DNA from: Geosiphon pyriformis uo1
Lineage: Eukaryota > Fungi > Glomeromycota
Length of the DNA stretch: 64,000 bases
Reading direction: 5' to 3'
NCBI GenBank assembly: GCA_016748015.1
Contig: JAAOMT010000660.1
Span: 201,875-265,874 of the forward strand
Within the stretch, counting starts at the first letter, position 1, and the number at the start of each line of letters is the position of its first letter. Shown in pieces: positions 1-64,000 of the stretch. The position numbers and the translations under genes are program-made. The notes under the pieces were generated by a model, which saw nothing but the letters and a program-made list of their open reading frames with translations, had not been told where the DNA came from and did not search any database.

Positions 1-1604
1 CATATAATACTTGCTGTAATCACAAATATACGCTTGACCAAGGAAGCGATCGAATATGTCACAGGAGAAGTAATCGCCAGGATTGAGAAAGCTAAAATAT
101 TTTGAACAAAATGGGTTGTACCATTTAGAAAGAAATAAAAAGCAACGGTCCAACCACTTTTCGTATTGGTGCTTAGAGTGTTTGGATCATGCACATGCTT
201 CGGCCAGAATCCTTCAATGAACAAGTAAATTCCGTCGTAATAAATCCACATTGGTGTCATAAATAGAAACGCGAAGGTACTGGAGTAGAACAAAAGATTG
301 AGTTTGTCGAGTTTTTTTCGCTCGGATCCATGATCCTGATTGAATAAGAGTTTCTTGGAGAAAATATTCTGCACTACAAATATTAAAGTTGACCCCATCG
401 CAAATATAAATCCAATGAAATTGGAAGTTGAATGGGATGAACAGGCAAGCATTACTCCTATGGTAAGTGGCATTAGCGAAATATAAACTGCAGAAGAATA
501 ATTGACTCGAAAGGCAAAACGATACAAAAGTACAGTGAAAAGGGGTGAAAGAGCCTAGTCAATGACATATCAAAAAAATTTAGTTTCCTGAAATAAAATT
601 CACCTTTAACCCTTGAAGACACATCTTACCTTTATTGTATGTACAAAACTAACGGGTACATGACTAGTCGCAACGCTCGAAAAGACATGGCCAAGAATTT
701 GAAATAAGCTCAGAGGAATTGTCTCTATGAGTATATGTTTAGTGGGACTTTTGATATGAGATAAACCCAGCAAGTTGGCGAATCCATAGCAATATATGAC
801 CACAAATCCAAATTGTATCCAGGTGAGCGTAATTGGATATCGAAAATGATTAAGAATTTGCTTTCCAATGTTATTTGTCACTGCCGATGAGGCGTACCAC
901 AAGATGCAATATATTATAAATTTGATAGTGTCGGTGTTGATCGAACCGAATAAAAATTCAAATAAATTGTTTAACCGATTGGTTGAGGGCAATGATTTCG
1001 AAATAGGTGAAGAAGGTTTTGAGCTGACCGGAATAACTTTTTCCTTTTGAACTGCCTCATACTTTTGTCGTAGCTTCCCTAGTAAACTGTTGGCCTTGTA
1101 AGGATGGCCAAAATCTAACGGCGGCAATGTAGAAAATTCATTATAGTTGTTGATGGGGAATTCATTTTTATTGTACGCTAACTGTGTACTTTGCGGTAAA
1201 GGGGTTGAAAAAGTAATGAAATCTTGATCGGATGAGATTAATGCGCGCTTCCTTGTAGGCCCTTGTCTTTGCTGATACCCGCTTATAATATAATTTGTAT
1301 CTATTTTAGGACCATCTTCAAAATCTGTTCTAAAATTATCTCTATTTGTACTTTGGTCATTTGCAATTTTGGGGGTTGGATGGGTAGAAAGAGAATGTTG
1401 AGAGTGAGATGAGGGAACTAAAGGTCGTTTCTTAAGTGGGTCATGCCTTATTTTATGTTTATGTGCAGATAATTTTGATGAATCTTCTGCCTCTGCAAAT
1501 GTCTTTAGCGAGGTTTTAAACTCCTCAGGTGATTCTAAAGTCACTTTCCTCATTAAAGGAGAGGGTATTGAATTTGGATCGGCTATTAGCATCTCTGATG
1601 CCAT
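1..1604 (-). CDS. SLY41: Triose-phosphate/nucleotide-sugar transporter family protein (SLY41/SLC35E1-like); 3' end runs off the window
   Basis: Exon 1 is 1604..630, then a GT..AG intron at 629..555, then exon 2 from 554 to <1. The spliced protein reads ...LWYASSAVTNNIGKQIL..YPITLTWIQF...VPVSFVHTIK|ALSPLFTV...QNIFSKKLL...LDKLNLLFYSS...TSPVTYSIASLVKRIFVI, which are TPT-family motifs, after a long disordered N-terminus. Confidence 0.85.
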
Positions 1605-2076
1605 TTTGGAGGTTGCCTAAGAATGATAGAAATCTTGGGTCAATTTGGACCCTAAAAAAAATTCAAAAGAGAAAGTAAATTTTTTTAACTCACCAACTAG
1701 TAAAGAAATGCAAATATTAAATATTAAATATTAATGTTTAATGTACAGTAATTGAGTTCAGAAAAGAATGTTCTAAAAGGATATCTATATTCTATAAAAA
1801 GTTTTCTGTAAAGTTGGTTAAGCCTTGTAAAAGGTCGAGATGGCGAAGTAAATTTCTACAACGACAAAATTCCCCCTAAGCACATTTCTGTTGTGATCTA
1901 AACCTATTCATTTAAATATTTTTCCGGCTTTTTAAACAGAGTTATTGATGCATACATTAATTGTTAGGATAATGAACGTGGGAAAAAATTCATCGTCAAA
2001 TTTATCACCCAAAAAAGTATAAGAATCTGGCACTTCGAAAAATTGATATCGCAAAACTTTTCTTTTGACGCGTACA

Positions 2077-4363
2077 ATGACCTCGGAAAGGTAAAATCGA
2101 TAAAACAATTATATAAATCTCTGAATTTTTGTATCATTCATCAAAATTCCTTGTAAAAAATATATAGGATTAACCCTGAATTGGATGATTTATCAATTTT
2201 TGAATTTTATATTGTTAAAAATCAATTATTTTCAAAGAAAAATATTGCTACTTGGTTCTGGCTTTGTCGCAGGGCCAACCGTCGAATACATTTTGCGACG
2301 ACCTGAAAACCACCTGACCATTGGTTAGCCATTTTAAACTTAATGTCTGATTAATCCCAAAAAAATTACGGGTATCTTACTCTCTGTCAGGAACAGCTGT
2401 TAGACACATTGAGCATGCTCGCGCACTAGCCAGCCAGTTTGCGCGTGCTAGACCTATTGCATTGGACGTGACGGATGAAAAAGCCCTTGATGATGCTGTT
2501 TCAAAACATGATCTCGTAATCAGGTGAATATTGACAGTTTTTGGCTTTTAAAGCGAGATTAATAAATTCGATGTTTCAAATCGAGGTTTTTAAAATATTT
2601 CCCTCAATAATGTACATAATCTTAGAAATTTTAAACACTATTCTCCTTTTTTAGTTTGATTCCATATACACTTCATCCGACAGTGATTAAATCAGCTATC
2701 AAATTCAAGAAACATGTTGTTACGACAAGCTATGTCTCTGATGCCATCAAGGAATTCGATCAAGCGTAAGCAAGCTTTGCAAAGTTAACCTTCGCAACCA
2801 TTATTTTATAATTGCGTTTTTTTTAGAGCAAAAGAGGCTGGCGTTACTCTCATGAATGAAATCGGCCTTGATCCTGGTATTTATAAATAGCCTCTTAATT
2901 ATTTATAAATACAGACCCTGACTAATATGTGACGTGTTAGGTATTGACCATCTTTACGCTGTTAAGACGATTAGCGAAGTACATTCCCAGGGTGGAAAGG
3001 TAAATGAAATAGGCCTCCGAATCTTACATATGGAGCAGGTTTCGCAAATTAATAAATAAACTTGTAAATAATAGATACTGTCCTTCATTTCCTACTGTGG
3101 GGGTCTTCCTGCACCTGAAAATTCAAATAATCCCCTGGGCTATAAATTCAGTTGGTCATCGCGTGGTGTTTTGCTTGCTCTAAGAAACCCAGCAAGCTTC
3201 TATCAAGATGGCAAGGTAATGTGTTCAGAGTAGGGAATTTGAATTTCATCTCAAAACTTATATATCTCAAATTAGATTGTTAGCATTCCTGGATCTGAGC
3301 TAATGGACTCTGCAAGACCATATCATATATACCCTGGTTTTGCATTTGTTGCGTATGCTAATCGTGATTCTACCTCATTCAAAGAACGTTATAAGATACC
3401 TGAAGCTCAAACGATCTTACGGGGTACTTTGCGATATCAGGTATTTTACAAAGTTCTAAGCTACACGTTATCAAGCTGCAAGAATTCTCTTTATTGATCA
3501 AAGTAATCATTTAAATTATAGGGATTCCCTTCGTTTGTGAAAGTCCTCGTTGAAATAGGACTCCTAGATGATACCCCAAAAGATTTTTTGGAATCTAACG
3601 CGCAAGATATAGCTTGGGTGCGTAAATTTTAAAGCATGTTTTCTTTGTGTGTTTGATTCGTTATATTCCTCATTTCCTCTCCTACTTTTCGATCAGAACT
3701 CAGTCTTGGCACGACTTTTGGGTAGTCCTAGTACCTCGGAAACGTGAGTATTGTATTTAGAAAGTCTTTTGAATATAGTTAGGAATCTCTATTTGACTCA
3801 TGACTTTTAAATCGGCCTTATTAAAGTGAGCTTCGTGCGTCGGTTTTATCAAAAACTAAGGTTTCAGGTGACGATATTGAGAGAGTTTTGTATGGATTTA
3901 AATGGTTAGGATTATTCTCGTCGGACTTGGTACACCGAAGAAAAACGTTGCTTGACACGCTTTGTGCAACACTAGAAGAAAAAATGCAGTATGGTGAGGG
4001 TGAACGTGATATGGTATTGCTACAACATAAATTCGAGGTGGAAAACAAAGATGGCTCAAAGGTATTATCTTATTATCTTCGATCTTTAAACAGCTTAATT
4101 GAATTTTAGCACCAGTTCAATCAAGAGTTCTTTTATTTATTTAGGAAACTCGCACTTCGACCCTTTTGGCTTATGGAAAGCCAAAAGGCCCATCAGCCAT
4201 GGCTACCACAGTTGGTGTTCCATGCGGTATTGCAACGCAGTTAATCCTTGATGGGGTTATCAAGCAAAAAGGTGTTCTGGCACCTTATACCCCAGAAATA
4301 AATAATCCGATTATTGAAGCTCTGGAAAAAGAGGGCATTATAGTATTAGAGGAGAAATTGTAA
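2077..4363 (+). CDS. LYS9: Saccharopine dehydrogenase (NADP+, L-glutamate forming), alpha-aminoadipate lysine pathway; about 12 exons
   Basis: ATG at 2077 (MTSE, micro-exon to 2090). Spliced exons give [101 protein letters not shown] and [14 protein letters not shown], with TAA at 4361-4363. Introns are GT..AG. Confidence 0.95.
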
Positions 4364-4621
4364 ACCTTAATAGAAAGGATTTGAGTCTAATTCTTCCAAA
4401 ATATGATGCTTATTCAAACTTAGAGGAAAGCTATATGCAGAAATTAATTATCAAATTATGGAAGCTTTCATGAGAATGATTTGCTGTGTCACTAAATAAT
4501 GTTTAACTGCTTGAAGCTTCAGAAAAATATCCAGTTTTACTTGCACTTTTCAATCCTTAAGTTGACCTTGAGCTGGATTTTTTCAAATTTAATAACACAT
4601 GCATGTGTATTGATCAAATGT

Positions 4622-6350
4622 TCATTGGAACCTCAAAATCTGTTTGACTCCGTGTGAATTAGGGTAAGCTTTATCAAGAACCTCGTGAAATTGAGTCAAA
4701 GATTTTTTTAGGTCAGATTCACCGCCCCAATTTGTCTCTTGAACAGAAGAAACTTCCAATTTTCCTTGATTAATCAACGCAATTAGATCGTCCAACATTT
4801 CACGATACTCCTTTTTCGAATGTGTCTCCTTCCATTTAGCCATCCAAAAGCCAACGAAGTGCAAATTTCGAAATATTAACAGTGATGCAGAAATTCGAAT
4901 TGGTTTCCGTCCCATTGAGCCATAGGTTACGTAATATCCAGAGTTGCTTTAAAAGTTTAAGTTGACGTTAAGTAAGTTTGAAGAAGCTGATGAATTATGA
5001 ATTTTGCCGTACATGCCTCAAATATTTCGCAAACATAGTCGCCACTTCACCACCAACACAATTTAACGCAAGTCGCACTCTATCTGCCCCTTGCTCGCCC
5101 ACGAATTGTTCTTTATTCAAATACTTTTTCCCAAAATCATCTTCATTCAACACATATGTTTTGAGGTTAGGTAAATTACCCCCCAGTGATTCTAATCGCA
5201 ATTTTAACTCATCAAAATTCGGTCTGGGAACGAAAATTGAAATTAGCTGATGATCCAGGAAAATAAGAGGATTACTCGAGCACCAGAGTTTATTTCCATA
5301 ATTTACCGATTTCGCACAATATTGATGGTGTTAATGCCCCAAGCTTTGGCAAGCTGTATCACTGCCTGTCCAACACCGCTATTGGCTCCATTCTGTATAA
5401 TGAAGTCACCTTTAAACATAAACAATTTTTACATTTGACGGGAATTAAGGGAATTTTAATTAAATTACCCTCATAAAATAGACCTTTAAACGAACCTTCT
5501 TGCAGCTTCACAAAGTCCTTCAACATGCGATACGCGGTAGCAATATTCACCGTTATTGTTGCTGCCTTAATTACATCAATACAATTTGGCTCAATACGTA
5601 TAACGTCCACAGGTTTGGCGACGGCATGAGTGCGCCAGGTTCCTAAATAAAAATGAATCATAAAAAAATTATCTTGTTACAATCCCAGCTGGCAAAATAA
5701 ACTTACCAAAGCCAGATTTAGCCATAACAGCCCAGTCACCTATCTTTAATCCCTCCACATCTTTACCAACTGCAATAATCTCAGCGAGACCTTCATTCCC
5801 AGCAACGGCTACTTGATCCTCAGTATCCAATTCTTTGTTAAACAGCGGTCTTATCGGATAAACACCCTCAATCTGATTAAAATCAGAAGGGTTTAGCGGA
5901 GAAGCTATGAAACGAAGGTATATTGTTTCTGAAGTGAGTGGCGCTAGACGATGTTTATGAACTCTAATTACAGAAGAAAATGGACAAATGAGGAAGATCT
6001 TGAGGAAAATTCAAAGGCTTTTCGAGATTGATAAAACAACTTTTCATTCGATTTAGCACAAAAGTGTTTCTAATAATGGCAAGAATGCAGAACCTCAAGA
6101 CCTCTTTAGGTTCCCCGTTTGCTGCGTATACAAGAGCTTTAGCTTCAGGATTCTCACTTGACTGTGTGCTTGTAGTCGTATTTAGCCTAGTATTAGTACG
6201 CCGCAAAACCCCTAGACTTGAGTTTATTTTCCTTAGACTTTTTGTTTCCGAAATAAAACCTAAACATTGGCCGAATTTTATGCTGTAACCCCTCTTAGAG
6301 GCTTTGGCTGAAAAGTGTGAAAATTTAATTTGACGTAGAGAAGGAATCAT
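4622..6350 (-). CDS. ETR1: Mitochondrial trans-2-enoyl-ACP/CoA reductase (Etr1/MECR, MDR superfamily); about 6 exons
   Basis: ATG at 6350 starts a basic, Ser-rich presequence-like N-terminus. Exons encode [75 protein letters not shown] and [14 protein letters not shown]. Stop at 4622-4624. Confidence 0.93.
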
Positions 6351-6617
6351 TACAAAATAGGAATGCACTTGTCAAAGTGATAAAATGTGGGGTGAAAGGA
6401 AAAAACTTTTTAATCACGGGATCAGATAATGATCATAACTAGATATGCTAGGCAAACACGTGATATCAAAGTCATTACTGATAAAATAACATCTAGTAAA
6501 ACTCCCTTTAACCTGGTAAAAACGATTTCACATTGATAAATTATGTATAGAATATCTCTTTTCAAACTCCGCCTCTTTATCCATCTGCTTGATTACTGGA
6601 TAAGACGATCATAATAT

Positions 6618-8666
6618 TTAACGAGTAACATAGCCATCCCTGAGCCTAAGGATGCTTTGACCTTCAGGAGAATTTTTGTCAATCGCGGAGACCTTTTTTA
6701 CTAAAGTGAGCAAGATTTTTGTGTTCCTTGAATCGGCCTTGATTTTAGGCCTCAAAACCTCAATAAGATCCTTAGTGGACATGCCTCCTCGACTAATCAG
6801 CCCTACGACCTCTGCCTCCGTAATTGGGTCAGTTGGTCTTTGAGGCTGGGAAGTGGATGACGAAGTTTGAGAAGTCGTGTTTGCTGATACTACTACAGAT
6901 TTCTTGGTAGTTAATTTGACTTTTTTGGCAGGGTCATTTGTCGACCTGTCATCGTGAGATCTCTTCCCCTGTTTGAGACTTGCATCAGGCGGATAGGAAG
7001 ATATTTCGGTTTTGATTTTTTTGGCAGGTTGGTTTGCCTCATCACGAAGTCGCTTTGTAGGTGAATTTATTGAAGTGGATGATTGAGATTGTTTGATTGT
7101 GACTGTTGATTTGCTTCCAGAACTGGCTCCAGTACCAGAAGTGGCAATCGCACCACTCTTGGAAGTCGATTGAGACTTGGATATAGTTTTGACACCTGAA
7201 GAAGGTGCCTTGGACTTCTTGTGAGAATCAATTTCTGTAGAAACTACAGAGGATTTCTTATTTGTGATATTAGCCTTAGTAACAGATCCTGTTTTGGCGT
7301 TTTGTGCAGTCTTTGGCTTTTTAGGGGTATTATCGGAACTAGACGAAGCAGCTTTTGAAGATTTTGTAACAGTAGTCTTTGGCTTTTTGCCAGTAGTCGA
7401 TGCTGCGCCTTTACTTTTAAGGGGGTTAGTGACTCCTTTAGCAAATAATGAAGGCATCTTCGAGGTGGAAGCGTTAACTGGGGGTCTTTGAGGACTGCCT
7501 CCAACTTCTTCCACCTCCGATTCTTCATCAAGACTACTAATGTATGGATTTTCGTCCTCTTCATCAGAAACATAAGCTTCATTATCTTCAAGCTGTCTTA
7601 CTAAACGCTTCATATCCTTTCCAGCTGTGGTTAAGTCTTCCTGTTCTTCCTCCTCAGAATCATCTTTTTCTTCCTCTTGTTTTACAGTTGCTTTTCGAAT
7701 AGATTTCTTTACTTTGATCTCTACTTCTTTTTCCTCATCGTCCTTCGCATCACCAGCGAGTTCTTCGTCATCTTCGAATTCCAATTCAAAGTCTACTTCG
7801 TCATCATCTTCCTCTTTATGTCTTCCCATGTCTTCATCATCAGAATCACGCGATTCAACCGTTTTTAAAAGTGTCTTACTATCATATAAACCACCTTCGG
7901 CTTCCAGTAATTTATCTTCTTCGCTTGGTTTGGATTGAAGTGAACGCATCATCCAGCGTGATTCCTTCTTTTGTTGTTTTTGCATAGCTTCTTCAGCTTC
8001 TTCTATTGACAAAACGCGATGCTTAATTTTTGACTTGAATTTGTACCATCTATCAACCGGGATAACTTTGAAACCATTTGCGGTCACAATGAATAAACAA
8101 TACGTTGCTCGCAAACCACCCTCCATTTCGCCAATGTATGTATTTTTTTCATCATAATCGGTTAGGATCCATGGTTTGTCTTCCTCCTTTTTTAACTTGC
8201 GACTCTCGGGAGAAGCAAGATAGATTTGTTTCGTTCGTTTTTTAAATAGCATTTGCTTGTTTCTTGTGGCACCACCATAAGGGGCGATTAGAGAAGTGTC
8301 GGCACCAGTGGACGTTTGAAGAGTGCCAACGGACTGTGCACCTTTCCCGTGGCTTCTTCCCGAAGTTATTACGGAATTGTTTCCACCACGACCAATATTT
8401 GTTGACGCAGAAGAAGTGCCGATTGTTGATGGATGTGGGGCATTGGGGTCTCCACGATATAGTTTAACGGGTGGAGTAAAGGTTTTGAGATTTACATCCT
8501 TATTGAATCTCATAAGATTCACCTTGTTCTTTTTCCTAACCACTGTTGACCATAGTGGATAGTCAGTGAACTTTTCACCTGGTCCTAATGGTTGAGGATT
8601 CGGCGAAGGGTTGTATTCGTTCAGTTCGGCTTGCTGTGCTGAATTTTGTTGATATCGGTAAGACAT
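6618..8666 (-). CDS. TFG1: Transcription initiation factor TFIIF large subunit (Tfg1/RAP74), apparently intronless, 682 aa
   Basis: Contains IAPYGG..FKKRTKQIY, PWILTDYD..YIGEMEGG, GFKVIPVDRWYKF and LSIEEAEEAM, an acidic middle region, and a C-terminal winged-helix-like segment ITEAEVVGLISRGGMSTKDLI. Confidence 0.92.
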   Translation of the reverse strand: MSYRYQQNSAQQAELNEYNPSPNPQPLGPGEKFTDYPLWSTVVRKKNKVNLMRFNKDVNLKTFTPPVKLYRGDPNAPHPSTIGTSSASTNIGRGGNNSVITSGRSHGKGAQSVGTLQTSTGADTSLIAPYGGATRNKQMLFKKRTKQIYLASPESRKLKKEEDKPWILTDYDEKNTYIGEMEGGLRATYCLFIVTANGFKVIPVDRWYKFKSKIKHRVLSIEEAEEAMQKQQKKESRWMMRSLQSKPSEEDKLLEAEGGLYDSKTLLKTVESRDSDDEDMGRHKEEDDDEVDFELEFEDDEELAGDAKDDEEKEVEIKVKKSIRKATVKQEEEKDDSEEEEQEDLTTAGKDMKRLVRQLEDNEAYVSDEEDENPYISSLDEESEVEEVGGSPQRPPVNASTSKMPSLFAKGVTNPLKSKGAASTTGKKPKTTVTKSSKAASSSSDNTPKKPKTAQNAKTGSVTKANITNKKSSVVSTEIDSHKKSKAPSSGVKTISKSQSTSKSGAIATSGTGASSGSKSTVTIKQSQSSTSINSPTKRLRDEANQPAKKIKTEISSYPPDASLKQGKRSHDDRSTNDPAKKVKLTTKKSVVVSANTTSQTSSSTSQPQRPTDPITEAEVVGLISRGGMSTKDLIEVLRPKIKADSRNTKILLTLVKKVSAIDKNSPEGQSILRLRDGYVTR

Positions 8667-8889
8667 TGCGTTCCACTAAAATGAAGTATCAACGCAATTT
8701 TTATCCGTTTAGCTGGTATACAAAGCGATCACAGAATGTAATATGATAGCATATGAGTTCAATAATGTAAAAAAAAAATTAATATATAAATAATCAAGTA
8801 AAATTATTAATATAATAATTAAACAAATAAATATTTTAAAAACATATTAACAGCTTCATTGCTTCATAAAATTCTGAGATCTTATAAAT

Positions 8890-9094
8890 AGCCATGACTC
8901 ACGCATTTTCTATATGTGACTAGCCACCCGAGCCAGTCTAGGCTAATACAGCCATCGCAACTAGACTAATCATACAGCTTGAAGCTTTTAAAGAACCAAC
9001 CATATTATCAGGCAAATCATTCACGTCATACTCCACTTTAAGCTTACAAAATTGCCAATGTTTTTCTTTATTACAAAAGCATTTTTCTTAGCAT
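8890..9094 (-). mobile_element. Relic 3' end of a LINE
   Basis: The minus strand reads tggctcgggtggctagtcacatatagaaaatgcgtgagtca, matching the 3' UTR motif of both large LINEs (16254-16295 and 30110-30150). Truncated at 9095 by an LTR relic. Confidence 0.6.
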
Positions 9095-9514
9095 TGTTAC
9101 CAAATTATCCTTATAATTCTTATTATCAATTAACATATAATATTATTTTAATTTTATTACTTATTATTTAATTAAATTATTAAATACCACTATTCAATTA
9201 ATAATTCAATTTACATAATATACAAATATAACTAAATGTAATAATTAGATTATATAATATTTTAAACTATATAATATTCAAAAATTTGTTAAAATATTTA
9301 ACAGCTTACCAAAATATTTAATAAGTTTACCAAAATACATATTTAAACATTAAAAAATTTGTTGAAATATTACAAAATTAAAATATTTAATTCTATATAT
9401 TAAATAATATTAAACTAAAAACATTCTTTTCATTAATTATTTAATTTATATACTAATCATAAAAATTTATATTTTTATTTAATAAATTATTATTAAAAAA
9501 ACAAATATGTTAAA
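9095..9514 (+). mobile_element. Old, heavily mutated LTR fragment related to the family-C LTR
   Basis: Starts TGTTACC and aligns with the U3 of 49797-50120 (e.g. aactatataatattcaaaa, decayed ttaccaaaatat repeats) once C>T/G>A changes are allowed. Interrupted by the LINE at 9515. Confidence 0.6.
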
Positions 9515-9644
9515 AAACTTTTTCTTTTGTTAATCTCTTAACCACAATAAGAGCAAAATTTTACCAAAGTTTTAATTGGTTTTTTTTCTTTTTCTTCTTG
9601 TTTTTTCTCTAATTATTTCTTCCAACTTTCCTCTTTTTGTTGCT

Positions 9645-11598
9645 ATAGATCCAGTAGGCACTTCTACTGATGATTTTGGTTTGAGCTTGGCTGGTTTGGG
9701 AATCTGTTTGAGTACTAAGAAAAAACATATAAAAAGCATTTATTCTTGAAGTATATCTTATAAAAAGCCAAAAAAACTTGTTGTAAGCATCAGTATGATC
9801 GATTCATCTACTGGTCTGTTAAATCTCATGGATATTGGTGTCTTTGGTAAGAAGCCTATGGTGTCATAAGATAGCAAAGTTGGAAGTAAAACTAGTAGTG
9901 TTAGCAGTCTTTTGGACATAAAAGATATAAAAAATTTGGTTGCTAAGAAAACAAGCTATGCTGATTCGAATAATTTGATGGTTAATGATATTATAGATAA
10001 TACCATGTCATAGAAAACTCACATTCATACATATATGCTGGAGCAGCCTCCAAAACCTCCTGTCTTTAAAAATCTGAGTAACAATAGCAATGTTTTAATG
10101 CTTCTGTCATCCAAATTCAATGGTTCTAAACAGCTTCTATTGGCCAAGTCACATATTTTAGAAAAATGAAGTTTCAATTTGGTGAAGTCATTTGCTTTGG
10201 ATATTGAATTGTCTGCTGTTTCTGGCAAAACTTCAGGTGATAAATTGCTGTGTGTTAAAAAGATTTTTTATTGTGTGAATGGTTTTGGAGGAGTTTCTAT
10301 TCCTTCAAAATTCCCAGAGATTATTAGGTTATCTTTTACTTCAGAATCTAATTTAATAAAGGCAAGAGATTTGGCTGTCAGTGAGAAAATTTTAGTCAAT
10401 AATGAGGTAAGAAAAATAAACAGCTAATCAGATTGAGAAGTAATCATCAAAAAAATCCTAGTAGATCTTCTCAAATCAGCATCGAAATCTGTGTTCTTCA
10501 AATTTAGTCAGGTAATTTCGATTAGAATACAACTGATTGGGCTTTGGCAAAAGGCTATAGTGGAATTTGAATTATCAGATGTGACTAGTTCAGTTACTTC
10601 CAAGTGGTCAGTTTTCATAGATAAAAATTTTATGCATATGGCTTTGACTGTTAATAACAAAGAGTTATGAATATTAAGAGATCAGTATTGTGTTTTATTA
10701 TATACTCTTCTTGTTGGCACTATAGCTTATGATTTTTCTGAGTTGGTAGAAGCTTATGATGAGAAAACTTGTTTTATTGGCTGTAATCCCAATTCATATG
10801 TGCATAATAGATATATGATAGTGTATTTTGTAGATAAAACATTCAAATTGGCTGTTATTGGTTTTATTTTAGTGTTTAAGGGTGTGAATTTGTGTTGGAC
10901 TAAACTTTCTTTGGTCTATTGTGCTCAATATAAACAATTCAGTCATATATTTGTTGACTGTACAATAGGTGGTAATTTTGGTGGTTGTGGTAAGTAGGTG
11001 GTTATTTCTTAGGATCAGATTCATCTGGCCAACATATATAAAAAAAAGCAAACTCTAATTGCTTGTCCAGTTTCTTTTGTAATAAAACTTGGGCTCAAGT
11101 TGCTGGTGGTGCTTCTTCTCAAGTGCTTTCTTCAGTTAGTTTTGGTGCTGGCTTATTTTCAGATGTGAAGTTGCCTCTGTTTAACTCCAGTCCTTTTGAA
11201 ATTTCTTGTTTGAATGATCATTTGACATTTCTAGAATGCTTCTTAGAGCTCTTGTCTGACTAGGTTTCTGGTATTCTAAGAAAGTTGAGTTTTTTTGAAT
11301 TAACACCTTTGGCTTTTTTTTTCTGTATTTCTTCTCTGGCCACTCTTGTTTGTGGCTTTGGTTTCAAATTCGAATATGGCTGTAAATGATATGTTGCTAT
11401 CTGTTGTCTCCTCTCTTTTGGTTGTTATTGACAAGCCTACTAATCATTTTGGCCCAAGCAGTTCAAAGATTCTAACCTTTAGGATGGGCAGTTTGGAGCA
11501 AAAATAGTAATCTTAAAAGTATTAGTTAATTCAGTTTTGGCAAAATTGGATATTTTGTGTTTGAGTTTGGGTTCTTTGTTAATCTATCCCACCCATAA
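9645..11598 (+). pseudogene. LINE1 ORF1 (gag-like nucleic-acid-binding protein)
   Basis: Decayed start ATA-DPVG at 9645. Contains RRM-like segments (VNGFGGVSIPSKFPEIIRLSFTSE) and a decayed zinc knuckle CAQYKQFSHIFVDC (~10920-10960). Many stops arise from transitions. Confidence 0.75.
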
Positions 11599-14500
11599 AT
11601 GATTTGGTCTGGAAATTTGCTATGTGTAATATTCAAGGTATCAATGTTCCTGTGAAACAAGTGGACATTGTGTGTTGACATGTGAATTCTGGAAATTTTG
11701 TGTTTTTTGTTACAGAAACTAAATTACGATCTTGTATCAGGCCTTGGATTGCTAATAAATTTGAGAGTGTGCATGTCTTTACATCTGGTTTGGATAATAG
11801 ATTTCTAGATGTTGGGGTGGCTGTAATTATAAACAATTCTTTGGCTTGTTATGTGTCTAAAATAGAGAAAATTCTTGGTCAAGTTTTTTTAATCTGGCTT
11901 TTATTTAAAGACAAGCTATTAGTTATGATTTTGGATTTGTACACTAGTGCTTTTTCTGAAACTAGATTTGGTCAAACTTCAAAAGTAAATTTTTTGATTG
12001 CAAAAACAGTCAACTCTAGTACTTTTGTGGTTTTGGGAGGAGAATTTTAATAAAAATGGGTCTGAGAGAAGTGTGAGCTTTAAGTTCTGTATGGATTTGG
12101 GTTTGGTCAATTTATTTGCTGGCCATTAGTTGGTTGGTTTTTTCACATGGAGCAATTCTAAAGGAGTTGAGAAAACAATTGATTACATTTTTGTCAGTGG
12201 AAATTTATTTTCTGCTATTGCCAGTCATCAAGTCTGCTCTGTGTCCAACTTTTTCGACACTAATCACAATGCTATCTTGGTTTTAATTGGCTTGAGTGGA
12301 TTTTTAAATGTTCATTTGAATAGCTTGTACAAACAGGCTAATAAAGATTATTAGAGATTCAAAATCAAGGACACTAATAACTCCAAATGGGCTAAATTTA
12401 GGAATTGCACTTCTGCCAAACTTTTAGTTATTGTTAACAAATTCTCTGGTACTGAATTCTGTGGTGACATAAATGCTATATGGGCTATTTTAGAGAAAAT
12501 AATGATGGAATCAGCTAATAAAGTTTTTTCAAGACATTGGTTTAGTAAGTTTCAGTGTTTAAGAAATAAACACTCTTCTAAGTTTTTTGGTTTGGAATTA
12601 TTGGTTGCTAAAGTTGTTAGAAAATTCAGCTCTGACAACATGCCTAAAGTTGATTGTCTTGTAAAGATATGGTCAACTCTGGATGATTCTAAAGCTCACA
12701 TCTTTACTAATGTGTTGTGTTCAGAGATAAAATCTGTGGTGGTTCTCAAGCATTTGTCATTAGCTTGTAAAAAATACAGAAAGTCTAAAATGCATGAGTC
12801 AAGGCTGGCTGAGGAGGCTTTTATTAGAAAGGCAATTACAGAGCATATGAAAAATTTTTGTTCCAATAAAGATAGTATGATTCGAAGCATTTTAGAGCAG
12901 TTTTTTTGCAAAGTGGTTTTGAATCACTTGGTAGTAGATGATGGGCTGGTTTTGAAGCTAGAGAAGATAAAATTGAGTATAAATAAGATCATAGAAGATT
13001 GGACAAAGAAACATACAGTGTTTTCAGTTTTACCTGATTACTGGGCTTATCAATATGCACCTTTGGCCTATGTTAGAGATGATGCTTTTTCTAATGTAAT
13101 GTGTACAGTCAGTATAAATAAGTTGCTTTTGGTTGTTGGTGGTTTGCTTGATGGTAAAGCTACTGGCTTGTCTAGTATTCCTAATAAATTATAGAAACAT
13201 GGTAATAAGATGGTGTTGGGATGCCTTTTGGTGCTGTTAAATGTGTGTTTAACTTCTGGTGATATGTCTGCATTATGAAAGAGAGCTTGGGTATTGATAA
13301 TTCTTAAACTTTATAATTGGGATGGAGTTTTCACAAACATCCAACTCATAGCTCTGATTGAAACTGCAAGAAAGATTCTGTTAAAAATTTTGTCTAACTG
13401 TATTTTATTGACATGTAGTAAGTTCAATGTTCTCCAGGATGATAACTTTTCAGTATTAAGGAGTACATTCACACAGTTTCTGGTATTTGCTATTGGGTCA
13501 GTAGTTGAGAATGCTCTTAAGAAGAATAAGAAAATTTGGTTGGTCCTACAAGATATACAGAAAGCCTATGATTCAGTTGGATGGCACCACTTAAGAAATA
13601 GTTTGTAACATGTCAAGATGTGTGAAAAATTCATCAGGTTTTTTGGTAGTATACATAAAGATAGAGTTAACAGAATAATGACTGATTTCAGTTTGTCAGA
13701 TAATTATAGGGTGCATGATGGTTTGGATTAGGATAAAATCTTTTTACCTCTTCTTTGAAGAATCTTTTATGATTCACTTTTGTATAAAGTTAAGAGACAT
13801 GAGCATCTGTGTGAATATCAAATTGATATTAAGTTTGTTTCAAAGACAGGCAAAATTGAGAACAGTGGTGAGTGGACTTCTTATTTTATGGCAGATGTAT
13901 TTGTTGATGACACTATTTGGGTTGGAAACTATTAAACATTCACTCAGTTTGCTTTGAACATTGTCAGTGAATTCTTTGAGATCAACAATATTTCTATCAA
14001 CAGTAAAAAAACAGTAGCCATTCCCATTAATCAGGGCATTAAGGTTCTATTATTGAATATTTGTAGTCATTCTATCACTATTGCCAAGAAAAGTAAAGCT
14101 TATTGTTATTTGGAGATTTTTTTGTTTACTGATGACTTATCCAAGCCAAGTATTGCCAAGGCTTATTTTGATGTTCATTTTTTTATTAATGTTATGCTTT
14201 AAAAGGCCATTACAGATAAGCAATTCTCTTATTTAGTGTTATTTCATTGAATGTGTGTTGCAGATGAGATGTTATGGTTAGGAAGGGTCTCAAGCTTAAA
14301 GTGTGTCTGCTCTATGACTTTTCTGATGTGGTTTTACATCATTCTTCTTTGTATAATCTAAAGCCTTTTATGCAAGTGCAGTCTGAAGTAAAGATGGCTG
14401 CTTTGGTCTCTTTTTCCAATGCTTTAAACATTCTTGGTTACTTGTTTAGTCATAGATTCTTGAACTTGCAGATTCTGGGTTGGGCTTCTTTAAATCTTTT

Positions 14501-16241
14501 GCAGTTTTTTGTCAAGCTACGTGTTAGTCCAGTAAATAATTTCTTAGCAGAATTGGTTAAAATTTTTTTGGACAATAAGTTCTCCTTAGTAAACAATCTT
14601 CCAAATGTCTTTTATAGTCCTGGTTGTTTTCCAATATTGTTAGTTCTTGGGAAGTCTTTGTATTTCAATTTTGTCTGTTTTCTAAGACATTTTGAGATTG
14701 TTTTTAATGATTAGCTTTTTGATAAGAAGAATGGAGTGTTAGATTGGAAGACTTTTTATTGCTAAAAGAAGTTAGATCCATATGGCCCTGTTTCTCATTG
14801 GTTTGTGGTTGCATCTGAGTATTTAATGGGTCTGAATTTTTTTTTGTCTGGTTCTGCAGAATCTGGTCAGTTAGGTGTTATAGACATTCTTAGATCTGAT
14901 AAGTTTTTTGTTATAAAAAATGGTTTGCATGAAATTTGGTCTGGTTTCTTTAAGGTGTTTACTAATAAGTCTTTAAAGAAAGCTGGTTCTGCTGGTGTTA
15001 CTAGTGGAGTGGCTGTTTATTTTTTGGTTTTGGATCTGGGTGTTGATGTTTCAGTTTGTGGTCTTATGTCTTTTACAATAGCCAAGTTATAAACTATAGC
15101 CCTGTTCTTGGAGTGTGTCCTATTTTCTAGTACAGTATTTGTGCATCTCGACAATCAGACTGCTATTGATGCTTGCTTAGCTAAATTGTCTTCTGCTGTG
15201 CCTGATTTTTGCAACCCGTGCTGAATTGAAAGATGTCATATTTTTAACTTAATTAGAGAGAAAAATCTAAATGTGGCTTGGATCAAAGTTAAGAAATATT
15301 CAGGAGTCTTCAATAATATAAAGACTGATTTGGCAGCAGGTATGGCTGCCTACTCTTCTTTTTCACTTTTGGCTAAGGTATATGAGTACTTTTTGGTGGC
15401 TGAAAACACACCTGTTTCTGGTAATGCTTGTCATTTTGTCAGTGATATTTTTTAGTCAATTTGTCATGCTTGTTTGAAAGCTAGTCCTGATTGTGATGTG
15501 ATTCCACATAAACTGGTCAAATGTGTGGACTGAGCTGCTATAACAAAGATGTGACATCTTGATTTTCATATGCTCATTGGATTTACTAGTCAGAAGTTTT
15601 CTAACCTGTACACATATCTGATAAAGACTGTACATAAGTAGTTGCTGGTGACAATTAAGAAGAGAATATATGATAAGTGTTATCTTGGTGTGTTGTGTTT
15701 GTTATACAGTGAGGTGGAATTTTCTGATTATGCTTTTACTTGTGCCCATGATATTGGTGTTTATGGTAAGATTTTGGTCAAAGCTTTTGCACATTGGTCT
15801 TTTTTGTTTGGTGGTTCTGTTTTGTTTGTGTCTGCTGTTTTGTGAGTCTTGTCTTAATGTTTCTTGAATGTTGGATTGTATGCTGTAGTGTATAAGAGAT
15901 TTGTGTTGAGAAAGTGGTGTAAAAAAACTTATGACACTTTTGATAATAAAAAAAAGGCAGATGTCTGGGTTGTTGATTTTGTGAGGTTTGTTGTTAAGTT
16001 ATATTGCATGAAAGTGTGGTTGGTAAAGTCTAGTTATAGAGTGAATATGGAGTGGACTGGTCTGATTCATAATGGCGGAATGATTTCCAGACTGTTTTAT
16101 AATGTGTTCTTAGTGTTATCTAATAGTGTGATTAGATTGCTTAATGTAATTGAGTCTTTTACAGTTAGCTTTAATTATCATAAACTATGTAGTTTCTTTT
16201 CTGGTCTAGGTGGTGCAATATAGGTTAATATAGGGGTGTAG
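11595..16241 (+). pseudogene. LINE1 ORF2 (APE endonuclease - reverse transcriptase - RNase H - CCHC)
   Basis: APE: AMCNIQGIN, VTETKL, VLGGEF, IDYIF, TNHNAI. RT: IALIETARKILLKIL, LQDIQKAYDSVGW, FVDDTIW (~13900). RNase H: FTNKSL..GVAVYF, AWIKVKKYSG. C-terminal CLLYSEVEFSDYAFTC. Confidence 0.9.
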
Positions 16242-16386
16242 TATTGTCTTGTCTGGTCTAAGTGGCTAGCTACATATAATAAGTGTATGAGTCACTTTTA
16301 GTTTGAGTTACTTAGTTTGATTCTATGTATTAAATAGTGGTTGGATTTCATTTATTAATTGTATTAATAAAAAAAAATATGTTAAA

Positions 16387-18673
16387 TAAAATAATATATT
16401 ATAGCTATTTATATTTAAGATTTATTATAAAAAAATAATAATGTTAATAATTTATTATAAATAAAATAAATATAAAAATTTTAGTATAAAATAAATAATT
16501 TATTAATAACTTTATTAATATTTTAATATATTGTTATAAATTAAAAATACAATACTTTTATGTAAAAAATTACAATATGTATTATAAAAATTAGCATTAA
16601 AATTATATAAAAAAAGCTATATAATTTAACAAATATTAATTAACAACAAGAAAATAAAAGATTAATAATTAGTTTAATTATAATTATATTTTATTTTATT
16701 TTATTTTATTTTAATAAATAAAACTTAAACACAATTTAATACAATATATTAAATTAAATAATTTAACATAAATTATGTATTTTTTACATATAACCAGTTA
16801 CTTAAATTAATTAAAGCAATATTATATATCTATTTAATATTAATAGACTATTAATATTTATAAAAAATAAACATAATTTATATAATTTAAAACAAACATT
16901 AAAGCATTTTACAATCTTTAACAATTTAATAATACTATTAAAAAACAACAACAAAAAACTATAGATTATAAAAAATATTAAGTTATTATAAAATATTAAG
17001 TTGTTTTTTTTATAATTGTTCTAAATTTAGACTAAGTCAATTATATTTTATTATAATACAACATATTTAAATTATACACAAAATTAATTATTTAATTAGC
17101 AATTATTTTAAAATCTTTAAAAACAAAAAAAAATTTATATAATATTTTTTAAAAATACAATTTTTATATAGTATAAATAATATTATTAAATATATATAAT
17201 TATAGAACATATAATAAAAACCAATCAAAATTTAATGTAATTTTAATACTTTTTTATAAAAACTAAGATTAATTTATAGAAAAAAAAAAATCTAAGAATT
17301 CAATTTTTTTATAATATAAATACAAAATACTTAAATATTTTTTATTATATAAATATTTACAAATAGTAATAAACAAATAATAATACAAAACTTTTATAAA
17401 AAAAAACACAAATTAGTTATAATTTTATTTATATATTTTATAATTATATAAAAATTTAAATATTTTTAATAAAATTTTACTTATAATTACAGTATTTGGC
17501 TTAATTTTTTATTAAATACAATTAACAAATTTAAAAATATTATAAACAAAAATTAAATATTTTTAAAAACAATTATATTATTAATTTTAACATATCTTTT
17601 ATAAATACAAATAAAGAATACAAAGTCTAAATAAAAAACAATACTAATTAGTTTGTTGATTATTTTATTGTTTATATTATTTAAATGTTTTTTAATTTTA
17701 AATTACTTAATTGTAAAAAAAAAATTTCTAATAATATTTATAATATAATATTTTTTTATTTAACATTAATTGCAAAAATTCAGAACTATTAAATTTAATT
17801 TAAATAAATAAGTATTTAATATAGCTTAATTATCTAAATAAATTACAATACAGCTGAAAATAAAAACATATTTTAAGGTAAACACAATTGTTTATAGTTT
17901 ATTTATAGTTAAAAAAGCAAATTATTTATTTTAATATCTACTACTAAATCTAGATTATTAAAAAATACTTTATATTTTACATTAATTATATTTAAATTTT
18001 TTAAAAAACTATTAATGTAAATATTAATTACATTTAAGTTAAATACCAAAAATAATTTTTTACAGTAAAAAACTTATTAAAACTTAAAATATTAAGAAGT
18101 TGACTATAATTAATAGCAAAAAACTATAAAAAAGACTTTACAATTTAAATAATTAGTTATTAATTTAAACTAAACAGAAATAAAATCTCTAAGATCCAGT
18201 TTTTTTTAACAATAAAAACTTTTTTATTTAAAAATCAAATTTTTTTGGTAAATAGCTGCTTAATAAATACAATATTAAATCTTTTAAAAAAATAATAAAT
18301 ATTAAAAAAAACAAAGGTTTTTAAAACACAAAATATTAAAATACTATCTATAAAATAAAATTATTTATAAAAAAAGTTATAATTCAAAAATATCTTAATA
18401 ATACCAATTAGAAAATTGTTTATTAAATTAATCTTCAACTTAACAGAAAATTGCAACAGATAATTAGAAAATTAATTTAATATTTATAGATCTAAGAATT
18501 TATAATTAAACAAATAACTAAAAACTTTATTAGTATTTAAAAATATGATTATTAAAATCATTGTGTTTTTAATTTATATAATAAAAAATAATAAATAGCT
18601 TTATTTAAAAAAATTTTTGCCAAGCCAGATTTTTTTTTTTTTTTAATTAAAATATTTTATTTATTATATATGT
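16387..18673. other. Extremely AT-rich (roughly 85-90%) unresolved relic sequence
   Basis: No ORFs of 60 aa or more; sampled lines carry 3-9 G/C per 60 nt. Probably an ancient TE eroded by transitions; the family is not recognisable. Confidence 0.5.
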
Positions 18674-19033
18674 TGTTATAGGTAATTATTTGAGGTGTTG
18701 AAACAAATAACAAATTCGTAACTTAGTGCTCAATAGCTAAAAATACTGGTAATTTCTGAAGGTTTTGAAGTTTCAAAATTTTGGTTGAGTTTTTTATATA
18801 ATAAACAAAGATTTAATTGATAGTTTCTTTTGTAATTTTTTTTTTTAGTGTAATGGCTAGTTTATTCTGACAGTTATGCTCTTTTAGTAAGCTATTCTTA
18901 AATTTTTATTATTGTTTTTAAGTTTTTTACCAGATTATTTTTGATATTAATTATTTAATGCTTAATTTCTTTAATTAACAAAAAAAATAAAATAAAATAA
19001 AATAAAAAAAAAAATAAAAAATTAATATTTTAT
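18674..19033 (-). mobile_element. Partial LTR (U5 end) of the family-B type, inverted, interrupted by element B
   Basis: Reverse complement of about 19500-19867 (tgttataggtaattatttgaggtgttgaaacaaataac...). Cut at 19033 where the element B 5' LTR begins. Confidence 0.85.
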
Positions 19034-19867
19034 TGTTATTTATAGAAATTAAAAATTATAATAAATAGATAAAATAGCCAATTAAAAATAAGCATAATAA
19101 AAAAAAATTCCAGAATTTTTTCCAAAAAATTACAGCATTTCAAAATTCCAGAATTTTAGGATTTCTGTCAAAAAAATTAAAAGATTTTAAGGAATCTTGT
19201 ATAACACAAATTATGTATATATAATAAAAGTATTAGAAGCAAAAAAAATATTTGAGATTCAAACAAAATAGTAGTTAGCAATAATTATCTATTCTATACT
19301 TTTTCTTTAAAAGATTGTTTTTTATAACTTAAAGTAAAATCACATTAATATTAATAAAATATCTAATTAATATTCAATTTATATTATCATTGTTTGATTA
19401 AGAATATTAATTACTTTTTCTATTATCAATATTTCATGTTAATAAAATCTAATACTTAACCATATTAGACCAATAGTTTTTGATTATGGCTATTGATAAA
19501 ATAACAAAATTTTTTTTTTCTTATTTTTTTTTATTTTATTTTATTTTATTTTTTTTATTTTTTTATTGTTTACTAATTAATTAAAGAAATTAAGTGCTGA
19601 GTATTTAATATCAAGAATAGTCTCATAAAAAACCTAAGAACAAGAGTAGAAAACTTAAGAATAGCTTACCAAAAGAACACAACTGTCAAAATAAACCAGC
19701 TATTAAACTAAAAAAAAAAATTCACAGAAAAAACTATTAATTAACTTTCTGTCTATTATACAAAAAAATCAACCAAAATCTTTAAAAATTACCAATATTT
19801 TCAGCTATTTTGTACCAAGTTATGGATTTGTTATTTGTTTTAACACCCCAAATAATCATCTGTAATA
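19034..19867 (+). repeat. 5' LTR of element B
   Basis: Runs TGTT...taata (decayed AACA). TATA at ~19215. The first ~400 bp match 29659-30021. Followed by ttTGGTGC (PBS). Confidence 0.88.
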
Positions 19868-22800
19868 TTTGGTGCTTTTTGTGAAATATAATCTAACAAA
19901 GAACTATTACTAACATTAACTATTTAGAAAAATAACAGAACAAAAAATCATAGAAAAAAATTATTTAAGATTTACAAAATCTTTATTTTAATATTACCAA
20001 ACTCATCTCAGACTAACAAATAACTATTAGCCAGCAAAATAAGCTTTCAATTTCTATATTAATGAAAAAATTAAATTCTACTTAGAAAATCAAAAAGATC
20101 CAAAAGCCATACTTAAAATTTTCTATAGTAAATTACTTCAAAACACTATGCTTTTACAAAATTATTTGTTTTGCTTCACTAATTACAAAGATAAATCAAA
20201 AAATTGAGAATTACACTTAGCAGAAATTTTTTATTATTTTTACAGACAAAAAAAAATTACAAATTCCAACAAAAACACCAATAAAATACAACTGTTTACT
20301 TAAAAAAAACCAAGAATTATTTTATCTATTTACTCATCATATCATTATATACCAAAAAGTACTATCCACATATTATCTGGATCTAAATCACCATTAATTA
20401 CAAAAACATCATTATTCAGAGTATTATTTTAAAATAATCAAGAGAAAGCCAAATTATTAGGAACCTATGGCAATTTTTTTGAAAGATTTAATAATATTAT
20501 CAAAACTTTGATTACTATTATTTTAACCAAATTTCGAATTTACCAGTTATTAAAAAAATATTAAATTAGAAAAAAAAAAATAGCAATCAGAAAAATAATA
20601 ATTAAAATCCAATTTTAATTAATCTGGAAATTATAATTTTAATTGTTTAAATTCAGCCAAATCCGAACAATTCAAACTCAGCTTCTATTTTTCCAAAAAA
20701 CTTATCTTTAATTATCCTAATTAATACACTACTAGTAATATTAATTGCTATTTAGCAACAATCACAACAACAGTAATTTGCACAAATAATTTATACACTA
20801 ATTACCAAATTAAAAAAATTCATTAATAAAAAAGACAACATTTAAACATGATTAAACAATATGGCAAAAGCCATTACAACCAATGAATAAGATGACACCA
20901 AAGTCTTACAAGCTATTTTTTACTTCTTATAAAACACAGTCAACTCATGGTATCAGAATTTTGTAAACAAACCTCAAGATTTTAACACATTCAAAACTGT
21001 ATTTTTACAATATTTCAGCAATAATAATAACATTAATTGTCTGTTAACTAGTTTATCACAATAAGTATGTCCAATGTATCTAAATACTCTCTAAAACACA
21101 ATTATATATGCCAAGAATTTTGAATTAACCAAATTTGATGCCAATTATATTCAAATCATAAATCTAGTAATAAATAGATCATTTAAATTAGATACCAAAT
21201 TAAAACAATTTGGCAAAACCATCAATTAGAAAATTAAGGGATATTTAACTAATAATTAAGCAATTTATTAACTTTCTTAATGTTGTAATAATTCAAAAAA
21301 CTCTAATTATTTCTAAAATCAATTATGTTTATTATTATCATTAACTAATTAACTGTAATAACAAAAAACATGTAATTATTATTATTGTAATAAACAAGAC
21401 CATCTAAAAGCAAATTGCTGCTCTAGATTTAATAACTAATAATTAGAAAATCAACATTAAAACTCCAATTACAGATTTCAAATTCAGAACTATGTCAACA
21501 ATTTGTTATTATAATTATACTTATATTAGCTATATTACTTCTAAATAATGCAATAATCTATATATATATCTTCAGTTTATTAGACTTTAACATTAGTAAT
21601 CTATTAACTATAGCTATAAGTAATTTATTAACTCTAACCAATTCAAACACCACCACAAAACTTAACTCAAATATCAACTAGAAACCAAAGACTGAAAATT
21701 ACTTATATACAACAAAATTGGAGATTGGCAATAATTATATACCAATTAATTCTTGGTTTCTTAAATTAGATATCAAGATTGTGCCCAAGAAATTTGAGAA
21801 GTAAGTATACTCAAATTCCAAAATTTTAAAACTATTTAAGTCTTTTGATTATCCCAAAAAATGCCCAATCTAACAACTTAAAACAGCCAAAACAACTACT
21901 TCTCAATAATATTCTATCAGCAATAATCATTAAAGATGAGTTACTTATAATTATCTTTCCTTTCAAATTAAAAAGATTTTTAATAATGCTTCTTTTTAAT
22001 AGAGCCACTCTTAATACCAAACTAATTACTGTCATGTATATTAATACCAAAGTTAATGACCAATTTATTAAGCTAATTTTTAATAGTAGATAGTAGACAG
22101 TATTATTATATGACAACTTATAAACCAATTAAAACACCAAGTTAATCAAACTACCAGTGCTAAAATTATTATAGCTAATAAAACAACAAAGATTTCTATT
22201 GGTAAAATTGATGATTTTTCTTTTAAAATCAATGATATTATTATGTTAATTAAAGTTCTAGTCATAAAAACTACATAATATCAAGCTTTTGTTAGTAATA
22301 ACTGGCTGTTTAAGACCAATACTGTACTTAACTGAATCATACAAAAGTTATAGCTTATTCAAAACAATTAGCATACTTGAATACTAGCTACTTGTAATTA
22401 CTTCAAAGCAACTCAATTACAGTTACTAATAGAATTCGAAAAAAAAAAAAACAAATCTATCTGAAAAGCTTATTAAGTCTTATAAACTAAAAATAATCAC
22501 AACAAGCTACTACTAATACTCTCTTAAAATGACAAAAAAAAAGAAAAAAAAGAGAATGAATCTTAAATTACTATCTCCACAGAAAAAACAAATAATAATT
22601 AATATGTTTTATACTCAATAAAATTAAGAAAAAAACCACTTTATATTTCTCTTAGATACATTAATTGTAAAAAAAGCTTTTTTTTATGAAAGCTTAGATC
22701 TTGTCAAAAAAAAACTACTAAACACATACTTACTATTATTGCAAACTGTATTATAAAAAACATTTTAGTTATTCAAAATAACAAGAAAAATAGAACAATA

Positions 22801-23053
22801 AACTATGTTATACTTGTGAAAAAATGCTATTTAACAAAGAAATATAGAATAACATTCCTGATTAAAAAAAAATGTGTGACATATTATGCCAATATACAAT
22901 TCTTATAAGTAACTAAATAAGCCAAAAAACATTTTTTAATGTTATGTAAAACAAAACTCTCTTATGTTTGAATAATTACTTATACAACAAAGACAAAATC
23001 TGAAGAACAATAAATATTAAAGTTAAAAGTGCTTTACTTAATAAAATATTTGT

Positions 23054-24863
23054 TGTTACAGGTAATTATTTGGGGTGTTAAAACAAATAACAAACTCATA
23101 ACTTGGTGCTGTTACCAGACGAAATTAGAGATATCATTGAGCATGAAACTATCTTATAATTCCTATCATTAATTAGCATATATTATTGTTTCAAATTATC
23201 ACTTATTACATTAGCAAAAATGTCCGAAATTATCATTTAATTAATAACCCAAATTGTACACAACACAAATGTAATCTAATTGCGATGATCAATCATGCAA
23301 TACCCCAAACTATGTAACATTCAAAAGTTCGCCAAAATTTATAGAAATTCGCCGAAATAATTGATAGTTTACCAAAATATTTAATAGTTCACAGAAATAA
23401 CTTGTAGTTCACCAAAATATATCTTTAGTTTAGTGAAATTGTAGAAAATAGCAAAGTTCAAGTTTATAAAATAGTGTTATAACAAGTTGTATAAAAAGAA
23501 GAGCTTTTCTCTTTGAGAAAATGTATCTTACTTTAGATTTATCACTTAGAACCATTCCTACACACACAAAAAGAAATAAATATCAAATAATTCAAAAAAC
23601 CAAATTCTTTAATTATTGCATTTGGAAAATCCTCAAAACCCAATTAAGGTTTTGAAATTGATTAGCTACCAATTTCAATAATTTGTTAGTGACTCCAGGC
23701 CTAGATTGAAACGTTTCCTTTGACAGAATTTCATTTCTTTTACATCTTTTTATTTTTTTTCTTTTATTTTCTTACTATAATCATTTGGGTAGCCTACAGA
23801 CAAAATTTCTGTAGAAGAGTTGACTTTCACAGCAAAGTAACTATACATTTTAGTGAGCTTTCAGACGAGCAATTCCTGAGAAAAAGTTGATGTTTACTAC
23901 AACGTAACTACATAAAGTAACTGGCATGGAATTGGCCATTCCACTTATAAGCCCAGCAATTCAAATTATAGGAGATAATTTGAAGATAAATTCAGTTACT
24001 GGAGGTTCAACCACATCCAGAAAACATGAATTCACAGCAAACAAGCATCGACAACATTTAAGAAAAGAGACCAAAAACCTCTGATAACAGTGCTTAATAG
24101 TTGATAATATTGGTATTTTCTGAAAATTTTGAAGTTTAAAAGTTTTGGTTGAGTTTTTTGTATAATAAATAAAGATTTAATTAATAGTTTCTTTTATAAA
24201 TTTTTTTTTTCAATATAATAGCCAGTTTATTTTAATAGTTATGCTTTTTTGGTAAATTATTCTTAAATTTTTACTCTTATTTTTAGGTCTTTTACCAGAC
24301 TATCTTTAACATTAAATACTTAGTACTTAATCTCTTTAATCAATTAGTAAACAACAAAAAAATGAAAAAAAATATGAAATTAGTATTCTGTCAATAACTA
24401 TGATCAAAAGCTATTAGTCTAGTATGGTTAAATATTAGATTTTATCAACATAAAATATTGATAAAGTGAAATGAATTAATATTTTTTTAATCAAGTAATA
24501 ATAATATGTATTTAAGGATAATAGATAATTTTATTAATATGAAAATAAATTCACTTTAAGTTATAGAAAACTATTTTTTGAAAAAAAGAGTATTTGTTCT
24601 AAATTAATATAAATTCTATTAAATTTTTCTGGAATTACATTTTTTGCTTTTAATATTTTTACTATATATATATAATTTATAGTATACAAAATTTTGCATT
24701 TTCTTAAGCAATATGTTCTATTTTCTCTGACAATATGTTTATTGTTGAGAAATATATTATAATTTTCTAATATTATATTCACTTACTAAGTTTTATTCTC
24801 CTATTGATCTATTTTTCTATCTGTTTTTCTTACTTTTTTCCTTGTATTTTTTTATAAATAATA
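23054..24863 (-). mobile_element. Solo LTR inserted antisense in the element B Cys-rich region; itself split by a family-C solo LTR
   Basis: Ends are tgttaca (23054) and taaataata (24863). The 4-bp TSD is TTGT (23050-23053) / TTAT (24864-24867, G>A). The host pol reading resumes after it. Confidence 0.8.
23110..24089 (+). mobile_element. Family-C solo LTR (980 bp)
   Basis: TGTTAC...ATAACA, flanked by a perfect 4-bp TSD GTGC (23106-23109, 24090-24093). Colinear with 44592-45568 and 49797-50775. Confidence 0.95.
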
Positions 24864-25289
24864 TTATCATCAAAAATAACTCATTAAAACTTGTTGAAAC
24901 TATTTTTATCTTAAATTCAGATATTTTTGTTGACATTCTAAGCAATTTAAAACAATTTCACAAATACTACCAAGATTTAGCACCTATTCAAAAAAAGCAA
25001 AAGCAGCATTTAAAACAATTAAATGCAAGATTCTATAAATATTGCTTAATTTTTAGTGATTTTGAATATTGTAATAATTGTGATTTTATCTACAATCTAC
25101 TATTGCACATAATTTATTTGATTTCTAAAAAAGAAAAACCAATTAGTAGTTGTATTTTGGAATCAAAATCAAAATTTAATTATGATTTAGACTTTAACAA
25201 TAACAACAACAATGGTTCTAATACTATTCACTATAACAACAACAATAATAATAATTTAAACTCTAATTACAACCCTAAACAATAACTTA

Positions 25290-25710
25290 AATAATTCAGT
25301 GATAATAATAAGAGTATTATGTTAGAATATACATATGATACCAATAGAAAATTTGATCTCAGATATCCAAAAAAAACAGCCATTTAATTAAAATTTTATT
25401 TACACATCAATATAAATCAGAAAATAATACTGGAAATTTCAGCAATGATAATTGTTTAATTAGCTTTTAGATTTAGTTTAATAAAAAAAGAGATTAATAT
25501 TAAAAGGAAAATAATTGATGCAGAATATATAAAAAATATTATTGCAATATTATAAAATAACTTAAAAAAAAATATATTATTAAACCAAATAAAAAAATAA
25601 CACAAACAATATTTCTGTCTTTAATTAAAATAGTTTAATTAATGTTAATAGAAACAAAAAAAGAGTTAGGAATTACAATAAAAGAGATAAATAGATTTGG
25701 ATTTACAAAT
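25290..25710 (+). pseudogene. dUTPase domain of element B
   Basis: Decayed motifs HDTNRKFDLRYP, LAFRFSL, IIDAEY, KITQTIFL and INRFGFT, colinear with the cleaner copies in A and C. Confidence 0.75.
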
Positions 25711-28700
25711 AAAATAGAAGTACAATTAATATAACAAAAAAAAACTATTAATAAAAAGAAATTATCTTTACCAATTAATCTATTTTTATTCTATTATATA
25801 ACTAGTATATATTAATTATAAAAAGGAAAGTAAAGGATTAACTTCAAATTTTTGAAATGGAACCAAATATTTGTAAGTCAGAAAAAATTGGTATTATCAA
25901 TCTTTATATATTAGCCAAGAACCATAAACACATTAAAATTCCAATATATAACATAACTGAAGATTCTATAGAAATACCAAATAAAACTATTATTAAATAC
26001 TTAAACATTAAAGTTGAAAGTTAACTACCAACAATCATTCTAGATTTTCTACAACTTTGCAAATATATGAATATTACATTACAAATAATTTACAGACAAA
26101 AAAAGTGTTATTTGCTATAACCAGAACAATTAAAACAAATAAACTTAAAAAATTTAGATCCACTTTAATATATGCAACTTAAGATGCTACTTAATAATTT
26201 TACTAATATCTTAATAAAAATAAATTTGACAGAATTAATATCATATAACATTAAATTAAAACTGAAGATATAATACCAATCAAACAAAAAACATACAGAA
26301 TACTACCTACCAATTATAAGATCATCTGACAAGAAATCAACCAAATATTAAACAATATATTAATTTAACTATTAATAAATTCATGTTCTTTACCAATAGT
26401 ACTTGTTCAAAAAAAGAATAAGATCTGCTTTTGTGTAGACTATTAAAACTCAACAGTATTATTTATGAAGCAGCTATCCAATTCCATAGATCCAAAAGTT
26501 ATTCAATACTTTTGAAGAGAAGAAATGGTTTTTAACATTAAACTTAGATAGTAGTTATTGGCAAGTAGTCATAAATTTAACCAATAAAAAAAAGACAGCA
26601 TTTACAATTAGAAAAAAAAAATTTGAATTTAACATTATGTTTTTTGGCTTAATCAATGTTTTAGCCACTTTTTAATAACTCATGAAAATTGTTTATACTG
26701 GATTACTATAAAAATTCACAGAAGTCTATTTAAATAACACCAATATATTCTTCAAAACATTTGATAATTATTTCTATCATCTCTAGTAAGTATTTAAAAT
26801 ATTAAAAAAAGCAAAGCTAAAGTTAAATGCCACTAAGTATTTCTTTGAAAAAACAAAACTCAACTTTTTGGGACATGTTGTAAGCAAAAACAGCATAAAA
26901 ACAAATTCAGACAAAATTGAAATAGTCAAGAACTTTTCAGTATCAACAAATTTTACAAAATTAAAAGCATTCTTAGAATTTACTAGATATTATTTCTGCT
27001 TTATTCAAAATTTCTCTAAACTGGCTCAACTATTTTACCAGTTCTAAGCAAAAAACATTAAATATAAATGAACTAAAACTCAATAAGAAGCTTTTAATAT
27101 CTTGAAAAAAAAGCTTATTTAAGCTCTAGTATTAATTTATTCAGATTACAGCAAACTATTTATCATTACTACTAATGTATTTGGCCAAGTATTAAAAACT
27201 GTATTGTCATAAAAAAGAGCCAATAAATGAAAACATCTAGTGATATATGCCAGCCAAAGTTTAAGTCTAACCGAAAAAAATTATAGAACTTTAATATTAG
27301 AACACTTAGCTATCTATTTGGCTATTATTAAATAAAAAAAATACTTGAATTAAAAGTTTGATATGTATACTAATCACAAGAATTAACATCAATCTAGAAA
27401 CAAAAATTTGGAAATAATTGTCATATAAGATAAAAAATAGAACTATTATTATTTAATTATATTGTATATTATAAAAAGAAAAAAAAAATAGAAATACTGA
27501 TGGCTTATTATAAATGAGACAAATCTAAAAACATTTCAACCCAAAAATATAATAAAAAATAAACACACAAAAATACTAAAAACTTCAATATTATATTAAT
27601 ACTTAACAGTTCAAGAAAAAATTATCTCAAAAAAAACAAAACAATATAAAACAACAATTAAAATATCTTATCACTTATCAAAATATACTATATTAGAAAA
27701 CCAAAAAAAATTCAAACAAGCCACTTAGAGTATTACAAAACCAAAGAAAAAAATAATACTGTTTAACATATACTTAAATTTAACAACAGAATATTTTCAT
27801 AAAAAAGCAACCATAAAAAAAACCAGAAAAAAATACTATTGGCTGTCTATGTATTCAAATATTATCTAATATGTTTAAAATTGGAATGCTTGTTAAAGAA
27901 AAGGAAGAACAAAACCCAGTAAACCACTAAAACCAATTAAAATAAAACAACTATTTAATCAAATTAAAATTAACTTAGTTAGATTATTAACAATAACCAA
28001 CAAAAGCAATCAATATATAACAGTAATCATGAACTATCTTACAAAATAGCCTAAAACAAAAGCAATTCAAAGAACAAATGCAAAATTTGTAGCCAAATTC
28101 ATATACCAAGATTTAATTTGTCAATATAGATGTTTAAAAAAATTGTTATTAGACCAGAAAACTTACTTTGTAAACAAAATATTAACAAAATTAAGTCAAA
28201 AATTTGGAATTAAGAAACTATTATTATTATTATATTATTTACAAACAAATGGCTTAATTGAAAAGTTCAACAGAACATTATGTAAAACAATAGCCAAGAT
28301 TAGCCAAAAAATTCAAAACAAATAAGATTTGTTTATATTATCAGTATTATTTATTTATCAGACAATAAAACAAGATACTACACAAACAATATTATTTAAA
28401 TTAGTCTATAGTAGAACAGCCACAATATCAATTAAGATAAATATTAATACATATCTAATTAAACTAATAATAAAAGTCAACTTTCAAGAAATATTGCTGA
28501 AAAAAACATATAACTTAATAAAAACTTTAAAAAACAAAAGACAAAGAGCAGCTAATAACATATAAAAGTTATAAGCAAAACAAAAAAAATGACATAATAA
28601 CCAATTATCAAATAAACCAGTTAAATTCAAAATTAAAGACAAAGTATTTTGATATTATACCAAAATGGAAAAACAATGGAGTGAAAAATTTGACCCCAAA

Positions 28701-29658
28701 TAAAACAGACTATTTCATATTAAAAAAATTCTAGAAAATAGAACTAATAAATTAAAATAAAACAAAATTTTAGCTAAAGTAGTATATAAAAATTAACTGA
28801 AACCATATTATAATATAACATAATTATTTACTAATAATATTTCATAATTAGAAGTACAACAAATATTAGTCCAATCAGATAAAATTCCATAATATCTAGA
28901 CCAATCATAATTATTAACACAAACACATTAAATTAATTTACAAAAACAATATATAAAAAATTAATACATGTAATGAAAGCAAATAAAAAAAATTGAAATT
29001 ACTAATAATATTTACTCATTTGTACAACAATTATTACAACTTATCCAATATTAAAAAGTAAGTCTAGAAATTACTATTAACAAATAAACAATTCAATATA
29101 AAAACAAATAAAGAAATCAAAAATCTCAAAAAAAAGAACAATATTTCAGATATCATACTTCTGGAAATCTAGTGAACAAAATAATAGAAAAAGTAAAAAA
29201 AACATTAGAAACTTTAAAAATAGTAATATCAGATAAAAAAATAATATTAAAAAATTAAAACCAATAGATACAACAAATTTCCAAGAACTTTTGCTACTAT
29301 TAGTTAGAACAAAAACTAAATATTCAGAACTTATATACAAATAAAACCAAAAAAATATTTAATATAACTATATTACAACAAATTAAACAAGTTGTAAAGA
29401 AAAGCAATTTATTTACATGTCCAAAAGCCATCTACTAACTACAAATAAGATTTCAGGACTAGCCAGAAATATTGTTATACTCAACAATGAGTATAGTAAC
29501 TATTAATCAACTGGAAAATTTAATTAATGCCCAATTCAACAAATTACAGACCAAAATTACAAAAGCAATTCTCAAAAAAAGTTATGGAGCTAATTCAAAA
29601 AAGAAATTTAAGAGATTTAGGAGATTTTAACAAAGCTCAATATTAAAAAAAAGAATAA

Positions 29659-30021
29659 TGTTGTTTATAGAAATTAAGAATTATAATAAGTAAATAAAAT
29701 AGCCAATCAGAAATAAATATAATAAAAAAAAAATTGCAAAATTTTAGAATTTCAGAATTTTAGTTAAAAAAATTGAAAAATTTCAAGAAATTTTATATAA
29801 CATAAATTATGTATATATATTAAAAGTGTTAAAAGCAAAAAAAGTATTCAAAACTCAAACAGTAGCTAGCAATAATTATTTATCTTATATCTTTCCTTCA
29901 AAAAATAGTTTTCTATAACTTGAAATAAAATCACATTAATATCAATAAAATATCTAATTAACATCCAATCCATATTATAATTGTTTGATTAAGAATATTA
30001 ATTACTTTTTTTATTATCAAC
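29659..30021 (+). repeat. 3' LTR of element B (5' part only; interrupted by LINE2)
   Basis: Follows the purine tract aaaaaaaagaataa and matches 19034-19430. Confidence 0.85.
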
Positions 30022-33000
30022 TTTTTTTATTTTTTATTTTTAATATTTAATAAATGAAATCCAAACACTACTTAGTACAATACATTATACAAATGATTTA
30101 AACTAGGTGTGAATTATGCATTTTCCACACATAACTAGCCACTAAGACCAATCATAACAACACTAAGCACCTATATAAACAGAGACTACATTCCCTATAC
30201 CTGAGAAAAACAAACAAGATTTACAAAATCCAAAACTCACACTTACTGTTTCAGTTACACCCAATAATTTAACCATACCAGCTGAAAGCATTAAAGAAAA
30301 ACCCAATACCAGAACAGAAATAAAACCATTATGTAGAATTAAACCATTCTTTTCTATAAATACATGGTGCTTGACATGTACTAACCAGATATCTTTCTAG
30401 AATGCAAGACAGAATTCATACACAAAATTCACAATATGTTAACTTACAATCTTAGAATTTTTGAAAACTAAAACAGATTTATGATACCAATTATTAAAAA
30501 CAAAACCCTTAAACAGTGTCATGCTAACCACAACATCTGGAAACACAAGTAGACAACAACTGTAAAACACAAAAAGAAGAATAAGGTAAACCAAAATGCA
30601 CATTCCAAACAGATACATAAGTATTTAATAGCCAAGTATGATCAGCAGCATCAAATAGGCAGAAAAAGGCAAGGTCGGATATTTCAATATCACCACAGAA
30701 CAAGCAAATTACACTGAAGTAATACTTATTATATAATTGTTTACATACAGCAACAGGAAGCCGATAATAGAAAGTTTTCATGAAATATATTTAGGAACCA
30801 GCAGTCTGTTTACTAGTGAAACCAGCCACCAAGTGAGAATTATAATGTCACACCAAAGATGACCTGAACCAATTAATCTCTACACACATACTATTCATAA
30901 TCATCTGAGAACCAGAACCAGTTCCCAATGTGCACAATTAACAAACCAAAAAATCTCTCGAACAAAATGTCTAAAATTACTAGAAACTGCAATATCACTA
31001 GCCTTAAAATAACTTTCACTAATTAAATAAGATAGATGCCAATTAGAAACAGCAGCTGCTTTGGCAAACATATCAGCATGCTTATTGTCAGAAATATCAG
31101 AGTGACCCCTAATCTTATGCCAACTGACATCTAAATTTTTATGACAAATGGTGCCTATAATATGACAACATTCAATCCAACACCAATTCCTAAAATCCAG
31201 ACAAATTGATTTTAAATTTGATCTACATGCATCCAAGGCAGCCTGGTTGTTCATAAACAGATCCACAGAATAAAAAGGGGAAACACACTCAAGAGCTAAA
31301 GCAATAGCTTGCAGTTCTGCCATGGTAGAAAACAACAGACCAGAAACTTGTACACTCAAACCCAAATTAACATCCTCAAAAAAAACAGCTGCACCAGTCT
31401 TTACATCAAGAGTTCCCAAGCCACTCAAAGATCCATCTGTATAGACAGAAAAGCAACTCATATTAGTATGTAGCAGATTGTTTTTGATGATATCAAACTC
31501 ATAAAACCACAAAATATCTGAAGAACCATGATCATTCAAAAGTGAAGAACTGATAGAAAGAATAGTAACACAACCAAAAAATTGAACAAAAAGTTCAAAC
31601 CAAATAGAAACAGGGCCATAAAAGTCCAACTGCTTCCACTACTTAAAAGTCTTTTATTTAAAAACAGCACCATTCTAGTCATGCAACTGGTCTATAAAAG
31701 CAATACTATAACATTAAAGTAAAGAGATACACTTAAGATAAGTTGACTTATCAAGGACAAGAGACATAAGAGTCTTATCTCGAAGACAGAAAGCACTGAT
31801 CAGAGAGTTGCCCAAAGACAAATTATACTCAGAAAATATGTGCACTATACCTGCCAGAAAGTTATTTGAAAGATTAATACTAACATGAACCAGAAACTGT
31901 AAAGAGTGAAGTGAATGCCAGCTGAGAACCTGAAGATCATAGGACCTATAAGAAAATAACTTGCCTAAAATACCAACTGAATTTGCAAAGGAAACAACTA
32001 AAACTGATTTGTTCTTAGCCTAAACTTGTTCAAACATTTTCAAACTATACAAAAAAGAATGATAGATTGTGTTATTGGGGAAATTAAATGACAGACCAGA
32101 CTTAAATTTCAAGCTTTTGCAAATAAAAGCATCTCATTTATTATACACACCAATAGGAATAAAACTAAATTGAGTCCTATAACTTATGATTGGGTAAAAA
32201 ACTGCAGACACCAAATATGCAAACTGTTTATTTGAGATTGCCTTCTTTAAAACAAAATTGACAAAAAATCGAACATCTGAATGAATCTTAGCCATGCTAA
32301 GTTTTGACAAACTCTCAAAAAACAAAAAGATACCCAGATAGTGATGTGACTCTCCTTTTTTGGCAACAAAAATAGGCAAGCCACTAATAGTTAGATAAGG
32401 GTCTTTGATCCAATAGTTGATAGAGATGGCCACAGTCTTGTCATTATTGATAGAAATGTTATTAAACCAAAAAAATTCACTTGTAATATTGAAAATATAT
32501 TGCATAGCAGCTTGGCTACTACCAACTCAGATTGTATCATTGACAAAAACACCAGTAGCAAAAAATGAGGTCAACTTGACTTGAGATTTTGCTCTACTAG
32601 TTTTGAAAATAAAATAAGAATTTAATCTATAACTATATACACTCTTTTGTCTCTTAATCTTACACAGGAGTAAATTATAGAATATGTATCATAGAAGAGA
32701 CGAGAAAATCTCCTCTTGATCTAATCCATCATGAACATAGTATTTGCCAGTTAGGCTGAAATCTGTTATTACTTTGTTAACACAACTATTGTGAAGATCT
32801 CCAAAAAATCTAATAAATTTGTTACATATCTTGATTCTTATTAAACTCTTTCTAAGATGTTTCCAACCAACAGAGTTATAAACCTTATATATGTTCTGCA
32901 AAACCAACCAAAGTTCTTGATTTTTTTCTAAAGCATCTTTAATAACAGAACCAACAGCAAAAATAAGAGATTGTGTCATCATATCTCTTAAAACAGAAAA

Positions 33001-35780
33001 ATTATCCCCATAGAAAACATTAAAAGTGCTATATACCAGAAAAATTCTGTCAAAAAAAATCTTAGAAAGGATCTTGCAAGCTGTTTCAATCAGAGCAATG
33101 GGATGGGTATTTGTAAGAACACTTTCCTATTTATAAAGTTTGGGAATCATTAAGACCAAAGCTTTTTTCTAAGACCTAAACACCAATTCACAAGTTAAAC
33201 AAAAGTTCAAAGCACCAACAGCATATTTAACACCAACTTGTCATAATGCTTTTACAACTTATTTGGGATGCCAGAGAGATTGGTTGCTTTCCCATTTAAC
33301 AGATTTAAGACCACAGCAGACATTTCATCAAACTCAATTGGACACATTATATTAGAAAAAGCATCATCAAAAACATAATCCAAAGGCTGATATTGGTGAG
33401 ACCAATCATTAAAAATATCAGATACCACTTTACACTTTCTAGTCCATTCTTCCATAATTAAATCTATCTTAGATTTAACTAAATCCGGCTCTAGTATCAA
33501 TTCATTATCTACAATCAAATAATCCAGCACTATTTTATGAAAAGAATGCTCCAAAACACTTCTGATAGTGTAATCCTTGTCCAATTCAAAATTTTCCATT
33601 TTTTTTATTAACAGCTGCCTTGATGCAATACTCTTTTACACACTTAAACTTCAACATCTTAGAAGAGTGGTAAAACTTTTTTGCCTTAGTCAGAGCTAAG
33701 CAAATTGTGTCAAAATTAGATTCCAAAAGAAACAAAGATTTTACTGCCAATGTGTCAGCTGTGTCAAGTCCATCTCATGTATTCAATAGTGCTGCAAAAT
33801 CTTTATTAGAAGCCAAACAAGAAGTTTTAACCAGCTTGAACACCAACAACTTCAGCCTATAAAATCTAGAAAACTCCTTGGTGAAAACTTCATCATAACT
33901 CTTAAACTATATCTTTCTGAATATCTCATTAGCTAAAAAAGTTATTATTTTGTGAATGACATCCCACATTGCATTCAGATCTGCAAACTTCACAGAAACT
34001 ACAAACTTGCTAAAGAGCATTGCTGTATTGGCTGCTGTAACATTTTTGAAATTGTTTTATTCTGTATTACCAGCACTCTTAAAATCAAATTTCTATCAAT
34101 CCCTATTAGCTTGCTTGTGAATAGAGTTCAACTGTATATCCAAAAGCCCACCCAAACTTATAAATACAAAAATTGCTTGGTAATTAGTGTCAAAGTGTTT
34201 ACTGACATTCATAATACTGCAATTTATCACCACATTAACCAAATTTGAAAAAATAAACATGTAATCAATTGTCTTTTCTGAACTTCTTGAATTATTCCAA
34301 GTTGGAATCTTAGCACACAGACTTTCTGACAAAGAATTAACCAGTCCTAAATTAAGGCACTTCTTAAAATTTGCATATCTGCAGAAACCATTCTCATTAA
34401 AATTCCTACCCAATATAACAAAAGATAACTCATTTACAATTTTAGCTATCAGAGAATTAATATTACCAGCCTAGAAAAAATAAACAGCCAAGGAAGCACC
34501 AGCATAAAGTCTTAGGATTGAAACAGAAAGTTTATTCTTGAAAAACAACTTGATAGAAAGAAGCTGACAAGACATTTCAGAAACTTTATACACATGATGA
34601 GCCAGAGAAGTGTTCATGATAATTGCCACTCTAGCACCAAAAAATCCCTTGTCTAACTCATATGAAAAAACTCTAATCCCATTGAACCTATTCTTAACCC
34701 ATAGCCTACAATTAGACCTTAATTTTGTTTCTGTAACAATTAAAACCAAATTCCCAGAATCTCTATACCAACAAATAATGTCTTTCTGCTTAGAAAAAAT
34801 ATTAATACCATGAACATTACATATAACAATCCTTTATACAAAATCACTCATTGGAAAGTAAGGGAAGCTGATGAACCCAAAACAGAACACAGGTAATCCA
34901 ATCTCTCCAAACTGATTCAATTGACACTTCTAAAGCCACCATTTTAGATTCTAATTTACTCATCTTGGTGGTTAAAACCTTAGAGCTGTTTGAGCTAAAA
35001 TCAGCAACTGTGTCTACAATAACCAAAAGAGGAGGGGCAAAAAACATCAACATATCATTAAGAGTCATATCTAAATCCAAATTAAAGACCAAACATACTT
35101 GAGTGACTGAAGAAAATAAATGAAATGCATTTACCAGGGGCACCAAATCAAAAAAGTTCAGCTTTTTTATGACAATAGAAACCTGATCTAACAAAAGCTC
35201 CAAAGAGCATTCTAAAGAAGCCAAACAATCAATCAAACAAGAATCACCAAAAGAATTAGAAACCATTGAAATAGGTTTTGCACTTAACAACACACTAGCA
35301 CCAAAAGAGTCTGATGAAATAGCATGAGCAGAAAAACCACCAGCAATCTAGACTCAAGTCTTGCCACTAAAAAAAACTGGACAAGCAATAAGTGTCTGTT
35401 TCTTTTTATAAATGTTGGCCAAGTAGACACTATTTTGAGAAGTTATCATTTGCTTATTACAACCACCAGAATTTTTACCAGCCAAACATACATCAAAAAT
35501 ATGATTAAATTGTTTACACTTGGCACAACAAGCCAGAGAAAAACCAGCTCAGCATAGATTCACACTTTTAAACACTAACAAAAAGCCAATAGCAGCATCT
35601 TTTAACTTCCCAGAATCAAAACAGACAACAGCACATCTATCATGAATATATGTAACTGGATTATGGCCAATGATACAAGTTTTTCCACCATAAGATGCCA
35701 GCAATTCAAACAAATTATGTACAGTTGTACCAATTGGCAAAGTATAGAGCAAAGCCCTATAACAATTTTTGAATACCCAC
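30022..35780 (-). mobile_element. Degenerate LINE (LINE2), same superfamily as LINE1; 5' part of ORF1 missing
   Basis: A-tail seen as a T-tract at 30022-30041, with a 3' UTR similar to LINE1. ORF2 is complete and the ORF1 C-terminal part extends to 35780, where the LTR of element A begins. Confidence 0.92.
30163..34851 (-). pseudogene. LINE2 ORF2 (APE - RT - RNase H - CCHC)
   Basis: ATG at 34851 (MSDFV.RIVICNVHGIN). Contains VTETKL, TIDYMF, LQNIYKVYNSVGW and GLDQEEIFSSLL. Clear RNase H: VYTDGSL...AELQAIALALE...HKIRGHS..DNKHAD (~31000-31450). C-terminal CLFCGDIEISDLAFFC. Confidence 0.9.
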
Positions 35781-36291
35781 TGTTACTCATAGAAATATAG
35801 GAAATATATTAGCATGATTATTAGCCAATCAGAAGTAGGCATAGTAAATATGGAATTCTAGGATTCTTCTCAGGAATTGCAAGATTCCAGGAATTTCAGG
35901 ATTCTTTGATGAGGAATTGCAGGATTTCAGGAATTTCAGGATTCCTTGATGAGGAATTACAGGATTCCAGAATTCCAGGATTCTTCTCAAAGGAATCACA
36001 GGATTCCAGGAATTCCAGAATTCCTGTTATGAAGAATTAAGGAATTGAGGAATTTCAATTATGTATATATAGCAGCAGGATTAGAAGCTGAAAAAACAGA
36101 CCTCTTAGTTTAGATTTAATCTAAGCAACTCTCCAAATCACAAGCATCTAATAAATAACTATTTGTTATCTCAAACCTATTTCTACTATTAACACTTCAT
36201 GTTAATAGTAATTAATACTTAACCACACTGGAACAATAACTCTTGATCATGGCTATTGATGGAATACTAACTTGCAAATCGCCTTGGCTTA

Positions 36292-36334
<43 letters not shown>

Positions 36335-36739
36335 CTTTTTTTGTCTTATTTGTATGGAGCAGCAACATAGTAAAATTGACTGTCTGAGAATAGACTTCGT
36401 AATAGCCTGGTAAAAAAAGGAAGCTCCCTCTAAGTTTTGGATATTAACATTATCTTGTTAGCTTACCAAAAAGGCAAAAAAACAATGCCAGACTCTAATG
36501 ACTGTGTTCATAAGCTCGGAAAAGAAAGCTCACATTTATGAAAAACATTGCAATTGACGAAAAACAAACTCTGTGCCTTATAACCAAAGAACTCAATGGG
36601 TAAAATTCACATCCAGAAATAGATCTTCAGAGATTGATAATCAAGACTAAGTCAACAGAATTATGTGGAAGATGCATCATCAATAATTGAGAGCACCAAA
36701 CATTACTATTTCCCATACTCACCAAGTTTATTCGTAACA
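35781..36739 (+). repeat. 5' LTR of element A
   Basis: TGTTAC...GTAACA. U3 has ggaattccaggattc repeats (35850-36056), TATA at ~36063, hairpins, and a T-tract at ~36292-36342. Confidence 0.92.
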
Positions 36740-36741
36740 TT

Positions 36742-36758
36742 TGGTACTCCCTATAAGA
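36742..36758 (+). promoter_or_regulatory. Primer-binding site, consensus TGGTGCTCYCTGTGA
   Basis: Lies 2 nt after the LTR end in all four 5' LTRs: 19870 (tggtgctttttgtga), 36742 (tggtactccctataa), 45571 (tggtgctctccc) and 63787 minus (tggtgctctctgtga). Confidence 0.85.
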
Positions 36759-36795
36759 TTATAAATCTACAAAAACAGAGCACTCCCAAAAATAC

Positions 36796-39700
36796 ATAAA
36801 AGTGGTGACTATTAGAACAATAGGAAAGGATCACTTCTCATATGGAAAAACACTATTTCAATACTTTCGAAAAGACCTAGGAATACCAGCAGAAACTGCT
36901 TATGCAGAAAGTGATTTTTGTAACTATATTAACGCAAAAATTGACTGCTTGTTAGACCACACAACTGATACAGGAAGACTTGGAGAACAAATCCATCAAA
37001 GCTTACTAGGGTACTCAACAGCCACAACTACCCGAGCAATCGCTGAAACTCTGTACATAATCAATACAGACATTAAATATTATGTGGCACAACGATTCCC
37101 TCAAGTACAACAACCAGTGGAATTTGATCTTGAGAAATACGAAAACGAATCCAACAACCCCATAACTGCCCAAGCCAAGTCTACAGTCAACAAAAAACCA
37201 AGGGTCTTCTCCCCAACAACTTCATCATACCATCAGACACCCTAAAGTAGAATTGTATTCAACCCACCTCCAGAAACCCAGTCGGAAACACCACAAACTC
37301 CTGGAAATTCACACCCTTGGAATCAACACAGTTGGACCAAATCACTAGGAGAATACGGATTGCTGTTTAGGAATCTTACCCCAGCAGCCAGTCAAACAGA
37401 AAGAAACCCGTCAACTTGGGAACAATCACCAGCACAAAACTTAACAGAATTAACATCTCCTCTGACAGAAAAAACAGCTATTTTACAACCTATTGGTTCA
37501 AGTGACAAAGGAAAGCAACCAGCATTAGCACCCAGAGAACACTCAAATACATAGACACCAATCTCTTTAAACATAACCAATAACATCCCACCCATTAACT
37601 GGATCATGACTTACCGGGATATTGCTAAATTAGAAAAATTCTCTGGTGAAAAAGATAATGCATATTTTTGGATCGTGGACACCGAGAAAACAATTACTGC
37701 TAATGGTTGGAACAATGACCACACAATTCAGGCACTGCCATTCTTTCTGACCGAAACTGCCAATTCGTGGTACCAAAGTCTGACAGAGAAGCCTACCTCT
37801 TTTACCGAGTTTAAACTCGCATTTCTGCAATACTTCTGTGACCCCAATACATTAATCTGATTGCAGAATCAATTCAGCATAATTAAACAAAAAGATCATA
37901 AAGCAGTAACTACTTATCTTGGATGATTTAATCAAATCCTGCGTCAAATATTAGCTATCAAAAAAGACTACTACACTGTGGCACAAGTTTTTAATCAATT
38001 CATTAAAAGATTGTGGAATAATATTCTAAGATCCGTAAGACCCTGCCATCCGATCAGTTTACAAGATGCCATCGCTCTCACTTGCAATTTTGAGTCTGTA
38101 AAACAAGAAGCAAACCATACCTAAGCCATTAATTTAGCCATTAATGGAACCTCTGACATCGATGTAAAGATAACCCAATTGAGTGAGAAACTAACTCAGA
38201 AAATTGAGAGATTCTTAGCCGGAACTACAGAAACTTACCAATCATCCCAACGGAGAGAAAATAACAACAACAGCAGATACCTACAGCAACAAAATCATCA
38301 GCAACAGCAACAACCTTGAAGATCCAATCCCCACAACTGTTACTACTGCCAGAAACCTGGACACATCACCTGTGACTGCAGAAGGAAGATCATAGACCAA
38401 AATCAATGAAATCCATACCAGCAATTCAAATATCAGCAAAACATGATACCTCAATATTTTATACCTCAGAATCAACTGCCCCTATACGCACAACAAGTTC
38501 CGTACACTCAACTACTGTCCCAGAATTATTATCAACCACTACCAATGACACAAGCAATCCCTCACTATCAAACTTCCGCTTACAGCCCATCCAGACCTTG
38601 AGCTATAGACTATAATTAGAGATGGAAGAATCCTAACAACAATCAGATACAAACCAACAGTGGACTATCTCGACCAATTGCTTGTGGTCCTGCCCAATCT
38701 TGACTAACACCAACTGGATACCCGAATCAAGCTTCCTATTTTGGTCTTATGGAAGATCAGGATTTTGATAAATTTACACCTGTGAAAGGGAGAGATATAG
38801 AATGAATCTCCCAACCTTCCAAGCAAACAAAAAGCAATATCCCACCAGCCACTATTACTGAAGACACCATCCTAGCCACCATATTTCCTTTTGACATTGA
38901 TAATTTGAACACCTATAGTCTTTTTAGTGAAACAGCCATCAATCAGAATAAATCAATAATGGCCCTATACACCGATACCAGAGTCGGAGGAATAGACATT
39001 AAATTAATTCTGAATAGTGGATCAGCTGGTAGCATAATCATGAAGCAGCTTATGGACCAACTAAGTCGCCGAGTAGACCATGCTGCTACTGCTTGAATCA
39101 TTACAGCGGATGGAAACACAAAAACCCCGATAGGAGAAATTGACAACTTCTCTTTCAAGATTAATGGAATCCAAATCCCTACCAAAGTACTTGTTATGGA
39201 AGCTACTCAATATCAAGCTCTAGTAGGAAACAACTGGTTGTCAAAAGCCAATGCTATTCTCGACTGGAACACCCAAGAACTTCAACTCACGTTCAACGGA
39301 CAGCATGCCTAAGTCCCAGCTACATGCAGACACTTTAAAACCCAACGTACCAAGAAACCCCTTATTGAATTCGAAGACACATCAATGCCACCTACTATCG
39401 AGACCTATCAGATTTTATGGGCGGATGATTATCGAACTGAACTACCCCCACCACCAACCTGAGAAGAAAAAAAAAAAGGCAGAGCTGAAGAAAAACCCCA
39501 ATTGTCATCACTAGGATACGTAACCTCAGACCAAAGAAACTTATTTTACCAACTCCCAAGACTAATATGTGTTAATTGTGGAAAAAAACTATCCACTATG
39601 AATGCATGTATCGGAGACAACAAAAAATGGCCCACCGCCACCAAATACTATTGCAGACCTTGTTTACTAGAAAGATTTGGATGACCAAAATAACAAAGCA

Positions 39701-42589
39701 AGTGAAACAACATGCCATGCCTTACATGTGGCAAAATCCTGCCAGATGAAGGACTCTGAAATGATGTGTCTGGCAGAGGAAGAACATGCAATGAGGCTTG
39801 TCAATACACCATATTAATCAATGATTAAGTACGAAAGGGAATCTTCATCGAGGATGTTTGGAAACGAACACTCAACAGGCTGGACAGTTATCCATACAAT
39901 GACCACAAAATCTGGAGAATGGCAAGCGCCAAGGCCGAAAACATCATGCCTGAAGAAATACGAGAAATCAAGGACAACCCTTGGATGCCCGAATATAATA
40001 GACCCGACTACCCCAAGGATAATTTCTTTACAGATGACCTAGATGCATTTCAGAACTAATATTAGGAATTGGTCTCGACTTGCAAAGAACAAGAGCAAAA
40101 GTTGGCCAATTTGAATACCAAACTGTGCGATCACTGTTTGATTCCCTGTCACTTTCAGTACTGCAACAAATGTGATTTCATGTTCAATCTGCCTCCAAGA
40201 ATACTGTTTCCAATCACCAAACTACCTGAGCCCAAAGAAGAGGTATTGATCACCAAGGACATGTCATTTCAAGATCCAACTGAAGATACCAAAACAGAAC
40301 AGTATCTCACATATTCCAACCTATTCAAAGAACTAGAGCTAAAATGGTACAATAACAACAAGAAAAGAATCTGCCCCAAAAGAGTGCATGACACCGATAC
40401 CAGTTTTGACCTACAATAACCCGGACAATCACTTATCATTATAGTTTCACATTCCTTCGTAAAAATAGATCTTAAAATAGTGTTAGTAATTTCTGTTAGT
40501 ACAATGGTACAAGTTGCCTCTCGATCTAGTTTAGCCAAAAAAAGAATCAACATAAAAAGAGGAATCATCGATGCCGGTTACACGGGAAACATCATCATGA
40601 TGCTACAAAACAATTTGGACAGACCCTACAAAATAGAATCACAAGAAAAAATTGTCTAAGTTATTTTCCTACCCCTAGTTAAAATACCCCAATTAACCCT
40701 AGTAACAACCCGAGAAGAGTTAGGTCTCATTGCCTGAGGAATCAACAGGTTTGGATTAAGTGGAAAAGGAAACGTACCAGTTAATTTCACAGAGGAAGAC
40801 AGTGACCAGGTAGAATTTATCAACACTGACACTATCATCTCCATTCCTTCATACCGACAATACATCCTCAAGGTGAATCAAAAAATCCAAGATCAAGCCC
40901 TGTTATTTGAAGCCAGTCCCAAAATCTGTTCTCTAGCCGATGTTGCTAATCTATACCTACTGGCCAAAGTGCATAAACACTTCAAAATCCTCATCCACAA
41001 CTCGACAGAAGATGTTATTGAAATCCCCGAAGGGACCCTCGTTAGTTCCATATTCACAAATATTCAGAGTTCTGAAAAACCTCAGTCCATTTCAGATTTT
41101 ACACAATTATTCTTATTCTGTGATATTACCTTACAAGTATAAAATTTGCCAAAAGAAAGTTACTTGTTTACACCAGAAGAGATTAATAAATTGAATTTAG
41201 GATATTTAAGTACTCTGCAACAAATGCAACTCAAAGTCTTTCTGAATCAGTATGCTGATGTCTTTGCCAGTGAAAATGAGTTCAGACGCACTGACATCGT
41301 AAAGCATCAGATTGATACGAGAGACACTCAACCAATTAAGCAATGAGCTTACCACATACTCCCATCTGGCGATAACCTAATTAAGCAAGAAGTACAACGG
41401 ATGCTTGATAATGGCCAAATCAAAGAATTGTTAAGTCCTTGGTTCTCGCCAGTAGTCTTAGTCACCAAGAAAAATGGAAAAGTGCAATTCTGCGGTAATT
41501 ATCAAAAACTAAATAGCGTCATGCAAGGAGATAGTTATCCCACTTCCCTCATTCAAGAAATTCTGAACAATCTAGGGAAAAAGAAATGGTTCTCATCATT
41601 AGATTTAGCAAGTGGTTACTGGCAAGTTGAAATGGACCCCAAAAACAAAAAAAAAACAGCATTTACCACTTGAGACAGAAACTTCGAGTTTAATGTAATG
41701 TCTTTTGGACTTTGTAATGCTCCTGCCACGTTTCAATGTCTGATGGATGTAGTATACAAAGAAATCCTTTGGAAATCAGTAGTAGTCTACTTAGATGACA
41801 CAAACGTGTTCTCTGAAACATTTAAAGACTATCTGTTCCACCTGCAATAAGTCTTCGAATGCCTTTGTAGTGCTGAATTGAAACTTAATCCCGAGAAGTG
41901 TTCTTTGGAAAAACTGAGTTAAAATTCCTAAAACATGTAATCGGCAAAGACGGAGTTAAACTTTATCCAGATAAAGTACAAAAAGTCAAGAATTTTCTAC
42001 CCCCAATCAACCTCAGAGAATTATAAGAATTTCTAGAATTGGCAGAATATTATCATTGATTTGTCAAAAGTTTCTTGAACATCACAAAACCACTCCATCA
42101 ATTGTTGTTCAAATACATACCGTACTTGTAGAAGGAAGATCAACAGAAAGCATTCAACTATTTCAAGCAGTGATTGATCACATCCCAATTCGGATTTACC
42201 CAGATTTCACTAAATGGTTCATTGTCACTACGGACGCCTCAAAAAATGCTCTAGAAGCAGTCTTATCACAGATAGGATTAGACAATAAAGAACACCTAGT
42301 TGCCTACGCTACTTGTAACACTAGCCCAATAGAAAAAAATTACAGCACAACTGATCTGGAATGTCTCGCTATTTATTGGGCCATACAGACTTAGAAACAT
42401 TACCTCAGTTAACCATTTGACCTATATACTGACCACAAAGGACTTATTTGGTTACTCAACAATCCACAACTAGAAAAAAAATATGCAAGATGAAGTACTT
42501 ATCTGCAACAATTCTTATTCAAAGTCCATTACAAGGAAGAATCCAAGAACACCAATGCCAACAGTTTGTCGAGAATACTACAAACCTAA
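36796..42589 (+). pseudogene. Element A polyprotein: gag - protease - Cys-rich domain - dUTPase - spacer - RT - RNase H
   Basis: ORF fragments at 36802, 37360, 37606, 38905, 39502, 40069, 40873, 41146 and 41401 all lie in one frame. Motifs: LEKFSGE (capsid), CYYCQKPGHITCDC, LILNSGSAGSII (D>N), LDLASGYWQV, YLDD (41788-41799), IVTTDAS, NYSTTDLECLAI, NANSLSR. Stop at 42587-42589; frameshifts near 41900-42200. Confidence 0.9.
40340..40764 (+). pseudogene. dUTPase domain of element A
   Basis: HDTDTSFDL, QVASRSSLA, GIIDAGYTGNI, EKIV*VIFL and GINRFGLSG correspond to trimeric dUTPase motifs 1-5. Confidence 0.9.
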
Positions 42590-42599
42590 TCCCAGACCC

Positions 42600-43966
42600 A
42601 TGGACACACTTACTTATCAATGACTACATCAGTACCTATTGACACTACGTTTCAAGGAGATATTATCTCAACAAGAACAGAGTACCATACAAAAACAAGC
42701 CTGAAATTATTTTATTCAAGACAACCAACTATATCAACAAGAATGCCAAAACCACCCCAACTCACAACGACTAATCAAGGACAGTGAAAAAGAAACTATA
42801 CTATATAGCATACACTTAGATCTGACTGCAGGACACTTTAACAAAAACACTACCCTCAAAAAAACACTAAACTTATACTATTGGCCAACAATATACAAAG
42901 ACATTTTCGAATATATGCTCAATTGTGATACATGCCAGCAAAGAGAAGGAGCAAGATCAACAGAACCACTTCAATTCATTCTAGTTGAAAATCCATTTGA
43001 TAGAATCAGGATCGATTTGGTTGGATCTTTTTCAATTACATCTCAAGGAAATTGCTATATTGCTATAGCCATAGATTATTTTACAAAATGGCCAGAAGCC
43101 AAAGCAATCCAAGTGGCCAATGCCAAAACAGTAGCCAAATTTGTGCATCAAGACCTAATTTGCTAACATAGATGTCTGAAAGAATTATTATCTGATCAGG
43201 GAACACACTTCGCTAATAATATGCTGACTGAACTAAGCCAATAGTTTGGAATAAAGAGACCCTTATCGTTACCATACCACCCACAAATGAACGGACTGGT
43301 AGAATGATTTAACAGAACACTATGGAAGCACTAGCAAAAATAAGTCATGAAAACAGACAAGAATGTGACTTATTTATACCTTCTGTACTCTTTGCATACC
43401 AAACATTGAAACAAAATACAACTCAGTTCACACCATTCGAACTAGTCTATGGAAGAAAAGCTATGTTACTGATTGAACAAGTGATATTGTCATACCCAAC
43501 AGAAACAATCAATGAAGAGAATTTTGAGACTACCTTATACCAAAAAACGTACCAGCTAATGCAAATGTTGGAAAACAATTGAAGAACAGCAGCTGACAAT
43601 ATTAGTCATGCTCAAGAATGACAAAAAGAAAGACATAATAAACACCTATCAGAACAACCAATGGAATTCAAAATTAGAGACCAAGTACTGTTACATTGTA
43701 CAAAAGCTGAAAAACAGTAGAGTAGAAAGTTTGACTCAAAGTGGGACGGTCCATTCCACATACACAAAGCATTAGAAAATGGAGCTTACAAATTACGATT
43801 GGAAGACAAGATTTTAAAAAAAGTAGCACATAGAAATTGGTTAAAAATTTATCATGTAAAACAAGAATCATTGTCATCAGTATCTCAACTAGGAACACAA
43901 ATTTCATTAATCAGACCAGAAGATATACCATGAGATCTGGAACCAATCATCATCATCAAAATGTAG
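42600..43966 (+). pseudogene. Element A integrase (HHCC, DDE, GPF/Y; no chromodomain), apparently a separate ORF
   Basis: ATG at 42600 (MDTLTYQ). Contains HLDLTAGHF...NCDTCQ, RIDLVG, IDYFTKWPEA, LLSDQGTHF, YHPQMNGLVE, FTPFELVYGR, KWDGPFHI, and ends EPIIIIKM*. Confidence 0.9.
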
Positions 43967-44591
43967 ACAATGGGCAGCAAATTAAATTGGAGAATTCAAA
44001 TATATATAGCATCCGAAAAGCAGTAAGAAACAATAGAAATTTCAACATGGACCTTTCAGATCAAATTTTAAAATTATTTAAACAATTATTTGAAACAATT
44101 CAAAAATTGACATCTCAAATAGAAATAACAATTGATAAAAAAAAAATACAGTACAAAGATAAAAGCAGGAGAGGGGAGGATGAGAGTTTAATTAGAACTA
44201 AACATTTCTTCCCCTATCCATCACCCAAAAGACAATGTTGAAGGAAAAATTGCCTTTGGGCAGGAGGTGAAAAAGAAGAAGACAAAGAACAAGAAAAAGG
44301 TTACAAAAGAAGATACTTGGTCTCCAAGCTCGAAAAAATAAAAAAAGCTTTAGCTTGTAAGACCGAACTCCTCAAAACAGATAAGTGGACACCTGACAAT
44401 ACCCAGAAATGAAAAGAAAGACTTCCTTCAGCTTATTGGTTCTACAAAATTGGAGAACAGCTTGACTTGAAAACACCATATGAAGACCTTAGGCAGAAAA
44501 CATTTAACAAAGAAGCAATACAACAAGTAGAAAAATTTGTAAAGAAAAACAACCTAACCCTATATTACAAAGAAGCATACATACTATACGC

Positions 44592-45568
44592 TGTTATCAG
44601 ACAAAATTAGAGATATTATATAGCATAAAATTATCTTATAAATTCTATCATTAATTAGCATATATTATCATTTCAAATTATCACTTAATATATTAGCAAA
44701 ATGTCCAAAATTATCATTTAATTAATAACCCAATTTGTATATAACACAAATGTAACCTAATTGCAATGATCAATTATGTAATACCCCGAACTATGTAACA
44801 TTCAAAAAGTTCACCAAAATTTGAAGAAATTTGCCGAAATAATTGATAATTTACCAAAATATCTAATAGTTCGCAGAAATAACTTGTAGTTTGCCGAAAT
44901 GTATCTTTAGTTCAGTGAAATTGTAGAAAAGATCAAAGTTCAAGTTTATAGAATAGTGTTACAACAAGTTGTATAAAAGAAAAGCTTCTCTTTTTGAGAA
45001 AATGTATTTTACTTTAGATTTATCACTTAGAATCATTCCTACACACACAAAAGAGAAATAAATATCAAACAAATTCAAAAAACCAAATTCTTTAATTATT
45101 GCACTTGAAAAATTCTCAAAACCCAACCAACATTCTGAAATTGATTAGCTACCAATTTCAATAAACTGTTAGTAACTCTAGGCCTGGATCGAAAACATTT
45201 CTCTTGACAGAATTCTATTTCTTTTACATTTTTTTTATTTTCTTTTTATTTTCTTATTATAATCATTAAGATAGCCTACAGACGAGATTTCTGTAGAAGA
45301 GTTGACTTTTACAGCAAAGTAACTACACATTTTAGTGAGCTTCCAGATGAGCAATTCTTGAGAAAGAGTTGACATTTACTACAATGTAACTATACAAAGT
45401 AACTGGCATGAAATTGCCCATTCCACTTATAAGCCCAGCAATTCAAATTATAGGAGATAATTTGAAGATAAATTCAGTACTGAAGATTCAACCACATCCA
45501 GAAAATGTGAATTCACAGCAAACAAGCATCGACAATATTTAAGAAGAGACCAAAAACCTCCAGTAACA
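44592..45568 (+). repeat. 5' LTR of element C
   Basis: TGTTA...GTAACA; colinear with 49797-50775 and 23110-24089. Confidence 0.95.
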
Positions 45569-45615
45569 ATTGGTGCTCTCCCACAGAAATAACACAACAA
45601 CAACAAAAATTCAAA

Positions 45616-48600
45616 ATAGCGACCACACCAGATGCAACAACTCTAGAGTATTACCAGTCAATTTACACCCACTGCAAGCAAAGGTTCAACATTCCAGACG
45701 GAATTGAAGTTGTCAAGAAATCAGTATACCAATACATTGAAAACCACATCAACAATTATCTTTTTGGAAATTACAATATCTCAGAAATTAGAAGCAACCT
45801 TTACAATAATTTAGTACACTATTCACAATTGGAAACTAAAGATCTTAACAGTGAAACACTTGCCACTTACTTTCATAAACTTAATTTTAACATTATCAAA
45901 TACTGTGAAGAAACATATCCAGTGCAGTCTCAATATTCTATTGATTTTGAATTGGAAACAGAAACAAGCAACAAAGGCAAAAACAAATTGAAGCAATACT
46001 CAAATACCACCCCAAATACTCCAACACTACCAAAAACAACTGCCAAATATTTACAAACACCTGAACAAGGAACCAGTTCAAAACTTCCACTTACTATCAC
46101 ACCTTTTCCAGCTTCACTTGTACAAGCACAAACATCTAATTCACCCTTGAATCAATTTGCAAGACCAGAAAATTTTACATCACTCAGAAGTCCCACCAGA
46201 CAACAAGAATCTCTTCAAACTAGTTCCAATCTCCTTGACTTTCTAGCTAAAAATCAAAGTGAACACTCTGAGACAGCAGCGAACAAAGAAAACAAACCAG
46301 AAATATCTAAAGAAGAATCAATAGACAACAAAAACAAAGAAGACGAAATGACAACATATATCGCAAAAATCCCTGAATTTAATGGAGAAGACATTGAGAC
46401 CAGTCCCCAAGAATGGCTCAACCAAATTACTAAAGTGGGAGATGCAAATAGATGAAATGCTGCCAGAATGTTAAGAACAATTCCCTACTTTCTTAAAGGA
46501 ACAACAGGAGAATGGTTTGAAAACTTGGCCACCTCATTCAATGATTAGAACGCTTTCAAAGCAGCCTTCCTTGAACAGTTCACCGACAATAATACCTCTA
46601 TCACCCTTTGCAATTGTTTTCGAAATATCAAACAAGAACCCTCTGAATCTGTTATAACTTATATTGGAAAATTCAACAAACTTCTCAGACAAATTTGCCA
46701 ACTCAAGACAAATGATTATTATTTCAATGCTCAAATCTTAGATCAATTTATCACTGGTCTAAAAGATAAATTAATTAAAAAGGTTTGCTTACATGCATCA
46801 GAAGATTTAAACTCTGCCATAGAGCATGTGAAAAGATACGAAATGGCCATGGAAAAGGCCAATTACACAAAACTTGTAAATTTGGCAATTAGAGAAACCA
46901 GCTCAGCAGCTGAGAAAAAAATTGACCAACTGACAAAGAAGGTTGAAAACTATTTTACCAATCAACAACAACAGCAACCCCAAAGATATCAACCACCCCA
47001 AAGACGAAATCAAAATAACTTTACACCACTTTCCAATAAGCAGCCTCAGAATTGCCATTACTGTAGAATCTCTGGCCACTGGAAACGAGATTGCAGAAAG
47101 CTACAATGAGACCAACAAAATAGAAGTAATCAATGTTATTCTCCACTACAGCAATCTTATTATCAACCACCACCACCAGCTTACTATCTACCAAGATTCC
47201 AATACCAAAATAACTATTATCAGCCTGCCCCACAGCCAATCCAACAGCAATACCAACAACCACCCACACAACATTATCAAGTATCTGCTCGAAAACTGAT
47301 TACACAAAATCAATTCACACCACAAAACCAATACCAAGTAAACAACAATAGAATCAGTTTGAACAACCAATTGGTTCTCCAAAATTCCACTCAACCAAGA
47401 CCCAATCACTACGACACTCAATTCAGTTATTAAACAATGCTAGAAGAACAAGATTTTTACCATACTGCACTCTTGGAAGGTAGAGCTGCAGCACAACAAC
47501 AAAACTCTTTCTATACTCTCACCACAATCCCACCAGCCAGAATTGCTGAAAACGCTAACCTTTTAGATATATTTCTTTTTGAGTTCAAAGCAAATAAGTT
47601 ACTATTCCTGCTTAGCAATGCAGCTACCAATAAACAAAAAGCAATCACAGCTATGTACACTGAAGCAGAAGTTGAAGGAAAAACAATTCGCTTGATCCTA
47701 AACAGTGGATCCACCGGAAGCATTATCACCTACCAGTTAATACAACAGTTGAAGAGAAATGTCGACCGACCAGCTCAAACAGTAATCGTCACTGCCAATG
47801 ACATGAAAAAGACCCCAGTAGGAGAAATTGACAATTTTCTGTTCACTCTTGATAGAATCACCATTCCAGTCAAAGTTCTTGTAATAGACGCACCCCAGTA
47901 CCAAGCTCTCGTCGGAAATGATTGACTTCAAAAAGCCAATGCTAATTTGAATTGGGAAACACAAGAGTTAACAATCTCCTACCAAGAACAACATGCCCAG
48001 GTACCTGCCACTTATAGTACATTCAACAAATGCTCTGAAAAAGCCCCGGCTTTTGAATTTGAACTGGAAGAGAAAAAACCCCTCATTGAAACATTCATGG
48101 CTCTTGGATCAACATCCAACTGGGCCGATGAAACAGAACAAGAACATTTTACCCCACACTCTGAACCTGAAACCTCTGGATGGAATATTTTTTACTCAAA
48201 ACCCGAACCAAGAAAACAACGCCCTTATATTCCCCTTAAATGTAAGAACTGCCACAAGAAACTATCATCAATGGGAGCCTGCATTTCACCTGAAGAAGAA
48301 TATGAAAATCATACTTGTTATTACTGCAAGACTTGCCACAGAAAATAATGGGGCCATCTAATAAAAAGGAGCGGAAAATGGGACAATACCCCTTGTTTGA
48401 CTTGTGAAGATATACTACTGGAAGAATACAATTGGATTGATGTAGCCATGAGAGGAGGAGTCTGTGATCAGACCTGCTAATATGTTTTATCAATTTCAGA
48501 AAAAGTAAAAAGAAGAACACTCTTTAATGCAGCATACAACAGTGCTTTCAACAAACTTTATCACTACTCTCATGATGCCCAGATGATTTTTGACCTAGCA

Positions 48601-49540
48601 ATGGCATTAATTAATAGAGCTATCAAAGAAAATGTTCATCAAATGAAGGAAGCAGAATACATTGAATACACCATGAAATTAACTGGATTTAATTACGAAG
48701 ACAAAGTAGAAATCTACCACCAAATTGCAAGTCACACCTACCCAACCCAAAAAGCTCAAATTCAACGATTAGAGCAAATAAACATTAGGCTATGTGAAGA
48801 ATGCATTATGCCTTGTGATGAACAGTAGTGTCCTGAATGCTACACTTTTAGTATTCCCTTGCACAGCAAAAATGATGAGAACAAAATTGAATTTGGAGAA
48901 CCTGTAGCAACAGAAGAAATTGAAACAACACCTATCTATCTTATCAAAAATCAGCCTGTCTTACAACTTAAATACTTTAACAACAATGGACAAGGAATAA
49001 AACCCAAAAAAGCACACGAAATTGATGCTGGATATGACCTAAGATATCCAGGCAAGGATACTCTTGTTCTCAAACCCAAATCTCTCACAAAAATCAATCT
49101 CAAAATTGCACTCAAAATCCCACTAGGAGCAATGGTTCAAATCGCCTCCCGGTCCTCTCTGGCAAGCAAAGAAATTAATGTCAGAGGATAAATAATTGAT
49201 GTTGGATATACTGGAGACATTACAGTGATACTTCAAAACAAAACTAACAAACCATTCAAGATCGAACATGCTGAAAAAATTGCCCAAGCTATTTACCTAC
49301 CCTTAATCAACATTTCAGGTTTGCAACTAGTCAATCAAAGAGAACAATTAGGAAAAAGTGATAGAGGAACCCAAGGTTTTGGTTCAACTGGATGATTTAC
49401 AGTTCCAGTTAATATAGCTCTTAACACACAGAATGAATCCCACCAGATCCTCAGACTCCCACAACCAATTACCATCTCACTCTTTGGAGAACATCCAAAA
49501 ATCTACACCTGCCCAAAGCCAACAACTACACAACAAATTC
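45616..49540 (+). pseudogene. Element C polyprotein: gag - protease - Cys-rich domain - dUTPase (truncated after it)
   Basis: Fragments at 45829, 46828, 47437, 47947, 48583 and 48859 are all in one frame. Motifs: IAKIPEFNGE, CHYCRISGHWKRDC, LILNSGSTGSII, YQALVGND, CKNCHKKL...YYCKTC. Confidence 0.9.
48958..49392 (+). pseudogene. dUTPase domain of element C (cleanest copy)
   Basis: AHEIDAGYDLRYP, QIASRSSLA, G*IIDVGYTGDI, EKIAQAIYL and DRGTQGFGSTG: all five motifs, with one premature stop at 49189-49191. Confidence 0.95.
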
Positions 49541-49796
49541 AAGACAACAGCTGGACCAACAAACAGTCGCTACAAGCTCAAAGCTGTTCTTAGACTTTAT
49601 GACCTATTCCACACCTGTGAAAATGTCCTACAAAACCCAATTTTACGACCTTTGAAGATTCAATACATTGGAAAACTCACAGAACTGAAATTTCAACAAT
49701 TTTCAGACCAAATTTCTTCAATAATTTTGGATTACTATCTGGAAATTACAGACAGTACTTGGACTTTGATGGAGCTCAGTCTTGAGGAGGAGGTTA

Positions 49797-50775
49797 TGTT
49801 ACCAGACAAAATTAGAGATATTATGTAACATGAAATTATTTTATAAATCCTATCATTAATTAGCATATATTATCATTTCAAATTATCACTTAATATATTA
49901 GCAAAATGTCTGAAATTATCATTTAATTAATAACCCAATTTGTACATAACACAAATGTAACCTAATTGCGATGATCAATCATGCAATACCCCGAACTATA
50001 TAATATTCAAAAAGTTCGCCAAAATTTGAAAAAATTCGCCAAAATAATTGATAGTTCACCAAAATATCTAATAGTTCACAGAAATAACTTGTAGTTTGCC
50101 GAAATATATCTTTAGTTCAGTGAAATTGTAGAAAAGATCAAAGTTCAAGTTCATAGAATAGTGTTACAACAAGTTGTATAAAAGAAGAGCTTCTCTCTAC
50201 GAGAAAATATATCTTATTTTAGATTTATCACTTAGAATCATTCCTACACACACAAAAGAGAAATAAATATCAAACAAATTTGAAAGACCAAATTCTTTAA
50301 TTATTGCACTTGAAAAATCCTCAAAATCCAACCAACGTTCTAAAATTGATTAGCTACCAATTTCAATAAACTGTTAGTGACTCCAGGCCTGGATCAAAAA
50401 TGTTTCCCTTAACAGAATTCTATTTTTTTTACATTTCTTTTATTTTCTTTTTATTTTCTTATTATAATCATTAAAGTAGCCTACAGACGAGATTTCTGTA
50501 GAAGAGTTGACTTTCACAGCAAAGTAACTACACATTTTAGTGAGCTTTCAGATAAGCAATTCCTGGGAAAGAGTTGACGTTTACTACAACATAACTATAC
50601 AAAGTAACTGGCACAAAATTGGCCATTCTACTTATAAGTCCAGCAGTTCAAATTATAGGAGATAATTTAAAGATAAATTCAGTACTGGAGGTTCAATCAC
50701 ATCCAAAAAACATGAATTTACAACAAACAGGCATCAACAACATTCAAAAAAAGAGATCAAAAACCTCTAGTAACA
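49797..50775 (+). repeat. 3' LTR of element C
   Basis: TGTTAC...GTAACA following the PPT. Confidence 0.95.
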
Positions 50776-50984
50776 ATGCCATCTTTCAACATTGCCCAAA
50801 TGTACTACTAAATAGATCTATGAAAACCATAACAGTTAACAACATAGGACAAATAACTAATCAACAGTTCAAAAACCTACAAAAGGCAATACTCAAGGCA
50901 ACAATCGAACATTACACAAATGAAGCCATGATAACAGATACATACGGTTTTGCAGGAGCTCAATTTTAAAAAAGAGAGAGATAA

Positions 50985-52160
<1,176 letters not shown>

Positions 52161-54078
52161 CTGAGAATGACACAACAAAGCTGGAGATTAGCAATAGTAG
52201 CCTATTAACCAATCTCTAATTCATCCAACCAGCCATCAGGATTGTGACAGTGGAATTCAGGAATTAGGTACACCCAAAACCCGAATTCTTAACACTATTT
52301 AAGTCTTCTGGTTATCTCAGAAAATGCTTCATCCAACAACTGGGAACCCAACCAAAACAAATTACTTACCAGCAACATATCTTCAGCCACTGTAACCAAC
52401 AATGAATCACTAGCAGCAATTTTTTCATTTGAATTCAAAGAACTATTACAAATACCATTGTTTAATAAAGCTGTACTCAAAAAAAACCCATTATTACTAT
52501 GTACACTGATGCTAAAGTTGATGGTTAGACCATAAAACTGATCTTAGATAGTGGTTCAGCAGACAGCATCATCACATAACAACTTATGAACCAATTAAGT
52601 CACCAAGTTGATCAAGCTGCCAGCACAAGGATAGTTACAGCTGATAGAGCCACCAAGACTCCAATTGGTAAAATAAATAACTTACCCATTGAAATTAATG
52701 GCGTCATTACTCCTATTAAAGTCTTGATAATAGAAGCAACACAATACCAGGCACTAGTTGGCAATGATTGGTTATCCAAAACTAATGTCATGCTTAATTG
52801 GACCACACAAGAGCTCTAACTCAGTATAAATGATCAGCACACACATATATCAGCCACATGTGGCCACTTTTAAACAAACACAGCAATCACACTCCTAATA
52901 GAATTTGAAAAAAAAAGAAAAAAACCTACTTGGAAAGCCTATCAAATTTTATGGGCTAACATTAATTACAACAAACTACCACTAATACCATTATGGAATG
53001 ACAATAGAAAAGAGAAAGAAAGAAGAAAAACTTACCAAAAATACTGACCAAACATGATAGACTGACAACAACAGTACTAAGCTAATACTAACCTGGAAGT
53101 AGGAAGAGAATACCAAGAGAAAAAGAAAAGAGAAGAAAAAAGAGCTAACACCAACCATCACCACTTATATTTTATACATCTATACCCTACTATTATTATC
53201 TAACTATTGCCAACCAAAACTGGTATGCATTGATTGTGGCAAGAAATTGTTGTCAATAGGTATATGCTGTAGTGATGATAAGAAATACTCTATGGCAACC
53301 AAATTCTACTGCTGTCCATACATCCTAGAATGCTTTGGAAGACCAAAGAGGCAAGAAAAATAGGACAACAAACCTTGTCTCACTTGTAAAGAAATTTTAT
53401 TAGATAAAAGAATGTGAAACAACATTCCTGAACAAGGAGAAACCTGTAACAAATCATGTCAATACACAATTCTAATCAGTGACTGGATAAGAAAAGAGAT
53501 TTCCATAAAAGCTGTCTAGAGAAGAGCAGTAAAATATCTGAACAGTTGTCCACATAATAATAATGAAATCTGGTAAATGGCACTCGCCAAAATTGAAAAA
53601 ACATCATCAAAAGAAATAAGAATAATTAAAAACAATCTACCAGACCCATAAAACTCAACTGGGGCCCAAATTCAGATATTATACTAGAACTTATGAATTC
53701 AGAACAATTCCACAAGCATTACCAAAAATTAACACTCACTTGAAAAGAACAGAAGCAATGATTGAAAAAAATAAACACACAATTATGTGATCATTGTTTG
53801 ATTTTCTGTGACTTCCAATATTGTAATGAGTGTGACCTCATTTACAATTTACCACCATACATAATCTACACAATTCTAGAAAAAAAGAAACCAATTAATA
53901 GCTGCACATCAGAACTGGAATCAACTTTCAATCTCAATTCAAATTTCAACAATAATGATGACAAAAACAACAGTTTTAGCTTTATACAAATTGGCAACCA
54001 CAACAATAATTCAAATTCTGATTCAAATCCAAAACAATATATTACTCTTTCTGACCTCACCAAAAAACAGAAATTGAA

Positions 54079-54498
54079 ATGGTTCAGTGATAATAATAAA
54101 GGTATTATGCCAGAATGTGCACATAATACTAATGCCAGATTTAATCTGAAATATCTGAGAAAAAATGCCATTAAATTGAAACCACATTCACACATCTGTA
54201 TTAATCTCAAAATAGCATTAGAAATCTCAGCAACAACAATGGTTTAATTAGCATCTAAGAGTAGGTGAACAAAAAAAGAAATCAACATCAGAGAAGGAAT
54301 AATTGACACAGGATATGTAAGAAATATCATTGTAATATTACAAAATAACTTAGAAAAAACCTATATTATAAAGCCAAATAAAAAGATAGCACAGGCAATA
54401 TTTCTGTCTCTGGTTAAAATAGCTCAATTAGTACTAGTGAGAAACAAAAAAAAATTAGAGATTACAGCTAAAGGGATACAGAGATTCGGATCCATAGG
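54079..54498 (+). pseudogene. dUTPase domain of element E
   Basis: AHNTNARFNLKY, LASKSR, GIIDTGYVRNI, KIAQAIFL, KGIQRFGSIG. Confidence 0.85.
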
Positions 54499-57400
54499 TA
54501 GAATAGATATATCAGTTAATATGGCAGAAGAAATTGTTAACAAGAGGAAAATTATCTTCACTTGTTAATCAATTTCCATTTCATCATATGACCAGTATAT
54601 GTTAATCATAAAGAGGAAAGTGAAGAATCAGGTTCAAATTTTTGAGGCAGAAGCAACACTTTGTAAATTAAAAGAAATTGGATTAGTTAATTTATACATA
54701 CCAGCCAAGAACCACAGTCACATCAAAATTCTTATTTACAACAACATAGAAAACACCATTAAAATACCAGAAGAAACTACTATTAGATATCTAATCACCA
54801 AAATTAAAGACCAATTGCCAAACACCATTCCAGATTTTCCACAATTGTGTAAATATGTAGATATAACATCTCAAACAATATATGAATAAAAAGAATGTTA
54901 TTTGCTTCAACCAAAACAATTAGAACAGATGAACTTGGGAAATCTAGACCCACTATAATGTATACAACTTAAGATATTACTTAACAATTTCAACAACATT
55001 TTTGCCAGTAAAAACTAATTTAGCAGAACTGACATAATCCAGCACCAGATATAGACTAAAAATGCAATACCAATTAAACAAAGAGCATACAAAGTACCAC
55101 CAGCCAACCATGAGATCATTTGTTAAGAAATCAATTAGATGCTTGACAATGGACTAATTCAGTTCTTAATGAGCTTATGGTCATTATCAGTAGTACTAGT
55201 ACATAAAAAAAATAGAAAAATCTGTTTTTGTATGGATTACTAAAAACTGAATAGAGTAACAAAAAGAGATAGTTATCCGACTCTAAAAATCCAAGAACTG
55301 TTCAATGCTTTTGGAGGAAAGAAATGGTTTTCAACTCTAGACTTAAACAGTGGTTACTAGCAAATAGCCATAAACTCAGAAAACAAAAAGAAAACAGCTT
55401 TTACAACTCAAGAAAAAAATTTTGAATTTGAAGTTATGCTATTTGGCTTGATAAATGCTCCAGCCACATTTCAATGGCTTATAAAAATTGTTTATACTGA
55501 ACTACTATGAAAATCAGTAGTCATATATTTGGATAACACTAATGTGTTCTCCAAAACATTCAATGATTATTTATACTATCTTCAACAAGTATTTAAAAAA
55601 TTAAGAAGAGCCAGATTAAAATTAAATACAACTAAATGTTTCTTTGGAAAAACTGAACTCAAGTTTTTGGGACATGTTGTGAGTAAAAATAGAATCAAAA
55701 CAGATCCAGACAAAATTGAAATAGTTAAGAACTTTTCAGTACCTACCAACTTAACAAAACTACGAATATTCTTAGAATTTGCAGGTTATTAATGCTGTTT
55801 CATCAAAGATTTTTCCAAACTAGCTCAGCCATTACACCAGCTCCAAACAAAAAACACCAAATATGAATGGACAGAAACTTAACAAGAAGCTTTTAATAGA
55901 TTAAGAAGAAAGCTTATTCAAGTTCCAGTATTGATCTATCCAGATTATAGCAAGCCATTTATAATTATAACTGATGCATCTGGTCAAGCATTAAGAGCAA
56001 TACTATCTCAAAAAAAAACAGATAAAAGAAAACACCTAGTAGCATATACCAGCTGCAGCTTAAATTCAGCTGAAAAAAACTATAAAATACCAGCATTGAA
56101 ATACTTAGCTATCTATTGGGCTGTTACCAAATGGAAAAAATACTTAAATCAAAAGTTTGAGGTGTATACTGATCACAAAAGATTGACTTCAATCTAAAAG
56201 CAAAAATTTGGAGACAATTATCATGTCAGATAAAAAATAGAACTTTTACTATTTAATTATACAGTATATTACAAAAAAAGAAAAAAAAATAGAAATGCTG
56301 ATGGCTTGTTATAAATGAAACAAATCTAAAACCAGTCCAACTCAAAAATATAACAAAAGATGAATATACAAAAATATTAACAACTTCAACATTATATAAA
56401 TACCCAATTGTTTAAGGAGGAATTATCTCAAAAAGAACAAAATAACATAAAACAACAATCAAAATATTTTATTAACCATCAAAATATACTTTACCAGAAG
56501 AACAAAAAAAATCTAGATCAACAAACCAAAGTAATTACAGAATCAGAGAAAGAGACAATATTGTTCAATATGCACTCAGATCTAACAGCAAGACATTTTC
56601 ACAAAGAAATGACAATAGAAAAAATCAGAAAAAATATTATTGGTTATTTATGTCATCCAATATGTCCAAAATTGTGATGTTTGTCAGAAAAGAGAAGAAA
56701 CAAAATCCAGTGAGCTATTGAGACCAATCAAAGTGAAACAACTATTTGATCACATTAGAATTGACTTAGTCAGACTATTAACAATAACCAGTAGAAACAA
56801 CAGATATATTGCAGTAGCCATAAACTATTTAACAAAATGGCCAGAAGCAAAAGCCATTCAAAAAGCAGATACAGAATCTATTGCTGAATTTATTCATCAA
56901 GATTTGATCTGTTGACACAGATGTCCAAAAGAACTATTATCAAATCAAAGAACTCACTTTGTAAATAGAACATTAACAGAATTAAGTCAAAAATTTGGGA
57001 TAAAAAGACTATTATTATTATCATACTATCTATAAACAAATGGGTTAGTTGAAAGATTTAACAGAACATTGTGTAAAACAATCGCCAAAATCAGTCAAGA
57101 AAACCAGGATAAATGGGATTTGTTTATATCATCAGTATTATTTGCTTACTGAACAATGAAACAAGACACTATACAAGCAACACCATTTGAATTAGTATAT
57201 GGTAAAACAGCAACATTATTAGTTGAGATAAAAGTCAAAACATATCTAACAAAACCAATAACAGAAGAGAATTTTCAAAGAATATTGTTAAGAAGAACAT
57301 ATGACTTAATAGAAACATTAGAAAACAAATGGTAAAAAGCAGCTAATAACATCTAAAAGTCACAAAAAAAACAAAAAAAAAGACACAATAACCAATTACC

Positions 57401-58427
57401 AGATAAACCAGTCAAATTTAGGATTGAAAACAAAGTACTTTTACATTATACCAAAGCAGAAAAACAATGGAGTAAAAAATTTGACCCCAAATGAGACAAA
57501 CCATTTCATGTAGAAGAAATTCTAGGAAATAAAGCTTATAAATTAAGGTTGAACAACAAAATTTTAACCAAAGCAGCATATGAAGATCAACTGAAATGAT
57601 ATCAAAACATAGCATCAGCATCCACCAGTAATATTTCACAACTGGGAGCACAGAGAATACTAGTTCAACCAGATGAGATTCCATGAGATCTGGAACCAAT
57701 TATAGTTATTGAACCAAACATGTTAAATTGAATAACCAAAAGAGTATATAAAAACGTGATATACATAACAAAAAAAAAATAGAAATACCAAACCATATTC
57801 ACACTTTAGCTTAACAATTGTTTCAGGCTTTAAGTCAACAGCAAGTAAACATGAAAATTATTATTAACAACCAAAAAATCTGTTATCAAAACACCAAACA
57901 AAAAGAGAAAAGTACACCATACTAGTGACCACAGAAACAATTAATAAACTGGTCAGATAAAATAGTAGAGAAAGTAAAGAACACTTTTGAAAAGATAATC
58001 ATCATTGTTCCAACAGAAAAACTAATAAAAGAAAATTGAAACCAATAGATAGACCAACTTTTAATACCATACTGCTATTATCAATTAGAACAAAAAGTAG
58101 ATATTTAGAAGTTATATCTTGACAAATCCAAGAGAATCTTCAATCAAAAGATAATTTGAAACATTAAAGACATTATTGGAAAGAAAACAAATTTAACACT
58201 ATACATTAAGACCATTTATTAACTACACACTATATTTCAAAACTACCCAGAAGTATTATTACACTCTAACATAGAAACAATAATTATTAACCAATGGAAA
58301 AAAATGAACAACTCACAAATTGAGAAAATAAAGAGTAGGGTGGAACAGACACTACTTGAAAAAAAAGTATTTGACATAATTCAAAATAAGGATTTTAACA
58401 GAGCTCAATATTAAAAAGAGAAAATAA

Positions 58428-59263
58428 TATTACTTATAAAAAAAACAGATATAGAAAAATAGTAGACCAATAAGGAAGTAATAGTTAGCACATGAGCATA
58501 TTGTTCAGCAATATGGAGCAATATTAGAAAATTAGGGCATATTGCTTAGCAATGTGAGCATTGCTCAAAAAATTATAACACATTGCTTAAGAATGTGAGT
58601 GATCTCATAAAACATAAATTAGGTATATATAGCAGTAGCATTAGAAGCAGAAAAGACAGACCTCTCAATTTAGATTTAATCTAAGCAACCTTCTACACCA
58701 CAAATATCAATAAATAATTATTTATTATCTTAATCTACTCTCTATTATCAACACTTCATGTTGATAGTAATTGATACTTAACTATATTGGAACAATAGCT
58801 CTTGATCATGGCTATTAACGAAATACTAACATTTATTGTCTTGGCTTATTTTTTTATTTTTTTTTCTTTTGTTGTTATTTCTTGTTGTGTACTAATTGAT
58901 TAAAAGATTAAAGTGCTGAGTTACTAATATCAGGATATAGCACTGGTAAAAGACCCAGGAATAAGAATAGACACTCAGATTTGAGAATAGCTTACCAGGA
59001 AATTGTCAGCCATCATGCCAAAAAAAAAATTAATGGAATTGTGATTTTAGGAAGCAATAGACAACAACTACTTAACCTGTGAGTTAACACTTGAAACACT
59101 ATTGAAAAAAAAAACCACATTGGAATCTCTATTCATTATATAAAAGATTTCATCAAAACTTTCAAATACAAACAACCTTCAGAAACCAACATTATTATAT
59201 CAATTGAATACCAAGTTATGAGTTTGTTATTTGCTTTGAGACCCCAAATAATTATCTGTAATA
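58428..59263 (+). repeat. 3' LTR of element E
   Basis: Runs tattac (decayed TGTTAC)...tgtaata. Palindromic gcatattgc/gcaatatg U3 repeats, TATA at ~58624, hairpins and a T-tract. Confidence 0.85.
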
Positions 59264-62200
59264 ATGTCCACATATTTACACAGTTGTGGAAAGTCTGGAA
59301 TGTAGTTTGGTAGTTGATTCTCAACTTTTGTGTTTATATATCCAATAATAGTTTTTTTTGGTATTTCTATAATATTTTCAGTTGTATTATAGATAGGAAT
59401 TTTAATATGATTATTTTTTTTGGCTGGTATGTAAAAATTGGTAAGTCTAATCTTTTCTGATTCACATATAGTTGGTTCTGCTTCAAAAATTTGATCCTGA
59501 TCTTTTATTTTTCTTTTTAATACTAATATATATCTATTATATGGCAAAATAAAAACTGATTAACAGGTGAAGATAATTTTTTTCTTGTCAATAACTTCTT
59601 TCTTTGCTATGTTAACTGGTATATTTATTTTACTCATGGATCTGAATCTATTAATCTCTTTTGCTGTTATCTTTAATTCTTTTCTGTTTTTATAAATACT
59701 AATTAAGTTATTTTAACCAGAGACAAAAATATTGTTTGTGCTATCTTTTTATTTGGCTTTATGATATAGGCCTTTTCTGAGTCGTTTTGTAGCATTGTAA
59801 TAATATTTTCTACATATTTTGCATCAATTATTTCTCCTTTGATATTGAATTTTTTTTGCTAAACTACTCTTAAATGCTAACTGAATCATTGTTGTTGCTG
59901 AAATTTTTATTGTTATTTTCAAATCAATACAAATACATAAATATGGTTCCAATTTGATGGCATTTTTTTCTGAATATCTCAGATCAAATCTTGTATCAGT
60001 ATTATGCATGTATTTTGGCATAATATTTTCATTATTATTGCTGAACCATTTGAGTTGTTGCTTCTAAAACAAATCAGTTAGCACAATGTATTGTTTAGAG
60101 TTTAAATTAAGATTTGAATTGTTATTATTGTTGTTGCCATTTGGAATGGAACTAGAACTATTGTTATTGTTATCATTGTTAGGATTTAAATTGAGATTAA
60201 ATGGTGATTCCAATTTTATTTTACAGCTGTTGATTGGTTTTTTTTCTTTAGAATTGTGTAGATTATGTATGATAGTAAATTATAAATAAGGTCACACTCA
60301 TTACAATATTAAAAGTCATATGGAATTAAACAGTAGTCATATAATCTGATATTAATTTGTTCTAAGCATTGCTTTTATTCTGCTCAAATGAGTACTAGGT
60401 TTTGGTAGTATTCATGAAATTGCTTAAAATTGTCTTTGGTGTTATCAAAGACATTAAAAGTTAAAAAGTATTCAGGTTTAAAAAGAATGAGTAGATTGTT
60501 TTTGATTTTTAGTATTTCATTGGTTAAAGCTTCTTCTGCTTTTACACTCATCATGTAAGTATCCTTTTAATTGTCACAGTGCTTACTTTCAGGTATTGTT
60601 AATTGGAGTTCTTTTTTATATTCAGTCATTGATTAAAATCATGTATTGACATGATTTGTTGCACATTTCTTCTTGTTCAAGAATGTTGTTCCACATTTTT
60701 TCATCATACAAAATTGTTCTACACACTAGACAAAATTTATTATTTCATTTTTTTTATTGTTTGGGTTATCCAAAACGTTCAAAAACATACAAATAACAAT
60801 AGAATTTGGTTGTCATTGGTCATTTTTTGTTGTTACTACAGCATGTGTTTATTGTAGACAATTTCTTATTATAATTAACACATATGAGCTTGGGTCGACA
60901 ATAATTTGTTTAAAGTAAGATAGTATATAGAATATAAGTAGATGTGGTCACTTGTGTTGTCTTTTCTTTCTTTTTCTTCTTTTTTTTTCATTTTTTTTCT
61001 AGGTTGAAATTAGTGGTAGTTTGTTGTGGTCATCTTTGTTAGCCACAAAATTTGGTAGGCTTCTTAGGTAGGTTTTTTCTTGTTTTTCAAATTCAATTAA
61101 TGGTACTGGCATGTTGATGGTCTTAAAATAATTACATGTTGCTGGTATTTGCATGTTTTGCCTATTCTGGCTTAATTAGAGCTTTTGCATTGTCCAATTG
61201 AGTACAACATTGGTTTTGACTAGTCAATTATTACCAATTAGTGCTTGATACTGAGTAGTTTCTATTACTAAAACTTTGATTGGTGCAATGATACTATTAA
61301 CTTCAAAAAGAATGTCATCAATTTTGCCAATTAAAGTTTTAATAGCTTCATTAACTGTAATAATTTTGGCACTGGCAGTGTGATCAACTCATCAATCTAA
61401 TTGGTCTATAAGTTGTCATGTAATAATACTGTCTGCTGACCAACTGTCAAGAATTAGTTTAATGAACTGACCATCAATTTTGGCATTGGTATACATTACA
61501 ATAATGGGTTTGGCATTAAAGACAGCTTTGCTAAAAAGGGGTATTTTAGTTGGTTCTTCAATTTCAAAAAAAAATGACTGCTAGTGATTTGTTATTAATA
61601 ACTATTGTTGATGAAATATTATTAGTAAGTGGTTGTTTGGTTTTCTGGTAACTGGATTGAGTGTTTTCTGGGGTCACAAAGAGGCTTAAATAGTTTTGAA
61701 AATTTGGGTGCTATATGTACCTGGTTTCTGAACTTTGCTGTCATAATTTTAATGGTTGGTTGATTAAGCTGGAAATTGGTTAGTGCATAACCATTGCCAA
61801 TCTCCAGTTTTGTTGTGTGTCTATGTGATCCTTAGTGTTGGAATTCTGCTTGTTATTTGAGCTAAGTTTGGTGATTGGGTTTGAATTGGTGGAGTTTGAT
61901 AAATTATTTGTGGTGGTGGTGGTTAATAAATTACTGGTGTTGGTGGCTAATAGATAAGTGGTTAATAAATAGGCTATATTACTTAAGTGTAATATAGTTA
62001 ATATTAGTATTGTTTTTGTGATTAATTACTAACATAATTCTGAATTTGAAATCAGTGATTGAAGTTTTAATACTGATTTTCCAATCATTGATTGTTTAAC
62101 TATTTGTGACATTCAAATTGTAAATATTCTTGTTTACTACAATAGTGGCAAATATGTATTTCTTGTTATTATAATTAATCAGCTGATAGATGTGCCTAAT

Positions 62201-64000
62201 TTTGGAAACAATTTGAGTTTTTTTGATTATTGTGTTGTTGAAAAAATTGATAAATTGCCTAAGTATTCCTTAAACTTCTGATCAATTAAATTACTGAACT
62301 GTTTCAATTTTGAATTCAAGTTAAATGATTTATTCATTGCTAGATTTACAGCTTGGATATGATTGGTTTCTAATTTAACTGATTCTAAATCTCTGACATG
62401 ATTAATGGCATTCTGAAGTGTAGCTAAGTATAATAGACATATGTGTTGTAATAAGCTGCTATATAGTCCACAAATAAACTAATTCAAGATCTGGAGTACT
62501 ATAAAGTAATTTGCATTGATGACTTGAATATGACACAGATTTCTGTGGAAGCATCTTAAGTAAGTAGTAACTGCCTTAGTGTTTTTTTGTTTGATAGTAG
62601 TAAAATTAGTTGCTAAGCAATTAATACTATTATAATTACTAAAATATTGCAGAAACACGACTTTGAATACATTGAAATATTGCAGTTTGTTTATAAAATT
62701 TTGGTACCAAAAATTAGCAGTGTTCTGTAGAAAGTATGGGATGACTTATATTGCTTTGGCATTATTCCAGTTGTTGGCAGTTATTGCTTTGGCTATGTCA
62801 TTAAGCCAAACTTGGGTATTATTCTCTTCTCCAGTAAATTTTTTTAATTTGGCAATTGATGCATAAACTATTGATATAATAATTGGTTGTTGTGATAAGG
62901 TGACAACTGGTGGTAAATTAATTACAATTTCTGGAGGTAAGTTTTACTGATTAATAATGTCGAAATTTGAATTATTTGGGTTTTGTTGAGTCTGAGCAAT
63001 CACAGTTTGTATTTTTGGGTTTCTTGAAATTAAGTTTTAATAGTTAAATTTCTGATTCTTGTTTTCTTTTTCTTCTGATTCTGTTACTTTTTAAAAACTT
63101 GTGGTTTCGAAATCTGGTGGAGGTAATAGTAATTAAAATCTTAATGGCATTGGTAATTGCAATTTAAATTTTCAAAGTAATTGTCATAGGTTCCTAATAA
63201 TTCTGCTTTCTTTTGTTTACTTTGAAATAGAAATTGAGCTATTGGTATTTTTGTATTTGATGTAGATGTGTCTGTTGATATAATGTTAATAGTACTTTTT
63301 AGTGTATAGTGGTATAATAGATTGATTAGTGACTCAACTCTGGTTTTCTTTCAAGTAGGTGGTTGTATTTTCTGGGATGTTATTGCTAGTGTTTGTAGTT
63401 TTCTTTTGTCTTTGTTTGCATAGATAATTAGATATTTTTATTGGGTGTAATTGTTAATTTCTTTATTGATCTTAGTAATGATTAATACAAAATTATGATT
63501 TACTAGTAGGCTGGTGTTTTGAATTAATTCATTGTAGAAATTTTTTCTTGCTAATTTGGTATTTATTGGTGCTTCTAGAAAATAAGAAATTCTCTTGTTG
63601 ATATAGAAATTAAAGACTAATTTTGTTGATAGATAATTGCTAGTTAATCCCAAGTGTTAACAATAATGTTGAAATAAAAATTTGGCAAATTCTAAATGGT
63701 TTGTTTCTATTCTTTCTGGTTTGCCATATTTGAATAGTTGTTGTTAATACTGGTTCTCTGTAGAATTATATTTCACAGAGAGCACCAAATGTTACAGATA
63801 ATTATTTGGGTGGTAGAATTAATAACAAACTCATAACTTGGTGCTCAATAGTTAATTAGTGTTGGTAATATTTGAAGATTCTATTAATCTAAAAATTTTG
63901 GGTAAGTTCTTTGTATAATGAATAGAGATTCAAAGATGATTTTGTCTGTAACTTCCCAGAATTGCAATTTCATTGAATTTTTTTCTCAGAATGATGGCCA
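59264..64000 (-). mobile_element. Ty3/Gypsy element F (5' half: LTR, PBS, gag, PR, Cys-rich, dUTPase, spacer), interrupted by E
   Basis: LTR end at 63790 (tgttaca on plus), continuing past 64000; PBS 63772-63787. gag KLKKFTGEE ~62830, PR LILDS ~61450, dUTPase ~59634-60050 (HNTDTRFDLRY, KIAQTIFL, NRFRSM). Cut at PDFPQLCKYVDI. Confidence 0.88.

Follow-up and report, generated by a model that had tools for sequence, protein, structure and literature searches.

Same-position LTR hairpins with lineage-specific palindromic loops as a likely RNA-pairing element in two retrotransposon lineages of Geosiphon pyriformis

We found that two distantly related retrotransposon lineages of a fungus have, at matching places in their LTRs, a hairpin that likely lets the RNA pair with its own kind for packaging. 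The window, a stretch of 64,000 nt, contains five copies with a TGATCA loop (A type) and three with a TAGCTA loop (C type), and the hairpins are real, though most copies are decayed. Covariation between the two lineages, a U-G pair that forms on the sense strand only, retention of the hairpin as an island of identity in one LTR (50985) and its invariance in C LTRs together argue for a leader RNA hairpin that is probably under selection. On balance, we lean towards dimerisation of genomic RNA through this hairpin, which would lie in the 5' leader, probably in U5, and form a nucleocapsid-chaperoned extended duplex. Two genomic RNAs would meet loop to loop via UGAUCA (A) or UAGCUA (C), and, because the loops are weak and lack the flanking purines of HIV, their conversion into a 22-bp extended duplex would probably depend on the zinc-knuckle nucleocapsid of Gag. 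Pairing is predicted of A with A and of C with C, with no A-C pairing, and co-packaging and recombination would be biased toward elements of the same loop.

The window has 30% G+C and is depleted of CpG. Host-like genes occupy its left end, and it also contains a nested cluster of LTR elements and LINEs. An integrase fragment was 70-72% and 53-57% identical to Geosiphon pyriformis proteins and ~40% identical to Cetraspora, which points to a Glomeromycotina host, likely Geosiphon or something close to it. The LTRs of the elements are of the TG..CA type and 0.83-1.18 kb long. PBS- and PPT-like sites, target duplications of 4 bp, a CCHC knuckle in Gag and the gene order gag-protease-dUTPase-RT-RNase H-integrase are also present, as in Ty3/gypsy (Table 1). 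The dUTPase between protease and RT (48829-49420, 40333-40830, 54071-54565, 59563-60057 on the minus strand, 25286-25764) is common to all these Ty3/gypsy lineages of the window and almost absent in the relatives that we fetched. The C element gave no match to RT, RNase H or integrase; it may represent a non-autonomous family, and its LTR type is highly repeated (3193 contigs in DNA run X1). Extra coding-like sequence lies between integrase and polypurine tract at 43834-44590 and 50780-50960 (no Pfam match in the one fragment scanned), and 2.3 kb at 16380-18660 with ~13-16% G+C and extreme loss of C/G is possibly a fully decayed element.

Table 1. Hairpins, LTRs and associated features, in window coordinates
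Feature	Position	Strand	Remark
A-type hairpin (anchor), loop CT-TGATCA-T	36234..36258	+	one G>A gives an A-C mismatch, stem broken
A-type hairpin	19471..19495	+	palindrome decayed to TGATTA
A-type hairpin	24392..24416	-	four decay changes
A-type hairpin variant, pair 5 probably C-G instead of A-U	51584..51608	+	identity island behind unrelated upstream sequence
A-type hairpin	58793..58817	+	least decayed A copy, terminal mismatch
C-type hairpin, loop AT-TAGCTA-C	23653..23677	+	intact
C-type hairpin	45136..45160	+	intact; AATAAA overlaps last base; no variant of at least 4% in DNA run X1
C-type hairpin	50341..50365	+	one G>A
A-type 5' LTR, TG..CA	35781..36739	+	TATA 36064, TTAG motif 36105, AATAAA 36150, T-tract ~36290-36342
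Primer-binding-site-like sequence	36742..36752	+	
A-type 5' LTR	19034..19867	+	
A-type LTR	23056..24774	-	ends approximate; split by C solo LTR
A-type 3' LTR	50985..52160	+	behind polypurine tract; upstream 600 nt unrelated to other LTRs
A-type 3' LTR	58430..59263	+	behind polypurine tract
C-type solo LTR	23110..24089	+	4-bp target duplication GTGC
C-type 5' LTR	44592..45568	+	TATA 44972, TTAGATT 45014, AATAAA 45057, T-tract from ~45216, PBS-like 45571-45582
C internal region	45569..49796	+	broken gag, protease, dUTPase
C-type 3' LTR	49797..50775	+	

The initial annotation had listed the eight hairpins, and the motif was present at every one of these positions. The sequence it quoted for the A type is a consensus that none of the five A copies matches exactly, while its C sequence is exact in two of the three C copies and differs by a single G>A from the third (50341). 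In four A copies (19471, 36234, 58793 and 24392 on the minus strand), all nine deviations from the consensus are C>T or G>A, a pattern that fits decay after insertion in a window with a CpG observed/expected ratio of 0.34. The fifth copy, at 51584, reads CAATCGC..GCAATTG as reported and departs from the consensus at three positions. The proposed history of one compensatory pair change followed by CpG decay fits this pattern and is plausible, judging from the C-A mismatch at a CpG. The closing U-G pair is present in 4/5 A copies. A nine-nucleotide loop with a hexamer palindrome in the 2+6+1 register is found in the majority A sequence and in two of the three C copies; an A-form kissing loop is favoured when more of the unpaired bases lie 5' of the palindrome.

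The C LTRs had been described as unrelated to the A LTRs, which was not borne out, as both have the layout TATA, TTAGATT, AATAAA, hairpin and T-tract. Two A LTRs and all three C LTRs have TTAG(A/T)TT at +41 to +46 from TATA, AATAAA at +85/86 and the hairpin at +164 to +170, followed by the T-tract. The reported distance of about 170 nt from TATA thus held for the C and two A LTRs (164-170 nt) but not for LTR 19034 (255 nt) or LTR 50985 (~268 nt). Two remaining A LTRs are without AATAAA at the shared offset; LTR 50985 has one 83 nt upstream of its hairpin, though its upstream part aligns to nothing else. The C protease and dUTPase are 38-53% identical to the copies of other window elements, and the A and C hairpins have 2-3/10 identity per block. 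By position, distant homology of the A and C LTRs is probable. In a decayed C-like LTR at 9102-9570 (z 19.7), the alignment ends near the expected start of the hairpin, and no alignment was obtained for a TAGCTA at ~16402 (z 0.1-0.3). The U3 of each A-type LTR holds different short tandem-repeat arrays (35850-36045, 51035-51240, 58490-58600), and LTR 19034 is inserted next to the 3' base of the hairpin position in another LTR (18676-19033, minus strand).

The hairpin lies downstream of TATA and an initiator-like motif, as judged by sequence, and ~370-550 nt upstream of the LTR end. We infer a transcription start near TATA+42, which would place the hairpin ~125 nt into the RNA. Among 12 related metagenome LTRs, whose TATA boxes were picked by hand, 11 have AATAAA within 140 nt after TATA (at 59-118 nt in nine of those 11), and a YYAG(A/T)T motif occurs 16-35 nt after TATA in 7/12. 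AATAAA is a conserved poly(A) motif in animal Metaviridae and in retroviral LTRs, according to the accessible part of PMC3601003, and the one at +85 probably serves as the poly(A) signal here. With a poly(A) signal there and a short R, the hairpin would fall in U5 and hence be present once per genome, at the 5' end. Alternatively, it may lie in R: the second AATAAA of the C LTRs abuts the hairpin, and module junctions occur at the T-tract behind it. The initial annotation had held that a position upstream of the transcription start would speak against dimerisation; this argument is invalid because the 3' end of genomic RNA also includes U3. Since U5 pairs with the PBS, we also considered self-priming of the Tf1 type, with a start site close to the LTR end. 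It was set aside as less likely, because relatives likewise have TATA followed by AATAAA and the first bases of the PBS are TGG, the pattern of tRNA priming.

Other RNA structure was seen around the hairpin. In all lineages, U5 pairs with the LTR end and PBS (36688-36752, 19810-19878, 45545-45580, 63780-63850 on the minus strand) in a stem that resembles U5-IR and would make the primer site inaccessible, and several metagenome relatives have similar terminal hairpins. A second and stronger hairpin (11 bp, CTTCA loop, -9.3 kcal/mol) lies ~50 nt upstream of the A hairpin at 36184-36210 and 58743-58769. These two copies differ by a T-A/C-G pair; the hairpin is decayed in 19421, and none was seen in 50985 or C. 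Rfam models run against 44000-60000 of the window gave no match beyond one sub-threshold purD hit outside the LTRs.

Given its place in the LTR, the hairpin could instead be an intramolecular RNA signal for 3'-end processing, termination, RT pausing or strand transfer, or a Gag-binding site, with an incidental loop palindrome. We consider this unlikely, while noting that in every LTR checked the hairpin sits between AATAAA and T-tract, that the second AATAAA overlaps its last base in two C copies, that LTR modules join at the T-tract just downstream, and that stem-loops explain residual conservation in long R regions in the available text of PMC3601003. However, an intramolecular role leaves unexplained why the hexamer of both lineages stays palindromic and in the 2+6+1 register although two of its pairs are changed on both sides, and the second AATAAA is absent from A LTRs.

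When the A and C hairpins are compared as orthologues, 6/8 stem pairs and 2/3 intermolecular loop pairs are changed on both sides; the 8-bp stem and 2+6+1 loop are retained, and no pair is broken at the majority level. This count is partly circular because the hairpins were chosen by shape, and it covers only two lineages. Symmetric changes would also preserve a two-fold DNA site, and the 25-mer is one insertion and one substitution short of a perfect 24-bp palindrome. A DNA palindrome bound by a dimeric protein, as a downstream promoter or silencing element, would moreover suit the fixed distance behind TATA in a promoter-bearing LTR. We regard such a site as improbable, since A and C have shape rather than sequence in common, the inner and outer dyads are half a base out of phase in both lineages, and the T-G pair is a mismatch in DNA.

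The chance level of the geometry was estimated from shuffled LTRs. For each LTR, 1500 shuffles gave a strict 2+6+1 hairpin (8 bp, at most one G-U) 4-14 times, a relaxed one 141-221 times and any of 12 loop geometries 43-96 times. Within the window, 20 of the 27 relaxed matches are unrelated AT-rich noise. A single decayed copy is thus unremarkable on its own. Within 10 nt of the observed offset, a strict hairpin appeared in none of the 4000 shuffles made for each of two LTRs; relaxed hairpins appeared there 8 and 10 times per 4000. The same offset with the same geometry in A and C therefore rarely arises by chance, and position is the non-circular evidence.

Further observations bear on selection. 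In LTR 50985, the hairpin matches other A hairpins at 18-21 of 25 nt, and the 600 nt upstream, taken in 50-nt pieces, resemble the other A LTRs no more than background (z at most 3). The elements that keep the A hairpin have fragments with 56% identity in RT, 47% in RNase H and 57% in integrase, values that are underestimates given the decayed copies. In C LTRs from the 3193 contigs of DNA run X1, variants of at least 4% occur at 0/25 hairpin positions versus 36/182 flanking positions (Fisher p 0.01, post hoc). The block 45129-45173 has no such variant, with word depth highest on the hairpin; a second invariant block lies at 45067-45106, and 37 of 183 windows were without a variant. The depth-weighted variant share under-counts rare variants in conserved stretches, and X1 is one sample, possibly the source of the window; runs X2 and X3, with 18 and 5 records on the C LTR, were left out of the count, including one X2 contig that covers the C hairpin but whose run type is a guess. 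The C invariance in X1 is therefore supportive rather than decisive. Independent origin of a neutral inverted repeat in each lineage, followed by spread along with LTR modules, is improbable given the positional coincidence, the retained island in LTR 50985 and the C invariance, even though relaxed 2+6+1 hairpins occur in ~10-15% of shuffled LTRs, only two lineages are involved, the geometry was chosen after seeing it and A-type LTRs swap modules.

If the hairpin is a dimerisation site, its energetics bear on the type. The predicted fold is worth -7.0 kcal/mol for the majority A sequence and -5.0 kcal/mol for C. In leader context the stem was predicted at 0.8 or above in 3/7 copies (in one of these in 2/3 folds) and at 0 in the anchor copy 36234. 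Cofolding gained ~12 kcal/mol for A-A, ~10 for C-C and 0 to 0.9 for A-C, and in the cofolded dimer an extended duplex of 22 bp contains two internal loops of 2x1; such a gain is expected of any palindromic-loop hairpin, which lowers the weight of self-cofolding. The hexamers are AU-rich, with two G/C among six bases, and their duplexes are weak (-5.0 and -5.1 kcal/mol versus -7.9 and -10.9 for HIV and -7.7 for Ty3 PAL6). Pyrimidines predominate in the loop flanks (C/U, U and U/C for A; A, U and C for C), with purines at 0/3 positions in A and 1/3 in C. HIV, in contrast, has conserved purine flanks and GC-rich hexamers. HIV SL1 also lies downstream of the PBS, whereas the window hairpin is inside the LTR. 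In the likeness to HIV-1 SL1, both have a short stem and a nine-nucleotide loop with a hexamer palindrome and three flanking bases (PMC4066764, in part), and an extended duplex is predicted. The accessible text of the same paper states that the HIV-1 DIS needs its three flanking purines and that A272C abolishes the long-lived kissing complex. By analogy, the hairpin would work like a DIS and yet lacks two defining HIV-type features, the flanking purines and the GC-rich palindrome. Of the proposal of a leader RNA hairpin with a self-complementary loop, selection on the hairpin is supported; the mostly missing purines and the AU-rich hexamers weaken the case for a kissing loop strictly of the HIV-DIS type.

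An HIV-type kissing complex that forms unaided by protein is doubtful, and a Gag-chaperoned duplex as in Ty1 would fit better. Ty1 SL1 (PAL1-PAL2) is an AU-rich 5' UTR hairpin of a fungal LTR retrotransposon with a Gag-induced extended duplex, but Ty1 belongs to Ty1/copia, has its palindromes in the stem around a UCU loop, and its initial kissing step was not confirmed (PMC6844567, available sections). Ty3 DS/PAL6 is closer by class (Ty3/gypsy), a hexamer palindrome at a hairpin apex that is required for dimerisation in vitro; it differs in being GC-rich and in gag, and the accessible text describes no lineage-specific loop swap (PMC11381356). There, only one of six 5' palindromes gave a dimer signal, and UAGCUA, the C hexamer, was not that one, a real caution for a dimerisation reading of the C type. 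ALV L3, MMTV pal II and MPMV Pal SL are likewise hexamer-palindrome hairpins that go from kissing loop to extended duplex (PMC5874298, in part), but in retroviral leaders rather than lineage-swapped LTR elements. As far as the cited texts are accessible, palindromic dimer sites are known from retroviruses (PMC5874298, PMC516450) and from Ty1 and Ty3 (PMC6844567, PMC11381356, PMC4974528), and palindrome-based partner choice from HIV-1, where variant palindromes bias co-packaging and recombination (heterozygous particles ~45% versus 20%; PMC3187697). An LTR-borne 2+6+1 hairpin with lineage-specific loops appears to be new here: searches of open-access full texts found no report of one in a retrotransposon and none of dimer signals in Glomeromycotina elements, and the main text of PMC11952901, as available, is without the word 'dimer'.

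The hairpin is not general to the clade and is so far limited to the long-LTR dUTPase lineages of the window. An integrase alignment fetched 80 metagenome, 1 viral-contig and 7 genome-contig loci; the best were 41-46% identical to the window integrase, and none had a clear dUTPase. The expectation that other families would carry palindromic-loop hairpins failed for distant relatives, with 0/13 TATA-to-leader regions of related elements having one (best geometry per centre); these regions came from 15 PBS candidates, of which two, both in L085, were dropped as doubtful. The 85 kb downstream of 61 related integrases showed no enrichment (stem 6: 3 observed versus 2.9 expected; 8 shuffles), and a 7-bp 2+6+1 hairpin was found in one of the 86 loci scanned (L020); L001, L088 and L089 lay outside these two scans. 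The L020 hairpin (5322-5344), with an HIV-like AA-UGCGCA-A loop, was rejected as it is upstream of TATA-like sites and within chance (0.25 expected, 8 shuffles). A similar purine-flanked UGCGCA loop in L061 (2960-2982) has three G-U pairs in its stem; it too does not exceed chance and was not counted as support. Viral contigs gave no match to the exact C hairpin, and integrase scans of them yielded one distant locus each.

The A-type LTRs swap modules. LTRs 35781 and 58430 have 273 nt in common (82%), from TATA to T-tract, with different U5s and pol DNA that is 66-67% identical. LTRs 35781 and 50985 have only U5 in common (451 nt, 88%), and the 35781/50985 element has no matching target duplication. 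The other U5 is common to 19034, the minus-strand LTR at 24.7 kb and 58430. Over their whole length, the three C LTRs show 89-92% identity to one another, with no A module in any of them. This mosaic pattern fits what co-packaging through a shared loop would give; there are only three C copies, divergence alone could block exchange, and recombination at the DNA level also makes mosaics. The initial annotation's family compatibility code, which we liken to mating types, is a tentative possibility that rests on two lineages: elements with UGAUCA would co-package and swap LTR modules, and the UAGCUA lineage would be recombinationally isolated. If so, UGAUCA sharers would exchange modules even with pol proteins ~55% identical, and a four-base loop change would be a speciation step for a transposon family, readable from genome sequence. 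A hairpin of constant shape but changing palindrome would offer a 25-nt handle, with loop swaps to probe partner choice in vitro. LTR elements make up 41.2% in G. pyriformis (PMC11952901, available text), and this abundance permits a direct test of whether mosaics follow loop identity. In related short-LTR elements (L014, L025, L029, L049, L067, L083), a U5 stem ~40-80 nt before the LTR end has a TCCCTG motif on its 3' side; its flanks covary by eye, which makes it a candidate conserved packaging or priming element.

Follow-up and report, generated by a model that had tools for sequence, protein, structure and literature searches.

How does a Ty3/Gypsy retrotransposon supply its integrase when the coding frame closes after RNase H? 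The question is raised by five diverged elements (A, B, C, E and F) in the window, by which we mean the entire 64,000-nt stretch of Geosiphon pyriformis DNA analyzed here. All five are decayed, nested LTR retrotransposon copies, every one dead, and we consider it likely that they represent a non-chromoviral Ty3/Gypsy lineage with a frameshift-free polyprotein, an integrase translated by restart and a soluble third protein. The features on which the analysis is based are the following:

35781..36739, plus strand: 5' LTR of A, chimeric, its 5' part resembling the E/B-type LTRs and its 3' part the 3' LTR of A
36742..36757, plus strand: primer-binding-site-like TGGT motif of A, 2 nt past the LTR and also present in B, C and F
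36796..42589, plus strand: ORF1 of A, from Pfam, frame map, stop counts and CCHC motif
39547..40200, plus strand: Cys-rich core of the insert of A, with 15 Cys and an excess of third-position transversions
40342..40770, plus strand: dUTPase domain of A (PF00692, E 6e-11), which aligns with intact relatives
42600..43966, plus strand: ORF2 of A, the stand-alone integrase (H2C2, core, SH3/GPY-F), with one frame break
44047..44591, plus strand: 5' part of ORF3 of A, interrupted by the insertion of C
44592..45568, plus strand: 5' LTR of C, 92% identical to its 3' LTR, 75 of 78 differences being transitions
45569..49796, plus strand: internal region of C, with gag, protease, insert and dUTPase, then a deletion junction
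49797..50775, plus strand: 3' LTR of C; the 4-bp duplication differs by a single transition
50780..50969, plus strand: 3' part of ORF3 of A; both parts together give 244 aa, the length of P0150
50985..52160, plus strand: 3' LTR of A, containing tandemly arrayed 10-nt units and a long poly(T) stretch; a purine tract lies immediately upstream
19034..30020, plus strand: element B, with full domain order and strong AT drift, its 3' LTR (from 29659) cut by a LINE
23054..24863, minus strand: solo LTR inside the insert of B, carrying a C-type solo LTR
23110-24089: C-type solo LTR nested in the minus-strand solo LTR; 4-bp duplication exact
52161..59263, plus strand: element E, starting just before the protease, with a 3' LTR from about 58428
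56360, plus strand: integrase ATG of E, 30 nt past the RNase H stop
about 57776-58410, plus strand: ORF3 of E, within the element
59264..64000, minus strand: element F, truncated, with the 5' LTR end, gag, protease, insert, dUTPase and spacer

Membership in Ty3/Gypsy is indicated by TG..CA LTR ends, a primer-binding site and a polypurine tract, by the domain sequence gag, protease, RT, RNase H, with integrase last, and by the recognition of Ty3-type RT, RNase H and capsid (Pfam PF17917, PF17919 and PF19259). The enzyme domains share 48-62% amino-acid identity between copies in the window, and the named close relatives of the five elements are Geosiphon proteins without exception. The two LTRs of A are mismatched, agreeing only in the 3' 451 nt (88%); the 5' LTR also matches the 3' LTR of E (82% over 273 nt), and no duplication flanks the element. 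C is the product of an internal deletion that joined the spacer (at about 49539) to an ORF3 homolog's final ~84 codons—an event that would likely stem from template switching at a short stretch of common sequence. Membership of C in an amplified deletion family was ruled out, as junction-spanning protein matches carry full ORF3 sequence upstream.

The duplications and the lack of a chromodomain set these elements apart from chromoviruses. The LTR ends given in the sequence-only reading, TGTTAC..GTAACA, are exact in A (both LTRs) and in the 3' LTR of C, but have decayed elsewhere by C>T or G>A changes. The 4-bp target-site duplications that it reported were recovered at all three nested insertions with both flanks, though not at A; the readings are limited to these three, B, E and F having given no readable duplication. 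The duplication is exact for the C-type solo LTR and shows one transition each for C and the minus-strand solo LTR; read as 5 bp, it has four mismatches for both the C-type solo LTR and C. Duplications of 5 bp, which the same reading took as the chromovirus type and of which the accessible text of PMC2864245 and PMC5014426 gives examples, were found at none of the three readable insertions. Moreover, the absence of a chromodomain was borne out: the integrase C-termini of A and E have no Pfam hit up to E 1 and show an SH3-like GPY/F region only.

In A and C, gag through dUTPase (and RT in A) had been described as lying in one frame with no frameshift, and here Pfam and stop counts agree. Gag, protease, dUTPase and RT of A are all placed by Pfam in the same frame, which has 28 stops in 1706 codons vs 104 and 113 in the other two frames; the coding frame of C has 10 stops vs 59 and 103. 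ORF1 of A comprises gag (N-terminal region, capsid and CCHC), then protease, insert, dUTPase and spacer, followed by RT and RNase H; it has decayed, with two frame breaks, both between RT and RNase H, and an uncertain start codon. The element's own protease would cleave this polyprotein into its parts. The claim that B and E share the full order holds completely for B, but E has neither gag nor 5' LTR in the window and follows the order from the protease on; F keeps it, as stated, from gag through the post-dUTPase spacer. Integrase and a third ORF do follow as separate ORFs in A, B and E, but in C everything from RT through integrase is missing, RNase H included, as is the greater part of ORF3. 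A stop-free relative from the ENA metagenomes, P0219, encodes protease through RT, with insert and dUTPase in between, in a single ORF (identity 37% with A across 1139 columns and 42% with C across 804), and its RT groups with those of A, E and B (SH 0.76-0.78); a search of IMG/VR with P0219 gave no match. Another protein, P0091, has the tail of the insert followed by dUTPase, RT and RNase H; it terminates after the last of these. In-frame stops upstream of RT were considered as programmed readthrough sites and rejected, since at the 12 loci concerned they are single stops at unrelated places and decay-like.

The Cys-rich insert between protease and dUTPase, put earlier at ~350 aa, measures 337 aa in A, 318 aa in C and 320-340 aa overall. 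Its core of ~215 aa contains 15 Cys (7%), vs 1.3% Cys in the upstream part of ORF1 of A. Third-position transversions are in excess in all four pairs (P 0.0002-0.04, on protein-guided alignments, which favor third positions), a pattern indicating that the insert is conserved at the codon level. No family match was found in Pfam, PDB or Atlas (Atlas scores 0.80 or less), and the structural model (pLDDT 71, pTM 0.47) gave no fold match (best Z 5.9) and no viral fold at E 0.001. The insert is predicted to coordinate some three zinc ions about a helical core, and would likely tether nucleic acid or protein—the weakest step of the proposed mechanism. Its profile has 371 matches among Geosiphon hypothetical proteins; being absent from all 78 metagenome loci and from 119 of 120 RT relatives, it is not clade-wide, and P0219 is the sole full-length intact carrier among the relatives examined.

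Downstream of the insert, PF00692 scores above cut-off in A, C and P0219. The motifs of trimeric dUTPases (of which we take five, including the motif-3 aspartate, to be diagnostic) are visible in the alignment and partly decayed in A and E. The enzyme would likely keep uracil out of the cDNA. The P0219 dUTPase scored best against the 'POL polyprotein' dUTPase structures 1f7d/1dut, of lentiviral origin (64 bits; others 50 or less), and the RT of P0219 scored best against Ty3 (135 bits), well ahead of the foamy virus (72) and MMLV (35) enzymes. A second, degenerate dUTPase fold in the post-dUTPase spacer was also considered and rejected (probability 1.3%).

The most unusual trait of the lineage is its separate integrase, which the sequence-only reading had merely implied. 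A, B and E carry a TAA at the same place after RNase H, and integrase begins 10, 30 and 30 nt further on, respectively; the start codon position reads ATA in B. The canonical two-gene layout, with integrase as the C-terminus of Pol, is absent from these three elements and from 11 relatives. Among the 78 metagenome loci, 49 have both RNase H and integrase, 32 of them fused and 17 flagged as split. Inspection of 15 split junctions placed the integrase ATG −14 to +98 nt from the stop in ten cases and at +524 in one, the other four being decay breaks; six of the ten close junctions fall within −14 to +5 nt, including ATGA and TAATG overlaps. In the RT tree, the 11 true splits, as labelled by eye, form one clade of moderate support (SH 0.71) that also takes in A, E, P0219 and an element from Rhizophagus, and none of the 32 fused loci falls inside it. 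A candidate ATGA overlap near the integrase end of A and E was discarded: in other copies a sense codon occupies this position, and the integrase motif extends past it.

Integrase would likely be made by ribosomes restarting past the polyprotein stop codon. Without a gag-pol frameshift to ration the enzymes, an integrase behind a stop would stay low in amount, and its way into the particle would have to be through association with RNA or a partner and not as part of Pol. Stop-restart translation occurs in victoriviruses, hypoviruses and caliciviruses, and the ATGA and TAATG overlaps at some relatives' junctions resemble theirs; however, those viruses are not retroelements, the TGGGA motif is missing here, and the window copies have spacers of 10-30 nt. 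This restart motif is absent from nine of ten upstream regions, and spacers of 30-98 nt, once 524 nt, suit restart worse than overlaps do.

Env genes and foamy-virus pol are expressed from spliced or internally started subgenomic RNAs, and integrase and ORF3 could be true genes expressed in the same manner, an explanation that we judge unlikely. The variable spacing from stop to ATG and the 80-nt gap between integrase and ORF3 in A would suit it, and the ORF3 of an LTR element is typically a separate unit expressed through splicing, according to the accessible text of PMC5408684. However, six of ten junctions overlap the stop or lie within 5 nt of it, and a splice-like branch-point-plus-acceptor pattern appears in just four of ten upstream regions, with no fixed place. 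Far less probable is a decay product, the elements being ordinary two-gene members of a non-chromoviral clade already described (Ylt1-like) and equipped with a dUTPase, although C>T-type stops are numerous in every window copy, B and E have integrase in the RNase H frame, and a dUTPase at this position is already known (accessible text of PMC2864245). In A, integrase and RNase H lie in different frames, the chance of three independent CAA>TAA changes is near 0.02 by our counts, relatives with otherwise open frames show the same stop and ATG—often in a different frame—and the split trait follows the RT tree. A decay origin of the split is largely refuted.

Beyond the probably restart-translated integrase, the third component of the preferred reading is ORF3, for which 55 homologs were found, all 55 from Geosiphon. 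Third-position transversions are again in excess in three of three pairs (P 0.008-0.04, on the same kind of alignment), which indicates conservation at the codon level. With a profile built from two non-window 3' ORFs, the top 11 non-self matches among 1107 sequences were ORF3 members (best E 0.0016), and profile-profile comparison of ORF3 with the 3' ORFs of relatives gave a probability of 2.8% (P 0.016); homology between the two is thereby weakly suggested. Neither ORF3 (19-residue hydropathy maximum 0.44) nor the relatives' 3' ORFs have a hydrophobic or membrane segment, the maxima of the whole set being 0.44-1.04. ORF3 has no family match in Pfam or Atlas and no env-like combination of signal and membrane segments, and its model (pLDDT 52, pTM 0.26) is too poor for a fold search. 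It would likely be an accessory gene of long standing in the clade, with a soluble product. That it should be an envelope or cell-to-cell movement protein of a complex-retrovirus-like infectious element, as its env position, the 1f7d/1dut score of the P0219 dUTPase and weak gp120 hits might suggest, is barely credible given the missing hydrophobic segment and family match, the Ty3-like RT bit score, and the fact that the gp120 hits are non-significant (E 0.02 or worse) and nearly all variants of one sequence. Of the 'distinct, complex-retrovirus-like lineage' proposed earlier, a probably distinct lineage that is non-chromoviral and has three ORFs plus extra modules is supported; the retrovirus likeness is not.

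Ylt1 has a single ORF and a 4-bp duplication. The Ylt1-like and SN_1006 lineages are likewise fungal and without chromodomain, but come from ascomycetes and basidiomycetes, and a split integrase is not described for them in the accessible text of PMC2864245 and PMC3248453; the former also reports single gag-pol ORFs and additional ORFs among fungal Gypsy elements. With such lineages and layouts in the accessible text of PMC2864245, the statement that typical fungal Gypsy elements are chromoviruses with gag-PR-RT-RH-IN only was too strong. The same text states a dUTPase between protease and RT, as in A, for PosPlaTy3-5 of Postia placenta, and names Phanerochaete elements and Tmt1 of Tuber melanosporum as further carriers; it labels the dUTPase carriers of its supplementary tree, unlike the window elements, as chromodomain-containing, and that text describes neither a Cys-rich insert nor a stand-alone integrase. 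Also comparable are the bdelloid rotifer elements Juno, Vesta and TelKA, which, in the accessible text of PMC5408684, have a dUTPase between protease and RT, GPY/F without chromodomain and non-envelope ORF3s, with an extra zinc knuckle beside the dUTPase in Juno and no gag-pol frameshift in Vesta1b. However, these bdelloid elements have an animal host, keep integrase inside pol, and bear ORF3s of esterase, exonuclease or fusion-protein type, with no match to the window ORF3. Gypsy elements from Rhizophagus clarus and soil metagenomes (P0109, L003, L004 and L026) share the RT clade, an integrase in its own ORF and a 3' ORF weakly homologous to ORF3, but lack this insert and mostly the dUTPase; L026 and L047 have a gag-pol frame change, and L002 carries another Cys-rich insert. 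No description of a stand-alone Gypsy integrase, of the insert or of ORF3 was found in the mostly non-subscription literature searched.

In retroelements, integrase normally reaches the particle fused within Pol. Where a clade has a separate gene for it, the enzyme must be rationed and packaged by some other route, and the junctions of intact relatives make this question directly testable. Published work already covers fungal Gypsy elements that are non-chromoviral, as well as a dUTPase placed between protease and RT; for two protein families, the insert and ORF3, the libraries searched hold no match. According to the accessible text of PMC11952901, LTR elements make up 41.2% of the G. pyriformis genome, and since hundreds of Geosiphon 'hypothetical proteins' correspond to parts of such elements (371 for the insert profile and 55 for ORF3), a correct model would clean the annotation of Geosiphon and related symbiotic fungi. 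More broadly, and with less than even confidence, we may be looking at an undescribed, widespread Gypsy clade of Glomeromycotina-like fungi, with a free integrase made by stop-restart and packaged without Pol fusion and with its own ancient accessory gene family, in which the Geosiphon branch would have gained a three-zinc module and a dUTPase and supplied much of the LTR expansion of the genome.

Self-comparison of the window together with domain mapping resolved five decayed Ty3/Gypsy elements (A, B, C, E and F). The host genes sit at the left end, in the part that retains CpG, and the remainder is a nest of decayed retroelements with strong CpG depletion. The features are as follows:

606-1616 and 6618-8675, minus strand: host genes, an exon of the triose-phosphate transporter family and TFIIF-alpha (Pfam-type domain mapping)
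19034-30020: element B, whole domain order, the most decayed copy, with two solo LTRs within its insert, and cut by a LINE
35781-52160: element A, ORF3 interrupted by element C
44592-50775: element C, inserted within ORF3 of A
Directly after the 3' LTR of A: element E, starting just before the protease
Minus strand: element F, ending after the dUTPase spacer

In A, Pfam-type domain hits place gag, protease, dUTPase and RT in one frame, which holds 28 stops in 1706 codons vs 104 and 113 in the other two, and the single frame from gag to RT proposed in the sequence-only reading thus stands. Two frame breaks precede RNase H in A; because RT in E continues into RNase H without a change of frame, we ascribe these breaks to decay. 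The full order attributed to B and E holds for B but not for E, which lacks everything upstream of the protease region, while F follows the same order as far as it is preserved. Between copies, 38-52% of enzyme residues differ. In C, the spacer runs directly into the final ~84 codons of an ORF3 homolog. The sequence at this junction can be read both as spacer and, in a different frame, as the ORF3 of other copies—a double reading that suggests an origin by deletion at a short shared sequence. A conserved region of ~110 aa at the Gag N-terminus (36796-37130 and 45586-45930), without a Pfam match, is possibly matrix-like.

The integrase and third ORF come after ORF1, as had been claimed: RNase H is followed by TAA at the same position in A, E and B, and the integrase starts 10, 30 and 30 nt past this stop, respectively (with ATA as the start codon in B). 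RT-based retrieval yielded 78 metagenome loci; 49 of these carry both RNase H and integrase, 32 fused in one ORF and 17 flagged as split. Inspection covered 15 of the 17 split junctions (all except L053 and L068): in ten, an ATG lies between -14 and +98 nt relative to the stop and leads into an N-terminal motif that they share, and one has an ATG at +524; four were dropped as decay breaks. An RT tree of 74 sequences places the 11 true splits together with A, E, the metagenome proteins P0219 and P0091 and a Rhizophagus element (SH 0.71), and none of the 32 fused loci falls inside this clade. Since six of the ten integrase starts overlap or nearly touch the upstream stop, the integrase would best be explained by ribosomes restarting after termination. 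Its production from a subgenomic RNA is less probable; this alternative would fit the longer stop-to-ATG spacers and the finding that nine of the ten junction upstream regions contain no TGGGA motif, although the six closely placed starts argue against it and favor restart.

The insert between protease and dUTPase spans 337 aa in A and 318 aa in C. Its core of ~215 aa contains 15 Cys, arranged as CxxC..CxxC, CxxC..CxxxC, a helical stretch and a five-Cys cluster, from which we infer that it would bind zinc. Transversions favor third codon positions in all four pairs compared. The structure model (mean pLDDT 71, pTM 0.47) has a confidently predicted helical core, and fold searches with it returned no clear match. 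A profile search matched 371 proteins; among the 150 listed, the source was checked for eight, namely seven from Geosiphon and one from an ENA metagenome (P0219). The latter runs without stops over 1064 aa in the order protease, insert, dUTPase and RT, with 37% identity to A and 42% to C, and P0091 carries the tail of the insert. The insert was absent from all 78 metagenome loci, three of which have a dUTPase without it, and all 29 long homologs of the protease-insert-dUTPase region of C are Geosiphon pyriformis proteins. A sister-clade element (L002, 469-2757) bears a different Cys-rich insert, of ~450 aa, downstream of the protease and changes frame ahead of RT; judging by this case, the site seems to take varied cargo. 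As for the dUTPase (40342-40770), retroviral 'POL polyprotein' dUTPase structures give that of P0219 higher scores than cellular ones do.

The two ORF3 pieces of A total 244 aa, the length of the relative P0150, and ORF3 of other copies reads straight through the site where C sits in A. ORF3 of E and B share 42% identity with a third-position excess. As with the 29 homologs above, all 55 ORF3 homologs are Geosiphon pyriformis proteins, which makes this fungus or a near relative the likely host; family searches gave no match, and the structure model was unusable. In two intact relatives, L004 and L026, the 3' ORFs are homologs of one another (E 1e-5), and the top 11 non-self hits of their profile among 1107 sequences were ORF3 members (best E 0.0016); profile-profile comparison gave weak support. 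This 3'-ORF family was seen in two of eight loci checked for downstream ORFs, several of which end too early to tell. A hydropathy scan of ORF3 revealed no hydrophobic segment, and the proposed complex-retrovirus-like character is therefore not upheld in the envelope sense.

The LTRs end in TGTTAC..GTAACA or transition-decayed forms of it, and 4-bp duplications flank all three insertions that keep both sides (one exact, two with one transition), both in agreement with the earlier description. The two LTRs of A are alike only in the 3' 451 nt; in the upstream one, the 5' part has 82% identity to the 3' LTR of E, and a search for a target duplication flanking A found none. Recombination between an A LTR and the LTR of an E-type host element likely produced this mismatch, and would also account for the missing gag of E. 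The outer flanks do not match under this scenario either, so that further rearrangement is needed. The LTRs of A contain poly(T) tracts of about 50 nt (36290-36340) and 130 nt (51630-51760), with shorter T-rich tracts at the equivalent position in B and E; the chimeric LTR changes parent near the poly(T) tract. Their 5' parts hold different short tandem arrays (51035-51238 and 35850-36045), with a 10-nt unit in the 3' LTR. Comparison of three C-type LTRs shows that changes present in one copy alone are predominantly C>T (48) and G>A (39), with the highest per-site rate at CpG (19/28) and common occurrence elsewhere (24-31%).

LTR elements cover 41.2% of the Geosiphon pyriformis genome (PMC11952901). 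The window also holds two decayed LINE-type elements with 65-72% mutual similarity, at 30020-35780 (minus strand, with RT and RNase H matches) and about 10700-16400 (plus strand), and an extremely AT-rich stretch (16300-18650, 13-16% GC) that may represent a very old element, by now fully drifted.

A, B, C, E and F are thus members of the Ty3/Gypsy superfamily that fall outside the chromoviruses. The premise that typical fungal Gypsy elements are chromoviruses is overstated: chromoviruses account for most but not all of them (PMC3248453), and the Ylt1-like and SN_1006 lineages are non-chromoviral (PMC2864245). Most parts have precedent in the sections of the literature covered: among fungal Gypsy elements, both single-ORF forms and a dUTPase placed between protease and RT (PMC2864245), and in rotifer elements, a dUTPase together with an additional zinc knuckle and ORF3s of non-envelope type (PMC5408684), with planarian Burro as a further case (PMC6431247). 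The corresponding sections of PMC5014426, PMC2774666, PMC10508981 and bioRxiv 2021.03.30.436303 contain nothing on this layout. In the article text covered, no precedent was found for the insert and ORF3 families, nor any description of a stand-alone Gypsy integrase. The apparently complete element L026 (1-9712) shows a gag-pol frame change, a TAATG-coupled integrase and two 3' ORFs, and provides a good intact model for the split-integrase clade.
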